In this document: positions 1 to 64,000 of the stretch, in pieces
How the letters are laid out: each line of letters begins with the position of its first letter
Position numbering within the stretch: position 1 is the first letter of the stretch
Virus record (IMG/VR): IMGVR_UViG_3300035521_000566
Origin: a virus
Lineage: Duplodnaviria > Heunggongvirae > Uroviricota > Caudoviricetes
Direction: 5' to 3' (one strand)
DNA length: 64,000 nt
Translations under genes and position numbers: made by a program
The notes under the pieces: model-generated
The model's database searches: none
What the model was told of the DNA's origin: nothing
The model's input: only the letters and a program-made list of their open reading frames with translations

Positions 1-3000
1 ACCATGCTGTGACAGCCACTGCATTTCAAACTTAACAGTTGCACTGTTCTTATCAGTATTACCATTTGCTCTCTCTTGCTTAATAAAGTCCTTACGAGCA
101 GCCATCTTAGCATAATGGTAATCCTGTTTTTCGTTCCAGTCAGCTTCAAAGTCTGCACGAGACATACCATAACTACGAGCTCTTGCCCACGCATTATCTT
201 CGGCTTCCTGATTTGCAGCTGCAATGTTCTCTTTCTTATTCTCAGATGCTCTGAGCTTTCTACCAGCTTCAAGCATTGCTTCTGGAAGTGGAGGATTTGC
301 TGATGCTTTTCTCCATTCGTTTGCAACATCAGTCAATGTCTCACGACGAATGTCGCTGTTATAACTCATATATCTATGCTGTGCTGCTTCTGCTAACTCG
401 GTATCCGTAAGAGCAGGTGTTTCGATATAATCGTGCCAGCTCTCAATGAATTCTGAAACAGCCTTAGACCTAGCCTCATCTGAAGTAGGCTCATCAGCAA
501 GCTGTGTGTCAAGTGCTACAATTGCAACAGAGTCACCATCGAAGTCACCATCGTAACCCTTATCCATAACAGGGTTAATAGCTACACCTACAAGATTCTC
601 GTCAACTTTTACGTGAAGATAACGAACACCAGCATCACGAAGAAGCGGGTCACGCCATACCATGACGCCGTCGCCCTCTTTGACACCAATTGCTTTTGCC
701 ATATCAGCACCGATTGCGACATCCTCGATGTTAAGTCGAGGGTCCGCTGTCCATACTGCAGTAGCTGAACGTGGCAGTGTATTCGTCATCATCTCGGATT
801 TGAAAGCATTATACTTGCTGTCAAACTTGTGCTTTATAATGTCACCTGTAATCTCGTCAAATGCACGCTGTGCACGGCTTCTACTCGTTTCCATTGTCTG
901 TCTGGCTTTCTCTTTATCAGCATCGCTTATATTAGAACTGAGCTTTCTTTCAGCGTCAATATATCTTACTGCGTGCTCATAAATTGTAGCATATTGCTTT
1001 GTGTAATCATGAACACTCTGGGTTCCATCTTCGAAACGTTGTCCGCTTCTCAGATAAGAACTAAGCACTGGTAAACCGTAAGATACTTTTGGCTCACCTG
1101 CAACTGTAGTCTTTGACTTGCTGCCTTCCAGTAAATCTTTATTACGATGAGCTTCAAAGGTCTTTCCATTACGTGTAACAGTCCAAGACTCTTTGTTGTA
1201 TCGAATCATCTTCTCACCTGGAACCTCGATTTCAGTTTCCTCTACCAGACGAGGAATCATTCCGCCGCCTTCAGGAAACTTTAATGGAAATGGAAGTTCC
1301 AAAAAACCACCCTTCTTACCAATCTCTTTGATAAAATCATTCTTAGATTTACGAATATCAAGAGATGTGATAGGTGCTTTGGCATTCTTTCTAACAACAG
1401 TCTTATACTGTGGTTCTGGCATTGCAAAGATATGTCTGCTCTCACCATTATGAGGCTCATAACTATCTTTGATATGACCTGTCTCATCCATATCAAGACC
1501 GCATACAATCATATACTCACGCATATTCTGGAATGCACGGTCGTTATCTGAATAAAATGACTTCTTAATTGCGACAGAACCTTTGGAATCCAAGCCCCAT
1601 CCTAACTGTGCTGATGCAGAACGTCCATTGCCTGCGTCAAACTCAGCTTCGTCATAGATATGAGTCTTCTCATCAACCGTCATATGAGTAACAATAAAAC
1701 GTGCTGTTCCGATAGAGCCTGGAAGTGTCTCGCCCGTTTTAGGATTTACCATATCATGAGTTTCCTGTCTACACTCCAGATAAGAACTTGCATTAAAACG
1801 ACCTACAGCAGCAAACGGAGCACCAACAACCTGAACATCAGGATTTGCTTCAAAGAAGTCATGAACTTCTGCAAGACCTTGCTCCTCTGCTTCTTCTCTT
1901 GTCATAGAAGTGTCGTATATCAGTGGGATAACACCCTTATTACCACCGAAGTCAAGAATCTTATCACCGACCTTCATCGGTCTCATATTACCATCATGGT
2001 CACGAACTGGATTCTCTCTTGCAAACTTATCAGTAACAACGAATCCATCATCAAAGTTCCAACCGCCAAGCGTCATCTGTGCCATCTGAATTGGTTCAGA
2101 CACTTTTTGTGCCTTCAGCAAGTTATTGAATACCATCTGACGTCTATCAAATGGAACATTGTCAGAGAACTGCATATACGGATGCAAGAACAATGCTGTT
2201 CTATCGTCCTTATTATCACTCGGAATAATATGTCCATCCATATCAACTTTGGCACCCTGAACCAGGTATCTTGTGATACCCTGTGTAATACCAGTTGATG
2301 TAGCATCTTTATCAAAGTAGCCATCGCTTTCTTCTGATAAGATTGCCATATTACGTCCGCCAGTAAGTGTCAATGCATCAGAGTTTAAATCATCAACTAA
2401 TATATATGGATTCTTTGTGCTCTGATAAGAAGCATTCAAGGTAGCACCCTCTTTGAACTTCTTGCCATAACTTACACGAGAAGCCTCTGTCTCAAGAATT
2501 GCTTTACGCAAATCATCATCCATACCCTCTTCTCTTGTAATCTCTACATAATCCACTGGATGCCTTACATCGTAGAGCTGTCTGTAAACGTGATTCAAAG
2601 AAGTAGTCTCACCACGAGGGGCTCCTTCGTATCTTGCGAACTCTACAAGCATATCTTTTTTCACATGAGAACGAATAGCTCTAGCCATATGCTGCTCATA
2701 ACCATCAAGTCTGGTTCTTTCTTCAAGAGAAAGATTCTCACCAGGCTTTTGTGGCAGAATTGTTGCTGTATAACCAGGAACGAACATATAGTTATCACCG
2801 TTCGCAAACTTTGTGATAACTCCAGGATATTCTGTTTCAGGAGCAAATATCTGTCCAATATAGCCTGTCATCTCAACAGTATCAAGACTTGCTTTACCTG
2901 CGTCCGCAACAGTCTTATTCTTACCGACTGCCTGTCTTACTTTATACTGAACAACTCCGTTCTCATCAATCAGAATGTCTTTATCTTCAACATAACAGCC

Positions 3001-5049
3001 CGATGTCTGCAATGTATTCTTGATTTCCTCGTTCATCTGACGAATAAACTTACTGGAGTGACTGCCCATTACGGCAGCAGTCTTATCATCAAACTTAAGC
3101 AAACGATTCTTAATAACGCCCGCATAGTAATCACTGCCCTTCATTTCTTCAGAGGTGATACCTGCCAAATCCATAGCGACAATCATTGTGTTATTGTTAT
3201 AATCAATTGACTGCTCCGTATCCATAAAGCTCGATACTCCGACAGGATTGAAACGCTTACCATTTGCATCTGGCTCATACTGACCAATGTTGGCGTCTAC
3301 GCTATCGGCTGCGTGCTGATGAATCTGCTCAACGATAGTACCCTGATAATACTGTGGTGCATCTGATTCTTCATCAAAACGTGAAACCTCGGTTCCAACA
3401 ACTGGAAGTGAAATTTCGCTGATGTCAGATGCCTCTGTAGTAAGAGCATACCAGTATTTCTTTTGGATACCTGCAATATCCTCATCCATAGAATAAGGAT
3501 ATACATAATCAGCGTCATCCCTATGTGCTTCTGCCTGAGCAATCATATCTTCAATGTTGAGTGCGTCCAAATAATTTGTTCTTGCACTCTGAACTGCATT
3601 CTGAAGATAATTGATTGCGTCATCTTTCGGTGATACAGCTTCAGTTGTCTCAGTTGCACGAACACCAAACCACTGTGTTCTCTCTGCTACCGCAGGAGAA
3701 ACAGTAATATTGCCTGCCTTGTACAAATTACCGTTAGCTGCATCATACTGGAATGTTGCATGACCGCTATTACTTGCATAATAAGCTGTATTTGATGCAA
3801 CATAACTGTTGGTATTGCTCTTCTTAGAAACAACTACGTCTGGCTGTCCAACCATCGGAGCACGCTCTTTATTTAATCTGTTCTGATTTATCTTCTCGAC
3901 AGGAATACCCTGCGTAAAGTGAATCAAATCCATAACATTCTTTGCTGTAGCCTGATACGGCTGTGACTCATAACCGCCTGAATTTGCAGGTTTACGCTCA
4001 TCAGTCGAGAATCTGTAATTCATGTTATATGCCATTACTTTGCCAAAGTTAAAGCCAAAGTTGGAACCAGCCTGAGGAACTACAGTAACATTAGAACCAT
4101 AATCATTCAATCTGGCAATCAACTCACCTGAATCACGGCAATAAACACTATAATCATATCCTTCTTCGCTCATCAGTCTAAGTAACTCTGCTGACTGTCT
4201 AAGCTGCTCTTTTGTAGGACGTGTACCACTATGAGCTCTTACATATATATTACGAATATTGCTATATTCGTCTGATGATAAATAAGGCTTGAATGCAGCA
4301 AAACCAGTAACATCATCTATATCATAAAATGGTACAACATTTTTCACTGGATAACTGCCATCAGCTAATGAACCATATCGCTTCGGCATATCGTTCCAAG
4401 ATTTTGCACGACCTCTGTACATATATATGTTAGATGTAACGCCTGTCGGCTGAGCATACCACATACCAACCTGCTCAAACATAGACTTATCTACATAGAG
4501 AATTTCAGAAGGATTCCTTAAGAATGCACTTCTGTCCTGAAATGTCTCGTCATATGGTGATAACGGAATAAAATCTGTTAAACCGTTATTGTTTGACATA
4601 CGGTGCGACTCAAACATATTTGTAGTAATGTCCTTATATGTAGCTTCTGAAATATTTGCTTCTGGAAATACTTCGTTTAGAGTGGCAAGTATCTCAGAAG
4701 TACGATTGTTTGCCTGAGCGACAACGTCTGCATCGGCTGAAGAAAGTGATGCTAAAATATTCGGTCCTGAAAAAGAAAGAACAGCATCATCGTTAAAATC
4801 GAAATGCTTACCCTTCGCAGTGTATGCACGCAACGTATTCAAATATGACTTTGTTGCTGGTTGTTCTCTCAACTTGTTAATCCATTGACGGCGAATATTA
4901 CGAGCTTCACTTACAGTAATAGGTTTCTGATGTGCGTCTAAACGCTGTTCATTAACCTTTTGCACAGCCAACGCAAAAACATACTCGTTTGCCATTTTCT
5001 GATATACATTTTTGCTTGGAAGTGCATCATAAGATTTGTAATCTGACAT
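1..5049 (-). CDS. giant multisubunit-RNAP-like protein (fused beta / beta-prime homolog), N-terminal 1683 aa; ORF continues beyond window start
   Basis: ATG at 5049-5047 with SD AAAGGAG ~8 nt upstream. Hand translation found no in-frame stop down to nt 1. Motifs KVGDKILDFGGNKGV (nt ~1929-1970; cf RpoB GDKxAGRHGNKGV), ARFIVTHMTVDEKTHIY (nt ~1660-1710; cf RpoB LKLHHLVDDKMHAR), VMVWRDPLLRDAGVRYLHVKVDENLVGVAINPVMDKGYDGDFDGDSVAIV (nt ~531-700; cf RpoC NRAPTLH...NADFDGDQMAVH). Confidence 0.6.
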   Translation of the reverse strand, partial: MSDYKSYDALPSKNVYQKMANEYVFALAVQKVNEQRLDAHQKPITVSEARNIRRQWINKLREQPATKSYLNTLRAYTAKGKHFDFNDDAVLSFSGPNILASLSSADADVVAQANNRTSEILATLNEVFPEANISEATYKDITTNMFESHRMSNNNGLTDFIPLSPYDETFQDRSAFLRNPSEILYVDKSMFEQVGMWYAQPTGVTSNIYMYRGRAKSWNDMPKRYGSLADGSYPVKNVVPFYDIDDVTGFAAFKPYLSSDEYSNIRNIYVRAHSGTRPTKEQLRQSAELLRLMSEEGYDYSVYCRDSGELIARLNDYGSNVTVVPQAGSNFGFNFGKVMAYNMNYRFSTDERKPANSGGYESQPYQATAKNVMDLIHFTQGIPVEKINQNRLNKERAPMVGQPDVVVSKKSNTNSYVASNTAYYASNSGHATFQYDAANGNLYKAGNITVSPAVAERTQWFGVRATETTEAVSPKDDAINYLQNAVQSARTNYLDALNIEDMIAQAEAHRDDADYVYPYSMDEDIAGIQKKYWYALTTEASDISEISLPVVGTEVSRFDEESDAPQYYQGTIVEQIHQHAADSVDANIGQYEPDANGKRFNPVGVSSFMDTEQSIDYNNNTMIVAMDLAGITSEEMKGSDYYAGVIKNRLLKFDDKTAAVMGSHSSKFIRQMNEEIKNTLQTSGCYVEDKDILIDENGVVQYKVRQAVGKNKTVADAGKASLDTVEMTGYIGQIFAPETEYPGVITKFANGDNYMFVPGYTATILPQKPGENLSLEERTRLDGYEQHMARAIRSHVKKDMLVEFARYEGAPRGETTSLNHVYRQLYDVRHPVDYVEITREEGMDDDLRKAILETEASRVSYGKKFKEGATLNASYQSTKNPYILVDDLNSDALTLTGGRNMAILSEESDGYFDKDATSTGITQGITRYLVQGAKVDMDGHIIPSDNKDDRTALFLHPYMQFSDNVPFDRRQMVFNNLLKAQKVSEPIQMAQMTLGGWNFDDGFVVTDKFARENPVRDHDGNMRPMKVGDKILDFGGNKGVIPLIYDTSMTREEAEEQGLAEVHDFFEANPDVQVVGAPFAAVGRFNASSYLECRQETHDMVNPKTGETLPGSIGTARFIVTHMTVDEKTHIYDEAEFDAGNGRSASAQLGWGLDSKGSVAIKKSFYSDNDRAFQNMREYMIVCGLDMDETGHIKDSYEPHNGESRHIFAMPEPQYKTVVRKNAKAPITSLDIRKSKNDFIKEIGKKGGFLELPFPLKFPEGGGMIPRLVEETEIEVPGEKMIRYNKESWTVTRNGKTFEAHRNKDLLEGSKSKTTVAGEPKVSYGLPVLSSYLRSGQRFEDGTQSVHDYTKQYATIYEHAVRYIDAERKLSSNISDADKEKARQTMETSRSRAQRAFDEITGDIIKHKFDSKYNAFKSEMMTNTLPRSATAVWTADPRLNIEDVAIGADMAKAIGVKEGDGVMVWRDPLLRDAGVRYLHVKVDENLVGVAINPVMDKGYDGDFDGDSVAIVALDTQLADEPTSDEARSKAVSEFIESWHDYIETPALTDTELAEAAQHRYMSYNSDIRRETLTDVANEWRKASANPPLPEAMLEAGRKLRASENKKENIAAANQEAEDNAWARARSYGMSRADFEADWNEKQDYHYAKMAARKDFIKQERANGNTDKNSATVKFEMQWLSQHG

Positions 5050-5081
5050 AATGAATAAGCTCCTTTCTAGTTATTATGTTT

Positions 5082-5110
5082 ATTATATATCCATATATGG
5101 AGATTGTCAA
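5082..5110 (-). promoter_or_regulatory. class A promoter: TTGACA-ATCTCCATATATGGATA-TATAAT, drives the giant RNAP-like gene
   Basis: Exact -35 and -10 consensus with 17-nt spacer read on the minus strand; start codon 33 nt downstream. Confidence 0.6.
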
Positions 5111-5210
5111 CAACTGATAATTTTTACAAAAATTTACGGCAACAGACACGCTGCTACCGAAACCTTATTATTAGTCAATTGCAGACTAACTGCAATTATA
5201 GGAACTACCG

Positions 5211-5305
5211 TTACTTTTTATTTAGAAAAAGATGCAAAAAGATGCAAAAAGATGCAAAAAGATGCAAAAAGATGCAAAAAGATGCAAAAAGATGCAAAAA
5301 GATGC
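5211..5305. repeat. tandem 10-bp repeat AAAAGATGCA x9 (phased A5 tracts, predicted intrinsically curved DNA) ~100 bp upstream of the class A promoter of the RNAP-like gene
   Basis: Direct reading of the sequence; period 10 bp matches the helical repeat. Confidence 0.6.
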
Positions 5306-5335
5306 AGAGCCGAAGCTCTGCACCCAAAAAATATA
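5306..5335 (-). terminator. rho-independent terminator (GCAGAGC-TTCG-GCTCTGC + U-run on minus strand) after gene 5370..6890
   Basis: Hairpin followed by T-rich tract on the transcribed strand. Confidence 0.5.
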
Positions 5336-5369
5336 GGAGGTCGGGCTCCAAACAGCCCTCTCTGATTAG

Positions 5370-6890
5370 CTACTCATATACATACATTTCAATACTTGTG
5401 AGCACACCATCTACGAATGAAAACTCAAAACTTCTGTCGTCTGAGTCATATGTATAATAAGTGTATTCACCCCAACTGTCAGTGCTGATACTCTGATAAG
5501 AAGGCTCTCCTAAAATTGCCTTTACATTATCAGTTGTAGATGCAAATGTGACACCGTCTATAGATACATTCGGTCTCTCGCTGCCCGTGCAGCTACCGAA
5601 ATCAAGTTCAAAACCTGAAAATCCTGAACTCGAAATACCAGCGATGGTACTGTTATTGCTGCCACGGTCTGACTGATATACGAATAAAATTGCGTCTGGA
5701 TACTTTGCATTTTCAGCAGTACAGAAACTATATTCACCATCGTCATTTATATCAAGCTGCCAGCCGTCTGCACCAAATATGCTGTCAAACGAATTATTTT
5801 TATATGATAAACTGACTCCGTTGTAAGACATAACATCAGATGTCACAAGACTCTGACTTGGTTCTGTTCCAGTCCAAGCATCAGACTCTGAAGTATCTTC
5901 TGCATCAGTATCATTTGTAATATCAGAAGAACTGTCTGTAGAATCATCAGTTTCGTCGATTATAGAATCATCTATATCTTCGATTATGGACTCATCTGAA
6001 GCTTCAACTGCATTCTTTTTAATGTCTTTAGAAGCCTGTACATCATCTGATTCAATCTTTCCAAAGTCAGAAAAATCAAAATCAATATCAATCGTAATAC
6101 TGAGTTCCAATTCCTGTCCGTCACTCTCAAAAGTGGTTGAATATACCAAATCTTCGGACTTAAGACTCTCTAAGTTAAAATCTGAATCGAATACATATAC
6201 AACAGATGCTTTTCCAAAAGCTTCAAGTACATCATCTGCATCAATATCATCGTTAATTGAGCTTACTGCGTCATCCAGACTATCTGTATCTCCCATAAAC
6301 TCTTTAAAGCTATCACTCTCAAGAATAGATGATACTGGCTGTGTTACAGTATATGTATCAGAATCTTTGTCATAGGACATTTTAGAATCATCAAACAAAC
6401 TGGTATCTATATTCTGGCTCGTAAGCATTGTTAACTTATCTTTATTCTCAGTCACCTCAGAATATGTCCAATCAGATGTCTCACCGTCCTGTGTTTCCTG
6501 CATGTAAACAATAGGATTTTCTTCATCAAAATCCATATATGTTTCAGCCTTTACATTCGTCTGTTGACCCATTACTTCCATATCCATTGATACATTAAGG
6601 TGTGAATACTGACCAGCGACATCGCCCTTAATACCTAAATCAATAGGAATAGACATACTTACGCCTTCTGCACTTATGTCGATACCCGCAGTAATCGTAC
6701 CATCCATGCTGTAATTTGTATTATCATTTTTCTGCCAGTTTGCAACTACATCAGCAGCAGTTTCAGGCTTCTTCGAGTTCTTTCCAATTTCAATGCTGCA
6801 ACCCGACAACATAGACGCACTCAGCAGAAACATAGTTCCTGCTATAAAAACCTTCTTCTTTCTCATAGTCGTATGCTCCTTCTTACCCAA
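5370..6890 (-). CDS. acidic Ser/Thr/Asp-rich lipoprotein (signal peptide + lipobox LSGCS)
   Basis: Six-frame ORF; N-terminal MRKKKVFIAGTMFLLSASMLSGCS; low-complexity D/S/T-rich body. Confidence 0.55.
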   Translation of the reverse strand: MGKKEHTTMRKKKVFIAGTMFLLSASMLSGCSIEIGKNSKKPETAADVVANWQKNDNTNYSMDGTITAGIDISAEGVSMSIPIDLGIKGDVAGQYSHLNVSMDMEVMGQQTNVKAETYMDFDEENPIVYMQETQDGETSDWTYSEVTENKDKLTMLTSQNIDTSLFDDSKMSYDKDSDTYTVTQPVSSILESDSFKEFMGDTDSLDDAVSSINDDIDADDVLEAFGKASVVYVFDSDFNLESLKSEDLVYSTTFESDGQELELSITIDIDFDFSDFGKIESDDVQASKDIKKNAVEASDESIIEDIDDSIIDETDDSTDSSSDITNDTDAEDTSESDAWTGTEPSQSLVTSDVMSYNGVSLSYKNNSFDSIFGADGWQLDINDDGEYSFCTAENAKYPDAILFVYQSDRGSNNSTIAGISSSGFSGFELDFGSCTGSERPNVSIDGVTFASTTDNVKAILGEPSYQSISTDSWGEYTYYTYDSDDRSFEFSFVDGVLTSIEMYVYE

Positions 6891-6966
6891 ATATATTATA
6901 TGACTATTTTCGTCACATTGTATTGATTATATCTCAAATATGCTGATAAATCAAGAAGTTTTTTAT

Positions 6967-7503
6967 TTAATCAAACTCTGGGGAACCAATCTGCTTATCA
7001 GATTGATTAAATTCCTGCATTTTTCGTTCCATGTCTTCGGTTCGATACTCATAATCAAGACGCTTTTTAATTACGTTTGGATTGTGAATAGCTATACTTT
7101 CTAAAATGTTTTGAGCTCTGTCATACTGTAGCACAGCGTCTTTTTGCTCGCCTTCAAGTTTCGTACCTTCAAAACTCTTTGCTCTAAGATTCGCAGCATC
7201 ATACTCTTCGTTCAATTCTGCCATACTCTCACGCATCGTTTCAACGGCATATTTCATACCATTCTCGTCAGCATTTAAAGTCATATTCAGCCATTCGTCT
7301 CTCAACGACTCTTTGGTCGCATCATTATCCATAATCTCATAAGAATCAGAATAATCCATTGTATAAGACGCCATTTTATCTGCCAAATCAGCAGCCCTAC
7401 GCTGACGCTCTTCTTCAGACATTTTAAATGGTGTATTAGCATAACGTTCTAACACTTGTCTGTCTTTCTCAAATCTGGATACTTCAGGTCTCTGTATACT
7501 CAT
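6967..7503 (-). CDS. hypothetical protein (178 aa)
   Basis: ORF with SD (AAAAAGGAGTGA) and class A promoter 36 nt upstream. Confidence 0.55.
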   Translation of the reverse strand: MSIQRPEVSRFEKDRQVLERYANTPFKMSEEERQRRAADLADKMASYTMDYSDSYEIMDNDATKESLRDEWLNMTLNADENGMKYAVETMRESMAELNEEYDAANLRAKSFEGTKLEGEQKDAVLQYDRAQNILESIAIHNPNVIKKRLDYEYRTEDMERKMQEFNQSDKQIGSPEFD

Positions 7504-7538
7504 AATAAGTCACTCCTTTTTATTTATTATTCTAAAAT

Positions 7539-7567
7539 ATTATATCTCCATATATGGAGATTGTCAA
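7539..7567 (-). promoter_or_regulatory. class A promoter: TTGACA-ATCTCCATATATGGAGA-TATAAT
   Basis: Upstream of gene 6967..7503. Confidence 0.6.
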
Positions 7568-7621
7568 TACAATAAAAAGGACACTCTGTTTACTAGAGCG
7601 TCCTAATTATTTATGATTAGA

Positions 7622-10600
7622 TTATTTCGTCTTGACCTGCTTTACATTTGACCAGCTGCCATAAACTTTCTGACCGTTAACTGTCTTATATGCTCGAACT
7701 CTCACATAATAAGTCGTCTTAGCCTTAAGGTTCTTAATAGTAACCGATGTGCCTGTTATTGCTTTCTTACCTGGCAATCTCATATTTGACTGAGTAGAAT
7801 ACTCTATCTCGTATCCTGATGTACCAGACACTTTATCAAACGAAACCTTGAACTGCTTTGCACCAGCCACAAGCTTGACATTTGCAACCTTTGCCACATT
7901 TATCTTAGACCACTTAGCATACACAGTGATATTGCCAGTGCTTCCCTTTGTAACATTGGTAAGTCGCTTGGTCAAAGCCTTATCAGTATACCAGCCTTTG
8001 AACTCATATCCATATCGTGTTGCTGGATATAATGTAAAGGTCTTTGTATCCTTTGTGTATGATGTTAAATTAAGTGAATTGTTCTTGGTTCCACCATTTA
8101 ACACATAAGTTATGCTGTACTTACCAGAAGTCAGCTTTGCAATTGTCTTAGTCTTAGTTGTTCTGCAAATATTGCATGTGTAGGTCATAATACCAGTCGA
8201 TGACTCTGTAGCCTTCTTTGTGACCTTACCGCTATTCCACTGATGAGTGCTCAACTTTACAATACTCTTACCATTTGAAATCAGCTCACCACAGGTTTTG
8301 CAATATGTATCACCTGTATAGCCTTCGGACTTACATGTAGCATCAAACTTATTCCTAATTTCAGTAGATGCGTGCTTGCATATTACTTTCAATTTTGAAA
8401 TACTCTCTGTATAAGTGTCACCACAATTAGAACAAGTAAATGTTCTAATGCCTGCAGACTCTGTTGTAGCCTGTACGGTAACAACATCGGTGTAAGTATG
8501 TCCTAATGCTTTAATAACTGTTCCAGTTGTTAAAATTTCGTTGCATAGCGTACACTTTATATCGCCTGCATATCCGTTTTCAGTGCAAGTAGCACCTTTT
8601 ACATTTACAATCTCTGTCTCAGAATGAACAGCTAACTTAGGTATCTGAACATTCTTCACAGTATCGCAATTGAGACACTTGCATGTTATTACACCAGAAG
8701 CTTTACAGGTAGGTTCTGTTACAACAGTACCATCATCCCATATATGCTGCAGCTTAGCAATATTTGCTGTCTTCTGCTCTCCACATATAAGACAGGTATA
8801 AAGCTTTGTACCATACTCGCTACAAGTAGGCTGTGACGCTACTCTTGAAACATAAACACAAGTGTGTTCTTCAATCGGAGTGTCGGGTTCAGGACTCTCT
8901 GATTCTGATGGCAACTTTGCAACTTCTTCGGTCTTAGTAATCTCACATACTGCACAGGTATATGTCTTAATACCTGTTGATGTTGTTGTAGGCTGTTTTG
9001 TGATTGAGCCGTTGTCCCAAGTATGAGTAGTAAGCTTTGCAATAGACTCTGTTCTTGTATCATGGCACTCGCTACAAGTGTATGTCTTAACACCAGCCTC
9101 TTTGCAAGTAGCTTGCTTTGTAACCTCGCCAGCATTCCAAGTATGTGCTGAAGCATCTACTGGAACTTCTTCGGTCTTTGTCTCATTACAACCTGAGCAA
9201 TGATAAGTTCTAACACCCTTCTTTGCACAGGTAGGTTCTGCTGTAACGGTACCACTGTCCCATGCGTGCTGATGTGTCAACTTTGCAACGGACTCTGTTT
9301 TTGTTGTACCACATACAGTACAAGTATATGTCTTAATACCTTCTGATGTCTCAGTCGGTTGCGTAGTAACTACGCCGTTGTTCCATGTATGTTCTGTTAA
9401 CTTAGCTATCTGCTCTGTCTTAGTTGTCTTGCAAACAGCACAGGTGAAAGTCTTTATTCCGAAATCCTTGCATGTTGACTGTGTAGTAACTATACCATCA
9501 TCCCAAGTATGATTTACTTTTGAAATAGCAGTTACTTCAGTCTTAGAATCACATCTGGAACAATGCTTTGACTTTGAGCCTTCTTGGCTGCAAGTAGGTT
9601 CTGTATCAACCGTAAATTCAGTTGAATAATCATGACCCAAAGACTGAATATCTTCAGTTGTGGTAGTATGACAAACAGTACATTCCTTCGTCAAAATACC
9701 GTTATCTTCACAAGTAGCTTCTTTCGTAACGGTACCTGAGTTCCAAGAATGAGTAGTCAGCTTCGGAATAACAGTTACCTCAGTCTTAGAATCGCATGAC
9801 ATACAGTGCTTTGATTTTGAGCCTTCTTGATTACAATTCGGCTCTACATCAACTGTAAAATCACTTGAATAATTATGCTCTAACTTCGGAATATTGTCTC
9901 TTGTTTCTGTTGTGCCACAAATCGTGCAAGTGTAAGTTGTCTGACCATATGCAGAACAAGTTGCTTCTCGTGTCACTTCTCCATCATTCCAAGTATGCTC
10001 ACCAGTAGCCGATATTTCTTCGGTCTTAGTAATTCCACAGATTTCGCAAGTATAAGTTCTTAAGCCAGGCTTACATGACGGTGTCACCGTAACCTCACCA
10101 TCATTCCACTTATGACCTGTATGCGTAATCACTTCAACTGTAGCAGATGAACAGCCTTCGTTTGAACACTTAAACTCTTTATAACCATCTTCTTCGCATG
10201 TAGCATCAACAACATCGCCTGCTATTGTATAATTATGCAACGTGCTGTCAGCTGGAATAACTTCTGTATAAGAGTGTCCACAATCACAATAATAAGCCTG
10301 TGAACCTGTTTTAAAACAAGTTGGATTTACAGTAGCACCCTTATTATAGTTATGGACTTCATAACCCTCATATAAAGTGATACTTGCACGATTATTATTC
10401 CAATCATCTAAGTCAAAAAGCGTTGTACGAGCTTCATCTGTATACCACTTCGTAAAGTGATATAATTCGTTGTCTGCAAAATCAACAGTAGGAAATTCTG
10501 CATTTCCGTCAATAGTAAATGATGCAGACTTGTCATATTCAGAATTAGAGTCTGATGAGTCTTTAATCAAGACACCTGAATTACCTTCAGCATCATTTTG

Positions 10601-11983
10601 TACAATAAATGCTATAGCATACTTCTCATTTGCCTTCTGAGCATATTCAATATAATTATCTAAATCTGCCAATGACTCCTGCATACTGCTTACATAACTA
10701 TCAGCTGAGTCTGTTAATGTCGCAGACAGACATGCATTAGCATAAACAGAAAGATTCTCAATAATTTCATTTAGCTCAGGTGAAATATCAGAAGTATCAT
10801 AAAAATCGCAAATATGCTTCACATTTAATGCAAACACATAATCATCTACAATATCAGATGGTGATGCAGACATAAGAGTTGACAATAAAGAGCTAATATC
10901 ATCAGTCTTATCATGATTATACTTTAAATAGCCTTGCAACTGATACACATAAGATATTGCATCAATATCTGAATCAGTAACAACATAATCGTATATATAC
11001 TTTACCAATGTTGCCATCTCATCCTGATATTCATATGTGTTACTATTCGTTTCGTTAATAAATGCACTAACTTTGACACCCCACTTACGAATCTCTAAAT
11101 CATCATCTGTTGACAAAGCATCTAACAAAGCATCACAATTCGCAAAATCATAACCTTGTTTTGATTCATAAAAGTAGTTCAAATATGCTTTTATCTGATT
11201 CACATAAATTTCATCATCTGTTGTATCAAAAGATGAATCGTCTGAGATAGACACATTTAATATATTATCACAGAGTTTCAGGATACCATTATCACTATCA
11301 TAAATATAAGAATAAGAATAATGTGATGAACTGATTGCATCGAGCGTATCCACATATTCAATTACTTTTAAAGCCCACAACATTCTTTCAGCTTCTGTAG
11401 AAGTGCTATCATCGAGCAACTCACTTACATTGCTGAAATCATGCGAAACGACGACTTGTTTAGTATAATCAGAAGCATCAGTGGCACCCAAATCATTAAG
11501 ATAGATATTGAAATCCATATCTGAGTATCTGTCGGAATAAATCAGATTGGTACCGTGACTTGCATTATAGTTAGCTGTTGCAACTGTCGTGTCAACGCTG
11601 CCGTTGAACCAATGAGTTTCGTAATTTATGTCCAGCAATAAATTGTAAAACTCTAAATAAGCCTGAACATGATTCACACAACTGTTAATTATGTTCTCAT
11701 CACTTGAATCAATACCTGTTTCACATACTGTTTTTGCATCACTTTGATATTTAAAATCATCATGATTGTCAAAAAATGTATTGGCATCACTTAACCACTT
11801 CGTTTTTTCTGCAAGTGAATCAGCTGACTCTAAACTATTTAATAGTTCACTAATTTCACTAACAGTTTGTACTTCTTCTGCTGTTACTGCTGCTTGAACT
11901 GGTGTAGCTATATGCAACATACCCATAAGTAACGCTACAATCAATGTCCAGCTCAGCACACGTTTTGTCTGAGACATAGGCAT
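7622..11983 (-). CDS. large secreted repeat protein: N-terminal signal peptide, about 14 tandem ~44-aa Cys-containing repeats (TYTCxxCGxTxTE...H.W..G.VT...TC), Listeria-Bacteroides-type repeat and Fn3-like C-terminus; adhesin or receptor-binding candidate
   Basis: ORF 1453 aa; signal peptide LIVALLMGMLHIATPVQA; periodic Cys4 repeats visible in translation; C-terminal YSITYVLNGGTKNN...GYEFKGWYTD...ITVYAKW matches the LB-repeat pattern. Confidence 0.65.
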   Translation of the reverse strand: MPMSQTKRVLSWTLIVALLMGMLHIATPVQAAVTAEEVQTVSEISELLNSLESADSLAEKTKWLSDANTFFDNHDDFKYQSDAKTVCETGIDSSDENIINSCVNHVQAYLEFYNLLLDINYETHWFNGSVDTTVATANYNASHGTNLIYSDRYSDMDFNIYLNDLGATDASDYTKQVVVSHDFSNVSELLDDSTSTEAERMLWALKVIEYVDTLDAISSSHYSYSYIYDSDNGILKLCDNILNVSISDDSSFDTTDDEIYVNQIKAYLNYFYESKQGYDFANCDALLDALSTDDDLEIRKWGVKVSAFINETNSNTYEYQDEMATLVKYIYDYVVTDSDIDAISYVYQLQGYLKYNHDKTDDISSLLSTLMSASPSDIVDDYVFALNVKHICDFYDTSDISPELNEIIENLSVYANACLSATLTDSADSYVSSMQESLADLDNYIEYAQKANEKYAIAFIVQNDAEGNSGVLIKDSSDSNSEYDKSASFTIDGNAEFPTVDFADNELYHFTKWYTDEARTTLFDLDDWNNNRASITLYEGYEVHNYNKGATVNPTCFKTGSQAYYCDCGHSYTEVIPADSTLHNYTIAGDVVDATCEEDGYKEFKCSNEGCSSATVEVITHTGHKWNDGEVTVTPSCKPGLRTYTCEICGITKTEEISATGEHTWNDGEVTREATCSAYGQTTYTCTICGTTETRDNIPKLEHNYSSDFTVDVEPNCNQEGSKSKHCMSCDSKTEVTVIPKLTTHSWNSGTVTKEATCEDNGILTKECTVCHTTTTEDIQSLGHDYSTEFTVDTEPTCSQEGSKSKHCSRCDSKTEVTAISKVNHTWDDGIVTTQSTCKDFGIKTFTCAVCKTTKTEQIAKLTEHTWNNGVVTTQPTETSEGIKTYTCTVCGTTKTESVAKLTHQHAWDSGTVTAEPTCAKKGVRTYHCSGCNETKTEEVPVDASAHTWNAGEVTKQATCKEAGVKTYTCSECHDTRTESIAKLTTHTWDNGSITKQPTTTSTGIKTYTCAVCEITKTEEVAKLPSESESPEPDTPIEEHTCVYVSRVASQPTCSEYGTKLYTCLICGEQKTANIAKLQHIWDDGTVVTEPTCKASGVITCKCLNCDTVKNVQIPKLAVHSETEIVNVKGATCTENGYAGDIKCTLCNEILTTGTVIKALGHTYTDVVTVQATTESAGIRTFTCSNCGDTYTESISKLKVICKHASTEIRNKFDATCKSEGYTGDTYCKTCGELISNGKSIVKLSTHQWNSGKVTKKATESSTGIMTYTCNICRTTKTKTIAKLTSGKYSITYVLNGGTKNNSLNLTSYTKDTKTFTLYPATRYGYEFKGWYTDKALTKRLTNVTKGSTGNITVYAKWSKINVAKVANVKLVAGAKQFKVSFDKVSGTSGYEIEYSTQSNMRLPGKKAITGTSVTIKNLKAKTTYYVRVRAYKTVNGQKVYGSWSNVKQVKTK

Positions 11984-12042
11984 CCCTTCTTTCTGATAAA
12001 TTTTATATTACTAGCTTCCAGATGGTGCTAATACTATATCTT

Positions 12043-12071
12043 ATTATATATCCATATATGGTAAAATGCAA
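12043..12071 (-). promoter_or_regulatory. class A promoter variant: TTGCAT-TTTACCATATATGGATA-TATAAT
   Basis: Upstream of gene 7622..11983; -35 diverged but palindromic spacer retained. Confidence 0.5.
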
Positions 12072-12105
12072 TTGAATAATCATTCAGCAATGATTAAAAT
12101 AAATA

Positions 12106-12138
12106 AAAAGAGCCAGCACTAAGATGTTGGCTCTTTTG
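12106..12138. terminator. bidirectional hairpin terminator (AGAGCCAGC...GTTGGCTCT flanked by A- and T-runs)
   Basis: Downstream of gene 12182..13384. Confidence 0.45.
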
Positions 12139-12181
12139 TATATCAACTTGAACTGGGCTTTTATGATTCAAGTTATTTTTA

Positions 12182-13384
12182 TTATGATTCTAACTGCTTC
12201 TTCATCTGCTGGTCAAACTTGCCGTTTGCAAATCTCCATGATTTCTGTGAAGCCAGGAATCTGTAAAACTCATCTGTTACAGTAAATGAACCAAAGCTTG
12301 TAAGCTCAGACTTATCAATATCACCTTCGCCATAAACACTGGTATCGCCATCTTTCGCAGCCTGATTTAATGCATTCAAATCGGCTGAAGAATCAGCTCT
12401 TAAGATATATGGCTCTCCGTGAACACCATAGAGATTACCGTTTCTACAAGTAAAGTAGCCTGTGTCATTCCACATGTCACCCTTTACTTCAGTATAAGCC
12501 TTAATAATCTCTTTGTCGAGACTATGGCTGATACCTGTAGGAGAAACCAGCATATCAGGTGAAATCATACCGCCAGCAAACTTCTTTTCAGAATTAGCTT
12601 CGTAATTCTTCATTTGCTTTGCAATTTCCTGCAACTGCTCGGTATTCTCTTCAGCTGAACCCCACATATCATCCTCATCATCGAAATCGTAATCAAAGTC
12701 CTCGAACTCCTCTTCGTCATCGGTGTTCATATTACGGACATATGTATTGATAATATCCATAATTTCATCAGCATAGTTATCAGAATCCAACTGCTCAATA
12801 TCATAATCCGTATACTCATAAGCTGTCTGATACAGGTCTTTAGCAGCCTGTGCCTGATATGCCTGATTCATACGCTTATCAAGCATCTTCTTGAAATCTG
12901 GCTGATTCTTACGTACATCGAAATCAATCGCACTGGAAAGAGTAGGAATTGTCTGTAATGTATACTCTTTACCTGGTTGTGTGATTGTATTCTTGAACAA
13001 TCGCCATGACATCGGCAGAATCGTCTCGTTTCTATTCCAGATAGGTGAGTCACCTGCACGGAATATAATACTGTTACGTTCTGAAATGAATGCCATATCA
13101 TTGTAACTGATAACTGGTACTTCTTTGGTTGTCATCGTATAAGTTGCCTTGCCTTCGTTGGCACTCATACCCTTGAAGATTGTTTCCATATCTCTTGTTA
13201 CAGACTTAGAATCTGTAAATGATTTATGCGTTATACCAGACATTTTCTGCAAGGTATCAAGCATACTATCATCAGTCGACTTCAGGAATACGATGTTACT
13301 TGTGTTTCCTTGCACTATCTTATCTACGCTATCGCCGTAGACATCTTTCAATTGCTGTAATGTTTGTAATATTAAAGATAGCAA
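12182..13384 (-). CDS. type IV coupling protein (VirD4/TraG/TrwB family) C-terminal fragment (putative exon 2) with long acidic tail
   Basis: N-terminus SLILQTLQQLKDVYGDSVDKIVQGNTSNIVF aligns with T4CP motif VVLGLQSISQLRSTYGEDGAQTLLGNLNN; acidic tail DEEEFEDFDYDFDDEDDMW resembles F TraD C-terminus. Confidence 0.55.
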   Translation of the reverse strand: MLSLILQTLQQLKDVYGDSVDKIVQGNTSNIVFLKSTDDSMLDTLQKMSGITHKSFTDSKSVTRDMETIFKGMSANEGKATYTMTTKEVPVISYNDMAFISERNSIIFRAGDSPIWNRNETILPMSWRLFKNTITQPGKEYTLQTIPTLSSAIDFDVRKNQPDFKKMLDKRMNQAYQAQAAKDLYQTAYEYTDYDIEQLDSDNYADEIMDIINTYVRNMNTDDEEEFEDFDYDFDDEDDMWGSAEENTEQLQEIAKQMKNYEANSEKKFAGGMISPDMLVSPTGISHSLDKEIIKAYTEVKGDMWNDTGYFTCRNGNLYGVHGEPYILRADSSADLNALNQAAKDGDTSVYGEGDIDKSELTSFGSFTVTDEFYRFLASQKSWRFANGKFDQQMKKQLES

Positions 13385-13588
13385 TAGGTAAGAATTTGAA
13401 GTTATCTCTATCTTTTCCCCTGCTCCACACCGTGCATGCGACTTTCACCGCACACGGCGTTCCATCACATTTCTGTGACTTGTGTCCATTCCTACTTCTC
13501 TCATTACAAGAGCTATCATCAGTTCGAACACTACTTTTCAATATCCATTAAACTGCTTATTATTCTTCGTCAGTAAACAAACCTGAAT

Positions 13589-13609
13589 TGAATATTGAAA
13601 TATGCTAAA
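13589..13609. repeat. 21-bp inverted repeat TTGAATATTGAAATATGCTAA, left copy (partner at 14829-14849) flanking the endonuclease ORF
   Basis: Perfect 21/21 reverse-complement match. Confidence 0.6.
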
Positions 13610-14756
13610 TATGACTATCTAAATACTTAGTGATTTTATCTTGTGTATCATATGTATACTTAATTTCTAACAATGGAATATTCAATGAAACTGCATAATC
13701 TTTCTTTAATTTATCGTGTTTCTTTTGAATATCAAATCTTGCTTCACCGCCAAACCATTTCACTGGTCTATAATGCTGTTCGCCTTGACATTCAATAAAC
13801 ATATATGGCTTATCATCTTTATAAATTAAAAAATCATACGATAATTTACCATTACCAACACCAAGTAAGTCGTCGTAAGTCTTTTGAACCTCATGCATAA
13901 TGCCTTTGTCATCTAAATATTGTCTCACATAAGACTCCATATAAGGTTGAGCTTTGCATCCACACGACTTACTAATACCTGACTTTAACATATTGCCTGC
14001 TACAATATGCTTTTGATGACAAATGCACTCACATTCCCACATCATTGCCCTGCCACCGCCTGGATAGAATCTGTCATCAACACGTCTTAAAACTGTCCAA
14101 TACCCAAATACACGACCTGTTAAATCTTCATATGTGGCTGCCTTTGCCTGTCTTTCCTTACGATAACAACCACACGATACTGATTTACCAGACAATAAAG
14201 CTTGTTCAGAAACATCTCTGACAGTTCCGCATTCACATTTACAATGCCACATTTTCACACGACGGTTATATTTATAAACACCATCGACTCTATACTCGAC
14301 ATACCATCTTCCAAATGTTTGGTCAGATAAATCTCTGTCAACAGACAATCGTTCAGATTTTAAACATCCGCATGATAATGTTGTACCTGATTTTAATGAA
14401 TGTGCTCTTAAATCTTTTTCTGTACCACAGTCACATCGACAATGCCACATTGTTGCTTTTTTACCAGATGGTTCTATTACAGAATCAGTTCTATATAACA
14501 CAGTCCAACGACCAAATCGTTGGTTTGATAAATCTTCAAGATTAACACCCTTTAAACTTTCTTTACGGGAACATCCACAACTCTTAACACCACCGTTTTT
14601 TAATGATGATGCTCTTACAACAGTTATATTTCCACACTCACACTGGCATTTATACATTACATTGATTCTGCCACTGGATGTAATCTGATTATCTGTTCTA
14701 TGCAACACATGCAACTTTCCAAATGTCTTGTCACTTAAATCTTCAAATTTTCTCAT
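13605..14756 (-). CDS. free-standing endonuclease-like protein: four Cys4 zinc-ribbon repeats + C-terminal Vsr/DUF559-like (PD-(D/E)xK superfamily) nuclease domain; homing-endonuclease candidate
   Basis: Four repeats of the form W(H)CxCxCG...SCGC...FGRW...YRTD; C-terminus YDFLIYKDDKPYMFIECQGEQHY matches the DUF559/Vsr-like pattern DF....IExxGxxH. Confidence 0.55.
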   Translation of the reverse strand: MRKFEDLSDKTFGKLHVLHRTDNQITSSGRINVMYKCQCECGNITVVRASSLKNGGVKSCGCSRKESLKGVNLEDLSNQRFGRWTVLYRTDSVIEPSGKKATMWHCRCDCGTEKDLRAHSLKSGTTLSCGCLKSERLSVDRDLSDQTFGRWYVEYRVDGVYKYNRRVKMWHCKCECGTVRDVSEQALLSGKSVSCGCYRKERQAKAATYEDLTGRVFGYWTVLRRVDDRFYPGGGRAMMWECECICHQKHIVAGNMLKSGISKSCGCKAQPYMESYVRQYLDDKGIMHEVQKTYDDLLGVGNGKLSYDFLIYKDDKPYMFIECQGEQHYRPVKWFGGEARFDIQKKHDKLKKDYAVSLNIPLLEIKYTYDTQDKITKYLDSHI

Positions 14757-14828
14757 TTATAACATCCTCCACCTGCTGTAGTTTATGTAATAAATATACC
14801 ATAATTTGAAGCAAAAATCAATAAGTTT

Positions 14829-14849
14829 AGCATATTTCAATATTCAATT
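14829..14849. repeat. 21-bp inverted repeat, right copy
   Basis: Reverse complement of 13589-13609. Confidence 0.6.
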
Positions 14850-15305
14850 ATCAAGGTTCGCTGAATATCTTTCCAAGTTCCGTTATATCTATCTTTACAT
14901 ATTTACCCTTAGGTCTTTGCTCTAGTCCTGCCTATCTTGATTATGCCTGTAACATAATAAGGAGTTTCATAAGTTCAATTTTTACTAATCCTCAATAGAC
15001 TTAATTATATTTCTATAATTTGCAACTTAAGAACCGTACATTCGCAAATTCGTCAGATATTCATCATTCTAACCATAGGTAATTTATAGACATCCGACAT
15101 ATTAGTCACCATATAATCAATATACTTTCAAACAGGCGGATTCTAATCACTTTTGAACCAATTATACTGATACACATCATACTTAGGCTTCTGTCTGTCG
15201 ACTTTAACGAGCTTCATACAAATCAATGCATGTCGTAGCTTAATGTGAATATTTCAAGGCGTTACCCTATCATTCTATTCATTGATATAACAGTTCGCAT
15301 AATAA

Positions 15306-18300
15306 CTATGCGGCAAAACTTTTCATTTTGCAACTTGTCGCACTAAACTGTTGCTCCTGACCAAGTCCGATGGAAAGCATAGTCTCGAATCCTGAAATAC
15401 CATGTCCTTCTGACTGTAAGTTACCCAACTCATCTAACATAAATCGTGTTTTATAAAGTGGCTTCTGATTACTTTTAGTCATATATGACTGGTCGAAGTT
15501 CAAGTCAACCAACTGCTTAATCAGAATCAAAATCAACTTTGCATATTTCATCAAATGTGGCGGCGTTACCAAGAACACCATCTTAGGCTTCTCTGCGTAA
15601 CGAGCCATCGTACGAATAATTGCATTCGTCTTTACGGTACCACGTTCTGCTCTACCTGTAATATCAACAATCTTATCCTGGTCAAATGTTGTCTTACCCT
15701 TACGGTAAGTAATCTTGCCAGCTTTGTCCTTCACAGGTCGCAACTCTGTTAAGATACCGTTTTTAACTATCTTGTCACCCAGTACAGGGTCTGTTACGTA
15801 CTTCCTGCCGTCCAAAGAAGTCTGATAACTCTTCTTGAACTGGAAGTAAAACTTACGGATTAACATTCCTGTCTGTGGGTTCACTATTTCAAGCTTAATA
15901 TAAGCTGTCTCATTCGGGTATTTACCCTTGAAATAATACTTAGCCCATCCTTCACGAGTGACAAGGTCTTCGTGATAGAACTCTTTGCCAAGCTCATGCT
16001 CGAATCCTGGGTCATCGTAACTCATCCATTTTGCCTGCATACCAATCAGGTGATAGTTATGCACAAAATCTGAGTTGAAACGAACGCCAAGTCTTCGAGG
16101 GAATGACATACCTGCCAAATCTACATTCTGGGCTGGTGTACCCGATGTCAAAGTCGAAATTGTAGGGTCTGTAAAAAACGACATCGCTGTAATAGCAATT
16201 CCGTATACAGACGCCATCATCTTTTCTGCACCTGCCATAGCTTTCAAAGCATTGTTGGCATTGGCTACCAGCGTTCTCATTGAGTTTCTAGGAAGAGCAT
16301 CTGTTGCATTAAAGTAAAGAGTTAATAAGTCAGCCTCAGGCTTATCTTCCCACAACTTAGACTGATTTTCAACTTTTGATACTTCAGCATCATAATCTTC
16401 CTGAGACAAATCGTCTAATTCATGATTCTTTACTTTATTTGCAAATTCTACCGACGGATTCTTAAGCTTTTTACTTGTCAACTGTACGAACAACTGATAA
16501 GTGTTGTAAAGAGTAACCTTACCCCACATCTCGTCCAGCTTTGACTCCAAAATCTTATCATCCATCTTTGTTCGTTCTGCAAACAGTCGAAGCTCTTTTT
16601 CTTCTTCCAGATAAAAGTCAATCAAACCGTAAGCGGCACGCTTGAAAGCATTATTTGCTGCATTGGGCCACACGGGGTCGTCACCACCATCAAGTGGGAA
16701 GAATACATCTGCAATGTTTTCTACATACATCGCAGCTTTGGTGAAGTCTCCCTCCCGTGCAGCATCTGCAGCCATTCCCAGAGGGTTATAAATATCGGTT
16801 TTCATAGCGTTAATCAGATTGAACTGGACTACCTGAAAACCTCTAACAGTTGCCCTGACATAATTCTTAACCAAAAGCTCACCCTTCGGGTCATTGACAA
16901 CCATATTATTTGGTCTTCTTTCTCTTGTCCACATATCAAGTGTAGGTTCAATTACAGTCTGACCTTTACCAGCTCTGGTGATAGCAAGAACCATCGTATT
17001 TACGGGTGCTGTATCTACAATATATGCTCCTGCTGGTCGCTGAGGTTCGTAATACGGAAACTCCCAGTCAGCGTTAATCAAATCTGCAACTGTATTGAAT
17101 TTGCCTAACTTTTCTCGGTCAGAACCATCTGGATTGTATGGAATCTTCGTTGTATCGTAATACTTTCGAATTGTCTTATCCTTTGGAGCACCTGATGCCT
17201 GAAATAAATCTTCCATGAATTCAGTATCTATAATAGGTACCTCGTCATATAATGGATTTCCATCATCATCTAATAAGACTTCCCCTTTGTAATACTCGAT
17301 GTCACCATCTTCATCCAGAATGTCTGTTTCTGCCCTCTTTGAAAGTTTGACTTTCTTCAAGCCCTTATTCATAAGAGCCATATGGGAAATCATACTGGAA
17401 AACTGCACATCCGACGTGGCTCCTACATCTGGGAACCAATCAAACTTTCTTTGTACTTCTTCTGGCAAAGCAATATGTTGGTCATTCTGATATTGGTTAA
17501 TATCAGCTGTATCAGAAAGCATATTCTGTGCCTCTAAGTTACGCATCATTGCTGTATAAATCAAAGCAAACGTAATAGAAGAACAAATAAGTGAAAATAA
17601 CAGCTTTCCTACAGTTGGCTTCCAGCTGATACCTAAAGTATCAGATACAGATTTTGAACTGCTATCATCACTGCTATCATCACTGGTCTCATCATCTGAA
17701 GCATTAACAGGTGTTGAGGAAAATGTGCCAGTTGACAAATCATAATAACTTGAAATAGTTCCCGCAGGACTACCGTCCAGCTCTGTAATCTTTACATCAG
17801 GATGATTTGGGCATGTGTAAACATTCTCCATACCTTCTGTACTAACTGACCACGTATCAATGACTTCACCTGTGGCTGTGTTCGTTACATTATACACGCC
17901 AAACTTTTCTTTCACAATCTGATATGCTGTAGAATTACTATCTGAAACATTGTCGCTTGACGACTCAGTACCTTTAAATTCTCCAGTGTGCATATCATAA
18001 TAAGCCGAAATAGTTGATATTGCACTGCTATCCTGCTCAATAAGTTTGGCTGATGGATAATTAGGACATGTATAAGCATTCTCCGTACCACTTGAATCAA
18101 TGGTCCATGTGTCAATAATTTCGCCTGTTTCAATGGATTTTACATAATAAATTCCATATCCTTCGTCAGACCTTTCAACTTGATACATTGCAGTGCCTGA
18201 TGAATCTTCGTTTCCTCCTTCTTCGTTGATAGGGTTCCCATCTTCATCCACAGACGTTGTTGTATCTGTTGTTACGACGGCTTGATTCATCAAACTGTTT

Positions 18301-18515
18301 AATCCAGGTGACACAATACACGCAATCGCATATGATAATACTGCCACAATCGCTGTGATTACCAGACAAATGATAATACGACCTGTCTTACCCTGCTTAG
18401 CCTGTAAGTGACCACGCTCTAACTGCTGGTCTTCATACACATCACGGTATCGCATGGTATCCTTAGCCTGCTGCTCGCTAATCAGGTCCCAATTTCGTTT
18501 TGCCATTTGCAACAC
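15306..18515 (-). CDS. type IV coupling protein VirD4/TraG-like ATPase, N-terminal part (putative exon 1), with duplicated extracytoplasmic domain
   Basis: VLAITRAGKGQTVIEPTL...MVVNDPKGEL (T4CP Walker A region), RFMLDELGNL (Walker B); TM - two ~65-aa repeats (GYGIYYVKSIETGEIIDTW...YTCPN) - TM - ATPase. Confidence 0.65.
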   Translation of the reverse strand: MLQMAKRNWDLISEQQAKDTMRYRDVYEDQQLERGHLQAKQGKTGRIIICLVITAIVAVLSYAIACIVSPGLNSLMNQAVVTTDTTTSVDEDGNPINEEGGNEDSSGTAMYQVERSDEGYGIYYVKSIETGEIIDTWTIDSSGTENAYTCPNYPSAKLIEQDSSAISTISAYYDMHTGEFKGTESSSDNVSDSNSTAYQIVKEKFGVYNVTNTATGEVIDTWSVSTEGMENVYTCPNHPDVKITELDGSPAGTISSYYDLSTGTFSSTPVNASDDETSDDSSDDSSSKSVSDTLGISWKPTVGKLLFSLICSSITFALIYTAMMRNLEAQNMLSDTADINQYQNDQHIALPEEVQRKFDWFPDVGATSDVQFSSMISHMALMNKGLKKVKLSKRAETDILDEDGDIEYYKGEVLLDDDGNPLYDEVPIIDTEFMEDLFQASGAPKDKTIRKYYDTTKIPYNPDGSDREKLGKFNTVADLINADWEFPYYEPQRPAGAYIVDTAPVNTMVLAITRAGKGQTVIEPTLDMWTRERRPNNMVVNDPKGELLVKNYVRATVRGFQVVQFNLINAMKTDIYNPLGMAADAAREGDFTKAAMYVENIADVFFPLDGGDDPVWPNAANNAFKRAAYGLIDFYLEEEKELRLFAERTKMDDKILESKLDEMWGKVTLYNTYQLFVQLTSKKLKNPSVEFANKVKNHELDDLSQEDYDAEVSKVENQSKLWEDKPEADLLTLYFNATDALPRNSMRTLVANANNALKAMAGAEKMMASVYGIAITAMSFFTDPTISTLTSGTPAQNVDLAGMSFPRRLGVRFNSDFVHNYHLIGMQAKWMSYDDPGFEHELGKEFYHEDLVTREGWAKYYFKGKYPNETAYIKLEIVNPQTGMLIRKFYFQFKKSYQTSLDGRKYVTDPVLGDKIVKNGILTELRPVKDKAGKITYRKGKTTFDQDKIVDITGRAERGTVKTNAIIRTMARYAEKPKMVFLVTPPHLMKYAKLILILIKQLVDLNFDQSYMTKSNQKPLYKTRFMLDELGNLQSEGHGISGFETMLSIGLGQEQQFSATSCKMKSFAA

Positions 18516-18627
18516 TCCTTTCGTTATTTAGTTTTAATGTATTTTATAAAATAAGCGTAGAACAGGTTAACTGTCTACGCTTAATATAAAATCGTATTCA
18601 GACTCTGTTGTCTGATGCTATTCTGTT

Positions 18628-20892
18628 TTATTTATCAGAATCTGTTACTGTATCAGCATTTGAATCCAAATCTGAACCCTGTAACTGATTCATAAAAGCA
18701 TCATTCTGGTCTTCTAATTCATCAAGACGCTGCTGATATTCCTGCATAATTGCTGTGTTTGTATTTGACTGATTTGACTTCAAATTAGCAAACTCGCCTG
18801 CAATAAATCCAATTGCCAGTGCAGCAATGACAGCAATAATAGTCAAGAAAATAGTAGCTATATTGGAATGCTTATTTGTTGCAATAATATGATTGCACTT
18901 GTCTTCCCAAGAATCCTTCTCGTTCTTCAACTCATTGATACGAGAAGAATATTCCTGTGCTTTCTGAGCATCCAGTGAAGAATACTTATCAAGAAGTCCG
19001 TTAATCTCCTGACGCTGGTCAGCTCTAATGTCTTCTGATTCCTGATACTTCTTCTTCCAAGCGTCTTCTTTGTTCTGAAGAGCAAGCTCATTTTCTCTCT
19101 GAATCTGCTCGATTTCAGCCTGCATTGAAACTCTCTTTGCGTCAAATTCAGCGTTAAGACTCTTGAACTTCTCTGTATATTCAGCCGCAACTGCATCTGC
19201 TTTCTGTGACTGACGGAGCTCTTCGGCAAGTGCTTCAGCTCTGGCTACATCGTCCTTACGGTTATCATCAAGATATTCTTTAATCTCATCTTCTAACTCT
19301 TTATGACGAATATGTTCTTCTTCAAGAAGTGCCAAGTACATATCTGAAACCTCAGCAAGTGTCTCGTTAATAGAATAATCAAGACGCTTCAGTGCTTCGC
19401 TCTTACGCTGCTGATTCATATTTCTAAGATTGGTCTGATACTGTGTCTCAATCTCTGTACGAATCATAGGTCCAATCTGAAGTAAATCCTGGTCATGCTG
19501 CTTGCCGTATCTATCACGATAACGATTTCGGGCATCCATGGCAGCACGTTCTGCTTCATCATTTAACTTAGCCTCCCACTCCTGATTGATTTCCATCTTT
19601 CTCTGAGCTACCGTATCTTCGATTTTACGGTTCTCTTCGAGCATAGACTTACGAATCATCTCATTCTGCTGACCATATACAGTAGACAAATCCTGCACAT
19701 CCAACTGCTTCTGAATTGCTTCACAATGCTTTGCCATAGCTTCAAGATAATACTCTTTCATTTTGTAAATGTTAGCAACATGCATTCTGTTCAATTCCAC
19801 GTTGGCATTACGGCTCATCTCATTCAAATAATTATTCAGCCAGCCCTCAGGTCTGTTCTCTTCAAAACGAGCAATGTCGTTTCCGTGAACAAACTGAGAA
19901 TCGAATGGGTCTGTCGAAACCTCAAGACCAAGCTCATCTGAATAGAACTTACGAATAATAGCTTCCTGTACCTGGTCTTTAGTAAACTCAACTCCATCAT
20001 CTTCTACTGGTAATGCGTCTTCACCTTCTGGTAAATCCTCATAGCCTTCGTTATAATAATTATCAGCATATTCATTATTTTCGTCTGCATAATCATCATT
20101 ATATGTATCGTCATAAGACTCTGGCTGATAATCGTCATAAATCGGCACATCTTCTGAATCTGAATCATAAGGTTCATCATCATAATCTGGCTCTTCTTCA
20201 TAATCAGACGATTCTGACATATCTGGATTTTCTGCCTCATATTCTTCTTCTGACATAATATCGTCTACATATTCAGAATCAGCTGATGATTCACTGGAAT
20301 CACTGCTTGTATCAGTGTCAGGATTGTCACCCTCTAATCTGTCAGTTATTGGATAATCTCCTTTTAAGATGCTTGATACATCATCAAATCCTGTTAAAAC
20401 ATCTGTCTTCTCAATCTCGCCTTCAGAATTAACATACACATAAAACCACGGTATGTCTTTCACCATTTCAAATTCTTCTACATTTGCCATAGAAGTTGCA
20501 TTTGGAATAATAACAATCTCTTCATCCTGCAATAACTGTTGTGTAAAATAAGCAGCAATTGCACCGCTGTTTAATTGCTGAACAAGCTGTCCCTTGTCCG
20601 CATTCTTGCTAGACGACTTCTTATCCAAGCCACCCATGTCTGCAGCCTTAATCAAAATACCTACATACTGAGTTTCACCATTTCTCTCTATAACGAAAAG
20701 TTTATTTGACGAAAACTCACTAAGTACCTGCTCAGGTACGGTTTCAGCAAAAAGGTCTGCCATGCCACCCTTTTTCTTTTTACCTGTCTTTGCAACAGGA
20801 GCACTTTTAGTCTGTTCCTGCGTTGACTGTGTTTCCTGTGCTTCAGGAGCTGCGTCAGACTTATTATGCTTATTCTTTTTTACAAAGCCCAT
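18628..20892 (-). CDS. acidic coiled-coil protein with C-terminal transmembrane anchor
   Basis: ORF; likely start at MGFVKK (ATG 20892 with SD AGAAAGGGA) rather than the track start at 20934; Asp/Glu/Tyr-rich segment, long heptad-like Q/E/K-rich region, C-terminal IATIFLTIIAVIAALAIGFIAG. Confidence 0.5.
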   Translation of the reverse strand: MGFVKKNKHNKSDAAPEAQETQSTQEQTKSAPVAKTGKKKKGGMADLFAETVPEQVLSEFSSNKLFVIERNGETQYVGILIKAADMGGLDKKSSSKNADKGQLVQQLNSGAIAAYFTQQLLQDEEIVIIPNATSMANVEEFEMVKDIPWFYVYVNSEGEIEKTDVLTGFDDVSSILKGDYPITDRLEGDNPDTDTSSDSSESSADSEYVDDIMSEEEYEAENPDMSESSDYEEEPDYDDEPYDSDSEDVPIYDDYQPESYDDTYNDDYADENNEYADNYYNEGYEDLPEGEDALPVEDDGVEFTKDQVQEAIIRKFYSDELGLEVSTDPFDSQFVHGNDIARFEENRPEGWLNNYLNEMSRNANVELNRMHVANIYKMKEYYLEAMAKHCEAIQKQLDVQDLSTVYGQQNEMIRKSMLEENRKIEDTVAQRKMEINQEWEAKLNDEAERAAMDARNRYRDRYGKQHDQDLLQIGPMIRTEIETQYQTNLRNMNQQRKSEALKRLDYSINETLAEVSDMYLALLEEEHIRHKELEDEIKEYLDDNRKDDVARAEALAEELRQSQKADAVAAEYTEKFKSLNAEFDAKRVSMQAEIEQIQRENELALQNKEDAWKKKYQESEDIRADQRQEINGLLDKYSSLDAQKAQEYSSRINELKNEKDSWEDKCNHIIATNKHSNIATIFLTIIAVIAALAIGFIAGEFANLKSNQSNTNTAIMQEYQQRLDELEDQNDAFMNQLQGSDLDSNADTVTDSDK

Positions 20893-20945
20893 AGTATAAA
20901 TCCCTTTCTGTAATATTTTTTTTTTGTACATCATTGCGTCAGTAT

Positions 20946-22739
20946 TTAATGTTTAGACACCTGACGCACACCATTACTTGCTCTAATTGATATGTATGCC
21001 TGTGATTCAAGCTGATTCTTGTTGTCAGACATCATATCACCTTCTACAATAATCTGAATCCTGTACGCTGTCGGATATTTGTTGATAAACTTAGCAACTG
21101 CTGTAGTTACTTCGGTTTCCAACTTAGAAATAACTCGACGGGCACCACCTGAGTCAGAATCTGAATCAAGGTTATCTTCTACTAAATATCTTATAACCTT
21201 AGGGTCATAAGAAAGTTCTATATCATGTTTCATAGAAACTTCTTTCACAAGTTTATCCAACTTGTTTTTCGCAATTCTCTTCTGCGTCTGTTCTGACAAC
21301 GGCTGAAATGGAACGATTGTATCAATACGTCCAAGTAACTCAGGCGGGAATCGGTTGCTTCCCGTTGTGCTTGAAATAGACTGACGAATTAACTTATCGT
21401 ATTTCTTCATCTCTTTACCAGAACCACTATCATCTGTAGCATACTGGGAAAGTGTCTTGTAAATTTCCGAACCAGCATTTGTCGTAAGAACAATATAAGC
21501 ATTTAAGAACGATACTTCTCGGTTATTCTCGTCCATTAGACGACCATCATCAAGTACCTGCAGCAAAATACGTGTAACAGGAGCACATGCCTTTTCAATC
21601 TCGTCAAATAAGACGATTGAATACGGATGATTCCACACCCTTGCTGTAAGCTCACTTCTGAAACGCTCAAGCGAATCATCATTCGCATATTCCGTCATAT
21701 CAAATCGAATCAAACTACTTCTTGCATTATCTCCAAATAAGATAACTGCAAGCTGTTTTGTAACTTCGGTTTTGCCGACACCTGTTGAGCCTGTGAATAA
21801 AAACGAACTCATGGGCTTACTCTTATTGTTTAAATCAGCAACACATATCTGTAATCGTTGCTCAATCATTCTTGTTGCGAAGTCCTGAGCATACACATAT
21901 TTATCAAGTTCTTTTTTAATGGATGTTGCATCAACTTTGAATGTTACGTTGACACCTTCAGATTCATAGATAACATCTGCAAGTAGTTGCTTATCCAGAA
22001 GTCGTCCCTCAGAACGATACCAACCAATCATTGCGTCCAAAATCAATAAAGATTTTCTAGGCTGGGCATTTGCAGGTATATAACGCTGCGTATACTCATA
22101 GATAAGCTCATATATATTATCATTATAGAACTGGTCTGCAACCCCATACATAACCGCTCGATTTTTCAATACATTTATAGTTGCTTCACGGTCTAACTCA
22201 CGAAGACGAATTCTCTGAAGACGCTCAACCAAAGGCTGGTTCGGAGCGATATAAATTCGAAACTCGGCTTCTGTCGTTGCCGCAATAATACGTACACCTC
22301 GTGTACCAGAGTCTGCCAGAAGTGGTTTTAATGCCTCAGCAGCTGCATTGGATAACATCATAACCTGATGAAACTCATCCATGAACAAAACCAGTTCAGT
22401 CTGCATCTCTGTTCTAAACAGTGTTACCTCGTCACATAAGGTCTTAAGACGAGTTGCCATTTCGTTTACATCATTACAGTCCGAAATCATTTTAGATAAA
22501 TCGACTTCTAAGTAAAGACGTTTTCTGTCATGCATCATAGTAGCCTGCACCAGTGCTGTCTTGCCAGAACCAGGCTCGCCAAGTAACAATACATTACATA
22601 ATTCAGGTCTGTTAAGAGCTGCTTCAATTGCTCTAAGCTCTTCATCACGATTCTGAATTTCAAACGAAGGAATCTTAAGCTCTTGAGTGAACTGTGCTAA
22701 ACAAGGAAACTGTCTTGCTAAATCTCCTTCAAATAACAT
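20946..22739 (-). CDS. ClpB/ClpC-like double AAA+ ATPase (no N-domain or M-domain)
   Basis: D1 Walker A LLLGEPGSGKTALV, Walker B VLFMDEFHQV; D2 Walker A FLFTGSTGVGKTEVTKQLA, IVLFDEIEKA; ordering typical of Hsp100. Confidence 0.6.
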   Translation of the reverse strand: MLFEGDLARQFPCLAQFTQELKIPSFEIQNRDEELRAIEAALNRPELCNVLLLGEPGSGKTALVQATMMHDRKRLYLEVDLSKMISDCNDVNEMATRLKTLCDEVTLFRTEMQTELVLFMDEFHQVMMLSNAAAEALKPLLADSGTRGVRIIAATTEAEFRIYIAPNQPLVERLQRIRLRELDREATINVLKNRAVMYGVADQFYNDNIYELIYEYTQRYIPANAQPRKSLLILDAMIGWYRSEGRLLDKQLLADVIYESEGVNVTFKVDATSIKKELDKYVYAQDFATRMIEQRLQICVADLNNKSKPMSSFLFTGSTGVGKTEVTKQLAVILFGDNARSSLIRFDMTEYANDDSLERFRSELTARVWNHPYSIVLFDEIEKACAPVTRILLQVLDDGRLMDENNREVSFLNAYIVLTTNAGSEIYKTLSQYATDDSGSGKEMKKYDKLIRQSISSTTGSNRFPPELLGRIDTIVPFQPLSEQTQKRIAKNKLDKLVKEVSMKHDIELSYDPKVIRYLVEDNLDSDSDSGGARRVISKLETEVTTAVAKFINKYPTAYRIQIIVEGDMMSDNKNQLESQAYISIRASNGVRQVSKH

Positions 22740-23000
22740 AACTGTCCTACTCCTTTTATTCTATTGTTTTATTAAGTTGACTCTTCAAATTTTGTCTCAT
22801 TTACGAAACGATTGTAACATACAGAATCAAAAATTTCAAGGTGTTTACCGTAAAAAATATTCATAAATCAGATAATTTACTGACATTATGCCGTTTTGAA
22901 CATATAACTTAAAATTTAAGATTCACACGCAAGTTAGTATATCACAGACTGTCTCATAAATAAAGGAAAAAACTGACATTTTTTTTCTATTTATATAAAG

Positions 23001-23183
23001 CTAAATCTTCCCAGTCTGTCGATAGGTGTCTAAATATAGCTGTATTGCGTGCTCTATAGTAACCGTTTTTGTCAATCCAGTTTCTTCACAGAAATTATCC
23101 AAGTCGTTTGCTATATCTTCTTTAACATAGCAATTAACATACCGTCCAGCTTTCTTTGGACGACCTACAGGTTTTTCAGCCAT
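23001..23183 (-). CDS. small ribbon-helix-helix (CopG/Arc-like) DNA-binding protein
   Basis: 60 aa; GRPKKAGRYVNCYVKEDIANDLDNFCEETGLTKTVTIEHAIQLYL fits the beta-alpha-alpha RHH pattern. Confidence 0.45.
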   Translation of the reverse strand: MAEKPVGRPKKAGRYVNCYVKEDIANDLDNFCEETGLTKTVTIEHAIQLYLDTYRQTGKI

Positions 23184-23332
23184 ATACTACGCTCCTTTCT
23201 ATCACTATACTAAATGTTCAAGACTGCCTGCTCATAACTATAACAACCTTCAACGATAACAGTATACCACATAAATAACATTTAATCAACATAAAATTAT
23301 AAAAAAATAGTAATTTTATGATTAAATAACAA

Positions 23333-23358
23333 AAGAGTTGGAAAAACCAACTCTTATG
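23333..23358 (-). terminator. terminator hairpin AAGAGTTGG-AAAAA-CCAACTCTT
   Basis: Downstream of gene 23460..24002; T-run on minus strand. Confidence 0.45.
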
Positions 23359-23459
23359 CATGAATAACAACAAGAAAACAGCGACAACCTTGGCTATCCA
23401 AAGTCATCGCTGAATTGATTCGTTTTATTTCGGCGTCAACCTAAATTTGATTGGCTATA

Positions 23460-24002
23460 TTAGCCTGGAAGCTCTGCTTCAGCTGTAGCTTCTGGAGCCT
23501 GTACCTGAGCCTCAGCAGTCTTAGCTGCTGTTCTTGCTGCCTCACCCTTCTTGTAAGCCTTCTGGGTAGCTGCATTCTGCTTCTGCCATGCCTTGTCATC
23601 AAAGACCTTGCTGTTTGTTGGCTTAGCAGTATCAATCTTTGGCATAAGACCGTTCTCCTTAGTGTTCATAAGGTCTGCAGTGAAACCGCAAATCTTAGAA
23701 TTGTTAGGTCCGTCTACAACCTTTGAATTAGCTACAAGTGTATCATACTGACCCTTAGAAATTCTAATGTCGTATGACTTCTTACCATCGCCAAACTCGT
23801 GACCCTTAGCAAGCTGAGGAGAACTCTGAGCGTTGCCCTTAGCAGCTGGTGAGCCGTTGTACTGAGCAAGCTGAGCATTCATGTAATACCCTGTCTGAGT
23901 ACCGTTCTTCTCGCTTCTCTCAGCAATCTTAGCAATAATCTCTCTGTTCTTCATTCCCTGCTTTCCATCAGGTCCCACAATACCGTTTTTTACGTTAGCC
24001 AT
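23460..24002 (-). CDS. hypothetical protein (180 aa, Lys/Ala/Gln-rich)
   Basis: ORF with SD AAAGGAGATTACGATT-ATG; terminator hairpin downstream at 23333-23358. Confidence 0.5.
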   Translation of the reverse strand: MANVKNGIVGPDGKQGMKNREIIAKIAERSEKNGTQTGYYMNAQLAQYNGSPAAKGNAQSSPQLAKGHEFGDGKKSYDIRISKGQYDTLVANSKVVDGPNNSKICGFTADLMNTKENGLMPKIDTAKPTNSKVFDDKAWQKQNAATQKAYKKGEAARTAAKTAEAQVQAPEATAEAELPG

Positions 24003-24243
24003 AATCGTAATCTCCTTTCAGATATAAACATTGAATTTAAGCTACTAATGGAGTGTTCTCCATATGTATGTAACTTCTAAATTGAATAGTACACTATTTT
24101 TAATATTATGTCAAGTGCTTTTTATTATAAAAATTTTAATTTTTTTTTAATAAAAATTTGGAGACTAGATTTCGGCTAAAATCATACGCTTCTACTCTAT
24201 CCATACTATAATAATATTATAATATAGTACCTATCTGAAAATA

Positions 24244-24272
24244 ATCATAGTACCATATATGGAGATTGTCAA
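24244..24272 (-). promoter_or_regulatory. class A promoter: TTGACA-ATCTCCATATATGGTAC-TATGAT
   Basis: ~240 nt upstream of gene 23460..24002, so a long leader. Confidence 0.45.
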
Positions 24273-24329
24273 CATCTTACAGAAATTTTAAGCATTATGC
24301 ACAAAGCACACTTTTGACACACCACACCT

Positions 24330-25004
24330 GGTATAGAAGGTATAGAAATTTTTTGAAAACTTTTTAAAGCAAAATAAAATTGCGTATTTTTGAAGATTTC
24401 AATCTGTTTTACATAAAATAGCTTAAACCATTGATAATAGCCTCTCTCAGCTATTTTACGAAACCGAAATCCGAACTATTAAAATTTTTTCAGACATCTA
24501 ATGACTTATTTATTTTCTATACCTTCTATACTAAAATATAAAAAATACTCATATATAAGGATTTTCTGGTATAGAAATTAAATTTTCAAAAATTTTAAAA
24601 ATTATCATAAAACTGCTCACTGCCCTGTAAATAAAGGCTCTCAGCCATTTTCATACCGTTTTCAATTTCTATACCGCTGAAACCCCTGTAAATAAAGGCT
24701 CTCATAAAAACGCTTTCTGAGACGCCCTATTATCAATGTTTCCAGAAGTATAGAACTTCTATACCAACTTCTATACCAATTTGCTATTGACTTTTTCGAA
24801 AAATTGTGAAACTGCTCTCTGGTATAGAAATTGAATTTGACTTCTATACCGCTACAAGCACTGTCAATAACAGCTCTTATCAAGTGTCCTTCTGAAAGCC
24901 CCAAAACATCAGTGTTAGAGACAATCGACACTTCTATACCAAAAAATGCTCATTTATAAGGCTTTTTAAATACGGTATAGAAGTTCTATACCAATTTCTA
25001 TACC
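24330..25004. repeat. iteron field: at least 15 copies of the 9-mer GGTATAGAA / TTCTATACC in both orientations (several as palindromic pairs GGTATAGAA-N-TTCTATACC) plus two copies of CTGTAAATAAAGGCTCTCA; putative replication origin or partition site
   Basis: Copies at 24330, 24339, 24515, 24524, 24568, 24667, 24748, 24757, 24769, 24831, 24842, 24932, 24974, 24984, 24996; the ~940-bp region is non-coding (only one low-confidence 89-aa track ORF at 24662..24931) and sits immediately upstream of the HTH + primase-helicase operon. Confidence 0.55.
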
Positions 25005-25110
25005 AACCCCTTTTTGTGCACATTTCACAAAAATTCGCTGATAATGCCGAGATTCTAATTCTGTAAAATATAAATAATATATTCATAACAAATACCCATT
25101 AGAATTTTTT

Positions 25111-25162
25111 TACTCATTTATGAGATTTCTATGTTGACAGCTAGACTCACTTTTGCTATACT
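25111..25162 (+). promoter_or_regulatory. palindrome CTCATTTATGAG (25111-25124) followed by promoter TTGACA-17-TATACT (25134-25162) for the replication operon (HTH + primase-helicase)
   Basis: Sequence match to consensus; possible operator overlapping or upstream of -35. Confidence 0.5.
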
Positions 25163-25226
25163 TTGTTTATGAATCATAAGATTTTATAAGTTTAATTTAG
25201 TTAAAAATTTAAGGAGGAACTTCACA

Positions 25227-25415
25227 ATGCCGAATGAAAAGCCATTTTTGACAGCTCAGGAATTTGCAACTGCAATTGGAATACATGTACAGACAGTTCG
25301 CAAATGGGACAAAGAAAATTTATTAAAGCCGCACCACACCACCCCTGGTGGACATAGACTCTATTCACAGGAACAGGTTCAAAATTATTTTGATGGTAAA
25401 TACACCATGAAATAA
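25227..25415 (+). CDS. small HTH DNA-binding protein (AlpA/excisionase/MerR-like HTH)
   Basis: LTAQEFATAIGIHVQTVRKWDKENLLKPHHTTPGGHRLYSQEQV; SD AAGGAGGAA; first gene after the plus-strand promoter at 25134-25162. Confidence 0.5.
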   Translation: MPNEKPFLTAQEFATAIGIHVQTVRKWDKENLLKPHHTTPGGHRLYSQEQVQNYFDGKYTMK

Positions 25416-25452
25416 AGACTGAGTCTTTGAATTCTGTAGAAAGGAGAAATCT

Positions 25453-27123
25453 ATGCACGCCAAAGACGACAATATCAAAGACATTACAACTCTCGACATC
25501 AGCCAGGCTCTTGCATATACTGAATTTTTGTCCAAAGATGAATGCGTAAAAGCCATCACAACTGAATATTTACATGCAGATGACTTTGATGAAACAATGC
25601 CGCCTTCGCAGATAAAGCAAGAATTACTTGCTAAAATGCACGAAGTCTTCACTGACCATAACACCGTTGCTGAAAAAGGTGCTAAGTGGCAGCTTCCGTC
25701 TTCTTTATTCGAATCCCAAATTGCAGACATTTTGCTTAGATTATATCCAATCTGCCGTATTGCCTGTGCTGGAGCAAATGCTGACACAGAATACGACTTA
25801 CTTGCAATTTATCAGTCTACTGGACCTGATGAAGGCATATATGTAACCAAAGAAACTGTCTTTAACGAATTGATTCGTCAGTTTAACTATAACATTACAA
25901 CAAAAGGCATACACGAAGTTATCATGTGTCTTCGTGATGTATGCGAGCGAAAACTTCGTTGTACTGACCCTGATTTAATTGCAGTTAACAACGGTATCTT
26001 TAACTATAACACCAAACAGCTTCAGCCGTTTGACCCTAAATATGTATTTATAGCCAAGTCCCGTGTAGATTATAATCCGTTTGCCACGAACATAACTATA
26101 CATAATCCTGACGATAATACAGACTGGAATGTTGAAGATTGGGTTACTGAATTATCAGATAATCCTGAAATCGTAGAATTATTGTGGCAGATTATGGGAG
26201 CCATTATCCGTCCGCACGTAAACTGGAATAAATCAGCATGGTTCTATTCTACGAAAGGAAACAACGGAAAAGGCACACTATGTGCGTTAATGCGAAATAT
26301 CTGTGGTAAAGAAAGCTATGCTTCTATCCCACTTTCTGACTTTGGTAAAGATTTTATGCTGGAACCGTTATTACAAGCTACAGCTATCATTGTAGACGAA
26401 AATAACGTCGGTGAATTTATTGACAAAGCTGCAAACCTGAAAGCTGTAATCACAAATGATGTTATTCAATTAAACCGAAAATTCAAGACACCGATTGCTT
26501 ATCAGTTTTATGGCTTTATGGTACAGTGTATCAATGAACTGCCTCGTATTCGAGATAAGTCTGATTCTTTTTATAGACGTCAATTATTCGTACCGTTTGA
26601 CAAATGCTTCACTGGTCACGAACGACGCTATATCAAGTCTGATTATCTGAATCGACCTGAAGTCTTGGAGTATGTTTTATTCAAAGTATTGAATATGAAT
26701 TATTATGAGCTGAATGAACCTGAAGAATGTGTTATGGCACTTTCTGAATATAAGATGTTTAATGACCCTATTAAGCAGTTTATAGATGAGTTTATATCAC
26801 AGTGTGTATGGGATGTCCTGCCATTTTCTTTTTTATATGATGGTTATAAAGCCTGGTATAAAAAGAATTCGCCAGAAGGTAAGATGCAAGGTAAGAGCAC
26901 CTTTATTACTGATTTGCTCAGTTCAATTACAAATGATTCAGGCTGGTATTGCCCTGGTAGAAGCAAAGCTATTAAGACAGGTTCTAAGATGGATAAGCCA
27001 GAGCTCCTAATCTGGGAATATGAATTAAACGATTGGAAGAATCCATATTACAAAGGTGGCGACATACACATTATTTGTAAAGCACCTGTAAAACAAACTG
27101 TAAACGGTTTGATTCGTATTTAG
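25453..27123 (+). CDS. D5/P4-family primase-helicase (SF3 helicase domain)
   Basis: Walker A YSTKGNNGKGTL, Walker B TAIIVDENNVG; overall D5_N / P4-type C-terminal helicase architecture. Confidence 0.65.
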   Translation: MHAKDDNIKDITTLDISQALAYTEFLSKDECVKAITTEYLHADDFDETMPPSQIKQELLAKMHEVFTDHNTVAEKGAKWQLPSSLFESQIADILLRLYPICRIACAGANADTEYDLLAIYQSTGPDEGIYVTKETVFNELIRQFNYNITTKGIHEVIMCLRDVCERKLRCTDPDLIAVNNGIFNYNTKQLQPFDPKYVFIAKSRVDYNPFATNITIHNPDDNTDWNVEDWVTELSDNPEIVELLWQIMGAIIRPHVNWNKSAWFYSTKGNNGKGTLCALMRNICGKESYASIPLSDFGKDFMLEPLLQATAIIVDENNVGEFIDKAANLKAVITNDVIQLNRKFKTPIAYQFYGFMVQCINELPRIRDKSDSFYRRQLFVPFDKCFTGHERRYIKSDYLNRPEVLEYVLFKVLNMNYYELNEPEECVMALSEYKMFNDPIKQFIDEFISQCVWDVLPFSFLYDGYKAWYKKNSPEGKMQGKSTFITDLLSSITNDSGWYCPGRSKAIKTGSKMDKPELLIWEYELNDWKNPYYKGGDIHIICKAPVKQTVNGLIRI

Positions 27124-27223
27124 AGTTAAGTTAAGAAGTCTTGCGTGATGGTCACTGTCATATTCTATGGCAGTGATGTTATCATGTTTTAATGATGATG
27201 CGGAGCATCATAAATTTATTTTT

Positions 27224-27250
27224 GAGAGAAATGCTCTCTGTTTTTTTTTA
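27224..27250 (+). terminator. terminator GAGAG-AAATG-CTCTC + T9 after the primase-helicase gene
   Basis: Hairpin + T-run. Confidence 0.5.
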
Positions 27251-27284
27251 ATTTAACCATTTGATTATTTAGGAGGTACGTAAC

Positions 27285-27671
27285 ATGAAAACCAAAAAAT
27301 TGTTAAAACTTAGACAGATATTAAAAGTGACACAGGTAGTGGCTGCTATTGCAGTATTTATAGGATTTTTTATGATAATCGGTGGTGTAGGCAACTTTGA
27401 CTATGCTGATGAAGTTCATATGATTCTAACTGAAGAACAGGAAGCTAAAGCCTGGACTATTTGTATCATCGGCTGCATCGCTATGGGAGCTGGTGCTGGC
27501 ATATTAGCTGGATGTGAGCGTGTATGCGAAAACATTGAAATCGAACTGCATAGACGTCATAAGCGTGCTATCGAACGTAAGAAGGCACACCAGATAGAGA
27601 CAAAGGCTAAGCAGGATAACATAATAAGACTCATGCAGGAACTGCCAAATATCATCAACGCAGAAAACTAA
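27285..27671 (+). CDS. membrane protein (2 TM) with basic C-terminus
   Basis: ORF; SD AGGAGGTACG; terminator hairpin 27683-27712 downstream. Confidence 0.45.
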   Translation: MKTKKLLKLRQILKVTQVVAAIAVFIGFFMIIGGVGNFDYADEVHMILTEEQEAKAWTICIIGCIAMGAGAGILAGCERVCENIEIELHRRHKRAIERKKAHQIETKAKQDNIIRLMQELPNIINAEN

Positions 27672-27746
27672 TGCTTTTATAAGGCTCTATGTTTCATAGA
27701 GCCTTTTCTTTTATAATTCAATAAAATAAATATATAGGAGTATTTT

Positions 27747-28211
27747 ATGTTAATGATTAAAGAACCTGGAATTGATATTTTCAATCTTCCACAAAATACA
27801 CACGAAGCAATGTGCGTCACTACGAACGGTATTGTCAAAGCTAATGGCTGTGCTGTTATGGGTGCAGGTATTGCAAAAACCGTGAATCAGAGATTCCACG
27901 TAGATAAAACACTTGCAGACCTGCTACTCATACAAGGGAATATTCCGTTTGATTTAGGAATTCATAGCTGGAATGGTCATATGTTTCACTTACTGTCATT
28001 CCCTACAAAACATCATTGGAGCAACCCTTCAGACATTGATTTGATTAAACAATCTGCCATGTGGCTTGTAATAATTGCTAACCAGCTGAACTTATCACAT
28101 ATATATCTCACACCACCTGGCTGTGGCTGTGGACAATTAGACTGGGCTGACGTGAAGGCTGTAATAGAACCAATTTTAGATGACAGATTTATTGTTGTCT
28201 TTAATCACTAA
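27747..28211 (+). CDS. macro-domain-like protein (possible ADP-ribose binding or hydrolase)
   Basis: VTTNGIVKANGCAVMGAGIAKTVNQRF resembles the macro-domain core NAAN..L..GGGVAxAI; weak, sequence-pattern only. Confidence 0.4.
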   Translation: MLMIKEPGIDIFNLPQNTHEAMCVTTNGIVKANGCAVMGAGIAKTVNQRFHVDKTLADLLLIQGNIPFDLGIHSWNGHMFHLLSFPTKHHWSNPSDIDLIKQSAMWLVIIANQLNLSHIYLTPPGCGCGQLDWADVKAVIEPILDDRFIVVFNH

Positions 28212-28229
28212 AAATCTAATAAGAAAGGA

Positions 28230-28472
28230 ATGATTATTATGTTTAAATTTATAAAATCTATTTTAACTGGAGGTATCGTGTTTGCTATCATCGCTTTTAT
28301 AGTCGTAACTGCCCTTCTCATCAAAGTTTTCGACTTTGTTGGTGGCATACTTAATGTAACTATTCGTGCCATTTTCCAGATTGCAGTAAACTGCTATCCT
28401 ATCACGATTGTGCTCGCCATCGTTGGTATCGCATTACTCGTAAAACACCGTAAAGATAAAAGACTTGCTTAA
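28230..28472 (+). CDS. small membrane protein (2 TM)
   Basis: ORF; hydrophobic segments. Confidence 0.4.
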   Translation: MIIMFKFIKSILTGGIVFAIIAFIVVTALLIKVFDFVGGILNVTIRAIFQIAVNCYPITIVLAIVGIALLVKHRKDKRLA

Positions 28473-28496
28473 CACTAATCAATAGGAGGCGATTAT

Positions 28497-29894
28497 ATGT
28501 TAAACTTATCAAAATTATTGGGCAAGAAATCTAACACAAAAGTTGCCCTGTCGAAAGACGAAATTGCTGAGCTTTTGAAAGTCAGTCCAGAAGCTCTGGC
28601 TGCATTCGAAAGTTCTTATCAGACTTATGCATTGTCTGATGACGCTTACAATGCTGAAAATGCCATCAAACAACACACTGACAGCGTAAAATATACAAGA
28701 AAACTGACTGATATATTTAATCGAATTGAAAATGAGTTAGTTGCTAAGACTCCAATATGGATATTTGACGGAAACAGTGTTAACACGAATATGGGTACTC
28801 TTGCTGATACAGATAATCCTGTTACATTAGACGAACTGCTTGAAATTCCAGCAGAAAATCGTCCGATGCTTACTGGTAATCTGATGAAATGTGACCTGGC
28901 TGGAAACGATACATCCGAAGTGCTCTTATATCAGTATCAAATGAGCAAGAGTGCCAAAACAGCAAAAGAACGAGAAATGTATTACCATATGTTTCGTCAG
29001 GGACTTGACATATTAGACCTTGACGCACTGACTTATGCTATGCTCGGCACCAATCCAAATGCTATGGGATACTGGCTGCCTAATATCATAGATGCTGTCT
29101 TGACACAAAACTTCTTTAAGATACCGCCTACTAAAATAATCAAAGTGCCAATTACAATGCTGCAGTTAACCCGATTAGAGTATCTTACACTGAATCGTGT
29201 GACACTTGACATTGTGAACACTTACTGCAGACGTGTCTTCAATCTTGACCTGTCAAAAGACTATTTTATAAAAACAGGCACATTTTCATCCAAGTTTGAT
29301 TTCAGGAATGCTCATATCACCAGTCCAAAAGAAGTCAGTGAACTGGGTGAGTATTTAGTATTTATCCAAAATCAGGCTTGCCAGATGGCTGGAGCACTTA
29401 ATAAAGTATGCACGTACGGTGTATCTACTACAAATGAATGGGTTGTTCGTGATTTTATTAAAGATGTTGAAAACAATCGAGAAATTTACCACGGTCTTCC
29501 ACTTCACACTGAGTACCGTGTTTTCGTAGACTTTGATTCTAACGAAGTATTAGGAATCAGCCCCTACTGGGAGCCAAACACAATGAGAAAGCGTTTTGGT
29601 CATGCAGAGGACTCAAACGAGCCAGATATGGTTCATGATTATATCAGTTTCAAAAGTATGGAAGACACTATGATGCAGCGTTATGATAGAAATAAAAATA
29701 TGATTGTTGCCAAGATTAACGAAATTCTGCCTAATGTTGCACTCACTGGTCAGTGGTCAATTGACATCATGCAAAACGGCAACGATTTCTGGTTAATTGA
29801 CATGGCTCTTGCTGCAAATTCAGCCTTAAGAGAATGTGTTCCTGCAGGAAAGTTAAAACAGCCTGAAGAAAACTGGCTGCCTAAAATTGATTAA
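28497..29894 (+). CDS. ATP-grasp-fold enzyme candidate
   Basis: EYRVFVDFDSNEVLGISPYW and NGNDFWLIDMALAAN resemble ATP-grasp C-terminal motifs (E-x-R-V-F...; D-F/L-x-L-I/V-E-x-N); by-eye only. Confidence 0.45.
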   Translation: MLNLSKLLGKKSNTKVALSKDEIAELLKVSPEALAAFESSYQTYALSDDAYNAENAIKQHTDSVKYTRKLTDIFNRIENELVAKTPIWIFDGNSVNTNMGTLADTDNPVTLDELLEIPAENRPMLTGNLMKCDLAGNDTSEVLLYQYQMSKSAKTAKEREMYYHMFRQGLDILDLDALTYAMLGTNPNAMGYWLPNIIDAVLTQNFFKIPPTKIIKVPITMLQLTRLEYLTLNRVTLDIVNTYCRRVFNLDLSKDYFIKTGTFSSKFDFRNAHITSPKEVSELGEYLVFIQNQACQMAGALNKVCTYGVSTTNEWVVRDFIKDVENNREIYHGLPLHTEYRVFVDFDSNEVLGISPYWEPNTMRKRFGHAEDSNEPDMVHDYISFKSMEDTMMQRYDRNKNMIVAKINEILPNVALTGQWSIDIMQNGNDFWLIDMALAANSALRECVPAGKLKQPEENWLPKID

Positions 29895-30181
29895 AAATTT
29901 AATAACCCATCTCTAATCATTTGATTGGAGGCGGGTTATTTTTTTTATGTTGCTAACGCATTAGTTAATATGACAATACAACTCTCTGATTTTATTAGGC
30001 TTTGTAATAAAACCTGTAGCTTCATCACCTACAATTTCTCCGAATTCGGATTTAATAAAAGCTATCAGTTTTTCACACGCTGTCCTACCACACGCCTTAA
30101 TTTTACCTTCTTCATCAAAAACTGCATCATAAAGTTCGTTAAATTCTTCTAACATATCATAATCCCCCTTTTAGTATTTAA

Positions 30182-30979
30182 TTACTGCAAAACTACAAAG
30201 GTCTGTGACCTGTCTACTGAATAACCTAAATCTTCGCACCTGTCATCAATTGAATTAGCCCAATATGTATAAAAGTCGTTAATAAAATCATTTACACATG
30301 CATCTACTTCAGAGGTACTTTCAAAGTCTTTAAAGCTTAACATAAGCGTAAACTGGTTTTCCTGAAAATCTACACCACCGCTTACAACGATTCTATTATC
30401 ATATTCAGCAAACCAGTTTGTTATATTATCCGAGACTATTGTCTTGCAAATAAAATCTAAATCCTCGTTTAGCTTATATTCGTTTCCTGATTCACAATAA
30501 AAATCATATGGAACAACCATTGTTACGTATCTTATGCAAGAACCGTTTCTTTGCATATTTAACGCATCCTCTTCATCAAAGTTACTGACATCTATATTTA
30601 AGTCAGACTCCGATGTAATCGGTGTCTCGCTTGAAACCATATCTTCTGAAGTGTATGCTTCTGCCATGTATTCTTCGTACTCTTCAAAGTCCTCTGTGTC
30701 ATCATAATCTGATTTTACTTCTGATGCCACTGACTCTGTATCATTTATATGATTATTAAGTGTTTCATGACTTAAAAAATACGTTAAACATACAGAAAAT
30801 ATTATGATGACAATCAAGCCCAGAGTCCCTTTTATAATCGGACTACGAGCTTCACTCTGTCTGTCTGATAGCTCTTCGTTTTTTATATTCACTTGAATGC
30901 TTGACTTGCTTTCTATATAGCCACAGGATTCGCACACTCTGCCATTCATTAAATTTCCGCATACAGGACATTTTGCCAT
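30182..30979 (-). CDS. membrane protein with N-terminal zinc ribbon (CPVCG...CESCG) and acidic C-terminal domain
   Basis: ORF; class A promoter 31005-31034 and SD AAGAGAGGAAGC upstream. Confidence 0.5.
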   Translation of the reverse strand: MAKCPVCGNLMNGRVCESCGYIESKSSIQVNIKNEELSDRQSEARSPIIKGTLGLIVIIIFSVCLTYFLSHETLNNHINDTESVASEVKSDYDDTEDFEEYEEYMAEAYTSEDMVSSETPITSESDLNIDVSNFDEEDALNMQRNGSCIRYVTMVVPYDFYCESGNEYKLNEDLDFICKTIVSDNITNWFAEYDNRIVVSGGVDFQENQFTLMLSFKDFESTSEVDACVNDFINDFYTYWANSIDDRCEDLGYSVDRSQTFVVLQ

Positions 30980-31004
30980 ATTAGCTTCCTCTCTTTGTCA
31001 TTTA

Positions 31005-31034
31005 TTATTAGTTTATTATATATCCATATATGGA
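31005..31034 (-). promoter_or_regulatory. class A promoter: TTGACA-AAGCTCCATATATGGATA-TATAAT (18-nt spacer)
   Basis: Upstream of gene 30182..30979. Confidence 0.55.
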
Positions 31035-31092
31035 GCTTTGTCAATATTTGCATAGAAAAGCCTACGGCTCAAGTGAGCTGTAGGCTCTTTTT

Positions 31093-31476
31093 TTATTTAT
31101 AACTGCCTGTATCAATTCCGTTTGCATCACATTGTCTCTGATGACTGTTTTTAACATAACTTGAATCGCAATTAGACTGATGTTCAGTCTTTAACTGAAA
31201 CATCTCATTTACGAAACTGCTTGCCATACGCTCCTCACGCAATTGCTGAGCAAGCCAGTCGTTATGCCTGTCTTCTAATGCATTATCAATCTGTGCCTTT
31301 TTATCTTTCTTATATACGGCTGTTTTCCTTGCAGGTCTAACAGACTGAGTCTTTACAGTGGTGTGATTTGTTTGCTTTTTATTGTCTACTCGTGTGGCTG
31401 CCTTAATGATAGACACTATTACTTTAATCCATATGAGCATGAATATTACTGTAAATAATAGATTAAACGCAAGCAT
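31093..31476 (-). CDS. small membrane protein
   Basis: ORF; immediately downstream of the SPFH gene in the same operon. Confidence 0.4.
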   Translation of the reverse strand: MLAFNLLFTVIFMLIWIKVIVSIIKAATRVDNKKQTNHTTVKTQSVRPARKTAVYKKDKKAQIDNALEDRHNDWLAQQLREERMASSFVNEMFQLKTEHQSNCDSSYVKNSHQRQCDANGIDTGSYK

Positions 31477-31487
31477 GGCAAATCACC

Positions 31488-32492
31488 TTACCTCTCTAAC
31501 TTGGAACGATACTGAGACGCCTGCTGTCCGCCCTGAGATGGTGCATGTGATTCAGGTCTTGACTCTGAAGGTGGTACCTGCGAGCTCTGTGACCTCGGTC
31601 TTTGTGGCTGTGCAACTGACTTTGTTACTTCTGCAAACTGAGAAAAATTACTTACCATGTTTGCCATATCAGACGGAACAATAATCTTCGTAGCCTCACC
31701 TTTAGCCATCTCTTTTGCTGTCTCAAACTGCTCTAACTGTAAATACTGAGCTCCAGGAGCTGCATCGTTAATCAGTCTGATACCAGCTGCTCTCGCTTTC
31801 TGTACAGCAAGCAATGCTTCAGCTTGACCTTGAGCTTCACGAATCATACGCTCTTTTACTGCGTCGGCTTTTAAGATAGCAGCTTCTTTCTCACCTTCGG
31901 CAAGAGTAATTGCTGACTGCTTCTCACCTTCTGCAGTAAGAATCTTCTCACGCTTCTCACGTTCTGCTCTCATCTGCTTCTCCATCGCTTCACGAATAGA
32001 GTTTGGAGGCTGAATATTCTTAACCTCTACCCTGCTGACCTTAATACCCCACTTATCAGTGGCATTATCAAGAATCTGAGTAATCTGTCCGTTAATACTG
32101 TCTCTTGATGTCAGTGTCTCGTCAAGAGTCATTGAACCGATAATGTTACGGAGTGTCGTAGACGAAAGGTTCTCAATAGCTGCAATCGGTCTTTCTACAC
32201 CGTATGTAAATCTGTTTGCATCAAAGACTTCAAAGAATACAACGGAATCGACCTGCATTGTTACGTTATCCTTTGTAATAACTGGCTGCGGCTCAAAGTC
32301 TGCCACCTGCTCTTTCAGAGATACCTTTTTAGCAATTCTTGTTAAAACAGGTATTCTTAAATGTAACCCAGGGTCCCACGTTGCATAATACTTACCCAAC
32401 ATCTCCACAACCCATGCGTTTGCCTGCGGTACGATGCAAACACATCGCAGCAATACAATAATCAATACAACAACAATAATAATTATAGGCAT
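31488..32492 (-). CDS. SPFH / band-7 (stomatin/HflK/C-like) membrane protein
   Basis: N-terminal TM then conserved SPFH core (QANAWVVEMLGKYYATWDPGLHLRIPVL...VRTKDNVTMQVD...RDSINGQI...), coiled-coil EREKREKI region, Ser/Pro/Gln-rich tail; class B promoter upstream. Confidence 0.65.
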   Translation of the reverse strand: MPIIIIVVVLIIVLLRCVCIVPQANAWVVEMLGKYYATWDPGLHLRIPVLTRIAKKVSLKEQVADFEPQPVITKDNVTMQVDSVVFFEVFDANRFTYGVERPIAAIENLSSTTLRNIIGSMTLDETLTSRDSINGQITQILDNATDKWGIKVSRVEVKNIQPPNSIREAMEKQMRAEREKREKILTAEGEKQSAITLAEGEKEAAILKADAVKERMIREAQGQAEALLAVQKARAAGIRLINDAAPGAQYLQLEQFETAKEMAKGEATKIIVPSDMANMVSNFSQFAEVTKSVAQPQRPRSQSSQVPPSESRPESHAPSQGGQQASQYRSKLER

Positions 32493-32539
32493 ATACTTCT
32501 TCTCCTTTATTTAATATTTTGGAATATACCAATAACGAC

Positions 32540-32568
32540 ATTATATAACAAATCTACTCATTTATCAA
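32540..32568 (-). promoter_or_regulatory. class B promoter: TTGATA-AATGAGTAGATTTGTTA-TATAAT
   Basis: Upstream of the SPFH gene; conserved ATGAG at spacer start. Confidence 0.5.
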
Positions 32569-32576
32569 GTAATAAT

Positions 32577-32789
32577 TTAAGTGCTGAGTAATCTGTTCAG
32601 TTCATAAACCATTTCTAAGCAGTAATTTGTTATGTTACTTGATATAACCTCTGAACGAGATTTACTAGAGCTAGGTATTGCTTTAAATCTTTCTTGCTCG
32701 GTACACAAAGCCTTTTGTAAGAGCTTCATTCGTTTCTCAACTTCACAATGTTCCAATTGTGTCATTTTATACTCTATTACTTTTTGCAT
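32577..32789 (-). CDS. small hypothetical protein (70 aa)
   Basis: ORF with SD AAAGGAGTGAG; a further 56-aa ORF (~32810-32980, minus, SD AAGAGGTGA) lies just upstream. Confidence 0.35.
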   Translation of the reverse strand: MQKVIEYKMTQLEHCEVEKRMKLLQKALCTEQERFKAIPSSSKSRSEVISSNITNYCLEMVYELNRLLST

Positions 32790-33128
32790 AATTTTTAACT
32801 CACTCCTTTTAATTATCTGTCAGCTCACCTATCCTTCGCAAATACTGATTCTTCACAAATTCAGTCCAGCTTTCAAACATATGATATGCTTCTTCAAGAG
32901 TTTCGCAGTCATCCATCTGCTTTTGAATCACTATTGCAACATTTGCAGTCTCGTTAAACTCCTTTTGTCTTTCTTTCATAACATTCACCTCTTTTAGTTA
33001 AATCATGTATTTATTGTATCATAAATACCCTCATTTATCAAGGCTTTTGAATTTCTAAACAAAATAAAAAAAAGAGCTCGTCACAAATGCAACGAACTCT
33101 TAATAACACATTATTATATTGCTGTTAA

Positions 33129-34235
33129 CTATGGTGTCTCAACCTGATTTTCAGCCTGTATACTGTTATCAGCTTCAACACTTGGCTCATATACACGAGG
33201 AGCTGCAGCCTTATTGACTTTGCTCACAAGGTCTTTAATCTGCATATTGTCTTTTACCTTACCGTTCTTCGTAACACGATAAACATTGATGTCATTTCTG
33301 TTATCGTCGAACTTGACAGAATACTTGCCATCATCCTGCTTTTCGATTTTGCTGCTTGGTACATATATACATGCAGGCTTTACATCACCCCTATCAACAT
33401 TCAGACTGATACGTCTTTCACTCTTAGAGTCCTTTACTTTTGAAATACAGCTTTCAGGAATGTTGTCGATAGATGTGACAAGTGACTTCTCATAATCACT
33501 ACGGCACTGTTCCATACGACTTTTCAATGCATCTATAGAAAGGTCTTCTTTTACCTTGCTGCCATTCTTATCTACACGATAAATAGTAACTGGCTGGGAT
33601 TTTGACGCAAATGCTATGTAATGCTTATTATTTTCTTCTGATGTAACATCAGCAGGCATAATATAATCATTTGATACATACATCTGAGCAAATCGTTTAT
33701 CACTAAAATCCGTAGGAATAGATACTCGGCTGGTACCATCACCCATGTCTTTAATCTGCTTATTTGAAACAGACGCTCCTAAATAAGTCTCAATTGGCTT
33801 GCCGTCTTTTGTACAGTTACTGCACTTATCCGTAAAATAACAAGAACCGTCAAGATGACCTTCTGTAACAACACGATACTTCATAATTTCATCTGGAAAT
33901 TGTCCTGCAATCAGGTCGCTCGGTCTGTCATCCCTCAAGTAGTTCAAAGACCATGACACTTCATCTGGCTTTGATGAATAAAGAGGCATATACCGACCTC
34001 TCTTTAGCTCATCTGGCGTATATTCCTTGCCAGAAATATTTTTGTGTTTCTCAATGTCTTCCTGCTCCCATTTTGCAGTTAACTCAGAATTACATGCTTC
34101 ATAATCCAGCATATCATGATATGTCTGCATTTCACCTCTACGATTCACAAGGTCAACGTCTACAACGACGCCCCTATCTCTTAATCTCTGCATAATGTTT
34201 GGAGCACTTACAATGTGTGTTGTTATTACACTCAT
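33129..34235 (-). CDS. hypothetical protein with duplicated C-terminal ~40-aa motif (IYRVDKNGSKVKED / VYRVTKNGKVKDN)
   Basis: ORF; class A promoter 34268-34296; terminator-like hairpin 33065-33100 downstream. Confidence 0.5.
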   Translation of the reverse strand: MSVITTHIVSAPNIMQRLRDRGVVVDVDLVNRRGEMQTYHDMLDYEACNSELTAKWEQEDIEKHKNISGKEYTPDELKRGRYMPLYSSKPDEVSWSLNYLRDDRPSDLIAGQFPDEIMKYRVVTEGHLDGSCYFTDKCSNCTKDGKPIETYLGASVSNKQIKDMGDGTSRVSIPTDFSDKRFAQMYVSNDYIMPADVTSEENNKHYIAFASKSQPVTIYRVDKNGSKVKEDLSIDALKSRMEQCRSDYEKSLVTSIDNIPESCISKVKDSKSERRISLNVDRGDVKPACIYVPSSKIEKQDDGKYSVKFDDNRNDINVYRVTKNGKVKDNMQIKDLVSKVNKAAAPRVYEPSVEADNSIQAENQVETP

Positions 34236-34267
34236 AACAAAATCTCCTTTCTGATTTTAATAAACTT

Positions 34268-34321
34268 ATTATATATCCATATATGGAGATTGTCAATATG
34301 TAATCCATATATGGTATTTTT
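34268..34321 (-). promoter_or_regulatory. class A promoter: TTGACA-ATCTCCATATATGGATA-TATAAT plus an adjacent partial second copy (TAATCCATATATGGTAT at 34301-34317)
   Basis: Upstream of gene 33129..34235. Confidence 0.55.
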
Positions 34322-34340
34322 ATCATGTTCTCATGAATAC

Positions 34341-34391
34341 ACTCATAAATCAGAACAATTTGTTGATTAAATTTAAAGCAAGTGCTATAAT
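34341..34391 (+). promoter_or_regulatory. promoter TTGATT-17-TATAAT (34363-34391) with upstream ACTCATAAATCA motif
   Basis: Upstream of the plus operon 34437..35456. Confidence 0.45.
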
Positions 34392-34436
34392 GTCATTGAG
34401 CTTTGTTTCTCAAATCTTATGAAGGGAGAATGAAAT

Positions 34437-34826
34437 ATGACAATAGCTGATATTCAGGAACAGTTGAAAAACTTATTGAACCCAAATACCTGGTCGCTGG
34501 ATAGTACAGAAGGTATCATCACACTTGTGCTCACTGTATTTTTAATTTATGCAATTAAAGAGAAAGCCAGCAAATTTATTATGTGGTGTATCGGTGGTTT
34601 GCTCTTAATACAAATCTTTTACTTATTATCCTTAACTAATCTCAACAACTACATACCATTCGGAACCATTTTCAAGTATGATATGTTTGCTTCTCTTGCA
34701 CAGTTATGTGTAGGGACAAAATTAAGTGACGGTCTTTTATGGTGCGACGCATGGCTAAGACACATACTTGAGTTAGTAGGTACATATGTCACCGATGTGT
34801 TAGACAAAATGAGTATTCTACACTAA
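34437..34826 (+). CDS. membrane protein (3 TM)
   Basis: ORF; SD AAGGGAGAATG; plus promoter TTGATT-17-TATAAT at 34363-34391. Confidence 0.45.
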   Translation: MTIADIQEQLKNLLNPNTWSLDSTEGIITLVLTVFLIYAIKEKASKFIMWCIGGLLLIQIFYLLSLTNLNNYIPFGTIFKYDMFASLAQLCVGTKLSDGLLWCDAWLRHILELVGTYVTDVLDKMSILH

Positions 34827-34838
34827 GAGGTGATATAA

Positions 34839-35456
34839 ATGATAAAAAGGTTATTAGAACTACTAGATACAATACCCTTAGAGGCTCCTTATAAATCTAT
34901 TGCTGTATGCGGTATTCTTACTATTATTATTACAATGTCTGTAATAATAATAGGACTTGTAATAGACAAGCTTGAAGAACTTCAGCTTAAGTTATTAGCC
35001 AAGGCTTTTAACCATAGAATTGCGTATCTAATCGTAAACCGATTCACATTTATCGGCACAATTATTCACGAATATGCACACGCCTTCTTTGCAATGCTTG
35101 CTGGAGCCAAAGTCTCGGAAATTAAATGCTTTGACTTAGGCAACAACGACCAGCTTGGACACTGCTCTTTTTACACCAGGGGTACAAAAATTCAACAGAT
35201 GACACAGCTATCGCTAAGTGCCTGTGCACCTGTTATCATAGGTCTCTTATTTGAATTTGTTTTAATCAAATTTGTACTACCACTTCAAATGGCAACAGGT
35301 ATGCGAGTCTTTGTATGGTATTGTATTATTTCAATTGCTGACCATATGTCAATGTCCAGCACAGATATTAAAAATTACTGTAAAGGACTTTTAATGCTGG
35401 GACCTATGCTGTTTGCAATCATATGGATTTCAAGACTATTATTAACGAAATCATAA
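34839..35456 (+). CDS. polytopic membrane protein with HExxH motif (HEYAHAFFAM) - putative intramembrane zinc metallopeptidase
   Basis: ORF; HEYAH within a hydrophobic segment; terminator 35464-35508 downstream. Confidence 0.45.
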   Translation: MIKRLLELLDTIPLEAPYKSIAVCGILTIIITMSVIIIGLVIDKLEELQLKLLAKAFNHRIAYLIVNRFTFIGTIIHEYAHAFFAMLAGAKVSEIKCFDLGNNDQLGHCSFYTRGTKIQQMTQLSLSACAPVIIGLLFEFVLIKFVLPLQMATGMRVFVWYCIISIADHMSMSSTDIKNYCKGLLMLGPMLFAIIWISRLLLTKS

Positions 35457-35463
35457 AAAAAAT

Positions 35464-35508
35464 AACTACCTTCTCTCTCTTCAGAGATTAGGTAGTTATT
35501 TTTTTTAT
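35464..35508 (+). terminator. terminator AACTACCT...AGGTAGTT + T8
   Basis: After gene 34839..35456, between convergent genes. Confidence 0.5.
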
Positions 35509-35519
35509 GCAAAATCTTA

Positions 35520-36299
35520 TCAAGCTTGTATATTATTGCTTCTTACATTAAAGCCTCTTTCTTCACAACGAAGAAGCGACTTATTATAATACTCTTCACA
35601 CAATTCGCAACCTATAAAATTACGATTTGTATTATATGCAGCCACTGCCGTGGTTCCAGAACCAGAAAAACAATCGCATACAAGGTCGCCTTCGTTAGAA
35701 TGCTTCACTATCAAATCTTCAATGAGAGCCAAAGGCTTTTGTGTGGGATGGAACCGTCCTTTATCATGGCAGATAGGATAACTATAAATACCGTTATCAT
35801 ATTCTGAATGAAATGTAGGCTTTCCACCTTTGACACCTGCAAGTGCAATTTCTCTTGAATTAGTAAGATAATTCGTTTTGCTATTAAGCGGTACTGGATT
35901 CGTCTTAATCCATTCTATGTATCTAATCTGTTTAAACTTAGCATCATCAAAATACTTCTTAAGAGTCGTAATCTTCCAGAGGTCATAAAAACAAATTATG
36001 GTTCCACCTTTTTTCAGCACTCTATAACATTCTTTGATTACATCTGCTAAACCATTGAAATCATAGTCCCAGTCCCCAAAACTCATAGACACTCTGAATC
36101 TGTCTGTATCTTTACCAGTTTCTTCGCCTGAAGAGAAATTAGTATCTCTGGAGACCTCGTACGGCGGGTCAATCAAAATCAACGAAACTGAATTGCTCTT
36201 TAATTTCTTTAAGAAATCAAAGCAGCTCTCATTTGAAAGACTAATAAACAAATTAGCCTTAATGTCCTGCTTAACTTCGTTTTGCCTGCTTTTAGCCAT
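35520..36299 (-). CDS. DNA methyltransferase, beta-class amino-MTase (N6-adenine or N4-cytosine)
   Basis: Motif IV LILIDPPYE near N-terminus, motif I DLVCDCFSGSGTTAVAA near C-terminus (beta permutation). Confidence 0.65.
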   Translation of the reverse strand: MAKSRQNEVKQDIKANLFISLSNESCFDFLKKLKSNSVSLILIDPPYEVSRDTNFSSGEETGKDTDRFRVSMSFGDWDYDFNGLADVIKECYRVLKKGGTIICFYDLWKITTLKKYFDDAKFKQIRYIEWIKTNPVPLNSKTNYLTNSREIALAGVKGGKPTFHSEYDNGIYSYPICHDKGRFHPTQKPLALIEDLIVKHSNEGDLVCDCFSGSGTTAVAAYNTNRNFIGCELCEEYYNKSLLRCEERGFNVRSNNIQA

Positions 36300-36314
36300 T
36301 ATTAAATCACTCCT

Positions 36315-37298
36315 TTATTTTTTCTTGCGAATAAGTAATCGTCTATACAACTTCTTTCCGTTAATTATATTTATATCATCTGAAAAGGACTGACCGTCGT
36401 GAAATCTACTATCTCCTAAAATTTCAAACTGGTCTGGATTGTATTTATCAAGAAATGTAATTGGCACGCCCATTATTCCATCATAGTCATATGGGATGTC
36501 ACTTGTTTTGTTCACATTGATAGCGTCATAATTATCATACTTCGGGTACTCCTCAGGTGTATAAGACTTGTACAAAATTAAGTCATTATGACGCTCAGCA
36601 TAATCTAAGTTAGTAAACCAACGTACGCCTTTTACTCGAATCCACTTTCTACCGTTGCCATCAATGCCACAGCCTGCTGCCTTTAATGGATAATCATCTG
36701 GCACATAAAACTTTCTGTCTCCGCTATGAATAGATGCACCGAACCAGAGGTCGTTATCACGAATTAACGGCAGAATTTCTTTACAAGTGATTGCATTCAC
36801 ATTTCCGATAATAATAAATTTTTTATTATGTGCCATCAAAAGAGCTATATATTCTCTGAAAAGTGAGAATGGTGGATTCGTCACTACAATGTCTGACTCG
36901 TCCAAAATCTTGATACACTCTTTGCTTCTGAAATCTCCATTTCCAATCAAGTCTGTTTTAACACCAGCCTGAATATCATTATCATTTCCGCCCGTATATT
37001 CTAACTTATATGTATTTCCATCCTGAACATAATGAGTTGAAACAAGCTTCTTTAAGCCTAATTCACTAAAATACAAATGAAAATACTCCCAAAATGCTGA
37101 CCAGGCAGGATTATCACAGTTGCATAAAACAGTCTTACCAATAAGGTGATTTTTATAATGCTTTAATTCATTTGCCACATCTGAAAGATGAGTATAGAAT
37201 TCATCTTTCTTCGCATCTTTTGCTTTATTCAAATTTTTATTTTTACTCATATTTAATACCATATCCAACGCATTTTGATTTATGTTTCTACACTTCAA
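36315..37298 (-). CDS. DNA adenine methyltransferase candidate (NPPF motif)
   Basis: VVTNPPFSLFREYIALL catalytic motif; no cognate restriction endonuclease adjacent (orphan). Confidence 0.55.
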   Translation of the reverse strand: MKCRNINQNALDMVLNMSKNKNLNKAKDAKKDEFYTHLSDVANELKHYKNHLIGKTVLCNCDNPAWSAFWEYFHLYFSELGLKKLVSTHYVQDGNTYKLEYTGGNDNDIQAGVKTDLIGNGDFRSKECIKILDESDIVVTNPPFSLFREYIALLMAHNKKFIIIGNVNAITCKEILPLIRDNDLWFGASIHSGDRKFYVPDDYPLKAAGCGIDGNGRKWIRVKGVRWFTNLDYAERHNDLILYKSYTPEEYPKYDNYDAINVNKTSDIPYDYDGIMGVPITFLDKYNPDQFEILGDSRFHDGQSFSDDINIINGKKLYRRLLIRKKK

Positions 37299-37522
37299 TA
37301 TCCATTATTTTACTATATACACTACTATTTTTCAACAATAATATCTATTTTCTTACTCTTTTATGAGCATTTTTATCTCATATACATAATACTACACATA
37401 TAAATCTTGGTTACAAAGTCATGCTTTGATTGACCCGAATATGTACAAAATTCATTTTATGAATTAAAATCATATTCAGTATAAGGTAGTGTTGAAGATG
37501 CTATTGCAATAGGAGGTGCATT

Positions 37523-37945
37523 ATGATTAAGCTTAGAAATTTGAAGAAGGTAAATTCTCAGGAGTTTGATGAAATATGGGTTATTTGTCGCTCAGTAAAG
37601 TTATGCAATAATTTTATTCAGAACAATGATAATGTATATCATGTCCCTGAATTAAGCCCAGAAAACAGTCTATTTTACTGGTATTTGAACCAGAAAAAAG
37701 CAGGAAACTGGAATCCAGAAAGTTTTCAGGCTGGCTATGTTCCTGCATTTATCAAGAGTCTTAATAATCCTCAGGCTCAGGCTCGTTTACAGGAATTGTT
37801 ATTCAAAAGTAGAAATAAGGATATTGCTCTTGTCTGCTTTTGTCCTGATGAAACGATGTGTCATCGTAGCATTGTAGGCGGTATTTTGTTGAACATGGGT
37901 GCTGATATTGAATGTAATAGTGATTATGCAAAGTATGATATATAG
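37523..37945 (+). CDS. DUF488-like protein
   Basis: ALVCFCPDETMCHRSIVGGILL resembles the DUF488 (YeaO/MTH938-like) signature ..C.C.p..CHR.lla..L. Confidence 0.4.
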   Translation: MIKLRNLKKVNSQEFDEIWVICRSVKLCNNFIQNNDNVYHVPELSPENSLFYWYLNQKKAGNWNPESFQAGYVPAFIKSLNNPQAQARLQELLFKSRNKDIALVCFCPDETMCHRSIVGGILLNMGADIECNSDYAKYDI

Positions 37946-37947
37946 AA

Positions 37948-37976
37948 TTGACAATCTCCATATATGGTGATATACT
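37948..37976 (+). promoter_or_regulatory. class A promoter in plus orientation: TTGACA-ATCTCCATATATGGTGA-TATACT
   Basis: Upstream of gene 38019..38378. Confidence 0.55.
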
Positions 37977-38018
37977 TTCAGCATAATGATAACGCAGTAG
38001 CGAAAGGAGAACTTATTT

Positions 38019-38378
38019 ATGAACAAGGTAACTGAAAAAGTAACAAAAGCTGCATCTCATCTCTATTCTGATGAGAAGATTGCTGAAAAAGCTGCAAACG
38101 GGACTCGCAAGGGCGAGTCCATGCAGGATATTTATGCTAAGATTATGTCTCAGTGTGAACGTGATGATGACGGTAATCTTAAGCTAAACGGTAAGACTGT
38201 AGGCTGGATAAAGGAGAACGGAATGGGCTGGATTGACGATAAGGCATACGATAACGCAATCAAGGACACTCCTCTTCCAACACGTATTCCTGAGCCACAT
38301 AACGATGGTCATATGCCAGCAGGTTTTGACGACATCAGATACAATGATGAAGGACCTGAATTTGACGACAGCTATTAA
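38019..38378 (+). CDS. hypothetical protein (119 aa)
   Basis: ORF; plus-oriented class A promoter 37948-37976; SD AAAGGAGAAC; terminator 38403-38437 downstream. Confidence 0.5.
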   Translation: MNKVTEKVTKAASHLYSDEKIAEKAANGTRKGESMQDIYAKIMSQCERDDDGNLKLNGKTVGWIKENGMGWIDDKAYDNAIKDTPLPTRIPEPHNDGHMPAGFDDIRYNDEGPEFDDSY

Positions 38379-38451
38379 AAGCTGCAAAATACATAACAAC
38401 GAATGCCTGTCAGAGTATTCTGGCAGGCATTATATTTTAAAAAGAGAGGTA

Positions 38452-39414
38452 ATGTATATGCTGAATCCAGAAATGCAACAATTCACCGAAGAACTAATTA
38501 ACTATATTGAGAGATTCATTGTATCTGGCACCAGTTTTATCAGAGGTGCAGTCTACGATGACAGTTTTAACACTGCTCGTGGTCACGGTATTCAGATTAT
38601 CGTCAATATAAATAACGTAGAAGCACCTGAAATGTTCCGACCTATCTTTTATGTTGAAGACCTGTACGATGAATACAAAGAAGGTCACTCCGTCGCATTT
38701 ATTGCAGAAAAGCTCAATGCCAACTTATCACAGCTGGAGAATGAAATTGAAGATATGTATAATGGTATTTCCAGTCGCAATATTGACCTGGACGATGCTA
38801 TTATTACAATCGTACCAAATGTATTTATTTCAAATGAGAATGACTTAAATAATAAGATATGCCGCAATCATAAAGAACTTGGCTTTACAGAATTTCTGAA
38901 GTGCCCTATTTACAAAAACAGCAATGGCACATATTTTACAGAAATCGGCGTAAACGAAGTTCGGGATAAAAAGATTGCTATTACTGATGAAATATGGGAA
39001 AGAGCAAGACGTAACACATTCAGATATGCAGACATCAATGTAAAATGTATGAACCTCGGTTCTGAAGTAAGTCCGCTGGTACACGCATGCGACAACAATG
39101 AATATGCTAATTTCTTTTACCTGCTGGACCCTGGTTTTCTGTCAAGTTTATGCGACAAAATGAATATCTCAGGATTTTACATCCTGCCAGAAGATGCATA
39201 TGGTACAATGCTCTTGCCTATAAAAAGAATCATAAACAATAATGCTGTATCATACAAGCAAAACTTAAATGCTGAATTTATAGGCACTTACCTGGCAGGT
39301 GTCATAAGTGACAATATTCAAACTGCTGTTCCAATTTATGTATTTGATAATATGGCAAAGAATCCGCAAATCAGACTCTTTGACGATACTGATATAGAGA
39401 ATCTTGCTAACTGA
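38452..39414 (+). CDS. hypothetical protein (320 aa)
   Basis: Track ORF 38233..39414 read through the upstream terminator; in-frame ATG 38452 with SD AGAGAGG is the likely start. Confidence 0.5.
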   Translation: MYMLNPEMQQFTEELINYIERFIVSGTSFIRGAVYDDSFNTARGHGIQIIVNINNVEAPEMFRPIFYVEDLYDEYKEGHSVAFIAEKLNANLSQLENEIEDMYNGISSRNIDLDDAIITIVPNVFISNENDLNNKICRNHKELGFTEFLKCPIYKNSNGTYFTEIGVNEVRDKKIAITDEIWERARRNTFRYADINVKCMNLGSEVSPLVHACDNNEYANFFYLLDPGFLSSLCDKMNISGFYILPEDAYGTMLLPIKRIINNNAVSYKQNLNAEFIGTYLAGVISDNIQTAVPIYVFDNMAKNPQIRLFDDTDIENLAN

Positions 39415-39423
39415 CAAACAGAG

Positions 39424-39472
39424 AACCCCAACATTTCTCATTCTGAGATTTGTCGGGGTTCTTTTTTTTTTT
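39424..39472 (+). terminator. terminator GAACCCCAACA...TGTCGGGGTTC + T11
   Basis: After gene 38452..39414. Confidence 0.55.
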
Positions 39473-39520
39473 ATAATGATTAAGCCAGAAAACACCTATG
39501 CTTTAGCATCGTGGGAGCCT

Positions 39521-39853
39521 TCAATTCAATTCCCAGTAGGCTACAACTTCGTCACTCTCATTATCAAAGAATGACCAGTAATTGCTACCTTCAAGATATA
39601 TTAAATGACCATAGACACATACAATTGCCTTATCAAGTGTCAGGTCTTTTAACAAAGGTCTTTCACCACGCTTAAAATACCTATATCTACGTACATTTAA
39701 GTATTCTCTTACGAATTTATTATTGTCTTTAAGTGTCATCCAGCCATCGTTATGCGATGTCTTATAGATTATAGTCTCGCCTAATGCACAGCTGACAGCT
39801 ACGTTAGAGCAAGGCAATCCTTGTAATTCATCATTTGGAATAATCTGATTCAT
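39521..39853 (-). CDS. hypothetical protein (110 aa)
   Basis: Likely start at MNQIIP (ATG 39853, SD AAGGAGAATACTT), overlapping the stop of the upstream gene by 4 nt. Confidence 0.4.
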   Translation of the reverse strand: MNQIIPNDELQGLPCSNVAVSCALGETIIYKTSHNDGWMTLKDNNKFVREYLNVRRYRYFKRGERPLLKDLTLDKAIVCVYGHLIYLEGSNYWSFFDNESDEVVAYWELN

Positions 39854-40236
39854 AAGTATTCTCCTTGATTTAATTGTTGACGGCAATTTGCCTTTTCTTC
39901 GCTTGCTATCTCGTTTTTAATAAATGTCTCCATAAATCGGTCAGCTGTTTCTTCAGATACACAGTATGCGACATACTCCATTACAGTACCAATTCCATGC
40001 ATAAACACTTCGCTACCGTTCTTAGCGTCATAAAGTCCTTTAAACATATTCGGACTGTCTGGTCCCGCAAGCTTTTTGAATACAATCTCGAATGCTTCCT
40101 GTTCCGTCATTCTTTTCTCTCGAACCAGCTCTTTATCTTCAGCTGAGTTCTTTGATTCTGCATATGCACGATACTTCGCATTCACTGCTTCTGTAATAGT
40201 ATCATTATTTTTATCAGCCATATCTTTGTTCCCCAT
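39850..40236 (-). CDS. hypothetical protein (128 aa)
   Basis: ORF; in operon with flanking small genes. Confidence 0.4.
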   Translation of the reverse strand: MGNKDMADKNNDTITEAVNAKYRAYAESKNSAEDKELVREKRMTEQEAFEIVFKKLAGPDSPNMFKGLYDAKNGSEVFMHGIGTVMEYVAYCVSEETADRFMETFIKNEIASEEKANCRQQLNQGEYL

Positions 40237-40249
40237 TTATTTTAATCTT

Positions 40250-40660
40250 TTAATCACAAGCATCTGCTTCTGTATTTGAATCTACTAATTCTACTGCAAG
40301 CCAAGCTTCTTCATCATTCAAATCATCCTGTATATACTGAGTATATAAGAATACAGCCTGAGAATTAGTTATATTCTGAAATGTATTTATTTTGTCGCCG
40401 AGAACGGACTTTAAATAATCCTCTGTTGCTTCAACAAAAGTATGACAACGGCAGTATTTACAGCCACAAGGTTCGTTATTTTCATAAGAATCAAAATGTC
40501 TGTAATACTGATGCCCACAAATGCATACACGAGAATCTCCATAATCAGGATTGTATTTGTCAATACAACTCACATATTCGTATCTCAAGTACGGAGCATC
40601 TTTCTCACTTATGAGCTTAGCTTCATGCTCCATTCCAAATTCATCTCTAATAACTGCCAT
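40250..40660 (-). CDS. Cys-rich zinc-finger protein (CICGHQYYRH...CGCKYCRCH)
   Basis: ORF; class B promoter 40695-40723 upstream. Confidence 0.45.
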   Translation of the reverse strand: MAVIRDEFGMEHEAKLISEKDAPYLRYEYVSCIDKYNPDYGDSRVCICGHQYYRHFDSYENNEPCGCKYCRCHTFVEATEDYLKSVLGDKINTFQNITNSQAVFLYTQYIQDDLNDEEAWLAVELVDSNTEADACD

Positions 40661-40694
40661 AATTCTACCTCTTTTTATGTTATTTTATATACAT

Positions 40695-40723
40695 ATAATA
40701 ACATAAAAAGACTCATAAATCAA
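40695..40723 (-). promoter_or_regulatory. class B promoter: TTGATT-TATGAGTCTTTTTATGT-TATTAT
   Basis: Upstream of gene 40250..40660. Confidence 0.45.
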
Positions 40724-40731
40724 CAGTTTTT

Positions 40732-41703
40732 TTAATTGTATTTAATCAAATCAGTGCGTCCCATCTGCTGCAAAACACTGTTTTGCATAGCAATGAACTC
40801 TAAACGAGTAACCAGATTTTCATTACCACCGCAATTACCACACCTGCTGCAGCCGTTGCATATCTGCTGATTAGAACAAAACATGCAGTGATTCGTATTA
40901 AATAGCGGCTCATAATAATCAGACTTTGGTATCAGATTACCTTCTGAATCTTTTAATTTGAAATCAATATCATAATACTTTTGATTCAGTCCTGCAAAAT
41001 ATGCTTCGATTGCCTGTCTGCCCTTTTCTGGCATATAATATTCTTTATTGTTAAGTATCAGCCTGGTGCCAGTCTCATACCAACAAAAATTGATTTTATA
41101 TTGTCTGCAGGTATCTGCTATATGCTCAACCCACTTGGCTTCGATTGGACGTGGATTATTGTAATTCTCACCACCGACTGATACTTCTTCTATCTGACCA
41201 CTCATCAGTGCCCGACTAATATCAATATCACTAAGTAATGGTGCTAAGCATAACCCTTTGTGTTTTGCTGGAATATTTAAGAATATATCAATTCGATTAT
41301 CAAACATTTCTTGGTTTTCGCAAGTAATGTTTAACGATACGTTCTCGTACCCGTCACCCCAATCCGATGGCAAGTGGTCTAAGATTCTCTCTGGTCGTTT
41401 GGTTAACAGCCAGAATATAACATCAGACCGCTTTTTAATAATGCCCCACATATCATCACGCCATTCATCAGCTTCGTCAATAAATGTATCTGATGTCATG
41501 TTGACACGAATACGCTCTCCTGACTTGATTTTATATTCACCACTTCTGAACTTCGATAATGGATATTTAAAAGAACCTGTTTTATGAATTTCTGATGAAG
41601 GTGTCTGCACACCTCGCTTTTCATCTAAAGCATACATATAGCAGTTCTTGCAGCCTTCAGAACACTTTTTGCAGCCGTGCCACGGATTCCAAATATCGTG
41701 CAT
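40732..41703 (-). CDS. phage Gp37/Gp68-family (DUF5131) Cys-motif protein
   Basis: N-terminal WNPWHGCKKCSEGCKNCYM signature of the Gp37/Gp68 family; extra C-terminal Cys cluster CMFCSNQQICNGCSRCGNCGG. Track start 41763 overlaps the promoter -35; ATG 41703 with SD AAAGGGA preferred. Confidence 0.5.
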   Translation of the reverse strand: MHDIWNPWHGCKKCSEGCKNCYMYALDEKRGVQTPSSEIHKTGSFKYPLSKFRSGEYKIKSGERIRVNMTSDTFIDEADEWRDDMWGIIKKRSDVIFWLLTKRPERILDHLPSDWGDGYENVSLNITCENQEMFDNRIDIFLNIPAKHKGLCLAPLLSDIDISRALMSGQIEEVSVGGENYNNPRPIEAKWVEHIADTCRQYKINFCWYETGTRLILNNKEYYMPEKGRQAIEAYFAGLNQKYYDIDFKLKDSEGNLIPKSDYYEPLFNTNHCMFCSNQQICNGCSRCGNCGGNENLVTRLEFIAMQNSVLQQMGRTDLIKYN

Positions 41704-41734
41704 AATACTAATCCCTTTCTTATAATATGCATAT

Positions 41735-41763
41735 ATTATAACACGAATATGCTCATTTATCAA
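41735..41763 (-). promoter_or_regulatory. class B promoter: TTGATA-AATGAGCATATTCGTGT-TATAAT
   Basis: Upstream of the DUF5131 gene (start 41703). Confidence 0.5.
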
Positions 41764-41778
41764 CAGAAATTATTTGAT

Positions 41779-42135
41779 TTATAAAAAGCTGAACGCAGTT
41801 TCTGGAACATTGTCTTCGCTGTCAATCATCAATATATTAGCATTTGGCTCCACATCGCCAACTATTACTTCTGGTATGCTTGCTAACTCATCTTCAAGTC
41901 TCTCGATTTTTTGTTTTAACTTTTTATTGTCCTGCTCCAGTTTATAATAAGACAAGTTCTTATTCTTCATCTCTTCGCTTAATGTTGAATAGAGCTTTTG
42001 CAAATTATCGAACGAAGCTGATAATTTAGCATATTCACTGCTAATCAACACTGCCTTGCTCTCTACATCTTCCACAGAATAACCGAAAAACAATTGTTTT
42101 CTGATATTTTTAAAATCCAATAACAAGTCTTGCAT
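41779..42135 (-). CDS. small coiled-coil protein
   Basis: ORF; heptad-rich sequence. Confidence 0.4.
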   Translation of the reverse strand: MQDLLLDFKNIRKQLFFGYSVEDVESKAVLISSEYAKLSASFDNLQKLYSTLSEEMKNKNLSYYKLEQDNKKLKQKIERLEDELASIPEVIVGDVEPNANILMIDSEDNVPETAFSFL

Positions 42136-42196
42136 AATAATAAATCCTTTCTGTCACAAAAAAAATAAGTGTGGCAGTATTCTACCACACTTATCA

Positions 42197-42270
42197 GTAC
42201 CCTGCAAGAGACTCGAACTCTCAACCAAAGCCTTAGAAGGACCATGCTCTAATCCATTGAGCTAACAGGG
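42197..42270 (-). tRNA. tRNA-Arg (anticodon TCT)
   Basis: Hand-folded cloverleaf: acceptor ACCCTGT/GCAGGGT, T-loop TTCGAGT, anticodon loop CTTCTAA. Confidence 0.6.
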
Positions 42271-42277
42271 TGTGTAA

Positions 42278-42353
42278 GTATCTCCGACAGGATTCGAACC
42301 TGCGACAAACCGACGTTCGTAGCGTCGTGCTCTTGTCCGTTGAGCTACGGAGA
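42278..42353 (-). tRNA. tRNA-Arg (anticodon ACG)
   Basis: Acceptor ATCTCCG/CGGAGAT, anticodon stem CGACG/CGTCG, loop CTACGAA. Confidence 0.6.
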
Positions 42354-42361
42354 TATGTAAA

Positions 42362-42432
42362 CAGGCGATAAAGGAATCGAACCTCTGCCCTCAGGGTCAG
42401 AACCTGATTTGCTACCATTACAACAATCGCCT
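42362..42432 (-). tRNA. tRNA-Gln (anticodon CTG)
   Basis: Acceptor AGGCGAT/ATCGCCT, anticodon stem TCAGG/CCTGA, loop TTCTGAC. Confidence 0.55.
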
Positions 42433-42437
42433 ATAAG

Positions 42438-42509
42438 TACGAGTGGAAAGAATCGGACTTTCGTTACTTCCGTATCAGAGAAGTGCTCTACCATTGAACT
42501 ACACTCGCA
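42438..42509 (-). tRNA. tRNA-Ile (anticodon GAT)
   Basis: Acceptor GCGAGTG/CACTCGT, D-stem GTTC/GAGC, loop CTGATAC. Confidence 0.55.
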
Positions 42510-42512
42510 TAA

Positions 42513-42584
42513 AGATTTCGGAGAGAGTCGAACTCTCGTCTACAGGGTTGCAACCTGTCGTCTTAGCCTCTTGACTACGAAATC
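42513..42584 (-). tRNA. tRNA-Cys (anticodon GCA)
   Basis: Acceptor GATTTCG/CGAAATC, anticodon stem ACAGG/CCTGT, loop TTGCAAC. Confidence 0.55.
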
Positions 42585-42590
42585 ATTGAG

Positions 42591-42682
42591 CGTGGATAGT
42601 GAGACTCGAACTCACACACCGCCATAAGACGATTACTCAGAGATTAGCAATCTCTTGCCTTACCAATTAGGCTTATATCCAC
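42591..42682 (-). tRNA. tRNA-Ser (anticodon GCT), long variable arm
   Basis: Acceptor GTGGATA/TATCCAC, anticodon stem AGAGA/TCTCT, loop TTGCTAA, 92 nt. Confidence 0.55.
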
Positions 42683-42689
42683 GAATAAA

Positions 42690-42761
42690 CAGGGCGTATG
42701 GGAATCGAACCCATTCTGCGGGAGTCAAAGTCTCGTGCACTGACCATTATACTAACGCCCA
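42690..42761 (-). tRNA. tRNA-Gln (anticodon TTG)
   Basis: T-arm ATGGG-TTCGATT-CCCAT; loop CTTTGAC; one mismatch in anticodon stem and at 1:72. Confidence 0.45.
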
Positions 42762-42768
42762 ATATAAG

Positions 42769-42842
42769 CAAGTCTGGCAGGAATCGAACCTACGTTGCAT
42801 GGTTTTGGAGACCAGCCGATTTCCAATTATCTTTACAGACTT
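42769..42842 (-). tRNA. tRNA-Trp (anticodon CCA)
   Basis: Acceptor AAGTCTG/CAGACTT; loop CTCCAAA. Confidence 0.5.
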
Positions 42843-42849
42843 ATGATAA

Positions 42850-42934
42850 CGCCGTGCCAGGGATTCGAACCCTGATACCCTTTCGGGATGTCGGTTTTCA
42901 GGACCGATGCTGTACCAATTGAGCCAACACGGCA
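42850..42934 (-). tRNA. tRNA-Ser (anticodon TGA), long variable arm
   Basis: Acceptor GCCGTGT/GCACGGC; anticodon stem TCGGT/ACCGA, loop CCTGAAA; variable hairpin CCCGAAAGGG. Confidence 0.5.
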
Positions 42935-43234
42935 TATTTTGCAAAAATATAAGGAGCTGCCGTTAACGACAACTCCTTAAAAATCTCGAAAGGATATGTT
43001 TTTGAACACTTCTCTCAAGAAGAAATTGATTTATAATGAATAAGCGTTATTACGGCTTTATGCTCGAATATTCAATTCCACGACAAATTGTCCAACTTTG
43101 TATTGATGAACAACTGTTGGACTGGCTAATTCGCTGTGAAATTCTCGAATTATTCATTAAAGCCTTCATAACTTTACTCTCCTTTTCTTAATATAAACTT
43201 AGTATAAATCAAATTGACTCATATGTCAAGCAAT

Positions 43235-43890
43235 TTATGCAGGATAAACCGCATTTTCCCAGCTCATACCCTTTAATATCACAACTGTATCATACTTAAC
43301 AACATGCTTATCTGGTGCTTCATTTATCATGAAATCTTCATCAACTGTAAGATGAACTGGTTCCCAATAGCTGAATATCTTCTTAACAGAGGCATAGACA
43401 TTACGCTGCCATCCGTTTTCACGAGAGCCCTTTTCATATGTATAGAGCTCGAATTTTGGAATATTCAATTCTCTAAAATCAACATGCAGCGTCAGATATG
43501 TATACGGATTTCCCTTGTCAATATTAACATCTATTGGAACATAATATGTAGTAAATGTGTTGTTAATACCAAACTTAAACATAATATACTTGAACTCACG
43601 AAGCTCTGATACGCTTGCTACAAACGGATAACCTTCTGAACACACTTCTGTTTCATAAGTTTTCGTAAGAATAGAATATCCAAGCTTCGGATATTTTATA
43701 TCGTGTCTCTTATCGTCTTTATAAAAAGATTGAGATGTTGCTTCATCGTAAATATCTTTTACTAAAGTAGCGTCAAATATCACATCACTGCAATCTTCGT
43801 ACGGAAAATAAATACCTGCGTTTAATACAATACAACCTTTATCTGTTATGTCTTCGTTTTTCTCAATTATATTTTGAATTGAATTCTTCA
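43235..43890 (-). CDS. hypothetical protein (218 aa)
   Basis: Likely start MKNSIQ (ATG 43890, SD AAAGGAGAAAGAGG); sigma-70-like promoter TTGACA-17-TAAAAT at 43961-43989. Confidence 0.45.
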
Positions 43891-43960
43891 TACCTCTTTC
43901 TCCTTTTACTCTATGTTTTGAAATCATTATGTTAACAAATATTTACTCATATACGAGTGC

Positions 43961-43989
43961 ATTTTATCATGCCAATATTTTACTGTCAA
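43961..43989 (-). promoter_or_regulatory. sigma-70-like promoter TTGACA-17-TAAAAT
   Basis: Upstream of gene 43235..43890. Confidence 0.4.
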
Positions 43990-44107
43990 GACACAAATAT
44001 AACATAATATTATACAAATTCCTTGATTTATGAACGAATTTATGATAACATTACTGTATTATCACTATGTACATTGATAATTCTATATAAGCAAAGGAGA
44101 AGATACG

Positions 44108-44491
44108 ATGGGTTATTCTAGTTCAAGTTCTGCTGCAACTGCATTCGGAGCAGGTATGATTATTTACACAATCGTTCTACTTGCTATAAGCATAGTTATG
44201 ATTGTTGCCATGTGGAAATTATTTGAGAAAGCTGGTAAGCCAGGCTGGGCAGCGTTAGTACCTTATTATAATTTTTATATATTGTTTGACATCATATACG
44301 GTAACGGCTGGAAGATGTTACTCTTGCTGATACCATTTGCCAATTTTGTGTTCTTGATTTTAATGTATGTCAATCTAGCCAAAGTATTTGGCAAATCAGG
44401 CGGCTTCGCTGCTGGATTGATATTCTTATCACCAATTTTTATCCCAATTTTAGGATTCGGAGACGCTTCGTACGAAGGTCCTATAAAGTAG
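44108..44491 (+). CDS. membrane protein (3 TM)
   Basis: ORF; SD AAAGGAGAAG; bidirectional terminator 44526-44552. Confidence 0.45.
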   Translation: MGYSSSSSAATAFGAGMIIYTIVLLAISIVMIVAMWKLFEKAGKPGWAALVPYYNFYILFDIIYGNGWKMLLLLIPFANFVFLILMYVNLAKVFGKSGGFAAGLIFLSPIFIPILGFGDASYEGPIK

Positions 44492-44525
44492 CAACAGGAT
44501 TGTTACATAGTGATAATTGCAATAA

Positions 44526-44552
44526 AAAAGACATTACGCTGCGTAATGTCTT
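44526..44552. terminator. bidirectional terminator AAGACATTACG-CTG-CGTAATGTCTT between convergent genes
   Basis: A-run before and T-run after. Confidence 0.5.
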
Positions 44553-44563
44553 TTTTATTTTGC

Positions 44564-44794
44564 CTATTTATTTGATGTTGTATCTGTAACATCTGTCTCA
44601 AGGTCTTGGTCAAAGAAATCTGGGTCTACACCCCAGCCACCTTCTGAAGCATCATTATTATCGGTATTTGAAACATCTGAAATACTGTTACTACTGCTAT
44701 CATTTACAGCTGTATTAGTCTCATCACTTCTGCAACCTGTGATTATTGCAGCTATGACAACACATAGTGCTATGCTTAATGGTATCTTTTTCAT
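44564..44794 (-). CDS. small lipoprotein (76 aa)
   Basis: Signal peptide + lipobox ITGCRS. Confidence 0.4.
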   Translation of the reverse strand: MKKIPLSIALCVVIAAIITGCRSDETNTAVNDSSSNSISDVSNTDNNDASEGGWGVDPDFFDQDLETDVTDTTSNK

Positions 44795-44797
44795 ATG

Positions 44798-45613
44798 CTA
44801 CTCTCCTTGCTGTGATGCAACATGCGTCCATACGAGTTTTCTGCCGCATCCGCTGCAATAATTATCTGGTTCATCATCAGATGCACCAACTTTTTTGCCA
44901 GATGCAACAACTTTCTTACCGCAGCCTGAGCAGCAATATACTCCAAGTTCTTTGATTTCAATTACATTAGCTATGCTGTCATCATCAGATTTATCGTCTG
45001 CGTCTGATGAATCAGATGTATCATTTTCATCATACATAGGCAACTCATCTTCAGACTCAGTTACATCATCAGGCTCTGTCTCATATTCATCATAAACTGG
45101 AACATTTTCTGGTTCATTCACCTCTGAATCATAATCTTCTTCTATCTCACTTGCGTCTTCCAAAATTTCGTCATGAGTATCAGACTCACTTTCATTTTCT
45201 TCAGATTCGCCTTCTGGCAAGTCTTCTTCAGGACTTTCTGGTACAGGACTTTCTGGTACAGGACTTTCTGGTACAGGACTTTCTGGTACAGGACTTTCTG
45301 GTACAGGACTTTCTGGTACAGGACTTTCTGGTACAGGACTTTCTATACCACTGACTAATACATCCAGTCCATCTATGAATCTGATGTCTGAATCATTGCT
45401 CGTCTTTATACCTTCTTTAAATAGTTCTGCAGTAACACTGTTACACCAATCAAGCCACAATTCATGAACCATACTCTTGTGTTTCAAGTCAAGCGAAATA
45501 CTCACCAACTCCATCAAAGATTGATTGGTCATTGTTATGTTTCGCTCTTTCGCTTCTGACTTCATGGCTTCATACATATCCATTGCTTCAACTGCGTAGT
45601 CTTTGTAATCCAT
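44798..45613 (-). CDS. acidic protein with 8x PESPV pentapeptide repeat and C-terminal double zinc ribbon (CCSGCGKK...CSGCGRK)
   Basis: ORF; 15-bp DNA tandem repeat GGACTTTCTGGTACA x8 at ~45225-45345 encodes the repeat. Confidence 0.5.
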   Translation of the reverse strand: MDYKDYAVEAMDMYEAMKSEAKERNITMTNQSLMELVSISLDLKHKSMVHELWLDWCNSVTAELFKEGIKTSNDSDIRFIDGLDVLVSGIESPVPESPVPESPVPESPVPESPVPESPVPESPVPESPEEDLPEGESEENESESDTHDEILEDASEIEEDYDSEVNEPENVPVYDEYETEPDDVTESEDELPMYDENDTSDSSDADDKSDDDSIANVIEIKELGVYCCSGCGKKVVASGKKVGASDDEPDNYCSGCGRKLVWTHVASQQGE

Positions 45614-45896
45614 ATTGTTATCGCTCCTTTATAAATAAAATCTACTGTAATCCCATGCATTGTTAATAACTTTTTTCTATTGACTCACATTTATCTTCAT
45701 GATATGCTTTGACTCTGACAATACAGCATCAAAGGAGAGGCTAAATTATGTTTAGAAAAATATTTGTTAATCACAAAGCAAATTTAGAAACTGACTATGG
45801 CATTCCATATGGCAAGTATATATGGCTCATTGCTATGGCTGCATTCAGAAATTGCTAATGATAAGACAGAGAGTTTTTTACTCTCTGTATTTTATA

Positions 45897-46808
45897 TTAA
45901 ATACATTTCTTTTTGCTTAGATGATACGGTATTCCTAAACACTTACACTTATACTCCAGACCTTTTACAGTCCTGCCTGGCAGCATTTCTGCAAGCTCTG
46001 CCAGTGTTTTTGAATCTGAATATTCGCACAAAATTTTAATCTCATTATCTGTATAGCTATTCTTTTTCTTTCGCTCACAGCCCAATACATTCAACCTGCT
46101 TATAATTGCACACTCTGTTCGATGAAAATGTTCAGCCATATAAGCAACGCTTTTATTATATTGATTCATCATAACTAATGACCTGTCCTCAGAATCAGTC
46201 CATTCTAAGTTATGCTTGTCTTTATTCCAGCTGCCATCTGACTTTCGCTTTGCTTTCAGCCAGTCTGGTTCGTCGATAAAAAGCAAATTACTAACTTGTG
46301 ATGCATCAAACAAATCCTGATGTTGCTCTAAAAACTCAAGCAACTCGTCTGTATCTATTAGATAATGTCTACGTTTCTGTCCAGACTTGTGCGTTTTTAA
46401 GCCTAAACGAATCCAGGAATATACACGGTCTGACGAAACTTTCATTTCATCACAAATATCTCTTACTGTAAGATAATAAGAATCATGGTTTCTTGGACCA
46501 AGCTTTAAAACAACTGCTCTTTGCTGTAAGGCGTGCCATGTACGCTTATGGCGTCTTACGAGTGTGTCATTACTCACTTCTTCATCCTGCCACTCCGCTA
46601 TAAAATCATTTGTTTCTTCATCTGTCCATCGTCTGCCTTTTGTCATAATACGAACACCCAGCTTCTTTGAACGAAGACGTGTTGCATTTTCAGTTCGACC
46701 AAGCTCCAAAGCTATTTTCTTAAGTGGTCGACCACGATTTGCCATATCTATCAGAATGTCATCATCTTTTGCAGTCCAAGGTCTTTTATTTTTACTCATA
46801 TTAAACAT
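45897..46808 (-). CDS. DNA-binding protein with four Myb/SANT-like HTH repeats
   Basis: Repeats RPWTAKDDDILIDMANRG..., RRWTDEETNDFIAEW..., WTDSEDRSLVMMNQY..., YTDNEIKILCEYSD... Confidence 0.45.
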   Translation of the reverse strand: MFNMSKNKRPWTAKDDDILIDMANRGRPLKKIALELGRTENATRLRSKKLGVRIMTKGRRWTDEETNDFIAEWQDEEVSNDTLVRRHKRTWHALQQRAVVLKLGPRNHDSYYLTVRDICDEMKVSSDRVYSWIRLGLKTHKSGQKRRHYLIDTDELLEFLEQHQDLFDASQVSNLLFIDEPDWLKAKRKSDGSWNKDKHNLEWTDSEDRSLVMMNQYNKSVAYMAEHFHRTECAIISRLNVLGCERKKKNSYTDNEIKILCEYSDSKTLAELAEMLPGRTVKGLEYKCKCLGIPYHLSKKKCI

Positions 46809-46946
46809 TCCATTCTGTCTCGTAATCTTATAAAAGTGTTCATTTTTCTAAATAATAATAACACAAATACTCATATAAAGCAACCAATATACTCATATAT
46901 GAGCAATAAAAATACTCTCGCAGAAACTACGAGAGTGTTTATTTAA

Positions 46947-47021
46947 TTGCGGGAGCTGGATTCGAACCAGCGTATCCCAGGTTATGGAGCCAGTGAGTTA
47001 CCTATCCTCGTCATTCTGCGA
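46947..47021 (-). pseudogene. degenerate tRNA-Met-like copy (3' half identical over 40 nt to tRNA at 48243-48316; 5' half diverged, acceptor stem broken)
   Basis: 46947-46986 TTGCGGGAGCTGGATTCGAACCAGCGTATCCCAGGTTATG equals 48243-48282; upstream half has 3 acceptor mismatches and a disrupted anticodon stem. Confidence 0.5.
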
Positions 47022-47039
47022 TGTTGTAATATAATAAGA

Positions 47040-47480
47040 CTATAACTGGGTTATATACTGGTTAAATGATGTGAGAATATCCAGCATTCTCCTATCACTA
47101 CCACAATCATTCCACATATAATCTTCATCCCATTCGTCTATACACTTATACCTATCCAGAAATCTACGAATAACAAATACTTCATCACTCGTAACACCAT
47201 ATGCAGCAATAAATATATCTTCCATTCCATACAAATTGCTAACTGTCATATCTTCAAGAATTGGAGTCACATACTTAATCTCAAGACCCACTTCTCTAAA
47301 CAAAGATTCCGTAAACTCTCTATCACCTGTATCTCGATTATTAGATTTCATATAATACTGAAACAATGCACAGCAAATATCTTGATGAATCTTGCTCATC
47401 CATTTTTTAAAAAGACCTTTTATGGTCATATTACTCATAATATCATCTGAACTGCTAACTTGATTCTTTGACATACACAT
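47040..47480 (-). CDS. hypothetical protein (146 aa)
   Basis: ORF between the two tRNA-Met-like copies. Confidence 0.4.
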   Translation of the reverse strand: MCMSKNQVSSSDDIMSNMTIKGLFKKWMSKIHQDICCALFQYYMKSNNRDTGDREFTESLFREVGLEIKYVTPILEDMTVSNLYGMEDIFIAAYGVTSDEVFVIRRFLDRYKCIDEWDEDYMWNDCGSDRRMLDILTSFNQYITQL

Positions 47481-47595
47481 TCGCCAAACCTTTCTTCATT
47501 CATTTATGAGAAGATTTTAGCATGACAATATATAATTGTCAATTAAAATACTTACCGAATCCTGTCGCCCCATATTCTATGATATTGACAAAAAA

Positions 47596-47626
47596 AATGG
47601 AAATCTGAAGCACAGATTTCCATTTT
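47596..47626 (-). terminator. terminator GGAAATCTG-AAGCA-CAGATTTCC + T8 (minus strand)
   Basis: Downstream of gene 47634..48173. Confidence 0.45.
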
Positions 47627-47633
47627 AAAGCCA

Positions 47634-48173
47634 TCAATAATTACCTTTTGCAACAACACGGAAAACAGCATTTTTATCAATTCCGTTATGAAATTTTACA
47701 AGATAGAATCCGCTCTTATTTTGCACATCATAAAATAAATCGTCTTCTTTGATAAAATACTGCTGTCCATCTATGGTACATACATTATTTTTCTTAAATC
47801 CGAAATATTCAGACATTGTTTGAATAAGTTCTCGCTGTATCAATCTTACTTTCTTTTTGTCAGTAATTACAGCATCGGCAAACTCAAATGTAGTTTCATT
47901 CATCATTTTACTTTTGTGTCTAATATTATAAACCTTACCAGTTAAATAAATGAATCCTGTTACACAAATTAAAATACTTACGCCAAGCAATATGTCAAGC
48001 CAGCCAAGAGAATTCATTGCAAAATCCCATGCAATCAATATAATCATGAGTATAGTTACTAAGAAAATAACCGAACTATACGTCTGACCTCGTTTTGCTG
48101 ATACAAGATATTCTCTTGAGAATCTGACAGATAATGCTTCGCTTAACTTTTTATCAGCTACCTTTGTTTCCAA
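47634..48173 (-). CDS. membrane protein (179 aa, 2 TM)
   Basis: ORF; terminator 47596-47626 downstream. Confidence 0.4.
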   Translation of the reverse strand: METKVADKKLSEALSVRFSREYLVSAKRGQTYSSVIFLVTILMIILIAWDFAMNSLGWLDILLGVSILICVTGFIYLTGKVYNIRHKSKMMNETTFEFADAVITDKKKVRLIQRELIQTMSEYFGFKKNNVCTIDGQQYFIKEDDLFYDVQNKSGFYLVKFHNGIDKNAVFRVVAKGNY

Positions 48174-48242
48174 GAAAAAAAATTACTCCTTTCTTAACTT
48201 AATAAAACTCCTGTAACTAAATAAAATTACAAGAGCTTTTAG

Positions 48243-48316
48243 TTGCGGGAGCTGGATTCGAACCAGCGTATCCCAGGTTATGAGCCTGATGAGCATCCTC
48301 TACTCGCCATCCCGCT
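48243..48316 (-). tRNA. tRNA-Met (anticodon CAT); A1:A72 mismatch at top of acceptor stem
   Basis: T-arm GCTGG-TTCGAAT-CCAGC, anticodon stem TCAGG/CCTGG, loop CTCATAA. Confidence 0.55.
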
Positions 48317-48326
48317 ATATGTAAAC

Positions 48327-48402
48327 TGCAATGGTGACACTAAGCCTCGAACGTCAAGCCTTGCGGCTTAACGCCCGTCTCCCACGACGTTTTACCCATT
48401 GC
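48327..48402 (-). ncRNA. 76-nt structured element closed by a perfect 7-bp terminal helix (GCAATGG/CCATTGC) but with non-canonical core; atypical tRNA-like or other small RNA
   Basis: Terminal helix and T-loop-like GTTCGAGG present; D and anticodon arms cannot be folded canonically; internal hairpin AAGCC-TTGC-GGCTT. Confidence 0.3.
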
Positions 48403-48482
48403 TATTTCTTATGTGTGCATACATAAGAACCTTATGCCTGAGTTTTAATGTACTGTTCATGCACTCAAGTACATCTGCTCCA

Positions 48483-48553
48483 TACTCGTAATGGGATTCG
48501 AACCCACGTCTAAAGATTAAAAATCCTGCTCTGTCCAAACTGAGCTATACAAG
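48483..48553 (-). tRNA. tRNA, probably Lys (anticodon TTT) with weak 4-bp anticodon stem
   Basis: Acceptor ACTTGTA/TACGAGT, T-arm GTGGG-TTCGAAT-CCCAT, loop TTTTTAA. Confidence 0.4.
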
Positions 48554-48634
48554 TATATTTAACATACACTAAACCTTTATTTATTCATTTATGAGAAGAT
48601 TTTAGCACAATAATACATATTTGTCAAACGAAAA

Positions 48635-48707
48635 TACTTGCAGTGGGACTTGAACCCACGACCTCGGAATTAAGAGTTCCTTGCTCTCCCAACTGAGCTA
48701 TACAAGC
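48635..48707 (-). tRNA. tRNA-Lys (anticodon CTT)
   Basis: T-arm GTGGG-TTCAAGT-CCCAC; loop CTCTTAA. Confidence 0.5.
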
Positions 48708-48753
48708 ATATCACAACAAATCTTGTCATGACTTGCAATATTATTGCAATTAG

Positions 48754-48825
48754 TCCCCCTGACAGGATTTGAACCTGCGATATACTGGTTAAAAGCCAGT
48801 TGCCATTCCGCTTGGCTACAGAGGG
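48754..48825 (-). tRNA. tRNA-Lys (anticodon TTT)
   Basis: Acceptor CCCTCTG/CAGGGGG, D-stem GCCA/TGGC, anticodon stem ACTGG/CCAGT, loop CTTTTAA. Confidence 0.55.
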
Positions 48826-48886
48826 TTATTTACTTTGGTTTTCGACACTTCTGTTTTCGTTTCATACTTATTTCCTTCTTTCTTAA

Positions 48887-48960
48887 ATTATTATAGCGGC
48901 TCCAACGGGAATCGAACCCGTGCTCTACTGCGTGACAGGCAGTTGATTTAACCAGTTAAT
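48887..48960 (-). tRNA. tRNA-Asp (anticodon GTC)
   Basis: Acceptor GGCTCTA/TGGAGCC, anticodon stem ACTGC/GCAGT, loop CTGTCAC. Confidence 0.55.
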
Positions 48961-48964
48961 CTAT

Positions 48965-49048
48965 AGAGCCATAGTCGGTAGGGTGAGATTCGGACTCACA
49001 ACGTTTCTAATGTCACAGTTTTACAGACTGCTTGCTTCACCAGTTTGC
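48965..49048 (-). tRNA. tRNA-Tyr (anticodon GTA), long variable arm
   Basis: Acceptor CGGTAGG/CCTACCG, loop CTGTAAA, 84 nt. Confidence 0.55.
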
Positions 49049-49117
49049 ATACCTACCGTAATCAGTAATAATCAAGGATATAATAATAATCAACCATATT
49101 CATCACTCCTTTTAATA

Positions 49118-49198
49118 AAATCATAAGTACCCGTAGAGGGATTCGAACCCTCACCCTTTCGGGACCTGTTTCTAAGACAAGCATGTATTCCAGTTCCA
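49118..49198 (-). tRNA. tRNA-Leu (anticodon TAG), long variable arm
   Basis: Acceptor GCCCGTA/TACGGGT, loop CTTAGAA, variable hairpin CCCGAAAGGG. Confidence 0.5.
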
Positions 49199-49203
49199 AC
49201 ATA

Positions 49204-49278
49204 CGGGCATAAGTAGGTGTGGTCAGATTCGAACTGACAATAAAATTGTGTTTGAAACAACCCCGTCTACCAGTTGCG
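49204..49278 (-). tRNA. tRNA with anticodon CAA (Leu by anticodon) but class-I length (75 nt)
   Basis: Acceptor GGGTGTG/CACACCT, anticodon stem GTTGT/ACAAT, loop TTCAAAC; no long variable arm. Confidence 0.4.
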
Positions 49279-49282
49279 GCAC

Positions 49283-49366
49283 ACACCCACAGTACACCCG
49301 ATGAGAGTCGAACTCACATGCTGTTACCAGCGTCAGAGCTTAAATCTGATGCGTCTTCCAGTTCCG
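49283..49366 (-). tRNA. tRNA-Leu (anticodon TAA), long variable arm
   Basis: Anticodon stem TCAGA/TCTGA, loop TTTAAGC, 84 nt. Confidence 0.5.
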
Positions 49367-49467
49367 CCACGGGTGCATAATTATTTAATTTTAGTTCACC
49401 TGCGAGTCGCAGGACTTGTAATCGCAATCGTAACATAATCTTAATCTCCTATTCTGAAATATTTGCA

Positions 49468-49538
49468 AGCTGGATAAGCGAATCGAACGCTTGTCATCGG
49501 GTTACAAAGCCGAGGCTCTGCCATTGAGCAAATCCAGC
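49468..49538 (-). tRNA. tRNA-Thr (anticodon TGT)
   Basis: Acceptor GCTGGAT/ATCCAGC; loop TTTGTAA; one mismatch at base of anticodon stem. Confidence 0.45.
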
Positions 49539-49543
49539 ATAGT

Positions 49544-49612
49544 TGCTGCAACCAGGTTCGAACTGATTACAATGTGGATATGAGCCACATCTGCTTCCAC
49601 TAGCATTGCAGC
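49544..49612 (-). tRNA. compact tRNA with CAT anticodon (Met, or Ile2 if lysidinylated), 69 nt
   Basis: Acceptor GCTGCAA/TTGCAGC, anticodon stem TGTGG/CCACA, loop CTCATAT, short D-arm. Confidence 0.45.
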
Positions 49613-49747
49613 ATTATTTTAAAATCAATGCCTTTCTCACTTTCTCCGCAAAGAACGAGCTTTCATCAAGTGGTAGGATGACACATCATCTACTCACCGC
49701 TATGGCTGTCCGCAAACACCGATGGGCTTTATATTTTGCTATTTCAG

Positions 49748-49818
49748 TAGGGCGTAACGGAATCGAACCGTTCTTAGATGCTTATAAGACACCCGCACTC
49801 CCACTGTACTAACGCCCC
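49748..49818 (-). tRNA. tRNA-Ile (anticodon TAT)
   Basis: Acceptor GGGGCGT/ACGCCCT, anticodon stem GGTGT/GCATC, loop CTTATAA. Confidence 0.45.
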
Positions 49819-49882
49819 TTATTTAATAATAAAAGACGCTATTCGTATTCGTTTTGATTCCATTAAAAGTTCTCCTTTTTTT

Positions 49883-49955
49883 TTATATAATAAGTGCGTA
49901 ACGGGAATCGAACCCGTCCCTTTAGTTTGGAGGACTAACATGCAAGCCGCTAACA
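49883..49955 (-). tRNA. tRNA, anticodon unresolved (best fold gives TCC = Gly with C33)
   Basis: Good acceptor GTGCGTG/TACGCAC and T-arm ACGGG-TTCGATT-CCCGT; anticodon loop CCTCCAA. Confidence 0.35.
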
Positions 49956-49997
49956 CCTCACGCACATTTTTTTTATATCAAGTAAGTGCCTGTTTTA

Positions 49998-50069
49998 CTT
50001 GATATAATACTCGGTACGAGAATCGAACTCGTCTCTTTGCCGTGAAAGGGCAACAACTTAACCGCTTGT
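49998..50069 (-). tRNA. tRNA-Glu (anticodon TTC)
   Basis: T-arm ACGAG-TTCGATT-CTCGT, anticodon stem TTGCC/GGCAA, loop CTTTCAC. Confidence 0.5.
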
Positions 50070-50085
50070 CCAACCGAGCATATTT

Positions 50086-50161
50086 AATATTTAAAGGTGA
50101 CCGACGGGATTTGAACCCGCATCCTTCGGAACCACAATCCGACGCATTACCAAAAATCTGC
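50086..50161 (-). tRNA. tRNA-His (anticodon GTG)
   Basis: Anticodon stem TCGGA/TCCGA, loop TTGTGGT; T-loop TTCAAAT. Confidence 0.5.
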
Positions 50162-50162
50162 C

Positions 50163-50235
50163 ACAGCCACAGTACCCGATGTATGACTCGAACATACCAC
50201 CCTCTGTATGTAAGACAGATGCTCTACCAGATGAG
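50163..50235 (-). tRNA. tRNA-Val (anticodon TAC)
   Basis: Acceptor GCCCGAT/ATCGGGT, anticodon stem TCTGT/ACAGA, loop CTTACAT. Confidence 0.5.
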
Positions 50236-50241
50236 CTAATC

Positions 50242-50316
50242 GGGCATATAATCGGAATGGCGAGATTCGAACTCACAATGTCTCGGTCCCAAGCCGAGCG
50301 GATTAGCCAAATTATC
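50242..50316 (-). tRNA. tRNA-Pro (anticodon TGG)
   Basis: Acceptor CGGAATG/CATTCCG, anticodon stem CTCGG/CCGAG, loop CTTGGGA. Confidence 0.55.
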
Positions 50317-50323
50317 CTACATT

Positions 50324-50397
50324 CCGATATTCAGTAGTCCCTGCGGGAATTGAACCCAGCGTCTCCAGATTGAGAGTCTGATGTCGTAACCGTTAGA
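50324..50397 (-). tRNA. tRNA-Glu (anticodon CTC)
   Basis: Acceptor GGTCCCT/AGGGACT, anticodon stem TCAGA/TCTGG, loop CTCTCAA; weak T-stem. Confidence 0.4.
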
Positions 50398-50430
50398 CTA
50401 AGGGACCATATTCTATAAGCAATACCTTTC

Positions 50431-50505
50431 TAACAGTATTGGATTCGAACCACATCTCCGTGTCACTCACCACGACGTTCTACCATTGAACTAACCACCA
50501 TACTC
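50431..50505 (-). pseudogene. degenerate tRNA-like sequence (good D-arm; 8-nt anticodon loop GTGAGTGA; weak T and acceptor stems)
   Basis: D-arm GTTC-AATGGTA-GAAC intact; acceptor has 4 GU pairs; T-stem has only 3 pairs. Confidence 0.3.
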
Positions 50506-50518
50506 GGTATTACTTAAA

Positions 50519-50594
50519 TGGAGCTTTTGGGAATCGAACCCAACTGTTTTCCTGCTTGCAAGGCAGGTGACCACCCCTTGCAGTCCCAAACCCC
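50519..50594 (-). tRNA. tRNA-Ala (anticodon TGC) with G3:U70 identity pair
   Basis: Acceptor GGGGTTT/AAGCTCC (G3-U70 wobble), anticodon stem CCTGC/GCAGG, loop CTTGCAA, T-arm TTGGG-TTCGATT-CCCAA. Confidence 0.5.
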
Positions 50595-50602
50595 ATATTA
50601 AG

Positions 50603-50675
50603 TGGCTCGTGATAGTTTCGGGCTATCGACACTTTGGGCTTCAACCAAATGCTCTACCATCTGAGCTAACGAGCC
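50603..50675 (-). tRNA. tRNA-Phe (anticodon GAA) with unusual T-loop CCCGAAA
   Basis: Acceptor GGCTCGT/ACGAGCC, D-stem GCTC/GAGC, anticodon stem TTTGG/CCAAA, loop TTGAAGC, T-stem GATAG/CTATC. Confidence 0.5.
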
Positions 50676-50726
50676 AGTTTTATTTAGTTTAACTTATTAT
50701 CAGGTGCCTGTTCTGATAATAATCAG

Positions 50727-50799
50727 CTCCCACAACAGGGTTCGAACCTGTGACATACTGGTTAACAGCCAGTCGCTCTACCTACTGAGCTATATGGGA
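50727..50799 (-). tRNA. tRNA-Asn (anticodon GTT)
   Basis: D-arm GCTC-AGTAGGTA-GAGC, anticodon stem ACTGG/CCAGT, loop CTGTTAA, T-arm ACAGG-TTCGAAC-CCTGT. Confidence 0.55.
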
Positions 50800-51871
50800 A
50801 TATATTAAAAAAATCGCCTATCTTTTAATCTGGTCTAATTTTATCTAAGATAAATATTAGCCGTTATTGGATAGACGATTTGCTTTATATATAAATAAGC
50901 TTATAATAACACTTTAAGTTCGCAATCGTCTAATCCGTGGTTCGAGATGCCCAAATAACGCTATATCGGCGTAGTCCTCTCCCGTAAAATCGACTGTCGG
51001 ATTTGAGCATGACAAATTAAACATATTCACTGGATATGTTTTTGCAAATGTATTAGGTTTATTATACATGCTCTGCTTTTTCATAATGCTCATTTCCTTT
51101 CTAAAATATTTGTCTTGTATAATGTAAAATGCCCATCTTTTATCCGACAGGTCCAACAAATTAGTTTCAAGATACTGCAGTAGCCATCCTCATTCGAGGT
51201 GTAGCCCGCTCGCTTGATACGCTGTTAGTAAACTATCAGATAAAAGACAGGCACTTCTTTTATCAGATTTATTATCCTTTTATATAATACATCAGCGTTT
51301 TCACCTTGTCAAGCATTTTTTGCTGATTTCTGAATTTTTTTTGTATTTTGTTACTTTTGCGAATAAATGTTGTGAAGCTTGTGAGGAAAACCGTCTTTTA
51401 AATCCTTGTTTAATTAACAGTTTTCCTCACCTTCATGCACACATATATTTTGTTCACAAAAAGAGGAGACCTAAAGATATTAGTAACACCTTTGGACAAT
51501 TAGAGTATACTAAAAATCTCCTCATATGTCAAGGAATTTTGACAAAATTTTAAAGATATTGTATCATACTGTACATCTTTAAGCATAATAAACACTTTTA
51601 TTATATTAAGCCAAAATCGACAGATGGCTCTGTAACGCTTCACAACGCTCCAGAATCCATTTTAACGTTTTAGGCAACCTGTTTATCCTAAAAATTGATA
51701 AAGTGCCTTAAAACGCAAAATACGAGGTCGTTTTTGCAAACTCGTCTTCTATTCTGGAACTTTCGTGCCTAATTTTAGCACATGCACTGTTCACAACTTC
51801 AGATAAACTGTAGTCGAAACCATTCTCACTTCATGCCTCGTAGATTTTACGAGTCAAATTTGAAACTTAAA

Positions 51872-52894
51872 TCATAATATACATTCCTCAGCGTTTTTCT
51901 CAGGACGCAATCTTAAAAATCTAGGATGTCTGTACGCCCCTGTCTTCTTAATCTGTTCCATCGCACCAATCTCCATTGCTGTTCCAATGTATTCTGGCTT
52001 AATATTATGATTACCGTCTGATAACAGAATCTTAGTGGCATCATCTATTCCCGATGTCTGACCAAGCTCTACTAAGCTGCCTTCGACATATTTGCCGAAT
52101 CGAATGGCTCCAATCCAGCCGTTATGCCATGCCTTTGTTACTTTGTCACCATTCTCGTAATATTGCCAGACTGTAGTATTATCTTGGTCTAATAAGATAC
52201 CTTCGTATTCTCTTGTAGGAGCGGTTGCCCCCATTATGACTACATCATCTGTAATATACTTCTTGAGCTTTATCTGCATCTTACTTCTTGTAGGACTGTC
52301 GCTTGATGACATATATATGCTGTCTTTATGCTTTAACACAAGTCCTTCACCGCCAGAGCCTACAATCTTATGAAACAAATCCATCTTGTTTCTTGTATAA
52401 GTAGGCAAAACGATAATATAATCTGTTCCGTATTTGGCTTTAATCTGAGCTACTACTTGTGATGCCAACTTAATACGGTCTGAATATCCCATATTTGTTA
52501 CATCAACACCGTTATGTCTTACAATATCAAAGACTTTATACTTGATATAGCCCATTTGTTCCTGTTTCTTGATTGCCAGTTCTGGCAAACTGCCCATAAT
52601 TGAAACTGTCTGGCTGAAATCATCATGCTGAATTTCACCATCTAAAATCGTACCAGCCAGTTCAGGCATCACTAATTTAGATAAGTGAGGTACGTTTTCA
52701 GTTTTCTCTACAGGTGCACCCGTAATTCTTGACTTCTGTCGGCTACTGAATCTATTGCAATCTGCTTCAATAAACATCGTATACCGACTTCCGTCTACTT
52801 TTTCCTGTGCTATCCAATCACTGTCATCTGCAAGCATCTCATCAGTAATTGTACCTGAAGACGCAAGCATCGGATATAAAGCTTCTAACTGCAT
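51872..52894 (-). CDS. ATP-dependent DNA ligase (T7-like, 340 aa)
   Basis: Motif I IAQEKVDGSR (KxDG), motif III/IV TILDGEI, motif V GGEGLVLKHKDS. Confidence 0.65.
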   Translation of the reverse strand: MQLEALYPMLASSGTITDEMLADDSDWIAQEKVDGSRYTMFIEADCNRFSSRQKSRITGAPVEKTENVPHLSKLVMPELAGTILDGEIQHDDFSQTVSIMGSLPELAIKKQEQMGYIKYKVFDIVRHNGVDVTNMGYSDRIKLASQVVAQIKAKYGTDYIIVLPTYTRNKMDLFHKIVGSGGEGLVLKHKDSIYMSSSDSPTRSKMQIKLKKYITDDVVIMGATAPTREYEGILLDQDNTTVWQYYENGDKVTKAWHNGWIGAIRFGKYVEGSLVELGQTSGIDDATKILLSDGNHNIKPEYIGTAMEIGAMEQIKKTGAYRHPRFLRLRPEKNAEECIL

Positions 52895-52895
52895 A

Positions 52896-53201
52896 CTACA
52901 TCACCTCGAATACTACTGGTCTGACCCACCCGTCAGCCTTTGGACTAAATAACATATCAGCACGCTCGTCGAAATAATTTTTAGCGTCAACAAGTGATGT
53001 GAACATACTCAAATGATAATTTCGAACGAATGGACTATACATTAAATTGCCAAACAGGTCATTACCCTTACGAATTGAATAACTACCCTTTTCCCATCTG
53101 GCAATTACATCATCCTTATCTGCTGGTTCTTCTGTTCCACTATTTAGATAAATAGCTGTCCAGCCTGTCATATCGACATCGTCATCACATGACTGCTTCA
53201 T
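52896..53201 (-). CDS. hypothetical protein (101 aa)
   Basis: ORF abutting the ligase gene (1-nt spacing). Confidence 0.4.
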   Translation of the reverse strand: MKQSCDDDVDMTGWTAIYLNSGTEEPADKDDVIARWEKGSYSIRKGNDLFGNLMYSPFVRNYHLSMFTSLVDAKNYFDERADMLFSPKADGWVRPVVFEVM

Positions 53202-53224
53202 AGTTTTGTTTCCCCCGTATAATA

Positions 53225-53467
53225 TTATTCTTCTGATTCTGATTTAACTTCGGACTTTGCTTTTATCTCAGATTCAGAGTCTGCTTCGGATTTAAGTTCA
53301 TCGTCATCATAAAAGTCATCATCATCGAAATCAAAATCAAGCATATCGTCGTCATCATCCGATTCCTTTCCTGATTTACGAACAATAGCACATATTGCTT
53401 TGATTATGACTGCTATTGTCAATACAATACCTGATACCTTCAAAAACTTCTTTAAATGTTTCTTCAT
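53225..53467 (-). CDS. small membrane-anchored acidic protein (~80 aa)
   Basis: Likely start MKKHLKK (ATG 53467, SD TAAAGGAGAA); track start 53539 would overlap the relaxase gene by 49 nt. Confidence 0.35.
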   Translation of the reverse strand: MKKHLKKFLKVSGIVLTIAVIIKAICAIVRKSGKESDDDDDMLDFDFDDDDFYDDDELKSEADSESEIKAKSEVKSESEE

Positions 53468-53490
53468 AAATAAATTCTCCTTTACTATTA

Positions 53491-55620
53491 TTATTCTTTT
53501 TGCATATCGTTTTCTGTCTGCTCTGACTGAGCCGAACACATATTGATAGACTGCACAGTCAACTTAACAGCAAGCTTCATGTCTTTATTATAGTCCTGGT
53601 CAAGCTTTACAGTCTTGCTATTATGCTTTAGCTCAGCTGATGCCTTATTCTGTTCCAGAATAGGCTTCGTTGCCATTCTGTCTGCCAGCTCTTTCATAAC
53701 CTGAATATCTTTATTCTGAAAGGTTTCTATCATGTATTCCTGTCCAGAATCTCTTAGATAGTCACACGCTGACTGATATTTTGAATGTCTCTCGTTTGCA
53801 GCTTCTATGAAATTATCAGCATTAAACTTCGAGATAGGAACATCATATGTCCAATCATATGATAAATGATGCAGGTCTAATGCTTTCACTTCCCGAAAAG
53901 CATAGCCCTCTTCTTTTTTAACACCTTGTCCATCAAACTTTAAGCCGTAACCCGAAAGCTTCACTTGAAAATCTTCTTCCATCTCATCATAACGATGCTG
54001 CATCTGTAAGATACGATTTTCTAGTACCTGAGGCTCTGTTGCAGCAAATCGTCCGCCGTGCATGTCATAAACACGCAATCCATAATCTTCAGCACTTTCA
54101 GGCTTCATACGTTTACAAGACTTATCGTCTTTCAACTGTCCTAATTTATGTATTTTATGTTTATATTCCATCAATTCATGAAAGTCATCTTCATACTTAT
54201 CCTGAGACGGCAAGAAACTCAAAAAGTGCTGATACTTACTCATTACTTTTGAGTTGTACTCCTGCTCTTCTTTAAAGAAGTCATACAAAGGCTGTGACGC
54301 TGGAGCTACTGTTCCATTGTCTTTCGCCCTTTCATACTGTCTGGACAAATCATGGTATTTTGCCATCTCTTTTTTATGATGTTCCAATCTGCTGGAATAC
54401 GACCGAAGTTTAAATCCGAATTCAATCATCGGGTCATCTTTCACATGGTCAGCCATCGTCTCATAATCCATACTCATAGCGTCGAGCATCGGTGTCTTTA
54501 CTTTGCGTTCTTCATCAGGAACCTGTCTTAATACAGCATAAACACCGTTCATACAATCCTCTACGATTCTCTGTCTGCCATCATCAATCAGCTTACGATG
54601 TTCTCGTGGCGATAAATCTTCTCGAACTGTACGCTCGTCTGCGTACGCTGCTACATCTCGCATTGCTTCTCGATAACCTGAATCTGGCTGCTCTAGTACC
54701 TGTTCTACATACTCACGGACAATCGCATTCGCTTTCTGCATCTCTTTTCGGTTTGTAGATGCTCGCCATAAAGATTTATCATCAGGCAAGCACGCCATTA
54801 AGAGCTGTGGTGTGCCGTGCTCGTCCATCGTCTGATGCGTATATTTTTTGATAAAGCACAACGCATTTCTCTTATCGTAAGTAATATTACTGCTCATCAT
54901 AGCCACTTTTTGTTTCTCATCTAAAAACATATCAATACCACGACGCAAATCACGCTTATTCTTCTCAGAAAGTTTTCCCCGCTGTGTTCCGTCTTTTGTG
55001 ATATTACCCAATCCTCGGTCTACCATAGCAAGATGACAATGCACATGGGCTGTATCAACCTGTATTACACCAACATACTGAAGGTCATCGTATTCCGAAC
55101 TCATCTTGTCCATTCCATTCATAATAGCCATACGAAGCTTCATCTGGTCAATGTTACCTCGGTAATCGCCACGCTGTTTGAACTCAAAGCTATCATCTAT
55201 GATTTTATTTTTCTTAAGATAATCTTCGTCAAACGACAGAACTGTCTTCATAACAGTCTTTCCAGCATCGAAATTACGCTGAATATCTTTACTAGCCCAG
55301 CGAATCTTGGCATCTGATAAAGATACATCGCCGTATCCAAATGCAATACCGCCGACACCATCAGCCTCTCGAATCTTCTGTTTCTCATCAGGTACAGACT
55401 CGCACACTTCCGAAGCTTCTTTACGAGCCATATATCGTGTGATAAAAGATTCATGGTCTTGCAGCCTAACAGGTGTCAGGTCTTCGACAGCCTTATCTCG
55501 TGCCATATACCGTAATACATAGTCTCCAGGGGTTCCTCCACGAGAACCGCCTTTTGAGCCTTTATTCTTAATTGAGTATTCATTAACTACAACGATTGAC
55601 TGTTTCAATCCCATGAACAC
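53491..55620 (-). CDS. MobA/MobL-family (MOBQ-type) relaxase, 709 aa with long C-terminal extension
   Basis: N-terminus KGSKGGSRGGTPGDYVLRYMARDKA (cf RSF1010 MobA KTGSRSGGQSARAKADYIQREGKYARD, catalytic Tyr region) and IQVDTAHVHCHLAMVDRG (cf MobA HAGGGENPHCHLMISER His-triad motif); class B promoter 55658-55686. Confidence 0.65.
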   Translation of the reverse strand: MFMGLKQSIVVVNEYSIKNKGSKGGSRGGTPGDYVLRYMARDKAVEDLTPVRLQDHESFITRYMARKEASEVCESVPDEKQKIREADGVGGIAFGYGDVSLSDAKIRWASKDIQRNFDAGKTVMKTVLSFDEDYLKKNKIIDDSFEFKQRGDYRGNIDQMKLRMAIMNGMDKMSSEYDDLQYVGVIQVDTAHVHCHLAMVDRGLGNITKDGTQRGKLSEKNKRDLRRGIDMFLDEKQKVAMMSSNITYDKRNALCFIKKYTHQTMDEHGTPQLLMACLPDDKSLWRASTNRKEMQKANAIVREYVEQVLEQPDSGYREAMRDVAAYADERTVREDLSPREHRKLIDDGRQRIVEDCMNGVYAVLRQVPDEERKVKTPMLDAMSMDYETMADHVKDDPMIEFGFKLRSYSSRLEHHKKEMAKYHDLSRQYERAKDNGTVAPASQPLYDFFKEEQEYNSKVMSKYQHFLSFLPSQDKYEDDFHELMEYKHKIHKLGQLKDDKSCKRMKPESAEDYGLRVYDMHGGRFAATEPQVLENRILQMQHRYDEMEEDFQVKLSGYGLKFDGQGVKKEEGYAFREVKALDLHHLSYDWTYDVPISKFNADNFIEAANERHSKYQSACDYLRDSGQEYMIETFQNKDIQVMKELADRMATKPILEQNKASAELKHNSKTVKLDQDYNKDMKLAVKLTVQSINMCSAQSEQTENDMQKE

Positions 55621-55657
55621 ACACTCCTTTTACATATTTCGTAACACTCATATGTTT

Positions 55658-55686
55658 ATTATATAATAAAAACGCTCATAAATCAA
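55658..55686 (-). promoter_or_regulatory. class B promoter: TTGATT-TATGAGCGTTTTTATTA-TATAAT
   Basis: Upstream of the relaxase gene. Confidence 0.5.
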
Positions 55687-55738
55687 CAATAAAATATATT
55701 TTAAAGTGTGCTATAGGTGTGTCATTCATAGCACAAAA

Positions 55739-55768
55739 ATAAGACACCAAAACATGGTGTCTTATTTA
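55739..55768 (-). terminator. terminator AAGACACC-AAAACAT-GGTGTCTT
   Basis: Downstream of gene 55779..56486. Confidence 0.45.
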
Positions 55769-55778
55769 ATTTATGTAT

Positions 55779-56486
55779 TTAGATTTCAGCCTGTGCCTGT
55801 GCCTCATTTGAAACCAAAAGATTATTATTTAATCTCTGAGCGTCTTGCTGCATCTTAGACTTATCAACAATATTCTTTGTTTCAGACTTAGAACCTATTG
55901 CTGTAGGCTCAGGCATATTATTAAGCTTATTTTTATTATTTGAAAGAGCTGCACCGATATTTTGTATCGTCTGCTTTGTCTCATTCATAGTCTCAGAAGG
56001 TACATTCTTGATTGAATCAACCTGAGATTTTACATTGTATGCTACGAGTTCGCCACCTATTTTGACCTTATTGTCTAATGACTGACCTTTCATATCATTT
56101 ATTGCACTCACTGTTGCTTTTGTCTGTTCAATTCTTGACTTACAATCCTGCATAGTACCTTTTGCAACGGTTGGAGCCACTTTCGCAAGTGATGCAACGC
56201 CAGAAACCTTTTCGCCTGCTACAATATCTGCAACACCATATGCAACACCTGGTGCTGCTTTTATATTATTGACAGTGCTCTTGGTTCTGTAATTCGAAGC
56301 TTTATCTAAGTGCTTCTTTGTCTTATCAGACAATCCAGATGAATCCTTCTTAGCGAGCTTTTTTTTAGACTTAGATTTATGCTTGGACTTATTCTCATCT
56401 TTTTTCAACTGCTTTTCTCGCTCAGCCATCTCTTCGGGGCTATTACGCAACTGTCTGTTTGCTGCTTTCAACGCTCTTGGTGCCAT
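55779..56486 (-). CDS. Lys-rich protein (235 aa), paralog of 56528..57214
   Basis: Shared G-x-G-(I/V)-A/VKGG segment and C-terminal QDA.RL.-N-L motif with neighbour; terminator 55739-55768 downstream. Confidence 0.45.
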   Translation of the reverse strand: MAPRALKAANRQLRNSPEEMAEREKQLKKDENKSKHKSKSKKKLAKKDSSGLSDKTKKHLDKASNYRTKSTVNNIKAAPGVAYGVADIVAGEKVSGVASLAKVAPTVAKGTMQDCKSRIEQTKATVSAINDMKGQSLDNKVKIGGELVAYNVKSQVDSIKNVPSETMNETKQTIQNIGAALSNNKNKLNNMPEPTAIGSKSETKNIVDKSKMQQDAQRLNNNLLVSNEAQAQAEI

Positions 56487-56527
56487 ATAATCGCTCCTCT
56501 CTAAAATCTTATATCAAAAGCTTTGAT

Positions 56528-57214
56528 TTAATAATCCATTCCTGCCTGATAATCAGGACCCTGCTGAATTTCAAGATTAGATTGTAAACGATTTGCGTCC
56601 TGCACCATCTTATCATACGAAACCTTATTTGTTTCTGTCTGAATCTCTGTTTGTACTTCAGTCGCTTCTGTAGTCTCTTTTGAAAGACCACTGTTCTCTA
56701 GCTGATGACTCTCAATCATTTCTGCCTGCTCATTCTTCAGCTTCTCATCTTCTACTTTTTCAAGTTCCTTACGGTCTTTTCTTAACTCTTTGAAAGTGGT
56801 CTGACCTGTAAGAACCTTGCTAGTATCCTTTACTTTACCCAAAGTATTCTGAATATCTTTCTTAGGCTTATGCTTCAGAGCTTCACGAGATGCATCTGAC
56901 TTGGCTTCGCTATACTCAGCCTTTAACTGAACCTGCTCTTCTTTTGAAAGATACTTTGAATCCTTTTTAAGACTGGCTTTCGCATTCTTCTCAAGTTTAC
57001 GGGCTTGATGTGAATCTTTTACAAGATTAGCACCGCCCTTTACAATTCCGACTGGTCCACCAGTTGCAATCGTAAATACATCGCCTGCTTTGTCAGCACG
57101 CTTCTCAGCTGCCTTCTCCATCTGTTTGCGTGTATTTTCTGACATCTGTACATTAGAATGTTCTACATTTTTATTCTTTAATTTCTTAGCCATTGTAATT
57201 CCCCTTTCAATCAT
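56528..57214 (-). CDS. Lys-rich protein (228 aa), paralog of 55779..56486
   Basis: ORF; class A promoter 57249-57277; SD GAAAGGGGAATTACA. Confidence 0.45.
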   Translation of the reverse strand: MIERGITMAKKLKNKNVEHSNVQMSENTRKQMEKAAEKRADKAGDVFTIATGGPVGIVKGGANLVKDSHQARKLEKNAKASLKKDSKYLSKEEQVQLKAEYSEAKSDASREALKHKPKKDIQNTLGKVKDTSKVLTGQTTFKELRKDRKELEKVEDEKLKNEQAEMIESHQLENSGLSKETTEATEVQTEIQTETNKVSYDKMVQDANRLQSNLEIQQGPDYQAGMDY

Positions 57215-57248
57215 AAAATACTGCTACGTTACATATTTGTATTTATTT

Positions 57249-57277
57249 ATTATATATCCATATATGGAGAATGTCAA
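57249..57277 (-). promoter_or_regulatory. class A promoter: TTGACA-TTCTCCATATATGGATA-TATAAT
   Basis: Upstream of gene 56528..57214. Confidence 0.55.
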
Positions 57278-57385
57278 TAGCATCATTATTTTGATGATGA
57301 AATGTATTTATAACAAAAATAATAAAGCACTTAATTGCAAAAGGGGCGATGCAATCAATGCTTTATTATTATAGTAGATTTTAGA

Positions 57386-58495
57386 TTAGTCTCCCGCCTG
57401 CTTATTATCCTCTGAATTCATATTACTCTGTATGTTTTCGAGATTTGCAGGCATTGTTTTATTCAGTTCTTCGTTCTGATGAACGGCTGTCTGAGTTTTC
57501 TGATTCTGACGGTTCTTACGCTCAAGAATCTTCTTAATACTAAGTGGACCATCAGCTAACGGTTCTGCCTTTTCATCAGACTCCGTATTATCAACAGATG
57601 TATCATTTTCTGCTTCACCTTCTGAAAGTCCTTCACGCATCATACGCTCAAAGTAAGACGCATATTCTTCAGAGTCATTTTCATCATCGTCTAAGTCGAT
57701 GTCTTCAACAATTTTGTTGACTTCATCAATGTGGGCATTATCTTTATCAATATGTTCATCAACACGAGGCTTTGTGATAGAGAAAATATCCTGTCCGACT
57801 TTCTCGCCTTCAGTAAGCTCTCTCTTCTCCTCTGGCTCCTGAACAATCTGTTCTTCCTGTTCTTCTTCCTGGAAGAATTCATCATCAACAAAGTCTTCAA
57901 ACTGCTCTTTCTGAACTTCAGCTTCCTTGAATGGTTCAAGATAGTCTGTCAACTCGTATCCGCAAGTCTCATCTAATGAGATATTATATTGTGTATCAGG
58001 TTGTACAAATATAATAGGCACATCTGAATCTTTCACCATCAGATACGAACACGTCATCGGTAAATCTTCGTAAGTGTTCATATTCATAATATCTGGTGTC
58101 ATAATTGTCTCTGGATGAGAAATCAATCCTTCCTCTTTGTCAGCTACAAATTTTGCAAGCTGGTCTTTATCTGGAAAAATATTATCTGCATACATCTTAG
58201 CAATCTGCCTGTTAGATAGTTCATAATATAATATAACATCAGGCTGGTCAGCTTCTTCGAAGTCGATTGTCTGTATATTCTCTGGGAATTGTCCTTTAAG
58301 ATTTAACAAACGACCTGCTAAGACAATTTTAGGTCTATAACATTCTGTTTCAGTGCCATACTCGATGAAAGTCTGTGTAACATATACGTCTCCCACACAA
58401 GGCACTCCTGACTCATGTATTAACTGTGAATCATCAAGAAATGTTCGAGCCTGACGGGAATAACTATGGTTCATACTATGTCCGCTAACTTTCAT
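57386..58495 (-). CDS. acidic hypothetical protein (369 aa)
   Basis: ORF; Glu/Asp-rich C-terminal half. Confidence 0.45.
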   Translation of the reverse strand: MKVSGHSMNHSYSRQARTFLDDSQLIHESGVPCVGDVYVTQTFIEYGTETECYRPKIVLAGRLLNLKGQFPENIQTIDFEEADQPDVILYYELSNRQIAKMYADNIFPDKDQLAKFVADKEEGLISHPETIMTPDIMNMNTYEDLPMTCSYLMVKDSDVPIIFVQPDTQYNISLDETCGYELTDYLEPFKEAEVQKEQFEDFVDDEFFQEEEQEEQIVQEPEEKRELTEGEKVGQDIFSITKPRVDEHIDKDNAHIDEVNKIVEDIDLDDDENDSEEYASYFERMMREGLSEGEAENDTSVDNTESDEKAEPLADGPLSIKKILERKNRQNQKTQTAVHQNEELNKTMPANLENIQSNMNSEDNKQAGD

Positions 58496-58586
58496 GAATC
58501 AATATCTCCTTTCTGATTAAATTTAGTTGATATATCAACCTTTTTTAAATTATAAACGATTTCTGCTCAAAAATCAACAGAAAACT

Positions 58587-59027
58587 TTATCTTAATTTAC
58601 GACTTTTGTGTGAAGAAAATGACTGAACTTTATTATCGGTTCCATTAAATGCTGCAGCCTTCTCTTCAATCTTTTCGGCATTTTTCTTCATATCGTCTAC
58701 ATTCAGCCATTTCTTGAAAAACTTATAAATAGCAGAATCTATCAGAATAACTAATATTGTGATAATAATTACGGCAGCAAGTGAAGGAAATACCCAAGTA
58801 GTTAAAGCCGTTACAATATCAGTCTGATTTGAAATTTGGGCAATACCAGCTAAGTAACCTGTCGTAAATGGAATAGCACTTACAATTACAGCAGTCGTAA
58901 ATGAATATACAACTATAATTGTTGCAAACCATCGCACAAGCCCTACAAAAAATCGTAGGACAGAACGCTGCTCCTTTAACTTATTCTTGGCGTCAATAAA
59001 CTTCTTTGAAAATTTGCTTTCTTTCAT
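58587..59027 (-). CDS. membrane protein (146 aa, 3-4 TM)
   Basis: ORF; hydrophobic segments. Confidence 0.45.
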   Translation of the reverse strand: MKESKFSKKFIDAKNKLKEQRSVLRFFVGLVRWFATIIVVYSFTTAVIVSAIPFTTGYLAGIAQISNQTDIVTALTTWVFPSLAAVIIITILVILIDSAIYKFFKKWLNVDDMKKNAEKIEEKAAAFNGTDNKVQSFSSHKSRKLR

Positions 59028-59051
59028 AACTTTTAGTCCTTTCGTTTAATT

Positions 59052-59819
59052 TTATAATATACCCTGTATATTTGACAGAATGCCATTATTATCTACAGTA
59101 TATATAATAGTCATCACAGATGTTGAAGAACTGTCACCTACATGAGATATAACTGCAACCCTAGCGATATAAGTATAATCATTGCCAACTGATGATAACA
59201 AATAGCTCTGAGCACCACCAAACTCCATTGTGATGTTGTTCTCATCAATTTTGTTGCCTGTTATGTTAGCTGTTATATCTGTCTGTTCTGCAATTTCTTC
59301 TGAATTTTCCTCAGTCTCAATTGTATCTGATTCTTCAGTTACCATTGTATCAGCAGACTCTACAGATTCTTCTGTGGTCTCACTACCCTGCTCTACTTCA
59401 GTCGCAGGCTCCTCTGTTTCTTGAACAGTTGTAGTCTCAACATTCGGAAAAAACATATTCATAAATGCTGTATCAGGTTCATATGTATTATAAATTGTAG
59501 TCTTAACAGACATATAAGTCTCATATGAATTCCATCCAAGAACTTTATTCATAAATGACTCAAGTGCAACATCGTCACTTTCGTGTCTTACTTCCAGTTC
59601 GTTAATTGCATCATACTTTGTTGACTGCAACTTATTTGCTGCCGTCTGACTTGATTTATCATTCTCATATTTATTCTCTAACTCTGCACATTTTGCTGAT
59701 ACCTCTTTATATTCAGCCTGTACAGAAGCCAATCCAATATGAGGAAACATAATACCTACTAACAATAATGAGATACCTATAATCGCAGGCATTATCGTTT
59801 TAACACTGAAATCTTCCAT
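59052..59819 (-). CDS. membrane-anchored extracytoplasmic protein, paralog family A (with 61217..61828)
   Basis: N-terminal TM; shared motifs E(P)DTAFMNMFFP and C-terminal N-I-Q/K-G-I-L with the family A partner. Confidence 0.5.
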   Translation of the reverse strand: MEDFSVKTIMPAIIGISLLLVGIMFPHIGLASVQAEYKEVSAKCAELENKYENDKSSQTAANKLQSTKYDAINELEVRHESDDVALESFMNKVLGWNSYETYMSVKTTIYNTYEPDTAFMNMFFPNVETTTVQETEEPATEVEQGSETTEESVESADTMVTEESDTIETEENSEEIAEQTDITANITGNKIDENNITMEFGGAQSYLLSSVGNDYTYIARVAVISHVGDSSSTSVMTIIYTVDNNGILSNIQGIL

Positions 59820-59845
59820 GCTTCATCTTACCTTTCTGTCAATTA

Positions 59846-60418
59846 TTAAAGAGCTCCATCATTGCCTTCATAACGGTCTAATATGCCATTACCATTAGCA
59901 TCACCATTATATTCATCAAGACTATCGTCTCCAGATGGTGCATAATATACATCATTATTATTGATTCCATCATTGGCGTTGGCACCGTTATCATTAACAT
60001 TGCTATTTGACGCATTATTATTATTCGATGTACCATTACTATTTGATACTGCATCATTAGCACTGTTAGAATCAGATGTCACTTCATCGCCAAATATGTT
60101 AACACCTCGACCACTTTCAACAGGAACGCTACTATCTTCTGCCGACTCAGATTTTGTTGATTCCTCTGATTCTGATTTCGTCTCTTCTGTTGCTTCTGAT
60201 TTTGTAACATCAGTTGGCTCAGATTCTGTTGCTACGGACTCTGTCGTTTCAGATGATTCCGTTTCTTTTTCTGCCGAGCTTCCTGTAGCTATGTTATCAG
60301 TAGTTGAATCTGTTGTCTTTGCTTTATTTGTAAAAATCACAATAGAACCTATTACAATTACAAGTAAAGCTACTCCACCCATTACCAATACAGGTAAATT
60401 CTTTTTGTTATCGCTCAT
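59846..60418 (-). CDS. membrane-anchored acidic Ser/Thr/Asn-rich protein (~190 aa)
   Basis: Likely start MSDNKKNL (ATG 60418, SD GAAGGAGACGAG); track start 60559 overlaps the upstream gene by 119 nt. Confidence 0.4.
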   Translation of the reverse strand: MSDNKKNLPVLVMGGVALLVIVIGSIVIFTNKAKTTDSTTDNIATGSSAEKETESSETTESVATESEPTDVTKSEATEETKSESEESTKSESAEDSSVPVESGRGVNIFGDEVTSDSNSANDAVSNSNGTSNNNNASNSNVNDNGANANDGINNNDVYYAPSGDDSLDEYNGDANGNGILDRYEGNDGAL

Positions 60419-60440
60419 ATACTCGTCTCCTTCACGATAT

Positions 60441-61199
60441 TTATTGATTATCTTCCACAGTTGTTTCTGTGGTCGTTTCTGCAGTATTATCTGCGTCAAC
60501 TGTTTCTTCAGAAGTATTTGATTCAGCATCGGAAGATGTTGCAGTGTTATCGTTATCAATAAGGTTCAAATCAATCAATTCCTGACCCTGGCTCGTAACA
60601 TAAGAATAAATATCATTGAACTTTCCCAGTTTTGCATCATAAGTTGCTATAGTATAAGCCAAAATTGTAGTGCTACTGTTCTGATAACAAACCCATATTA
60701 CAGGAACCTCGTCTTTATAAAAAGAACTCGTTGTTTTGAACTCCCACTTGTAATAAATATTCGGACAAAAATACCAATCATAAATACCACTGCCGTCTCC
60801 AACATAAGCGGACAAAGCATCATCATTTGTACTCATACTGTCACCATTTTCATTAGTGTTAGCCGTACCATTTAAAACAGATATTTCGATTGACTGATAA
60901 TCATTCTGAATATTTGCTACGCTTACACCACTATCTAATGCTGAATACGAATTATCAGTTGGTGTCTCAACATTAGATAATTCTTCTATACTGACTTCTA
61001 ACTGAGTAATCTGTGCATTCATATTACTTATTTCTGTCTCATAGTTATTTGACTTATTGATTGTACTTAAGACACTGATTATAAAAACTGTTAATCCAAG
61101 AAATGCAATAAACCATATAACTGTCTTGATAATTTGCTCTCTATCCCAGTAATCGGCAAGAGCTTCTTTCTTTTCTTCATCGAACTCAAATAATTTCAT
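60441..61199 (-). CDS. membrane-anchored extracytoplasmic protein, paralog family B (with 61839..62498)
   Basis: Shared core W-Y-(F/H)-...-Y-(K/E)-WEF-(K/E)-T-...-P-V-(I/L)-W-(V/I)-CY-...-ILAY with the family B partner. Confidence 0.5.
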   Translation of the reverse strand: MKLFEFDEEKKEALADYWDREQIIKTVIWFIAFLGLTVFIISVLSTINKSNNYETEISNMNAQITQLEVSIEELSNVETPTDNSYSALDSGVSVANIQNDYQSIEISVLNGTANTNENGDSMSTNDDALSAYVGDGSGIYDWYFCPNIYYKWEFKTTSSFYKDEVPVIWVCYQNSSTTILAYTIATYDAKLGKFNDIYSYVTSQGQELIDLNLIDNDNTATSSDAESNTSEETVDADNTAETTTETTVEDNQ

Positions 61200-61216
61200 A
61201 CTGATAAGTTCCTTTC

Positions 61217-61828
61217 TTACAAAATTCCCTTAATGTTAGACACATTACCATCAGCATCAACAGTATATGTTACAAGAAACGTAATAGACGCTTCTTTTGC
61301 CTCTCCATTTTCCAATATTGAGGATATGCATGTCACTATTGAAAAATAACTATACTCATAACTGGAAGATATGTCTGTTACATAGCTGTTCATAGAATCA
61401 AATTCTAATGTATAACCAAGTGTGTCAATTCGATTATAATTATTTCCTGCACTATCATAATTTACTGGAATATCAGGGAAAAACATATTCATAAATGTCT
61501 CGTCAGGATTATATTTATTTTCGATGTTTTCACGGGCTGCTGAATATTCAGCTAATGAGCTCCATGTAAGTGCTTCATCCAAAAAGTTTTTCATATAATC
61601 GTCATCCTCAGAATGCCGTTCTTCATCAAGTCCTGTAACATTCTGAATTGTGACACTATTAGTCTGGCTATGCTCACTTTGTTTTTCAGATAAAGCTACC
61701 TGCAAATCGTTTACCTGCTGTATCAATTCCTGCTCTTTCGCTTCACTATTGCTTGTCATCGAACTTGAATAAACAACACAGCAAACGCATATTAAACATC
61801 CTATAATTGCTGGTATAAAACGCTTCAT
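61217..61828 (-). CDS. membrane-anchored extracytoplasmic protein, paralog family A
   Basis: Likely start MKRFIPAII (ATG 61828, SD AGGGGGG); motifs DETFMNMFFP ... NIKGIL. Confidence 0.5.
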   Translation of the reverse strand: MKRFIPAIIGCLICVCCVVYSSSMTSNSEAKEQELIQQVNDLQVALSEKQSEHSQTNSVTIQNVTGLDEERHSEDDDYMKNFLDEALTWSSLAEYSAARENIENKYNPDETFMNMFFPDIPVNYDSAGNNYNRIDTLGYTLEFDSMNSYVTDISSSYEYSYFSIVTCISSILENGEAKEASITFLVTYTVDADGNVSNIKGIL

Positions 61829-61838
61829 AATAGACCCC

Positions 61839-62498
61839 CTATTCTTCAATTACTTCGGTTGATTCTGCAATTTCAGTCGATTCATCACTTGCTTCTGATG
61901 CATCTTCTGATGTTTCTTCAGTAGTCTCAGTCGTAGGTGCGTTCTCATTCACAAGTCCGTCTGTGCCTTCAACTGACGCATATCTATATTCGGCACCAAA
62001 CTTTGTGTCTTTGTATTCAACATTTGAAAACTGATTCGCAGCTACGTTATATATACCTGTTGCATAAGCAAGTATGTCATGTGTATCTGTTTTATAACAA
62101 ATCCATAAGACAGGTATACTTTCACCTGAGAACTGATATGCTGTTTCAAATTCCCACTCATAATCAATATAGTCTGCATGATACCACTGTACTCTATCCT
62201 GTGAATCAGTAAAGAAGTCGTCCATATAAAGGGCATGGTCTTTGACTGTATAATCTTCAGTCGGATAGCCCGTAACCTCATCGTATTTATTCTGACCATC
62301 AGCAACAGCTTTACCTAACTCACTGGCATTATTAAGAGTTTCAATAACATATTCAGTTTCAATTGGAGTATCATCAATTTCGTTAATCTGATTCTGTAAA
62401 TCTGTAATCTGTTCCTGCAAAGTATCAATTCGAGATTGAATTTCTGATTTGCTGGTACTTGCATTATTTATGGATGATATACACGGTCTTTTGTCCAT
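61839..62498 (-). CDS. membrane-anchored extracytoplasmic protein, paralog family B
   Basis: ORF; QWYHADYIDYEWEFETAYQF...PVLWICYKTDTHDILAY. Confidence 0.5.
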   Translation of the reverse strand: MDKRPCISSINNASTSKSEIQSRIDTLQEQITDLQNQINEIDDTPIETEYVIETLNNASELGKAVADGQNKYDEVTGYPTEDYTVKDHALYMDDFFTDSQDRVQWYHADYIDYEWEFETAYQFSGESIPVLWICYKTDTHDILAYATGIYNVAANQFSNVEYKDTKFGAEYRYASVEGTDGLVNENAPTTETTEETSEDASEASDESTEIAESTEVIEE

Positions 62499-62632
62499 GT
62501 TGACGCAGTTTCCTGTACAGACTCTTTACGCTGCTCATGTCGTTCACGCATGTGCTCCAGCGTTTCTTGTGCAAGTTTATTAGCTTCTTCTTTCTCACGA
62601 GCCTTGCGTTCAGCTCTTGTTTCTTTTACCAT
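62468..62632 (-). CDS. small basic Arg/Lys/Glu-rich protein (~54 aa)
   Basis: Likely start MVKETR (ATG 62632, SD GGAAGGAGAC). Confidence 0.3.
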   Translation of the reverse strand: MVKETRAERKAREKEEANKLAQETLEHMRERHEQRKESVQETASTWTKDRVYHP

Positions 62633-62759
62633 CTTAAAAGTCTCCTTCCTATATGTCACAAAACATATGACTTACAAATGAAAAACCCTCATTTACGAGT
62701 AAATTATAGCATGTTTACACACTGAAATCAACCATAAATGGGGTTTTTCTAATAATTAT

Positions 62760-64000
62760 TTAATCAACATCTATATTTACATACTTAGAATCAGACTCAG
62801 TCTGAACATTACGATATACATGTCTATAAATATCAGGGAACGAATCCCCACTTAAGTTGGCAGGTCTATCACCATAAGATGCAGAACCAAATACCAAATC
62901 TGAATCATGATATTTCTTAACAGCTTCTTCGCCGATATACATAATAACATGAGCACTACTTAGTTTGCCGTCTCCGTTAACATCTCCATCAACAGCCACA
63001 TCATAAACACCGTCTCCATCAGTGTCACGACCTTCACAATATAGAACTATATCGCCAGGCTGCAAATCATCAATAGACGAACAATCTACTTCTTCCCAAT
63101 GAGGACAAGACTCCAAATGATTTTTTAAATCATATACACCACCAAATGTTACATCATCATCAGCTCCTGACCACAATATAGCATATCCAACACCACGGTC
63201 GCATGAAGCATAATAGTCGTCAGAGATGTCTCTTATTCCTTCTATTGTCTGATGTACTTTAATATATAAATCGGTACCACAAACAATGCCTGCAGGACCA
63301 TTATCAGCACTACCACCTGCTGCCGTATAACTTGCAACAGACTCTTCTCTTGTAGTAAAACAATATGCTGCCATTCTTTCTGCAAGACCATCGCCATAAC
63401 CCTGAACAGTAGAATCCTTACAAGCTGAACTATCATCACTACTTGATGCAGTTTCACCTGACAACTTTGCTGCATCTCCTGCAATTTCTATAATTGTATT
63501 ATAGTAATTTGCATCAGCTGTCCATTCACCAAAATATGCCATATATTCATTAGCTACTGTCTGTCTTGATGTAACATCACCGCTAAATCCTTCCCAACCA
63601 GTTGCAAAATCAGAACAACATTCTGAAGCCGTACTTGGTGCTGATGATGCCCATGAAGCTACCCAATCAGCACGACTATCAACTGAAATCATATATGCTA
63701 ACTGCGTATCCATATCATACCAATTGAGACCAGCATTTTGAGCCATCAAAATTAACTCTAATGCTCTTGGACCTGTCCACTGTCCTAATCCAAGACCACA
63801 ATAATATGCAGTTTGACCATTTGATTCTGTTGCTACATAACCACTTGAATTTACAGACGTTGAACCAGCACCCTGACCCGCTGAAAGACTATAACCATGC
63901 TTTGTTGTACTCGACCCTGTACCAATGTAATAACCATTCAAAAGCAAATTATATGTGTATGTATCTAAGTCGTTAAATGCATTTTGCCATTCATCTGTTC
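62760..64000 (-). CDS. bifunctional cell-wall hydrolase (lysozyme-like domain + C-terminal NlpC/P60-CHAP peptidase), CwlT-like; 5' end outside window
   Basis: C-terminal ASCDRGVGYAILW ... QPGDIVLY ... SAHVIMYIGEE (Cys ... His signature of NlpC/P60-CHAP); N-terminal GLGQWTGPRALELILMAQNAGLNWYDMD lysozyme-like; reading frame open upstream to nt 64000 (track start is a TTG). Confidence 0.6.
   Translation of the reverse strand, partial: TDEWQNAFNDLDTYTYNLLLNGYYIGTGSSTTKHGYSLSAGQGAGSTSVNSSGYVATESNGQTAYYCGLGLGQWTGPRALELILMAQNAGLNWYDMDTQLAYMISVDSRADWVASWASSAPSTASECCSDFATGWEGFSGDVTSRQTVANEYMAYFGEWTADANYYNTIIEIAGDAAKLSGETASSSDDSSACKDSTVQGYGDGLAERMAAYCFTTREESVASYTAAGGSADNGPAGIVCGTDLYIKVHQTIEGIRDISDDYYASCDRGVGYAILWSGADDDVTFGGVYDLKNHLESCPHWEEVDCSSIDDLQPGDIVLYCEGRDTDGDGVYDVAVDGDVNGDGKLSSAHVIMYIGEEAVKKYHDSDLVFGSASYGDRPANLSGDSFPDIYRHVYRNVQTESDSKYVNIDVD

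Follow-up and report, generated by a model that had tools for sequence, protein, structure and literature searches.

The window analysed here, a 64-kb stretch of DNA, forms part of a large conjugative element of at least 184 kb that carries a MobL relaxase and a VirD4/TraG-type coupling protein (T4CP) gene. An earlier note on this DNA had listed three ORFs, 12182..13384, 13605..14756 and 15306..18515, and proposed that the outer two are parts of one T4CP gene split by about 2 kb. All three are present on the minus strand, and the proposal is borne out by the Pfam matches of both outer ORFs and by their gap-free junction in more than 100 homologues. The features of the locus are collected in Table 1.

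Table 1. Features of the split T4CP gene and its intron
Feature	Position	Strand	Basis
T4CP exon 1 (VirD4/TraG-type)	15344..18515	-	ORF list; Pfam T4SS-DNA_transf, E 8e-13
T4CP exon 2	12182..13377	-	Pfam TraG-D_C, E 2.9e-7; junction alignment
Group II intron, 1966 nt, 5' GUGCGAC...UUGCUAU 3'	13378..15343	-	Rfam; in-frame exon joining; intronless homologues
IBS2 GCAAC (exon positions -11..-7)	15350..15354	-	5/5 Watson-Crick with EBS2
IBS1 AGUUUA (exon positions -6..-1)	15344..15349	-	EBS1 pairing in 7/7 loci
5' splice-site consensus GUGCG	15339..15343	-	sequence; invariant in seven related introns
Ribozyme domains I-III and 5' side of domain IV	14858..15343	-	aligns with ORF-less L003 intron
EBS2 GUUGC, internal loop of domain I	15022..15026	-	covariation with IBS2
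EBS1 UGAACU, terminal loop of domain I	14972..14977	-	pairing with IBS1
Endonuclease gene cassette, domain IV	13572..14857	-	absent from ORF-less L003 (blastn)
Promoter-like site TTGATT-17-TATATT with upstream TG, before endonuclease ORF	14793..14821	-	consensus scan
Ribosome-binding site GGAGG, 9 nt before endonuclease ATG	14766..14770	-	sequence
Intron-encoded protein, 383 aa, Zn-ribbon-like repeats and Vsr/EDxHD-like nuclease	13605..14756	-	
Domain V, catalytic triad CGC at 13457..13459	13427..13460	-	RF00029 alignment
Domain VI, bulged A at 13385 (8th nt from 3' end)	13380..13424	-	presumed branch point

The Walker A and B regions that the note had ascribed to ORF 15306..18515 can be read in its translation as the Walker A-like AITRAGKGQT and the Walker B-like RFMLDELG, and the T4SS-DNA_transf match belongs to this ORF. 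Exon 1 accounts for the N-terminal region, the transmembrane segment and the part of the ATPase domain that extends past Walker B to ...GLGQEQQF, followed by the first base of a Thr codon. Past this point the ORF reads 11 codons of intron sequence, SATSCKMKSFAA, to a stop; the note had recognised these as junk codons and had let the homology end slightly too early. ORF 12182..13384, taken there for the next conserved T4CP block, is confirmed as such by its TraG-D_C match and the junction alignment. Its codons TTG and CTA and the first base of codon 3 are the final 7 nt of the intron, so that the limits of the insert, given previously as 13385..15340, are corrected to those in the table. Exon 2 then reads (T)LILQTLQQLKDVYG... 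through the TraG-D_C region into an acidic C-terminal tail.

Joining of the exons yields an in-frame protein of 1455 aa, and the insertion point lies between bases 1 and 2 of the Thr codon in the conserved block GQEQQF-T-LILQTLQQL of the T4CP ATPase domain. Full-length homologues (P0001-P0120) match the T4CP at 65-81% identity over 100% coverage. The alignment with uninterrupted homologues and the comparison with intron-less alleles that the note had suggested both locate the junction exactly: the residues QEQQF-T-LILQTLQQL are the same, without a gap, in more than 100 uninterrupted proteins, and in one intronless allele (L023) the DNA is continuous, CAGCAGTTTA being followed directly by CACTTATCC. 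In a check of the flanking exons for co-conversion, the junction region was found to be conserved at the protein level anyway. Judging from these comparisons, ORFs 15306..18515 and 12182..13384 contain the two exons of a single VirD4/TraG-type T4CP gene.

The insert itself is recognised by two Rfam group II models, both above their gathering scores and with strand and order as expected: RF02004 (D1-D4) at 15083-15298 (104.3 bits, E 1e-21) and RF00029 (D5/D6) at 13378-13462 (61.6 bits, E 1e-9). The structured flanks mentioned in the note are thus real and, together with the covariation described below, far beyond chance. These matches mark 13378..15343 as a predicted intron of group II rather than group I. 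It falls in the Rfam D1D4-5 lineage, classed as IIB by Merk et al. (PMC12350094).

Homologous introns occupy exactly the same site at other loci (L003, L013, L014, L015, L016, L018/L020 and L072). At the loci used for the covariation analysis the exons have diverged to 54-88% amino-acid identity, with the ribozyme pairs kept at 99%. Among the seven introns, compensatory changes are present in 68 of the 118 predicted pairs of the 5' part. For the 3' part the fraction of paired cells is 99%, and compensatory changes affect 21 of 55 pairs, as compared with 10.7 +/- 2.0 in shuffles (0/500 reach the observed value). Slid controls gave 0-4. Domain V keeps 14/14 pairs in the seven loci, two of them with compensatory changes, and domain VI has such changes in 6/12 pairs. 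EBS2 forms 5/5 Watson-Crick pairs with its own exon in 7/7 loci, tracking synonymous exon changes through the covariants GCAAC/GUUGC, GCAGC/GCUGC and UCAGC/GCUGA (IBS2/EBS2), and the pairing of EBS1 with IBS1 extends to the AGUUCA variants. All the sequence and structure features expected of a functional ribozyme are present in the predicted RNA.

Domain IV holds no reverse transcriptase (RT)/maturase; instead it contains an independent gene cassette with a promoter-like site, a ribosome-binding site and the 383-aa ORF. The total number of promoter-like sites in the consensus scan is not above chance, and the same is true of the site at 14793..14821 alone; a TGnTATAAT-like element is found 40-48 nt before the ATG in 6/7 related group II cassettes. 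The earlier reading of the protein as four zinc ribbons and a Vsr-like nuclease holds: four Cys-rich, Zn-ribbon-like repeats of about 68 aa (FGxWTV...W-C-x-C-x-C-G...S-C-G-C) take up about residues 1-270 and are followed by a Vsr/EDxHD-like nuclease domain at about residues 270-383. The latter resembles that of the AR9 group II intron endonuclease (28% identity, E 8e-10). E-x-Q (E322, Q324) takes the place of the E-x-D found in relatives such as the AR9 protein; this E-x-Q, D308, H328, D348 and K351 are invariant in 55-67 homologues. A sequence-profile search of PDB with an alignment of 55 full-length homologues (A3) gave no match at E<=10, I-Bth0305I included. The dN/dS of 0.06-0.17 indicates purifying selection on the protein. 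Every one of its nearest homologues, at 52-71% identity, is encoded in domain IV of an intron of the same type as ours, and others include free-standing copies (L021/L022) and one in a different intron type (L003).

The reading that we favour, with a probability of about 0.8, is that this group II intron in the T4CP gene of a conjugative element restores the T4CP by RNA splicing and spreads at the DNA level through its endonuclease. The intron would be removed by branching at A13385, guided by the EBS1/EBS2-IBS1/IBS2 pairings; its removal restores an uninterrupted, conserved T4CP, and splicing would in this way allow the full-length protein to be made and conjugation to proceed. The 383-aa protein may be a homing endonuclease whose target lies close to the insertion site in T4CP alleles that lack the intron, and the cut allele would be repaired by double-strand-break repair, copying in the intron-plus allele. 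Movement would then be DNA-level homing like that of group I intron endonucleases rather than retrohoming.

The earlier note had proposed a group I intron with a homing endonuclease. The self-splicing type of intron and the homing-endonuclease type of ORF stand, and the layout is indeed like that of phage group I introns, in that a conserved block of the gene is interrupted, the flanks are structured and the endonuclease has a free-standing ORF; in the L003 relative, moreover, a homologous endonuclease appears to reside in a group I-like intron located 55 nt farther downstream. The class assignment, however, is refuted by the covariance-model results, since the Rfam search suggested in the note, which returned the two group II models, gave no match to the group I model RF00028 between 13200 and 15500, even with E<=1 as the limit. 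The last base of the 5' exon is A and that of the intron (GUGCG...AU) is U, which is not the exon-U / omega-G arrangement, and D5, D6 and the EBS-IBS pairings can all be identified and show covariation; group I origin is practically excluded. The alternative offered there, that an endonuclease insertion left the ATPase as two polypeptides, belongs with the wider idea of a dead or non-splicing insertion, the T4CP being a pseudogene or a fractured gene of two cooperating polypeptides. The lack of a maturase and the annotation of two ORFs by gene callers speak for it, but the compensatory changes in the ribozyme across seven loci and the adjustment of EBS2 to synonymous exon changes would be hard to reconcile with a dead insert. 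Exon 1 runs into 11 non-conserved codons, the only start available to exon 2 is a TTG that lies within D6, is not conserved and has no ribosome-binding site at a suitable distance, callers choose different starts for it, and apart from the insert the host gene is intact and highly conserved. We consider this explanation very improbable.

The role of the intron-encoded protein allows for further alternatives. It may have been domesticated, for instance as a splicing helper (maturase) or a DNA-binding regulator, and no longer be a homing nuclease. E-x-Q instead of E-x-D at the metal-site strand and the stable association with one ribozyme lineage are consistent with this, and a second role as maturase is known for LAGLIDADG proteins of group I introns. 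Against it stand the invariant nuclease residues and the homologues that are free-standing or reside in another intron type, which fits a mobile nuclease; D...ExQ active sites are, moreover, known in active PD-(D/E)xK enzymes such as BglII. Domestication thus appears improbable. Unlikely, too, is that the intron moves mainly by retrohoming, with an RT that another group II intron of the element or the cell provides in trans, and with the endonuclease gene as a passenger that invaded domain IV. Intact EBS-IBS pairing is a requirement of reverse splicing, the L003 intron is an ORF-less relative, in L015 an RT-bearing intron of the D1D4-5 type lies farther upstream in this gene, and trans action of RT was proposed for ORF-less phage introns by Merk et al. 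(PMC12350094). The pairing is, however, required for splicing anyway, no RT was found by tblastn within the 64-kb window of the larger element, and the endonuclease is under purifying selection and has been kept with this intron at this site despite sequence divergence.

Group II introns with a Vsr-like endonuclease in place of the RT are a rare combination first described in 2025 in jumbo phages, namely the Bacillus phages AR9/PBS1 and the Staphylococcus phages S6 and MarsHill, where Zn-ribbon repeats with an EDxHD/Vsr nuclease in IIB-type introns were published (Merk, Jones and Eddy, NAR 2025, PMC12350094). The AR9/PBS1 and S6 introns share with ours the ribozyme lineage (Rfam D1D4-5 and RF00029) and the 3' AU end, and those of AR9/PBS1 also the CGC triad. 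On both sides an RT is lacking, the domain IV ORF consists of several Zn-binding repeats followed by a homologous EDxHD/Vsr-like nuclease of about 100 aa, ORF-less relatives exist, and the host gene has a homologous endonuclease in a group I-like intron close by (in our case apparently, in L003). The layout is therefore already known from jumbo phages; what is new is the context of a conjugative element (MobL relaxase, T4CP), with a T4CP gene split instead of a virion RNA polymerase subunit gene, and the different type of DNA-binding repeat, since the CapR/DUF4379/DUF723 Pfam signal of the AR9 and S6 proteins is absent from the repeats of ours. The nuclease motif differs as noted above, and the 5' end is GUGCG in contrast to GUAUG in AR9.

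More distant parallels exist. I-Bth0305I, the prototype of the EDxHD homing endonuclease family, comes from a group I intron in recA of Bacillus phage 0305phi8-36 (PMC3239194, PDB 3r3p) and carries NUMOD-type instead of Cys-rich repeats. Group II introns encoding LAGLIDADG homing endonucleases occur in fungal and algal organelles and some bacteria (PMC13190283; Mullineux et al. 2010, cited in PMC12350094). As proposed for the window, a DNA homing endonuclease replaces the RT/maturase, mobility by double-strand-break repair is presumed and the RNA self-splices, but the nuclease superfamily is another one (not Vsr/PD-(D/E)xK-like), the hosts are mostly organellar rRNA genes and the origin is independent. 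Phage group I introns such as T4 td with I-TevI follow the same overall logic: the endonuclease gene spreads to a conserved coding site through DNA homing, and self-splicing of the RNA protects the host gene from its presence. Their ribozyme class is different, with guanosine-initiated splicing as opposed to the branch-point lariat of group II. Ll.LtrB and related RT-encoding group II introns reside in conjugation genes of Firmicutes plasmids (PMC1874635). There, as in the window, an essential conjugation gene is interrupted, so that conjugation depends, in our case presumably, on splicing, although these introns encode an LtrA-type RT/maturase and use retrohoming, and Ll.LtrB is a IIA intron in a relaxase gene. 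The D5/D6 segment of our intron is 87-96% identical to RT-bearing introns of Enterococcus, Bacillus and Cetobacterium plasmids.

The T4CP (VirD4/TraG-type coupling protein) gene of the window is a single gene interrupted by an insert, as the earlier note had proposed. The three minus-strand ORFs that it described, the downstream one being part of the T4CP, lie where it placed them, and its description of them was accurate, although its boundaries are off by a few bases at each end. The Pfam domains of the coupling protein are divided between the two exons, the Walker A and B motifs are readable in the translation, and between the exon ORFs there are a third ORF and two non-coding flanks. Joining 15344 to 13377 yields an ORF of 4368 nt (1455 aa) with zero internal stops, which reads ...SIGLGQEQQF-T-LILQTLQQLKDVYG at the junction, the predicted ligated-exon DNA being ...CAACAGTTTA/CTTTAATATT. 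With the spliced ATPase region as the query, a protein search gave 743 relatives; the T4CP homologues (PF02534, PF10412, PF12696) have the same junction residues with neither gap nor insert. The best 120 of the 743 are 64–90% identical and nearly all span the junction fully, and QEQQF-T-LILQ is identical in the homologous proteins P0001–P0103. The DNA of the related locus L023, the protein of which is 81% identical, is continuous at CAGCAGTTTA/CACTTATCC, this intron-less site reading GGACAGGAGCAGCAGTTTACACTTATCCTTCAGACATTGCAGCAG. Taken with the Rfam matches and the intron ends described below, these results show that the gene is indeed split and that the insert is a 1966-nt group II intron. 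As a separate observation, the homologues P0023–P0108, 64–73% identical along the entire ATPase region, bear the names of high-GC Actinobacteria (Nocardiopsis, Kribbella, Streptomyces, Amycolatopsis, Arthrobacter); the window has 33–43% GC, and such conservation across phyla is unusually high for a conjugation protein.

Positions of the features discussed, in the window and in related loci (L-numbers)
Locus	Position	Strand	Feature	Detail
Window	15306-18515	-	ORF, upstream part of T4CP	Pfam T4SS-DNA_transf, E 8e-13
Window	12182-13384	-	ORF, downstream part of T4CP	Pfam TraG-D_C, E 2.9e-7
Window	15344-18515	-	T4CP exon 1
Window	12182-13377	-	T4CP exon 2
Window	13378-15343	-	Intron
Window	13605-14756	-	Intron ORF	383 aa
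Window	13572-14857	-	Endonuclease cassette	Clean domain IV insertion relative to the ORF-less L003 intron
Window	15083-15298	-	RF02004 match (group-II-D1D4-5, clan CL00102)	104.3 bits, E 1e-21, gathering 34.5
Window	13378-13462	-	RF00029 match (D5/D6)	61.6 bits, E 1e-9, full length 1-77, gathering 40
Window	15022-15026		EBS2	GUUGC, 5-nt loop segment
Window	14972-14977		EBS1	UGAACU
Window	13457-13459		Domain V catalytic triad	CGC
Window	13385		Domain VI bulged A	8th nt counted from the 3' end
Window	53491-55620		MobL relaxase gene
Window	7622-11983	-	Gene directly downstream of T4CP	1453-aa secreted protein
Window	42197-42934; 48242-50799	-	Two tRNA arrays	30 tRNA genes
Window	50430-50500		Arrayed tRNA	8-nt anticodon loop
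L003	13805-15302		Second intervening sequence	337-aa endonuclease
L013	8203-11188		Gene after T4CP
L015	519-3218; 4455-6430		Two introns in T4CP gene	D1D4-5 type
L016	7812-11209		Gene after T4CP
L018	3532-3616		Additional RF00029 match	Upstream in T4CP gene
L020	1-1903		Additional RF00029 match	Upstream in T4CP gene
L021	5001-6743		Free-standing homologue of intron ORF	580 aa
L022	2556-4298		Free-standing homologue of intron ORF	580 aa
L023	4742-7636; 13873-18472		Segments of a 250-kb contig	Intron-less T4CP
L130	1443-2571		Four consecutive RF00028 matches	Staphylococcus phage vB_SauH_DELF3, record 52.6-53.8 kb

The insert had been taken for a group I intron, and this assignment does not hold. 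Intron covariance models do match the insert, and the class that they indicate is group II: the Rfam scan of the whole window gave exactly two intron matches (RF02004 and RF00029), both on the minus strand, above gathering and in the expected order, while a permissive scan of 13200–15500 revealed nothing further, RF00028 (group I) being absent at E ≤ 1. The intron begins with GTGCGAC at 15343 and ends with ...TTGCTAT at 13378, and these boundaries, GUGCG...AU, fit the group II pattern of 5' GUGYG and 3' AY; the last nucleotide is A in the 5' exon and U in the intron, instead of the U paired with G and the final G of a group I intron. A twintron or an intein was also considered and rejected, given that no second ribozyme match lies inside the intron and that the endonuclease ORF is located in domain IV and has its own stop. 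In Table S1 of Merk et al. (Merk, Jones and Eddy, NAR 2025, PMC12350094) the introns combining D1D4-5, a CGC triad and a 3' AU are assigned to class IIB, and by these features the window intron would be of class IIB as well.

The single-sequence minimum free energy fold of the 5' 587 nt of the intron was uninformative (z −0.67), and the ribozyme structure was judged by the comparison of seven introns in its place. The homologue P0092, an exon 1 product with 90% identity, led to the locus L003, where the same intron occupies the same site in an ORF-less form of 652 nt. Through proteins closely homologous to the intron ORF we reached L013, L014, L015 (Virgibacillus sp. AGTR), L016 and L018–L020; in L013–L016 and L018–L020 the ORF lies between the RF02004 and RF00029 matches and the position in the T4CP gene is unchanged. 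A Lachnospiraceae MAG (L072/L033) also has an intron at this site. Among the seven introns compensatory changes were found by RNAalifold in 68 of the 118 pairs of the 5' part and in 21 of the 55 pairs of the 3' part. In the latter, 99% of the cells are paired, the observed covariation was reached in 0 of 500 shuffles, and slid controls gave 0–4 compensated pairs. The helices of domains V and VI are kept with compensatory changes in the seven loci, the paired substitutions in the domain VI helix being GCAG/UUGC, CCGG/UCGG and CUGG/UCAG. The EBS2 segment is fully complementary to the exon positions −11 to −7 (IBS2) in all seven loci and tracks three IBS2 variants (GCAAC/GUUGC, GCAGC/GCUGC and UCAGC/GCUGA), forming five of five Watson–Crick pairs with the cognate exon but only three or four with non-cognate ones. 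This covariation provides direct comparative evidence that the intron RNA still recognises its exons. EBS1 pairs with the exon positions −6 to −1 (IBS1) in 7/7 loci.

Group II introns are normally retroelements, mobile through their own reverse transcriptase (RT), and only rarely has a DNA homing endonuclease taken the place of the RT gene; such cases were known mainly from organelles, and since 2025 also from four introns in jumbo phages. No RVT or maturase signal was detected in the domain IV ORF, and two group II RTs used as tblastn queries gave no match at E ≤ 1 anywhere in the 64-kb window. The protein encoded by this ORF consists, in agreement with its initial description, of four Cys-rich zinc-ribbon-like repeats of ~68 aa (FG-x-W-x-V ... 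W-x-C-x-C-x-C-G ... L-x-S-G ... S-C-G-C) followed by a Vsr-like nuclease domain of ~115 aa, the fold of which is the Vsr-type nuclease fold of the EDxHD/Vsr-like homing endonucleases. It matches the phage families PHROG 374, 559 and 9084, annotated as HNH or homing endonucleases. At E ≤ 10, PDB sequences gave no match in a profile search with the intron-ORF family. Besides the Cys residues, E274, D308, E322, Q324, G325, H328, D348 and K351 are invariant in an alignment of 55 homologues; E274, D308, E322, H328 and D348 are so in 55–67 homologues, in an order compatible with the EDxHD composite motif. The protein is under purifying selection, with dN/dS values of 0.06–0.17 among the homologues where dS is unsaturated. 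The cassette has the ribosome-binding site GGAGG. A promoter scan gave an overall site count not above chance, and the one suggestive result in it is the recurrence of a TG-extended −10-like element in six of the seven related cassettes.

Merk et al. (PMC12350094) have described four endonuclease-carrying group II introns of jumbo phages, namely those of AR9, PBS1, S6 and MarsHill; such introns are mostly of the D1D4-5 type IIB and have ORF-less relatives, their endonucleases contain "three to five ~60aa domains" related to CapR, DUF4379 or DUF723 and end in a C-terminal EDxHD/Vsr-like domain, and homologous endonucleases occur in group I introns nearby. Like these, the window intron is of the D1D4-5 type, is found by the same Rfam models as in Table S1 and carries its ORF in domain IV; the nuclease domain of the encoded protein shows homology to the AR9 intron ORF (BLASTP, E 8e-10 over 99 aa). 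In contrast to the phage introns, it interrupts a T4CP gene in what looks like a conjugative element, and the nuclease strand motif of its protein is E-x-Q and not E-x-D. The repeat module is also different: in Pfam at E ≤ 10 the AR9, S6 and MarsHill proteins match DUF4379, and those of AR9 and S6 also CapR, whereas for the window protein and its single repeat no match to CapR, DUF4379 or DUF723 was obtained. The repeats may nevertheless be distant relatives of these domains. The window intron fits the recently described kind and extends it to conjugative elements; this extension and the comparative evidence are its main value. The partnership of ribozyme and Vsr nuclease is present in large conjugative elements too, within their conjugation genes, and many diverged elements, among them that of a cultured Virgibacillus isolate, have it at the same conserved T4CP site; the window locus and its relatives show a different DNA-binding repeat module for group II intron endonucleases. 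Our full-text literature search found no paper joining group II intron, coupling protein, conjugative and homing endonuclease. Megablast of 12000–19000 against phages and plasmids gave as the sole match a ~90-nt D5/D6 segment, shared with RT-bearing introns on plasmids of Firmicutes and Cetobacterium; neither set contained the element.

We infer that the intron RNA would be spliced by branching, presumably at A13385, and that this would restore the T4CP, and that the endonuclease would cut intron-less alleles, into which the intron would then be copied by double-strand-break repair. Mobility is supported indirectly by the sporadic presence of the intron (the majority of T4CP homologues are without it), by its always identical insertion site, by the related and free-standing endonucleases and by the incongruence of host gene and intron. 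The latter is modest: the window T4CP is nearest to that of L003 (88% aa identity), whereas its ribozyme is nearest to those of L013/L014 (82–83% nt identity, versus 76% with L003). Exon identity climbs toward the junction in a co-conversion test, the rise being confounded by the protein conservation there. The intron may instead move through an RT acting in trans; one intron of this type in the T4CP gene of L015 does encode an RT, and the element (JGI 3300035522 Ga0376477_0000002), at least 184 kb long, extends beyond the window.

The endonuclease subfamily has kept its domain IV position, its ribozyme and its site through 52–71% protein divergence and under purifying selection, and this would be compatible with the zinc-ribbon/Vsr protein being a dedicated partner of the ribozyme lineage that replaces the RT/maturase, either binding the intron RNA and aiding its folding or splicing, or acting with the reverse-spliced RNA at invasion of the T4CP site. 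However, there exist a relative with an ORF-less intron, a homologue within a group I-like intron and free-standing homologues, and we consider such a partnership very improbable. If true, it would represent a kind of group II intron ribonucleoprotein that works independently of an RT, and these large elements would need the endonuclease protein for conjugation. Transfer of the element by conjugation should depend on splicing. Because gene callers report the T4CP as two "genes" plus an unnamed ORF, such elements would be annotated wrongly, as if they had no intact coupling protein.

The T4CP family appears to be an intron hot spot. In L003 the second intervening sequence follows the ORF-less group II intron by 55 nt, after a mini-exon (T)LILQTLQQLKDVYG, and its endonuclease is 40–45% identical to the window protein. 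The Rfam scan itself makes no call on it; it is probably a group I intron because ~100 nt of it resemble a sub-threshold RF00028 match in Staphylococcus phage DELF3. The T4CP site is a natural setting in which group I and group II carriers of related endonucleases can be compared within a single gene. The four RF00028 matches of the DELF3 locus, three at 95–104 bits and one at 37 bits, occupy an unannotated gap past the tail tube gene. Of the two introns of L015 (GCA_016919725.2, contig JAJERH010000004.1, cultured), the upstream one encodes a 625-aa RT and the downstream one a zinc-ribbon/Vsr endonuclease, and this isolate would be usable as an experimental system. The T4CP gene of the Lachnospiraceae MAG (CALAWD01) is broken near residues 509, 577, 770, 989, 1058 and 1087, into at least seven pieces, and three group II D5 motifs lie inside 8 kb. 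The pattern CARCAGTTYAGTGCGAC was too short for the 596 Gb of genome contigs in which it was scanned; among the 80 loci listed for 104 matching stretches, L033 and L072 of this MAG alone passed the regex filter. Both were confirmed by tblastn, which found no T4CP in L101, and both viral-contig matches were rejected as chance. In L020 an additional RF00029 match is preceded by a 599-aa ORF with DUF723/DUF7487 matches; this is a second endonuclease-carrying group II intron, its repeats being of the CapR/DUF723 type of Merk et al. The free-standing homologue in L021 and L022, 38% identical to the window protein, is flanked by paralogous 139-aa ORFs near a MobL gene, and intron signal is absent around it. 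Beside the T4CP of L023, the ClpB-like ATPase has 964 aa (597 aa in the window homologue) and a LAGLIDADG_3 match, the region of which is likely an intein; gyrB- and gyrA-like genes come after the T4CP.

By its genes, the window looks like a conjugative element and not a phage: among the ~20 ORFs scanned are those for a MobL relaxase, the T4CP, a ClpB-like AAA ATPase, a D5-type primase and a lysozyme-domain protein. It may otherwise be a phage-plasmid. The tRNA arrays, covering 19 amino acids with Trp absent, sit on this otherwise conjugative-looking element (MobL relaxase, T4CP, primase), and arrays of 30 genes are unusual outside giant phages. In the secreted protein encoded after the T4CP, Cys-rich modules of ~45 aa (C-x2-C ... 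T-x-T-E) are repeated many times in tandem, and there are C-terminal repeats of the Flg_new/fn3 type; the protein may be a surface adhesin for mating. In L013, L015 and L016 this position is held, in contrast to the adhesin-like gene of the window, by a gene the product of which (1764–2048 aa) has faint matches to RNA polymerase Rpb1/Rpb2 domains.

Follow-up and report, generated by a model that had tools for sequence, protein, structure and literature searches.

A field of 9-bp iterons beside an SF3 helicase gene as a probable replication origin of the SaPI/PICI type

Which function is served by a dense field of short repeats that lies in front of a helicase gene? This question is posed by positions 24330-25004 of the window, by which the whole analysed stretch of 64,000 nucleotides is meant. 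A sequence-only reading had proposed an iteron-type origin at this position. Based on the data described below, the field is assumed to be a Rep-iteron replication origin of the SaPI/PICI type, to which we assign a probability of roughly 70%. The proposal is backed by the homology of the neighbouring helicase to PriRep5, by the SaPI-like layout of the repeats and by the recurrence of this layout in 59 of 84 related loci and in a plasmid of 5.2 kb.

The repeat field and its flanking signals

In the 64-kb window, the iteron GGTATAGAA is matched exactly at 14 sites, of which 13 are located inside 24330-25004 and distributed over both strands, compared to a chance expectation of 0.49 per 64-kb window; none out of 100 shuffles reached 14. 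Since two further copies in the field deviate by one mismatch (AGTATAGAA at 24524 on the minus and at 24747 on the plus strand), the count of the 8-mer GTATAGAA amounts to 15 in the field and to three in the rest of the window. The number of at least 15 copies given in the sequence-only reading is in agreement with this count. The palindromic pairs that it had described were found as well, at 24748-24765 (the start had been given one position off) and at 24974-24992, and the same holds true for the duplicated 19-mer CTGTAAATAAAGGCTCTCA, which is exact at 24625-24643 and 24686-24704, and for the AT-rich spacers, with 75% AT in the 167 bp between the doublets compared to 63% in the window. The 19-mer is part of a larger, diverged duplication of about 200 bp that also copies the iteron groups, and duplicated pairs in the field are 24667-24727 and 24842-24902, 24748-24779 and 24975-25006 as well as 24565-24585 and 24818-24838. 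The non-coding gap, which had been estimated at about 940 bp, was determined to be 1,224 bp (24003-25226). The field lies within this gap, wholly between two divergent promoters, and overlaps with neither of them (Table 1).

Table 1. Position of iterons, spacers, promoters and genes in and around the field (window coordinates)
Feature	Position	Strand	Remarks
Promoter of the 180-aa gene (leftward), TTGACA-17-TATGAT	24244-24274	-	Boxes 24272-24244; left edge of the field
Left iteron doublet, 2 x GGTATAGAA, period 9	24330-24347	+	Core invariant in L009
AT-rich spacer between the doublets, 167 bp	24348-24514		75% AT (window 63%)
Right, inverted iteron doublet, TTCTATACC TTCTATACT, period 9	24515-24532	-	
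AT-rich block of 35 bp between inverted doublet and single iteron	24533-24567		Contains CTCATATATAAG (24548-24559)
Single iteron closing the sub-unit -- (35 bp) +	24568-24576	+	
Accessory module A	24612-24779		Two copies of a 32-nt repeat (19-mer exact) around the iteron 24667-24675 (-)
Iteron triplet of module A	24747, 24757, 24769	+, -, -	
Accessory module B	24818-25006		Diverged duplicate of module A
Iterons of module B	24821, 24842; 24932; 24974, 24984, 24996	+, -; -; +, -, -	Inverted pair; single; triplet
CTCATTTATAAG in module B	24949-24960		
Palindrome CTCATTTATGAG, then promoter of the HTH-helicase operon	25113-25162	+	Palindrome 25113-25124
62-aa DNA-binding protein, MerR/HTH_17 type	25227-25415	+	First gene of the operon
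556-aa SF3 helicase (D5/P4 family), putative initiator	25453-27123	+	D5_N, DUF5906, Pox_D5; TIGR01613

The arrangement of the iterons was searched for with a strict detector, which asks for an exact 7-mer doublet with a period of 8-11 and, at a distance of 40-320 bp, for a second doublet of this 7-mer in inverted orientation. Exactly one site was detected in the 64-kb window (24330-24347 with 24515-24532), compared to no site in 276 Markov shuffles with a total of 3.2 Mb. Among 92 related sequences 32 were positive, with a period of 9 in nearly all of them. Between this core and the rep promoter, ten further iterons are located in two duplicated modules of about 200 bp each (24612-25006).

In an alignment with the locus L009, an 85% relative, the iterons are invariant and the spacers have diverged, except for a block of 58 bp (24533-24590) that is nearly invariant with 3 differences. 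Although the sequence of the spacer 24348-24514 differs from that of L009, the counterpart in L009 still comprises 73% AT. The least stable duplex of the field was determined at 24499-24610, where windows of 60 bp showed a dG of about -58 to -60, compared to a mean of -74.8 per 60 bp (sd 4.8) over the whole window. The AT-rich 35-bp block 24533-24567, which lies in this stretch and within the nearly invariant 58 bp, is a candidate for the melting site.

The 89-aa ORF on the minus strand (24662-24931), which had already been flagged as low-confidence, is very probably not a gene, as metagenome gene callers did not report it and its counterpart in L009 is disrupted by indels. Rfam models gave nothing at the gathering threshold within the field; the match of a plant snoRNA (28.7 bits vs a gathering score of 100) was taken as chance. 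Only one DnaA box with one mismatch was found (24295), which corresponds to about chance level and is deleted in L009. A function as oriT was rejected, since the MobL relaxase is encoded 28 kb away and 15 copies of a 9-mer do not represent the layout of an oriT. DNA nearly identical to the window was found neither among the plasmids of PLSDB nor among the phages of INPHARED.

The leftward promoter sits in a block of 21 bp that recurs six times in the window. For the product of the 180-aa gene no family or PDB match was obtained, and with homologues restricted to the window's own lineage among the loci searched, it was rejected as the protein binding to the repeats. On the other side, the promoter of the HTH-helicase operon comprises TTGACA at 25134, a spacer of 17 nt and TG-TATACT ending at 25162, which corresponds to 11 of 12 matches and a TG extension. 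The motif CTCAT(A/T)(A/T)AT(A/G)AG is present at 24548, 24949, 25113 and 46892, and the copy at 25113 is located just 5' of the -35 box of rep. This promoter and the motif are conserved in L009, and similar CTCATA palindromes were found in L013 and L032; motifs of this kind precede the HTH gene in L009, L013 and L032 and are also present within the field of L095. It is conceivable that the palindrome CTCAT..AT.AG is an operator of the MerR-type HTH protein, for which it would be a candidate.

The operon had been described as the only one on the plus strand, encoding an HTH protein and a D5/P4 primase-helicase. While the MerR-type HTH protein and the D5-type helicase are indeed encoded, the primase domain is absent, and another plus-strand operon is present in the window. 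Neither the domains of the helicase nor the neighbouring ORFs revealed a primase in or near the operon. The 465-aa protein of the operon was considered for this function and rejected, since it showed no match in Pfam, NCBIfam or PDB and belongs only to a PHROG family of unknown function.

The helicase and the fields of its relatives

The iteron field ends 449 bp upstream of the start of the helicase gene (rep). Comparison of the family profile with the PDB gave one strong match, the primase-helicase PriRep5 of SaPI5 (7OLA, E 4e-66, chain residues 296-749). The same structure was the top match of the AlphaFold model (pLDDT 76.7) in Foldseek, with an E of 7.6e-30, a TM of 0.76 and 29% identity, while the D5-type helicases of ASFV and poxviruses ranked far behind. 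Both the model and the alignment to 7OLA reach into the region past the ATPase domain. Within the helicase, the residues 28-130 and 486-556 are both hypervariable.

The strongest evidence for the interpretation as an origin is the comparison across related loci. With a field defined as at least 6 copies of the locus's own 8-mer within 700 bp, 59 of 84 non-redundant loci carry a field of their own next to the helicase gene, and in 56 of these 59 the copies occur in both orientations. Loci without a field reach scores of 3-5 only; no field was found within about 5 kb in 25 of the 84 relatives, including the HTH-type loci L013, L016 and L032. The field is located upstream of the helicase gene in 47 loci and downstream in 11, and 10 of these 11 begin 41-69 bp past the stop codon of the helicase gene, which is the position known from SaPIs. 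In the clade of the window the field always precedes the HTH and helicase genes. The hosts of these loci range from Clostridia, including Lachnospiraceae, to Streptomyces, Arthrobacter and Kribbella. Every locus with a field encodes the helicase, and this applies to no other gene.

The motifs are lineage-specific and form one family (xxxACAA), comprising GGTACAA, GATACAA, GCCACAA, GGAACAA, GTGACAA, CGTTACA and GTGGTACA. Inside the clade of the window, the iteron changes with the identity of the helicase, from GGTATAGAA at 100% and 85% via TGTATAGA at 75% and 72% to GTATACAA at 65%, and based on this series the forward orientation of the window motif against the motifs of the family was set. 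Pairs of loci with convergent motifs (L012/L026, L005/L014, L018/L035 and L044/L058) are not more alike in any domain of the helicase.

What the relatives share is a core of two oppositely oriented doublets with a period of 9 bp, which enclose a spacer of 63-248 bp. In 12 relatives the spacers of the doublets are 5-23 points more AT-rich than their own loci. The order of the outer doublets is ++ ... -- in the clade of the window, compared to -- ... ++ in most of the family. The order of the family is found in the sub-unit -- (35 bp) + (24515-24576), whose spacer shows the highest conservation and the lowest duplex stability. A spacing of 33-36 bp as in this sub-unit was also determined for L094 and L095, and the distance of 43-45 bp from start to start between inner doublet and single iteron recurs in L005, L009, L015, L030 and L047.

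Taking homology, geometry and recurrence as a basis, we infer that the 556-aa helicase itself recognises the 9-bp iterons GGTATAGAA. It would assemble on the two opposed doublets (24330-24347, 24515-24532) together with the iteron at 24568, melt the AT-rich DNA in 24348-24514 and/or the invariant block of 35 bp at 24533-24567, and load itself as the replicative helicase with no need of a separate loader. The ten extra iterons would most likely serve cooperative binding, or the titration or "handcuffing" of the initiator for copy control and autoregulation.

The second module and the alternative roles of the field

The window is part of a large mobile element. It encodes a MobL relaxase (53491-55620), a coupling protein of the VirD4 type (15306-18515), which is split by a group II intron, a surface protein of 1,453 aa, DNA methyltransferases and 30 tRNA genes in two arrays. 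The same helicase protein was found on metagenome contigs of 184, 208 and 210 kb, and relatives of it on contigs of 199-235 kb assigned to MAGs of Lachnospiraceae, Ruminococcus, Blautia and similar taxa. The same contig encodes a paralogous helicase (P0019, 63% identical) at a distance of 93 kb. This paralog possesses a field of its own with TGATACAA doublets (L007, 7875-8611) and lies in a cluster of replication and recombination genes at the minimum of the cumulative skew. Pairs of such paralogs were likewise observed in three MAGs and are probably present on two further contigs.

At the field of the window the GC skew showed no switch, with a mean per kb of -0.172 to the left (1-24 kb) and of -0.173 to the right (30-64 kb), and the trend is broken only by the local plus-strand operon. 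Of the two findings that the sequence-only reading had named as speaking against an origin, the lack of a skew switch was observed, while binding of the repeats by a partition protein gains no support. As a consequence of the missing switch, the claim is limited to "an origin" and does not extend to "the main bidirectional origin" of the element. The latter may be represented by the module of P0019, considering its location.

Hence it has to be asked whether the field fires at all or is an array for titration, copy control or autoregulation, with replication starting at the paralogous module or elsewhere. In that case the helicase would bind to the iterons, and the field would only sequester or handcuff the initiator or repress the rep operon, as is the case for incA in P1. 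The missing skew switch at the field and the presence of a second helicase-plus-field module at the skew minimum would be in line with such a role, as would the location of 10 of the 15 iterons outside the doublet core, in duplicated modules before the rep promoter. On the other hand, the full geometry of the core, i.e. doublet, AT-rich spacer and inverted doublet, is present and conserved at the field. Furthermore, the iterons of the paralog are different (TGATACAA), and the 8-mer GTATAGAA is absent from L007, so that the two systems look orthogonal and not as if one controlled the other. A pure titration array is consequently regarded as unlikely.

If the field is an origin, the question arises how the two modules share their tasks. 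Tentatively, and with more doubt than confidence, it can be proposed that the tRNA-rich conjugative elements of about 200-235 kb in gut Clostridia are kept by two orthogonal modules of the SaPI type, with no classical plasmid initiator. Each module would then consist of a self-loading helicase and its own iteron origin (GGTATAGAA here and TGATACAA 93 kb away), and replication might proceed in different modes from the two origins, for example steady-state maintenance on the one hand and establishment after transfer or amplification on the other. In that case, the code of 9-bp doublets (xxxACAA) may allow the prediction of origin specificity from sequence across Firmicutes and Actinobacteria.

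Another explanation would be that the repeats are operator or architectural sites of the small MerR/BldC-like HTH protein, which would bind them head-to-tail and control the divergent promoters. Proteins of the BldC type bind direct repeats, and the iteron doublets are tandem with a period of 9. In addition, the HTH gene is the first gene of the adjoining operon, and its product showed a weak match to the BldC family (30.6 bits vs a cut-off of 77). However, homologues of the window-type MerR HTH protein were limited to its own clade plus four further loci, i.e. to few lineages, whereas 59 of 84 loci possess a field. The paralogous helicase module of the element (L007) comprises a field and no MerR-type HTH gene, and in L035 the HTH gene lies upstream and the field downstream of the helicase gene. 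In several integrated elements another small HTH_17 protein is encoded upstream of the helicase. Although the small HTH proteins of L020 and L037 are 79% identical, the iterons of these loci are unrelated (GTGACAC vs CGTTAGAG); their helicases showed the greatest difference in the N-terminal domain (38% identity). Moreover, no iteron overlaps with either promoter, and it is the other motif, CTCAT..AT.AG, that is found at the promoter. Altogether, it is improbable that the field is an array for the HTH protein. The comparison suggests that the helicase reads the iterons, and that the small MerR-type HTH protein is not the reader but probably a regulator, which would act on the operon via the CTCAT..AT.AG sites.

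The partition centromere (parC/parS-like), which the sequence-only reading had offered as its second option, would have to be bound by a protein encoded elsewhere, for which the ribbon-helix-helix protein of 60 aa (23001-23183) is a candidate. With its short repeats on both strands and a divergent promoter at either side, the field resembles centromeres of type Ib/II, and the small RHH-like protein, assigned to a PHROG repressor family and with weak matches to RepA-regulator and RepB-RCR_reg, is encoded only 1.1 kb away; nevertheless, a centromere is very improbable, since about 45 ORFs of the window that were scanned gave no match to ParA, ParM, ParB or TubZ and thus no partition NTPase, the same layout is found in chromosomally integrated elements of Streptomyces and Arthrobacter and in a 5.2-kb plasmid with no par genes, and the AT-rich centre with its inverted doublets fits an origin.

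In general, iterons beside a Rep helicase are what specialists would expect, and the field adds one more clear case to a kind of system that is already known. Its value lies in a concrete pair of putative origin and initiator for uncultivated conjugative elements of about 210 kb from gut Lachnospiraceae and Ruminococcaceae, for which little is known about replication and tools are scarce. The data further suggest that the origin layout of SaPIs reaches beyond phage satellites to megaplasmid-like elements, integrated elements of Actinobacteria and small plasmids. With its strict doublet period of 9 bp and its related motifs, the layout could be used for the automatic annotation of origins and for shuttle vectors.

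Comparison with known replication systems

The closest resemblance to be discussed is that to SaPIs and related PICIs. The Reps of SaPIs are initiators and self-loading helicases at the same time, and a C-terminal winged-helix domain reads the short iterons (PMC9371898). As a rule, six to twelve iterons directly adjoin rep in their origins, the centre is AT-rich, and each side carries two or more iterons, in opposite directions (PMC9371898). The helicases are homologous, as that of the window resembles PriRep5 in profile and fold, and the window likewise comprises short iterons by rep, an AT-rich centre and opposed doublets (++ at 24330/24339, -- at 24515/24524). Many relatives carry the field right after the stop codon of rep, just as SaPIs do. 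In contrast, the iterons of the window comprise 9 bp with a strict doublet period of 9 bp compared to 5-6 bp in SaPIs, and 15 copies extend over 675 bp compared to 6-12 copies. The field lies upstream of rep and behind the small HTH gene, which is the other side of rep than in SaPIs. For the cognate primase of SaPIs and PICIs, encoded as a separate pri upstream of rep or fused to it, no counterpart was found at the window. Finally, the host is a conjugative element of about 210 kb and not a phage satellite of about 15 kb, and unlike SaPIs it carries two such modules.

The helicase of the window belongs to the same P4/D5 family (TIGR01613) as that of phage P4. In P4, the helicase itself binds to octamer-type repeats, which occur in both orientations, and a second cluster of repeats exists besides the core. 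The window shares the short repeats in both orientations and a further cluster beyond the core. While the alpha protein of P4 combines primase, helicase and origin-binding functions, the helicase of the window has no primase domain, and while crr of P4 lies kilobases away from ori, the repeats of the window form one contiguous field.

Classical iteron plasmids such as pPS10, RK2, F and P1 also comprise repeated initiator sites beside an AT-rich unwinding region, and their extra repeats may act in copy control, as could those of the window. Their iterons, however, are 17-22 bp long and arranged as direct tandem repeats, compared to units of 9 bp in both orientations. The classical initiator is a WH1-WH2 protein that recruits the host DnaB via DnaA or DnaC, whereas the putative initiator of the window is a helicase, and a WH1-WH2 (Rep_3-like) domain was found in none of the ORFs between 20.9 and 31 kb. 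Classical origins contain DnaA boxes, while the field contains no conserved one. A classical origin of the Rep_3 type was accordingly rejected, based on the missing Rep_3 protein, the 9-bp units in both orientations and the missing conserved DnaA box.

The simplest relative for comparison is the plasmid pST5A of S. thermophilus (NZ_CP065503.1), which encodes only pri, a rep of the P4 family, a hypothetical ORF of 75 aa and a recombinase. It differs from the system of the window in its separate primase gene, in its helicase, which is 28% identical, and in its replicon size of 5.2 kb. Right after rep, it carries TTGTTCTC doublets, an AT-rich stretch and GAGAACAA doublets, and the iteron GAGAACAA belongs to the same motif family as that of the window. 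Since the replicon is so small, this doublet layout would obviously be its origin.

Second helicase module and the fields of relatives

A second D5-type helicase, P0019, was found on the element, 93 kb apart from the first and 63% identical to it. Its locus, L007, contains an iteron field of its own, in which TGATACAA doublets flank a 244-bp spacer with an AT content of 80% and in which copies of AGTTGATAC were additionally found. Genes for RecJ, DUF1848, a 1,091-aa protein, nucleases and a DEAD helicase form one cluster with this module, and a minimum of the cumulative GC-skew coincides with this cluster. Pairs of helicase paralogs were observed again in three MAGs.

The field of the 65%-identical relative L096 comprises two interleaved motifs, namely 10 copies of GTATACAA and many copies of GTTACAA, including a triplet with a 9-bp period (5086-5110). 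The latter motif is similar to the iterons found with the other type of helicase, for example CGTTACA in the helicase locus L015. Both paralogous helicases might be readers of one field in L096.

In the 85% relative L009, the field and the HTH gene are separated by a 608-aa gene with matches to RNA_pol_A_CTD and Sigma70_r4. The field itself includes a run of N, which is probably an assembly gap due to the repeats. At the start of the same locus, a ClpB-like AAA gene carries a LAGLIDADG insertion (966 aa vs 597 aa).

Coordinates of the features on the element and in its relatives
Feature	Sequence	Position	Remark
P0019 helicase gene	L007	10001-11641	
Iteron field of the P0019 module	L007	7875-8611	JGI contig Ga0376477_0000002, about 111.2-112.0 kb
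Field of relative	L096	4900-5620	
608-aa gene	L009	3658-5484	
ClpB-like AAA gene with insertion	L009	1-1048	
CTCAT(A/T)(A/T)AT(A/G)AG	window	24548, 24949, 25113, 46892	
CATATATGGAGATTGTCAA(C/T)A	window	5092, 7549, 24254, 34278, 37946, 57259	37946 on minus strand
AAAGATGCAA array	window	5229-5306	
15-bp repeat array	window	45231-45343	minus strand; within ORF 44798-45613
VirD4-type coupling-protein gene	window	12182-18515	minus strand
Group II intron Rfam matches	window	15083-15298, 13378-13462	
tRNA arrays	window	42197-42934, 48242-50799	
154-aa macro-domain protein	window	27747-28211	plus strand

Recurrent motifs in the window

Besides the iterons, a second motif, CTCAT(A/T)(A/T)AT(A/G)AG, was observed, with perfect palindromes at 25113 and 46892. 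Two copies lie inside the field, one adjoins the promoter of the rep operon and one precedes a 303-aa HTH_17/Myb-like gene by 84 bp. Related motifs of the CTCATA type occur in the relatives L009, L013, L032 and L095. The motif may be an operator for the MerR-type HTH protein.

Six copies of the 21-bp block CATATATGGAGATTGTCAA(C/T)A were found, each with no more than 2 mismatches, while 0 copies are expected. Every copy contains a -35 box TTGAC(A/T) and lies just upstream of a gene, oriented along its transcription, which looks like an element-specific promoter class. Near one of these blocks, the intergenic region between a 506-aa and a 2,541-aa gene contains a tandem array in which the 10-bp unit AAAGATGCAA is perfectly repeated eight times. 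Eight copies of a 15-bp unit with GGACTTTC were found within an ORF and probably encode a 5-residue repeat. At the edge of this array (45341) lies the single exact copy of GGTATAGAA outside the field, which is likely due to chance.

Other genes of the element

A group II intron apparently interrupts the VirD4-type coupling-protein gene, with T4SS-DNA_transf matching the upstream exon and TraG-D_C the downstream ORF (12182-13384). For the intron-internal ORF (13605-14756, 383 aa), no match was obtained in Pfam, reverse transcriptase included. The conjugative element also carries 30 tRNA genes in two arrays. One of these genes (50430-50500) was assigned a four-base anticodon (gagt), at a score barely over the Rfam threshold.

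The rep operon furthermore encodes a macro-domain protein, labeled 'phosphatase' in PHROG. In NCBIfam (E 9e-16, under the cut-off) it resembles the ADP-ribosyl-glycohydrolase region of the DarG antitoxin, and it may counter DNA ADP-ribosylation.

Follow-up and report, generated by a model that had tools for sequence, protein, structure and literature searches.

Gene content of the tRNA array

The 64,000-nucleotide stretch of DNA analysed here (the window) carries an array of tRNA genes at positions 42197-50799; all features of the array and of its control regions given below lie on the minus strand unless stated otherwise. A sequence-only reading had counted about 30 such genes by hand and left their fate to the automated finders. 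ARAGORN returned exactly 30 (30 of 30), all on the minus strand, and Rfam kept 28 of the 30 (RF00005, scores at or above the 29-bit gathering score), with no RF00005 match in the Rfam scan for 'Ala-TGC' (50518-50595) and a CAT gene at 49542-49613. In the rest of the 64-kb window ARAGORN found no tRNA gene. One gene had been overlooked: a Trp(CCA) gene at 42769-42842, matched by Rfam at 42772-42840 with 30.6 bits, is the 31st of the array. Its anticodon loop reads CUCCAAA, and a canonical Trp gene occupies the equivalent slot in the related locus L136. The isotypes listed earlier were all recovered by ARAGORN (Leu with TAG, CAA and TAA anticodons, three Lys, two each of Arg, Gln, Ser and Glu, two CAT genes and Ile-TAT), and none of the array genes encodes CCA, as had also been observed.

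The genes fall into two blocks. Across the whole array there are 3.6 genes/kb, a density that rises to 8.6/kb within block 1 and 12.2/kb within block 2. Block 1 (48242-50799; 22 genes by ARAGORN and Rfam) comprises Asn, Phe, an aberrant Ala, a tRNA-like gene, Glu-CUC, Pro, Val, His, Glu-UUC, Gly, Ile-UAU, an aberrant Met (49542), Thr, Leu-UAA, Leu-CAA, Leu-UAG, Tyr, Asp, Lys-UUU, Lys-CUU, a further Lys-UUU and an initiator-like Met. Block 2 (42197-42934; nine genes by the same tools) consists of Ser-UGA, the weak Trp-CCA gene, Gln-UUG, Ser-GCU, Cys, Ile-GAU, Gln-CUG, Arg-ACG and Arg-UCU; block 2 of L136 has the same six amino-acid specificities.

The array is interrupted by two protein-coding stretches (43235-46808 and 47040-48173), in agreement with the earlier description, which had, however, missed a decayed copy of the initiator-like tRNA gene lying between them (46942-47022). 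This copy is 84% identical to 48238-48318, has the defects C1xA72, A4xC69, A6xC67 and C33, and was called neither by ARAGORN nor by Rfam. The splitting cassette (43235-48173) holds seven genes, on the minus strand except for that of a DUF5684 protein on the plus strand: a 179-aa membrane protein, a 146-aa ORF, a 303-aa Myb/HTH_17 protein, a 271-aa acidic PESPV-repeat protein, a 76-aa ORF, the DUF5684 protein and a 230-aa ORF. The HTH gene is kept inside sister arrays with 56% identity, and the other cassette proteins gave no match in PHROGs, PADLOC or PDB.

The carrier element and its relatives

The array is carried by an element of about 200 kb (contigs of 184 and 210 kb) that is seen only in metagenomes and is 99.99-100% identical in three of them. 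Since it encodes a MobL-family relaxase (53491-55620, minus strand; Pfam MobL, 2e-55), the array sits on an element of the conjugative type, whose further genes include a VirD4-like coupling protein of the CD1115 family and a P4-type primase. The relaxase, a ligase (51872-52894) and the array are syntenic in the related loci L001, L128, L129 and L136. Arrays are confined to the closest relatives (at least 80% relaxase identity) and are absent at 77% or below. Relatives in MAGs were binned to inconsistent taxa; the hosts of this conjugative element are probably Gram-positive (Bacillota).

Structural integrity and aberrant members

Across the array 488 of 496 stem positions (98%) are paired. When genes with the same anticodon are compared with those of the relatives, 203 stem pairs differ, of which 153 have changed on both sides and still pair while 12 are broken. 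All lineages retain the discriminators and identity elements: Ala has G3.U70 with A73, Pro has C1-G72 with A73, Cys and Gly have U73, Ser, Asp, Asn, Gln and Trp have G73, and the initiator-like tRNA has a mismatch at 1x72 (AxA here, UxU in L128).

The sequence-only reading had remarked on G1-U72 top pairs and 1:72 mismatches; we find G1·U72 in nine genes and a mismatch in the A1xA72 CAT tRNA and in Gln-UUG. Its description of the array as containing degenerate members holds in part. G1·U72 is fixed across all diverged arrays in Ile-UAU, Glu-CUC, Leu-UAA, Leu-CAA and Lys-CUU and, being fixed in particular isoacceptors, does not represent decay; the weak 1:72 pair of the Gln tRNA fits Gln identity, and the initiator mismatch is likewise a conserved or expected feature. 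Truly aberrant genes nevertheless exist: the tRNA-like gene, the pseudo-initiator, the odd Ala and Met genes, the weak Trp and a His gene lacking G-1. In addition, C33 occurs in Ser-UGA and Gly-UCC, the Phe T-loop is CCCGAAA, and the D arms of Ala, Met-49542 and Trp are weak. The His, Ser-UGA, Gly-UCC, Phe, Ala, Met-49542 and Trp members may function poorly.

The gene at 50430-50500, labelled 'tRNA-???(gagt)', had been taken for a tRNA. It is instead a conserved tRNA-like RNA devoid of an anticodon loop, with an arm capped by GUGAGUGA, two consecutive GNRA motifs (GUGA-GUGA here, a GUAA tetraloop in the L001 and L136 homologues). Those homologues show 87% identity over aligned columns and compensatory changes in the acceptor stem (G3.U70 to C3-G70). 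Block 1 also contains a conserved 117-nt structured RNA candidate (49617-49733), 82-85% identical in L001 and L136, for which RNAalifold gives 34 pairs, 5 with compensatory changes; an Rfam scan yielded no match to it.

Decoding capacity

Thirty tRNAs bear an anticodon, and they cover all 20 amino acids in addition to the initiator-like tRNA. Their 28 distinct anticodons (14 U34, 8 G34, 7 C34 and 1 A34) would read 60 of the 61 sense codons, provided that U34 reads whole family boxes. C34 tRNAs are present for CAG, AAG, GAG and UUG, and the element itself prefers CAG (76%) and AAG (52%). The set had been described as biased to A/U-ending codons and suited to an AT-rich element: the element is indeed AT-rich (about 37% GC, GC3 0.33), but the tRNAs, with C34 members included, form a complete minimal decoding set and not a biased subset.

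Control regions of the two blocks

Both blocks share the same layout, in which a promoter is followed by a small ORF, a terminator-like hairpin and then the tRNAs. This organisation is new here: the sequence-only reading, correct on the reality of the array and the AT-richness of the element, had overlooked the control regions as well as the conjugative context.

Upstream of block 1 lies a promoter-like site, P1 (TTGACA-17-TATTAT; 51284-51312), whose aligned equivalents are TTGACT-17-TAATAT with a TG in L136 and TTGACA-17-TAATAT in L128. An invariant 30-nt motif, GATAAAAGAAGTGCCTGTCTTTTATCTGAT (51235-51264), with a 9-bp palindrome or hairpin, is found 19-29 nt downstream of the -10 box. It is 100% identical in four lineages with flanks of about 70% identity, occurs once in the window where none is expected by chance, and, among 137 loci fetched, is limited to the 7 that bear an array. 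Both RNAalifold on the four lineages and MFE folds predict that it forms a long-range helix of 23-25 bp with a second invariant motif, GUCGGAUAAAAGAUGGGCAUUUU (51126-51148); covariation is absent from this helix in the four lineages because both arms are invariant. The leader ORF that follows (50914-51084; 56 codons, MKKQSMYNKPNTFAKTYPVNMFNLSCSNPTVDFTGEDYADIALFGHLEPRIRRLRT, with a Shine-Dalgarno sequence) is a gene call in the JGI record, was also found as P0266, and is conserved in L001, L128 and L136 at 44-54% identity. Its composition is not enriched for the block-1 amino acids, which account for 84% of it where 82% is expected.

Five nucleotides before tRNA-Asn is a two-tier terminator-like hairpin, AAAUCGUCUAUC...GAUAGGCGAUUU followed by U7 (50804-50883), supported by RNAalifold in four lineages and by an RNAfold z of -4.1; owing to its two-tier stem, a simple terminator scanner did not flag it here or in L136 and L128. 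The last codons of the leader contain a segment, GGAUUAGACGAUUGC (50922-50936), that ranks first among the partners of the terminator 5' arm at 50869-50883 (-18.5 kcal/mol, the next best being -12.4) and is predicted to pair with it as an antiterminator. The core of this segment is separated from the stop codon that follows by 7 nt here and by 1-7 nt in relatives, and the pairs flanking the helix are lineage-specific. With only three distinct lineages available and invariant core pairs, formal covariation is missing for the antiterminator. In the window the antiterminator folds with -16.7 kcal/mol and the terminator-like hairpin with -21.5; in relatives the values are -20.1 to -20.9 and -13.9 to -16.5, respectively. 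The two structures are predicted to be about equally stable in all four lineages. With the last codons of the leader pairing with the terminator 5' arm, block 1 has the layout of a ribosome-mediated attenuator. Within block 1, an internal promoter module (TTGACA-17-TGnTAAAAT; 48562-48639) lies between Lys-CUU and Lys-UUU and is repeated at 47477-47553.

Block 2 is preceded by the promoter-like site P2 (TTGACA-17-TATACT; 43201-43229), inside a segment of 174 nt whose conservation with L136 is 80%. Its leader ORF (43050-43169; 39 codons, MKALMNNSRISQRISQSNSCSSIQSWTICRGIEYSSIKP, with a Shine-Dalgarno sequence) is dominated by S, I, Q, R, C and W, exactly the six specificities of the block-2 tRNAs: they make up 25 of 39 residues (64%; proteome, 25%; P = 3e-7). 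This fraction is the highest among 249 small ORFs, the set comes 2nd among 38,760 sets of six residues, and the L136 homologue has 20 such residues out of 38. A terminator-like hairpin of 13 bp with a U-run (42950-42979) stands 15 nt upstream of the first tRNA, its L136 homologue having one extra G-C pair. No antiterminator was found for block 2: the terminator forms in every ribosome-position folding scenario tested, and the best competing duplex, at sites that are not conserved, reaches just -9 to -10 kcal/mol. Two nucleotides past the last tRNA, a strong intrinsic terminator with a 14-bp stem and U8 (42164-42195) closes the array.

Proposed function and alternatives

Taken together, these features point, with somewhat better than even confidence on our part, to a functional, horizontally mobile pair of tRNA operons (an 'L-array' or tRNA array unit) on a 184-210 kb MobL/VirD4-type element, serving as an on-demand reserve. 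We infer its transcription, processing, charging and regulatory logic as follows. Sigma-70-type promoters would give two polycistronic tRNA precursors, from which host RNase P and RNase Z would excise the tRNAs; as no gene encodes CCA, the host CCA-adding enzyme would complete their ends. Expression would be conditional, each block standing behind a small leader ORF and an intrinsic-terminator-like hairpin. In block 1, a ribosome finishing the leader would mask the last-codon segment, so that the terminator forms and the tRNAs stay silent; an early stall would free the segment to pair with the terminator 5' arm, allowing read-through. Such stalls might arise when charged tRNA runs short, when the codons do not match a new host, when defence nucleases cleave tRNAs or when inhibitors act on the ribosome, and the array could then render translation of the element independent of the host tRNA pool. 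Transcription and translation are frequently uncoupled in Bacillota, which counts against attenuation, although ribosome-mediated attenuators are nonetheless known there.

An unlikely though serious alternative, favoured by the sequence-only reading, is constitutive compensation for the AT-rich codons of the 37% GC element as it resides in, or passes between, hosts of different bias, with the small ORFs and hairpins as ordinary adjacent genes and terminators. It would accord with the GC3 of 0.33, with dedicated tRNAs for ATA (Ile-UAU; 25% of the Ile codons) and for AGA (Arg-UCU; 39% of the Arg codons), with U34 tRNAs serving all family boxes, and with the reported match of the pMP7017 array to plasmid codon usage (PMC10832533). 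However, the set is not limited to rare or A-ending codons, the hairpins lie 5 and 15 nt before the first tRNA of each block, where a separate promoter would not fit, and the overlap of the block-1 antiterminator with the leader stop region in all lineages is hard to explain under unconditional expression.

Rather improbable as a separate account, yet compatible with on-demand control and perhaps its selective driver, is an anti-defence reservoir replacing host tRNAs destroyed by tRNA-targeting nucleases or toxins on entry into a new cell. The G1.U72 ends fixed in specific isoacceptors, the C33 and unusual loops and the duplicated Lys tRNAs (three genes, two being diverged UUU copies) would then make these copies poor nuclease substrates; relaxed constraint could equally explain the unusual positions. 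The near-complete amino-acid coverage resembles that of mycobacterial plasmid arrays, proposed to be anti-defence systems (PMC12803027), tRNAs are recognised targets of immunity (PMC12851939), and the tRNA genes have diverged at the DNA level about as much as neighbouring protein genes while retaining synthetase identity elements. Against this, none of ten proteins screened with PADLOC is a tRNA-repair or known anti-defence gene product.

That the array is a horizontally acquired, mostly silent, terminator-insulated and eroding passenger without current function seems to us very improbable. The pseudo-initiator, the anticodon-less gene and the other aberrant members, a broken Tyr copy in sister arrays, the shuffled membership and order between close relatives, the absence of the array at low relaxase identity and the frequently poor transcription of L-arrays (PMC8421152) would suit it, but the near-complete stem pairing, the excess of compensatory changes over breaks, the conservation of identity elements, promoters, leaders and terminators, and the retention of all 20 specificities in two diverged lineages (only His is missing, in the L001/L136 type) argue otherwise. 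That the window belongs to a large phage or phage-plasmid, with a phage-type cluster supplying the translation of late genes in the manner of T4/T5-like or jumbo phages, is scarcely credible: despite distant relaxase relatives (28-55% identity) on 57-250 kb contigs classed as viral by IMG/VR, and a DUF5131/Gp37-like gene, D5/P4 primase, HNH endonuclease and group II intron in the window, the relaxase and coupling protein mark the carrier as a MobL/VirD4-type conjugative element, no capsid, portal, terminase or tail-structure family occurs in 30 ORFs screened (64 kb of about 200 kb), and similarity to 50,697 phage records is at most at the level of single tRNAs.

The on-demand reserve has a precedent in the trn operon of Anabaena, a mobile array silent until translation stress (PMC8421152, PMC10272220), and the array of the gut megaplasmid pMP7017 is a precedent for transcription (PMC10832533); here, the control is deduced from structure. 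The tRNAs are apparently switched on only when protein synthesis falters, which gives a testable hint as to the reason for the presence of tRNA arrays on mobile elements.

The tRNA gene complement and its class

In the 64-kb window, ARAGORN identifies 30 tRNA genes, which all lie on the minus strand within 42197-50799 and whose isotypes match those listed in the sequence-only reading. Automated detection retains most of the genes that had been called by eye, as 28 of the 30 reach the gathering score of the Rfam tRNA family RF00005. The Rfam scores mostly lie between 40 and 72 bits, with the Tyr gene at 49.4 (in a permissive run) and a gene labelled tRNA-???(gagt) at 29.8; the genes called as Ala-TGC (50518-50595) and as a CAT tRNA at 49542-49613 are found by ARAGORN and not by Rfam. 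As had also been noted, CCA is encoded by none of the genes: fifteen continue as N73-C-T and the others as N73-T. The array is as described, far above chance expectation.

Rfam reports one further gene at 42772-42840 (30.6 bits) with the anticodon loop CUCCAAA. Its flanking AA/TT complete a 7-bp acceptor stem followed by G73, and together with the loop this identifies it as a Trp(CCA) tRNA. The complete sister array of the relative L136 has a canonical Trp tRNA with an identical loop in the identical slot, between Ser and Gln-UUG. Within the interval of protein genes we found a pseudogene (46942-47022), which matches the initiator-like tRNA at 84 %, is mismatched at two acceptor positions and has C33; a 78-bp promoter module is present twice (48562-48639, matched by 47477-47553). 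The inventory thus totals 30 genes with an anticodon, one that is tRNA-like and one pseudogene.

The locus fits the published definitions of both a tRNA array unit and an L-array. The former calls for at least 20 genes per region, against which stand the 30 ARAGORN genes and the one seen by Rfam only, and for at least 2 genes per kb, against which the density is 3.6 per kb across 8,603 nt including the 5.3-kb cassette (PMC4758250); taken by block, it is 8.6 per kb in block 1 (48242-50799) and 12.2 per kb in block 2 (42197-42934). The features of L-arrays (PMC8421152) are likewise present: all genes are co-oriented on the minus strand at co-transcribable spacing, with intra-block gaps of 1-165 nt and flanking promoter-like sites and terminators; the occurrence is sporadic and horizontal, on a mobile element and limited to relatives with at least 80 % relaxase identity; and the order is non-periodic, with no isotype repeat pattern and with the closest within-array pair being 77 % identical. 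An array on a mobile element is therefore an already known kind of thing, and what sets this locus apart is its attenuator-like control, a codon-mirroring leader, a conserved tRNA-like gene and an embedded structured RNA.

The earlier view of the array as an A/U-biased subset does not hold, as the set is a complete minimal one. The 30 tRNAs represent 28 distinct anticodons (14 U34, 8 G34, 7 C34 and 1 A34) and cover all 20 amino acids and, on the assumption that U34 decodes whole family boxes, 60 of the 61 sense codons; the sole unread codon, CGG, makes up 3 % of the Arg codons of the element. The genes of the element have a GC3 of 0.33, yet favour CAG (76 %) and AAG (52 %), for both of which matching C34 tRNAs are present.

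Integrity and identity of the tRNAs

Across the acceptor, anticodon and T-stems, 488 of 496 positions are paired. Three diverged versions of the array are available for comparison, namely that of the window, that of L001, L002 and L136 (relaxase 85 % identical) and that of L128 (80 %), and genes with the same anticodon are only 64-85 % identical between them. Among 203 differing stem pairs, 153 changed on both sides and are still paired, 38 changed on one side and are still paired, and 12 have lost their pairing in one of the two genes; in these counts the ARAGORN structures are paired by construction and the orthology of isoacceptors is an assumption. Synthetase identity elements are retained in every lineage, with G3·U70 and A73 in Ala and C1-G72 and A73 in Pro, as are the discriminators: U73 in Cys, Gly and Thr, G73 in Ser, Asp, Asn, Gln and Trp, and A73 elsewhere. 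The CAT tRNA at 48242-48316 is similar to bacterial initiators (…CUCAUAACC…, 3′ CCCGCAAC) and retains a 1×72 mismatch with different bases, A×A in the window and U×U in L128. We are highly confident that the array is real and largely functional.

The G1·U72 pairs, previously taken for degeneracy, are fixed per isoacceptor in all arrays (Ile-UAU 4/4, Glu-CUC 3/3, Leu-UAA 3/3, Leu-CAA 3/3, Leu-AAG 2/2 and Lys-CUU 3/3); hence they are inherited, and they are probably under selection. Other departures from the canonical form are real. The Leu-CAA gene (49213-49288, minus strand) is 76 nt long and has lost the long variable arm (compare L001 17972-18124), and such short-arm Leu tRNAs are found repeatedly, with Leu-UAA and Leu-AAG of 75-76 nt in the sister arrays; all retain Leu-type D arms, G1·U72 and A73. 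Universal positions are non-canonical in Ser-UGA (42849-42934), Gly-UCC (49893-49965) and Phe (50602-50675), all on the minus strand: C33 replaces U33 in Ser-UGA and Gly-UCC, as it also does in Leu-AAG and Ser-CGA of the relatives, and the T-loop of Phe is CCCGAAA. The D arms of Ala, Met-49542 and Trp are weak. The His tRNA (50096-50170, minus strand; L128 counterpart at 8420-8496) has no encoded G-1 in either lineage, position -1 being T; as discriminator, the window gene has C73 and the L128 gene A73. Bacterial HisRS normally requires G-1. As an anecdotal observation, the L001/L136-type array lacks both a His tRNA and a His codon in its block-1 leader, and the leaders of the window and L128 have one such codon each.

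A tRNA-like gene and a structured RNA in block 1

The tRNA-???(gagt) gene (50430-50500, minus strand; L001 about 17395-17462, L136 7757-7824) is no decoder. Its anticodon arm is capped by GUGAGUGA in the window and by GUAA in the 87 %-identical homologues of L001 and L136, which identifies the cap as a GNRA tetraloop that is tandemly duplicated in the window. The 8-nt loop might have been read as that of a quadruplet-decoding frameshift suppressor, a reading excluded by the 4-nt GNRA loop of the relatives. The gene is conserved as strongly as the real tRNAs and shows a compensatory change of G3·U70 to C3-G70 in its acceptor stem; it might act as a processing signal, a decoy or a non-ribosomal acceptor.

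A second conserved segment of 117 nt (49617-49733, minus strand; L001 18580-18696, L136 9042-9154) is predicted to form a multi-stem RNA, with compensatory changes at 5 of 34 pairs. Its position is mid-block in the window, whereas in the sister lineage it closes block 1. No match to an Rfam family was obtained for this RNA, the tRNA-like gene or the leaders.

The putative control region of block 1

A promoter of the form TTGACA-17-TAtTAT precedes block 1 in all four lineages compared (the window, L001, L128 and L136). Downstream of it lies an invariant 30-nt motif (51235-51264, minus strand), for which a 9-bp hairpin is possible; alternatively, it can form a long-range helix of 23-25 bp with a second invariant motif (51126-51148, minus strand), enclosing a variable insert of 60-140 nt. 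Both motifs share GAUAAAAGA and are located upstream of the first leader ORF. The full invariance of both arms suggests sequence-specific protein recognition or a tertiary RNA contact, and the Myb/HTH protein encoded within the array is a candidate binder of these motifs. An invariant 26-nt motif had zero matches in the metagenome and viral collections scanned.

Next come a Shine-Dalgarno sequence and leader ORF 1 (50914-51084), which is conserved at 50-57 codons. An exhaustive search with its peptide returned only the peptide itself and, as spurious multi-repeat matches, MBG_2, FG-GAP and LRR proteins that are unrelated. Directly 5' of tRNA-Asn, RNAalifold and RNAfold predict a stem conserved in the four lineages (the hairpin at 50804-50883), with the arms AAAUCGUCUAU…AUAGRCGAUUU followed by U7; a simple terminator scanner did not flag it. 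The final codons of leader ORF 1 (…R-L…) contain (UA)GACGAUU, a near-copy of the 3′ arm of this terminator and, as such, complementary to its 5′ arm. The resulting antiterminator (50922-50936), whose core lies 1-7 nt before the stop codon of the leader ORF, folds at −16.7, −20.9, −20.1 and −20.9 kcal/mol in the window, L001, L128 and L136, and the terminator at −21.5, −16.5, −13.9 and −15.0 kcal/mol in the same order. In a scan of the whole leader, the antiterminator segment is the top partner of the 5′ arm, ahead by 6 kcal/mol; it ranks first in every lineage. The flanking pairs differ by lineage yet pair (GGAU:AUCC, UCCA:UGGA and GAUAGA:UCUAUC); since they lie in different registers in each lineage, a column-wise covariation count for this switch was dropped.

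As modelled, this layout has the standard geometry of a ribosome-mediated attenuator, and we regard control of block 1 by translation-dependent attenuation as the fairly probable reading. In such a scheme, a ribosome at the stop codon would mask the antiterminator and transcription would stop, and a ribosome stalled further upstream would permit read-through into the tRNAs. The composition of leader ORF 1 shows no enrichment for the amino acids of block 1 (84 % against 82 %).

The putative control region of block 2

Block 2 is preceded by a 174-nt segment, 80 % conserved with L136, that contains TTGACA-17-TATACT, AAAGGAGA and a 39-codon ORF (43169→43050). About 70 nt past this leader ORF 2, and 15 nt before tRNA-Ser, lies a 13-bp hairpin with a U-run that was flagged by the terminator scanner, and the homologous hairpin of L136 has one more G-C pair.

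Leader peptide 2 has a biased composition: Ser, Ile, Gln, Arg, Cys and Trp make up 64 % of it (25/39) and 53 % of the L136 peptide (20/38), against 25 % of the proteome of the element (P = 3×10⁻⁷ for the window and 2×10⁻⁴ for L136). These six residues are exactly the specificities of the nine block-2 tRNAs. The peptide has the top such fraction of 249 small ORFs from all six frames, and the set S/I/Q/R/C/W ranks second of all 38,760 six-residue sets. Moreover, a cognate codon is present in leader ORF 2 for every block-2 anticodon. We found no classical antiterminator for block 2, where the terminator forms in all scenarios tested, and leader ORF 2 itself folds as a long hairpin. That the leaders specifically sample the downstream tRNAs is a suggestion we consider somewhat less likely than not.

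At the gathering score, Rfam reports only tRNAs and a group II intron in the window, and hence no T-box or known riboswitch leader; a permissive Rfam search of three leader and ncRNA regions, at E-values up to 10, gave noise only.

The carrier element and its relatives

The window encodes a relaxase of the Pfam MobL family (2.2e-55, residues 7-391), for which more than 1,400 homologues were found, and a coupling protein (T4SS-DNA_transf 8e-13, TraG-D_C 3e-7) that also matches the NCBIfam VirD4-like CD1115 family at 2e-28, under the curated cut-off. The coupling-protein gene is split into 15306-18515 and 12182-13384 by a group II intron (13378-15298, minus strand), recognized by RF02004 at 15083-15298 (104 bits) and RF00029 at 13378-13462 (62 bits). 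The intron ORF (13605-14756) matches HNH and intron-encoded endonuclease PHROGs and no Pfam reverse-transcriptase family. As to a VirB4-type ATPase or mating-pair-formation genes, a 768-aa ORF adjoining the coupling-protein gene gave no match in Pfam, PHROGs, NCBIfam or PADLOC. Other genes encode a P4/D5 primase, a ClpB-like ATPase, an ATP-dependent ligase, two DNA methylases and a 1,453-aa surface protein, and a cell-wall hydrolase domain is also encoded. One methylase, of the EcoRI adenine type (Pfam 6e-125; 35520-37298, minus strand), neighbours an N6/N4 methylase; no endonuclease was detected next to them, and the pair may be orphan anti-restriction methylases. Virion structural or packaging genes were absent among the 30 ORFs compared with PHROGs and about 39 compared with Pfam in these 64 kb of an element of about 200 kb, the sole 'tail' match being a lysozyme domain.

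The proteins of the cassette within the array (43235-48173) had no match in PADLOC or among PDB sequences. One of them (44798-45613, minus strand) is a highly acidic 271-aa protein with eight tandem PESPV repeats and a C-terminal zinc-ribbon-like CxxC pair, without family, defence-system or structure matches.

An identical element (99.99-100 % across 7-15 kb) is present in three JGI metagenomes, on contigs of 184 and 210 kb, and sister elements occupy contigs of 195-209 kb from human-gut samples, including those of the Hadza. Contigs in the range of 184-210 kb thus recur, among them JGI 3300035522 Ga0376477_0000002, ENA ERZ28615191 scaffold_32 and ERZ4559822 NODE_82. The wider relaxase family is often found on contigs of 100-260 kb, many from the human gut, with taxonomically inconsistent MAG bins. 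Relatives with 28-55 % relaxase identity (L088-L125) lie on contigs of 57-250 kb filed as viral in IMG/VR, even though relaxase and coupling-protein genes are found in this family, and may be misclassified or phage-plasmid hybrids. The phage and plasmid collections contain no cultured or deposited relative and gave no megablast match to the array; lower-stringency searches found similarity only at the level of single tRNAs (at most 84 %) in unrelated taxa, which is uninformative on host or origin. Assigning a host through GTDB genomes also failed: the best relaxase match was 57 %, the gut MAG bins were inconsistent and the remainder were actinobacterial chromosomal elements.

The array is confined to the clade with at least 80 % relaxase identity, where the order is always relaxase, ligase and, further on, an array starting with Asn and Phe; about 75 other relaxase neighbourhoods have no array, with 71 neighbourhoods from the further comparisons being free of tRNAs. 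As a synteny anchor, DUF5131 was rejected, having led to three neighbourhoods with zero tRNAs, and the HTH gene worked for L136 and failed for P0246 and P0245. In a related element (L084), a gene for a PolyA_pol/CCA-adding-type nucleotidyltransferase (8305-9915) lies directly upstream of the DUF5131 gene, with no tRNAs within 10 kb. At the locus L218, a homologue of the array-embedded HTH protein (1379-2140) is encoded on a contig with Cas1 and Cas2 genes, and some related elements may thus carry CRISPR adaptation modules.

Order and membership are shuffled among the three versions of the array, which differ in having two Tyr copies (one of them broken), four Leu genes or Ser-CGA, and L136 is without His. 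Duplication with anticodon shift is evident, because the Lys-UUU gene at 48482 is closest to Lys-CUU. This turnover is birth-and-death evolution. As the Myb/HTH_17 gene lies inside the array both in the window and in the sister lineage (56 % identity), the split into two blocks is ancestral.

Comparison with known systems

Functionally, the nearest systems are the arrays of Anabaena, of pMP7017 and of mycobacterial plasmids, to none of which there is a sequence relationship. The trn operon of Anabaena sp. PCC 7120 is a plasmid-borne L-array of 26 tRNA genes that is silent and is induced by translational stress, via a trans-acting RHH repressor, TrcR, at promoter repeats; neither report mentions a leader peptide or attenuation (PMC8421152, PMC10272220). 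Both arrays are long, co-oriented, non-periodic and horizontally spread on plasmid-type replicons, comprise supernumerary tRNAs with some non-functional members, and have a homing endonuclease nearby. Expression is tied to the translation state in Anabaena by experiment, whereas here such a tie is proposed from cis elements: a small ORF, an antiterminator and a terminator stand in place of a protein repressor. The present array further differs in its host phylum, its MobL conjugative carrier and its division into two blocks, between which a protein cassette is embedded.

The 190-kb conjugative megaplasmid pMP7017 of Bifidobacterium breve is GC3-rich and carries an array of 20 tRNAs for 12 amino acids, adjacent to tmRNA and manA RNA; the tRNAs are diverged from the host copies, the array is proposed to fit the tRNA pool to plasmid codon usage, and leader or terminator control is not described (PMC10832533). 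The two share a conjugative human-gut element of about 200 kb and several tandem transcription units. Kinship was excluded, given the GC3-richness of pMP7017 and the lack of a relaxase or DNA match; the best PLSDB match of the relaxase is a Streptomyces plasmid (44.6 %), with no DNA match. Kinship to the 'Hodor' gut megaplasmids was likewise excluded, as these exceed 300 kb and have a MOBH-like relaxase, and tRNAs are not mentioned for them. The tRNA array units of Mycobacterium plasmids and phages and of Acidithiobacillus integrative elements, for which an anti-defence role is proposed and regulatory leaders are not reported (PMC5966550, PMC12803027, PMC4758250), resemble the present array in reaching the thresholds of 20 tRNA genes and 2 genes per kb, in serving 19-20 amino acids on mobile elements and in their structural variants of the D, anticodon and variable arms. 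Unlike the present element, they reside in Actinobacteria or Proteobacteria, on linear T7SS plasmids, ICEs and phages.

The layout of the leaders recalls another class of systems. Leader-peptide attenuators are known from the enterobacterial trp, his and pheST operons and from the antibiotic-sensing leaders bmrB and vmlR of Bacillota. As in these, both blocks have a promoter, a Shine-Dalgarno sequence with a short ORF, and an intrinsic terminator ahead of the regulated genes; the block-1 antiterminator is placed such that a ribosome at the leader stop codon could mask it, and the block-2 leader is rich in residues relevant to the downstream products. A difference is that the genes behind the leaders encode tRNAs, where the known cases govern biosynthetic, synthetase or resistance genes. 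Moreover, no single regulatory codon is repeated in a run, block 2 lacks a recognizable antiterminator, and an invariant 5' helix module is an extra feature of block 1. We found no report in the literature of leader-peptide control of a tRNA operon.

The tRNA clusters of phages (T4, T5 and jumbo phages) are dense, CCA-less and fast-evolving, and lie on AT-rich mobile genomes. The present array shares with them Ile-UAU, duplicated Lys genes and occasional tRNA-like or aberrant members; it differs in that the window shows conjugation genes and no virion genes.

Functional implications

Beside the observed gene content, structural conservation, synteny, promoters, terminators and competing helices, we place a scheme in which each block would be transcribed as a polycistronic precursor and processed by the RNase P, RNase Z and CCA-adding enzyme of the host. 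The cis-architecture alone, with its leader ORF, antiterminator and terminator, suggests conditional expression, such that transcription would proceed into the tRNAs upon poor translation of the leader. The array would then form a reserve of inducible tRNAs and make the element independent of the host tRNA pool. Its trigger could be a codon mismatch after transfer or a loss of host tRNAs to immune nucleases, which are the situations addressed by two rival explanations, namely constitutive codon compensation and an anti-defence tRNA reservoir. A more specific version, 'supply-on-demand', takes the leader ORFs as in-cis decoding probes that open the terminator only when ribosomes falter, with leader ORF 2 using the codons of exactly the nine downstream tRNAs; we consider it possible, at somewhat short of even chances. 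If true, it would be the first ribosome-mediated attenuator known for tRNA genes and would explain why arrays that look silent under standard conditions are nevertheless kept: they would fire in a codon-mismatched host or after tRNA depletion by immune nucleases or toxins.

Arrays of tRNA genes are widespread on plasmids, ICEs and phages, and codon compensation, anti-defence and cryptic cargo compete as accounts of their purpose. The present comparison brings out an abundant family of MobL-type elements of 100-260 kb in gut metagenomes, which is undescribed and has some members filed as viruses. At the present locus, a compact cis unit of promoter, leader ORF, antiterminator and terminator should couple tRNA output to ribosome decoding. 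Confirmation of this would add tRNA genes to the targets of leader-peptide attenuation, yield a natural sensor for tRNA sufficiency and suggest how large conjugative elements of gut Bacillota keep their translational autonomy across hosts.
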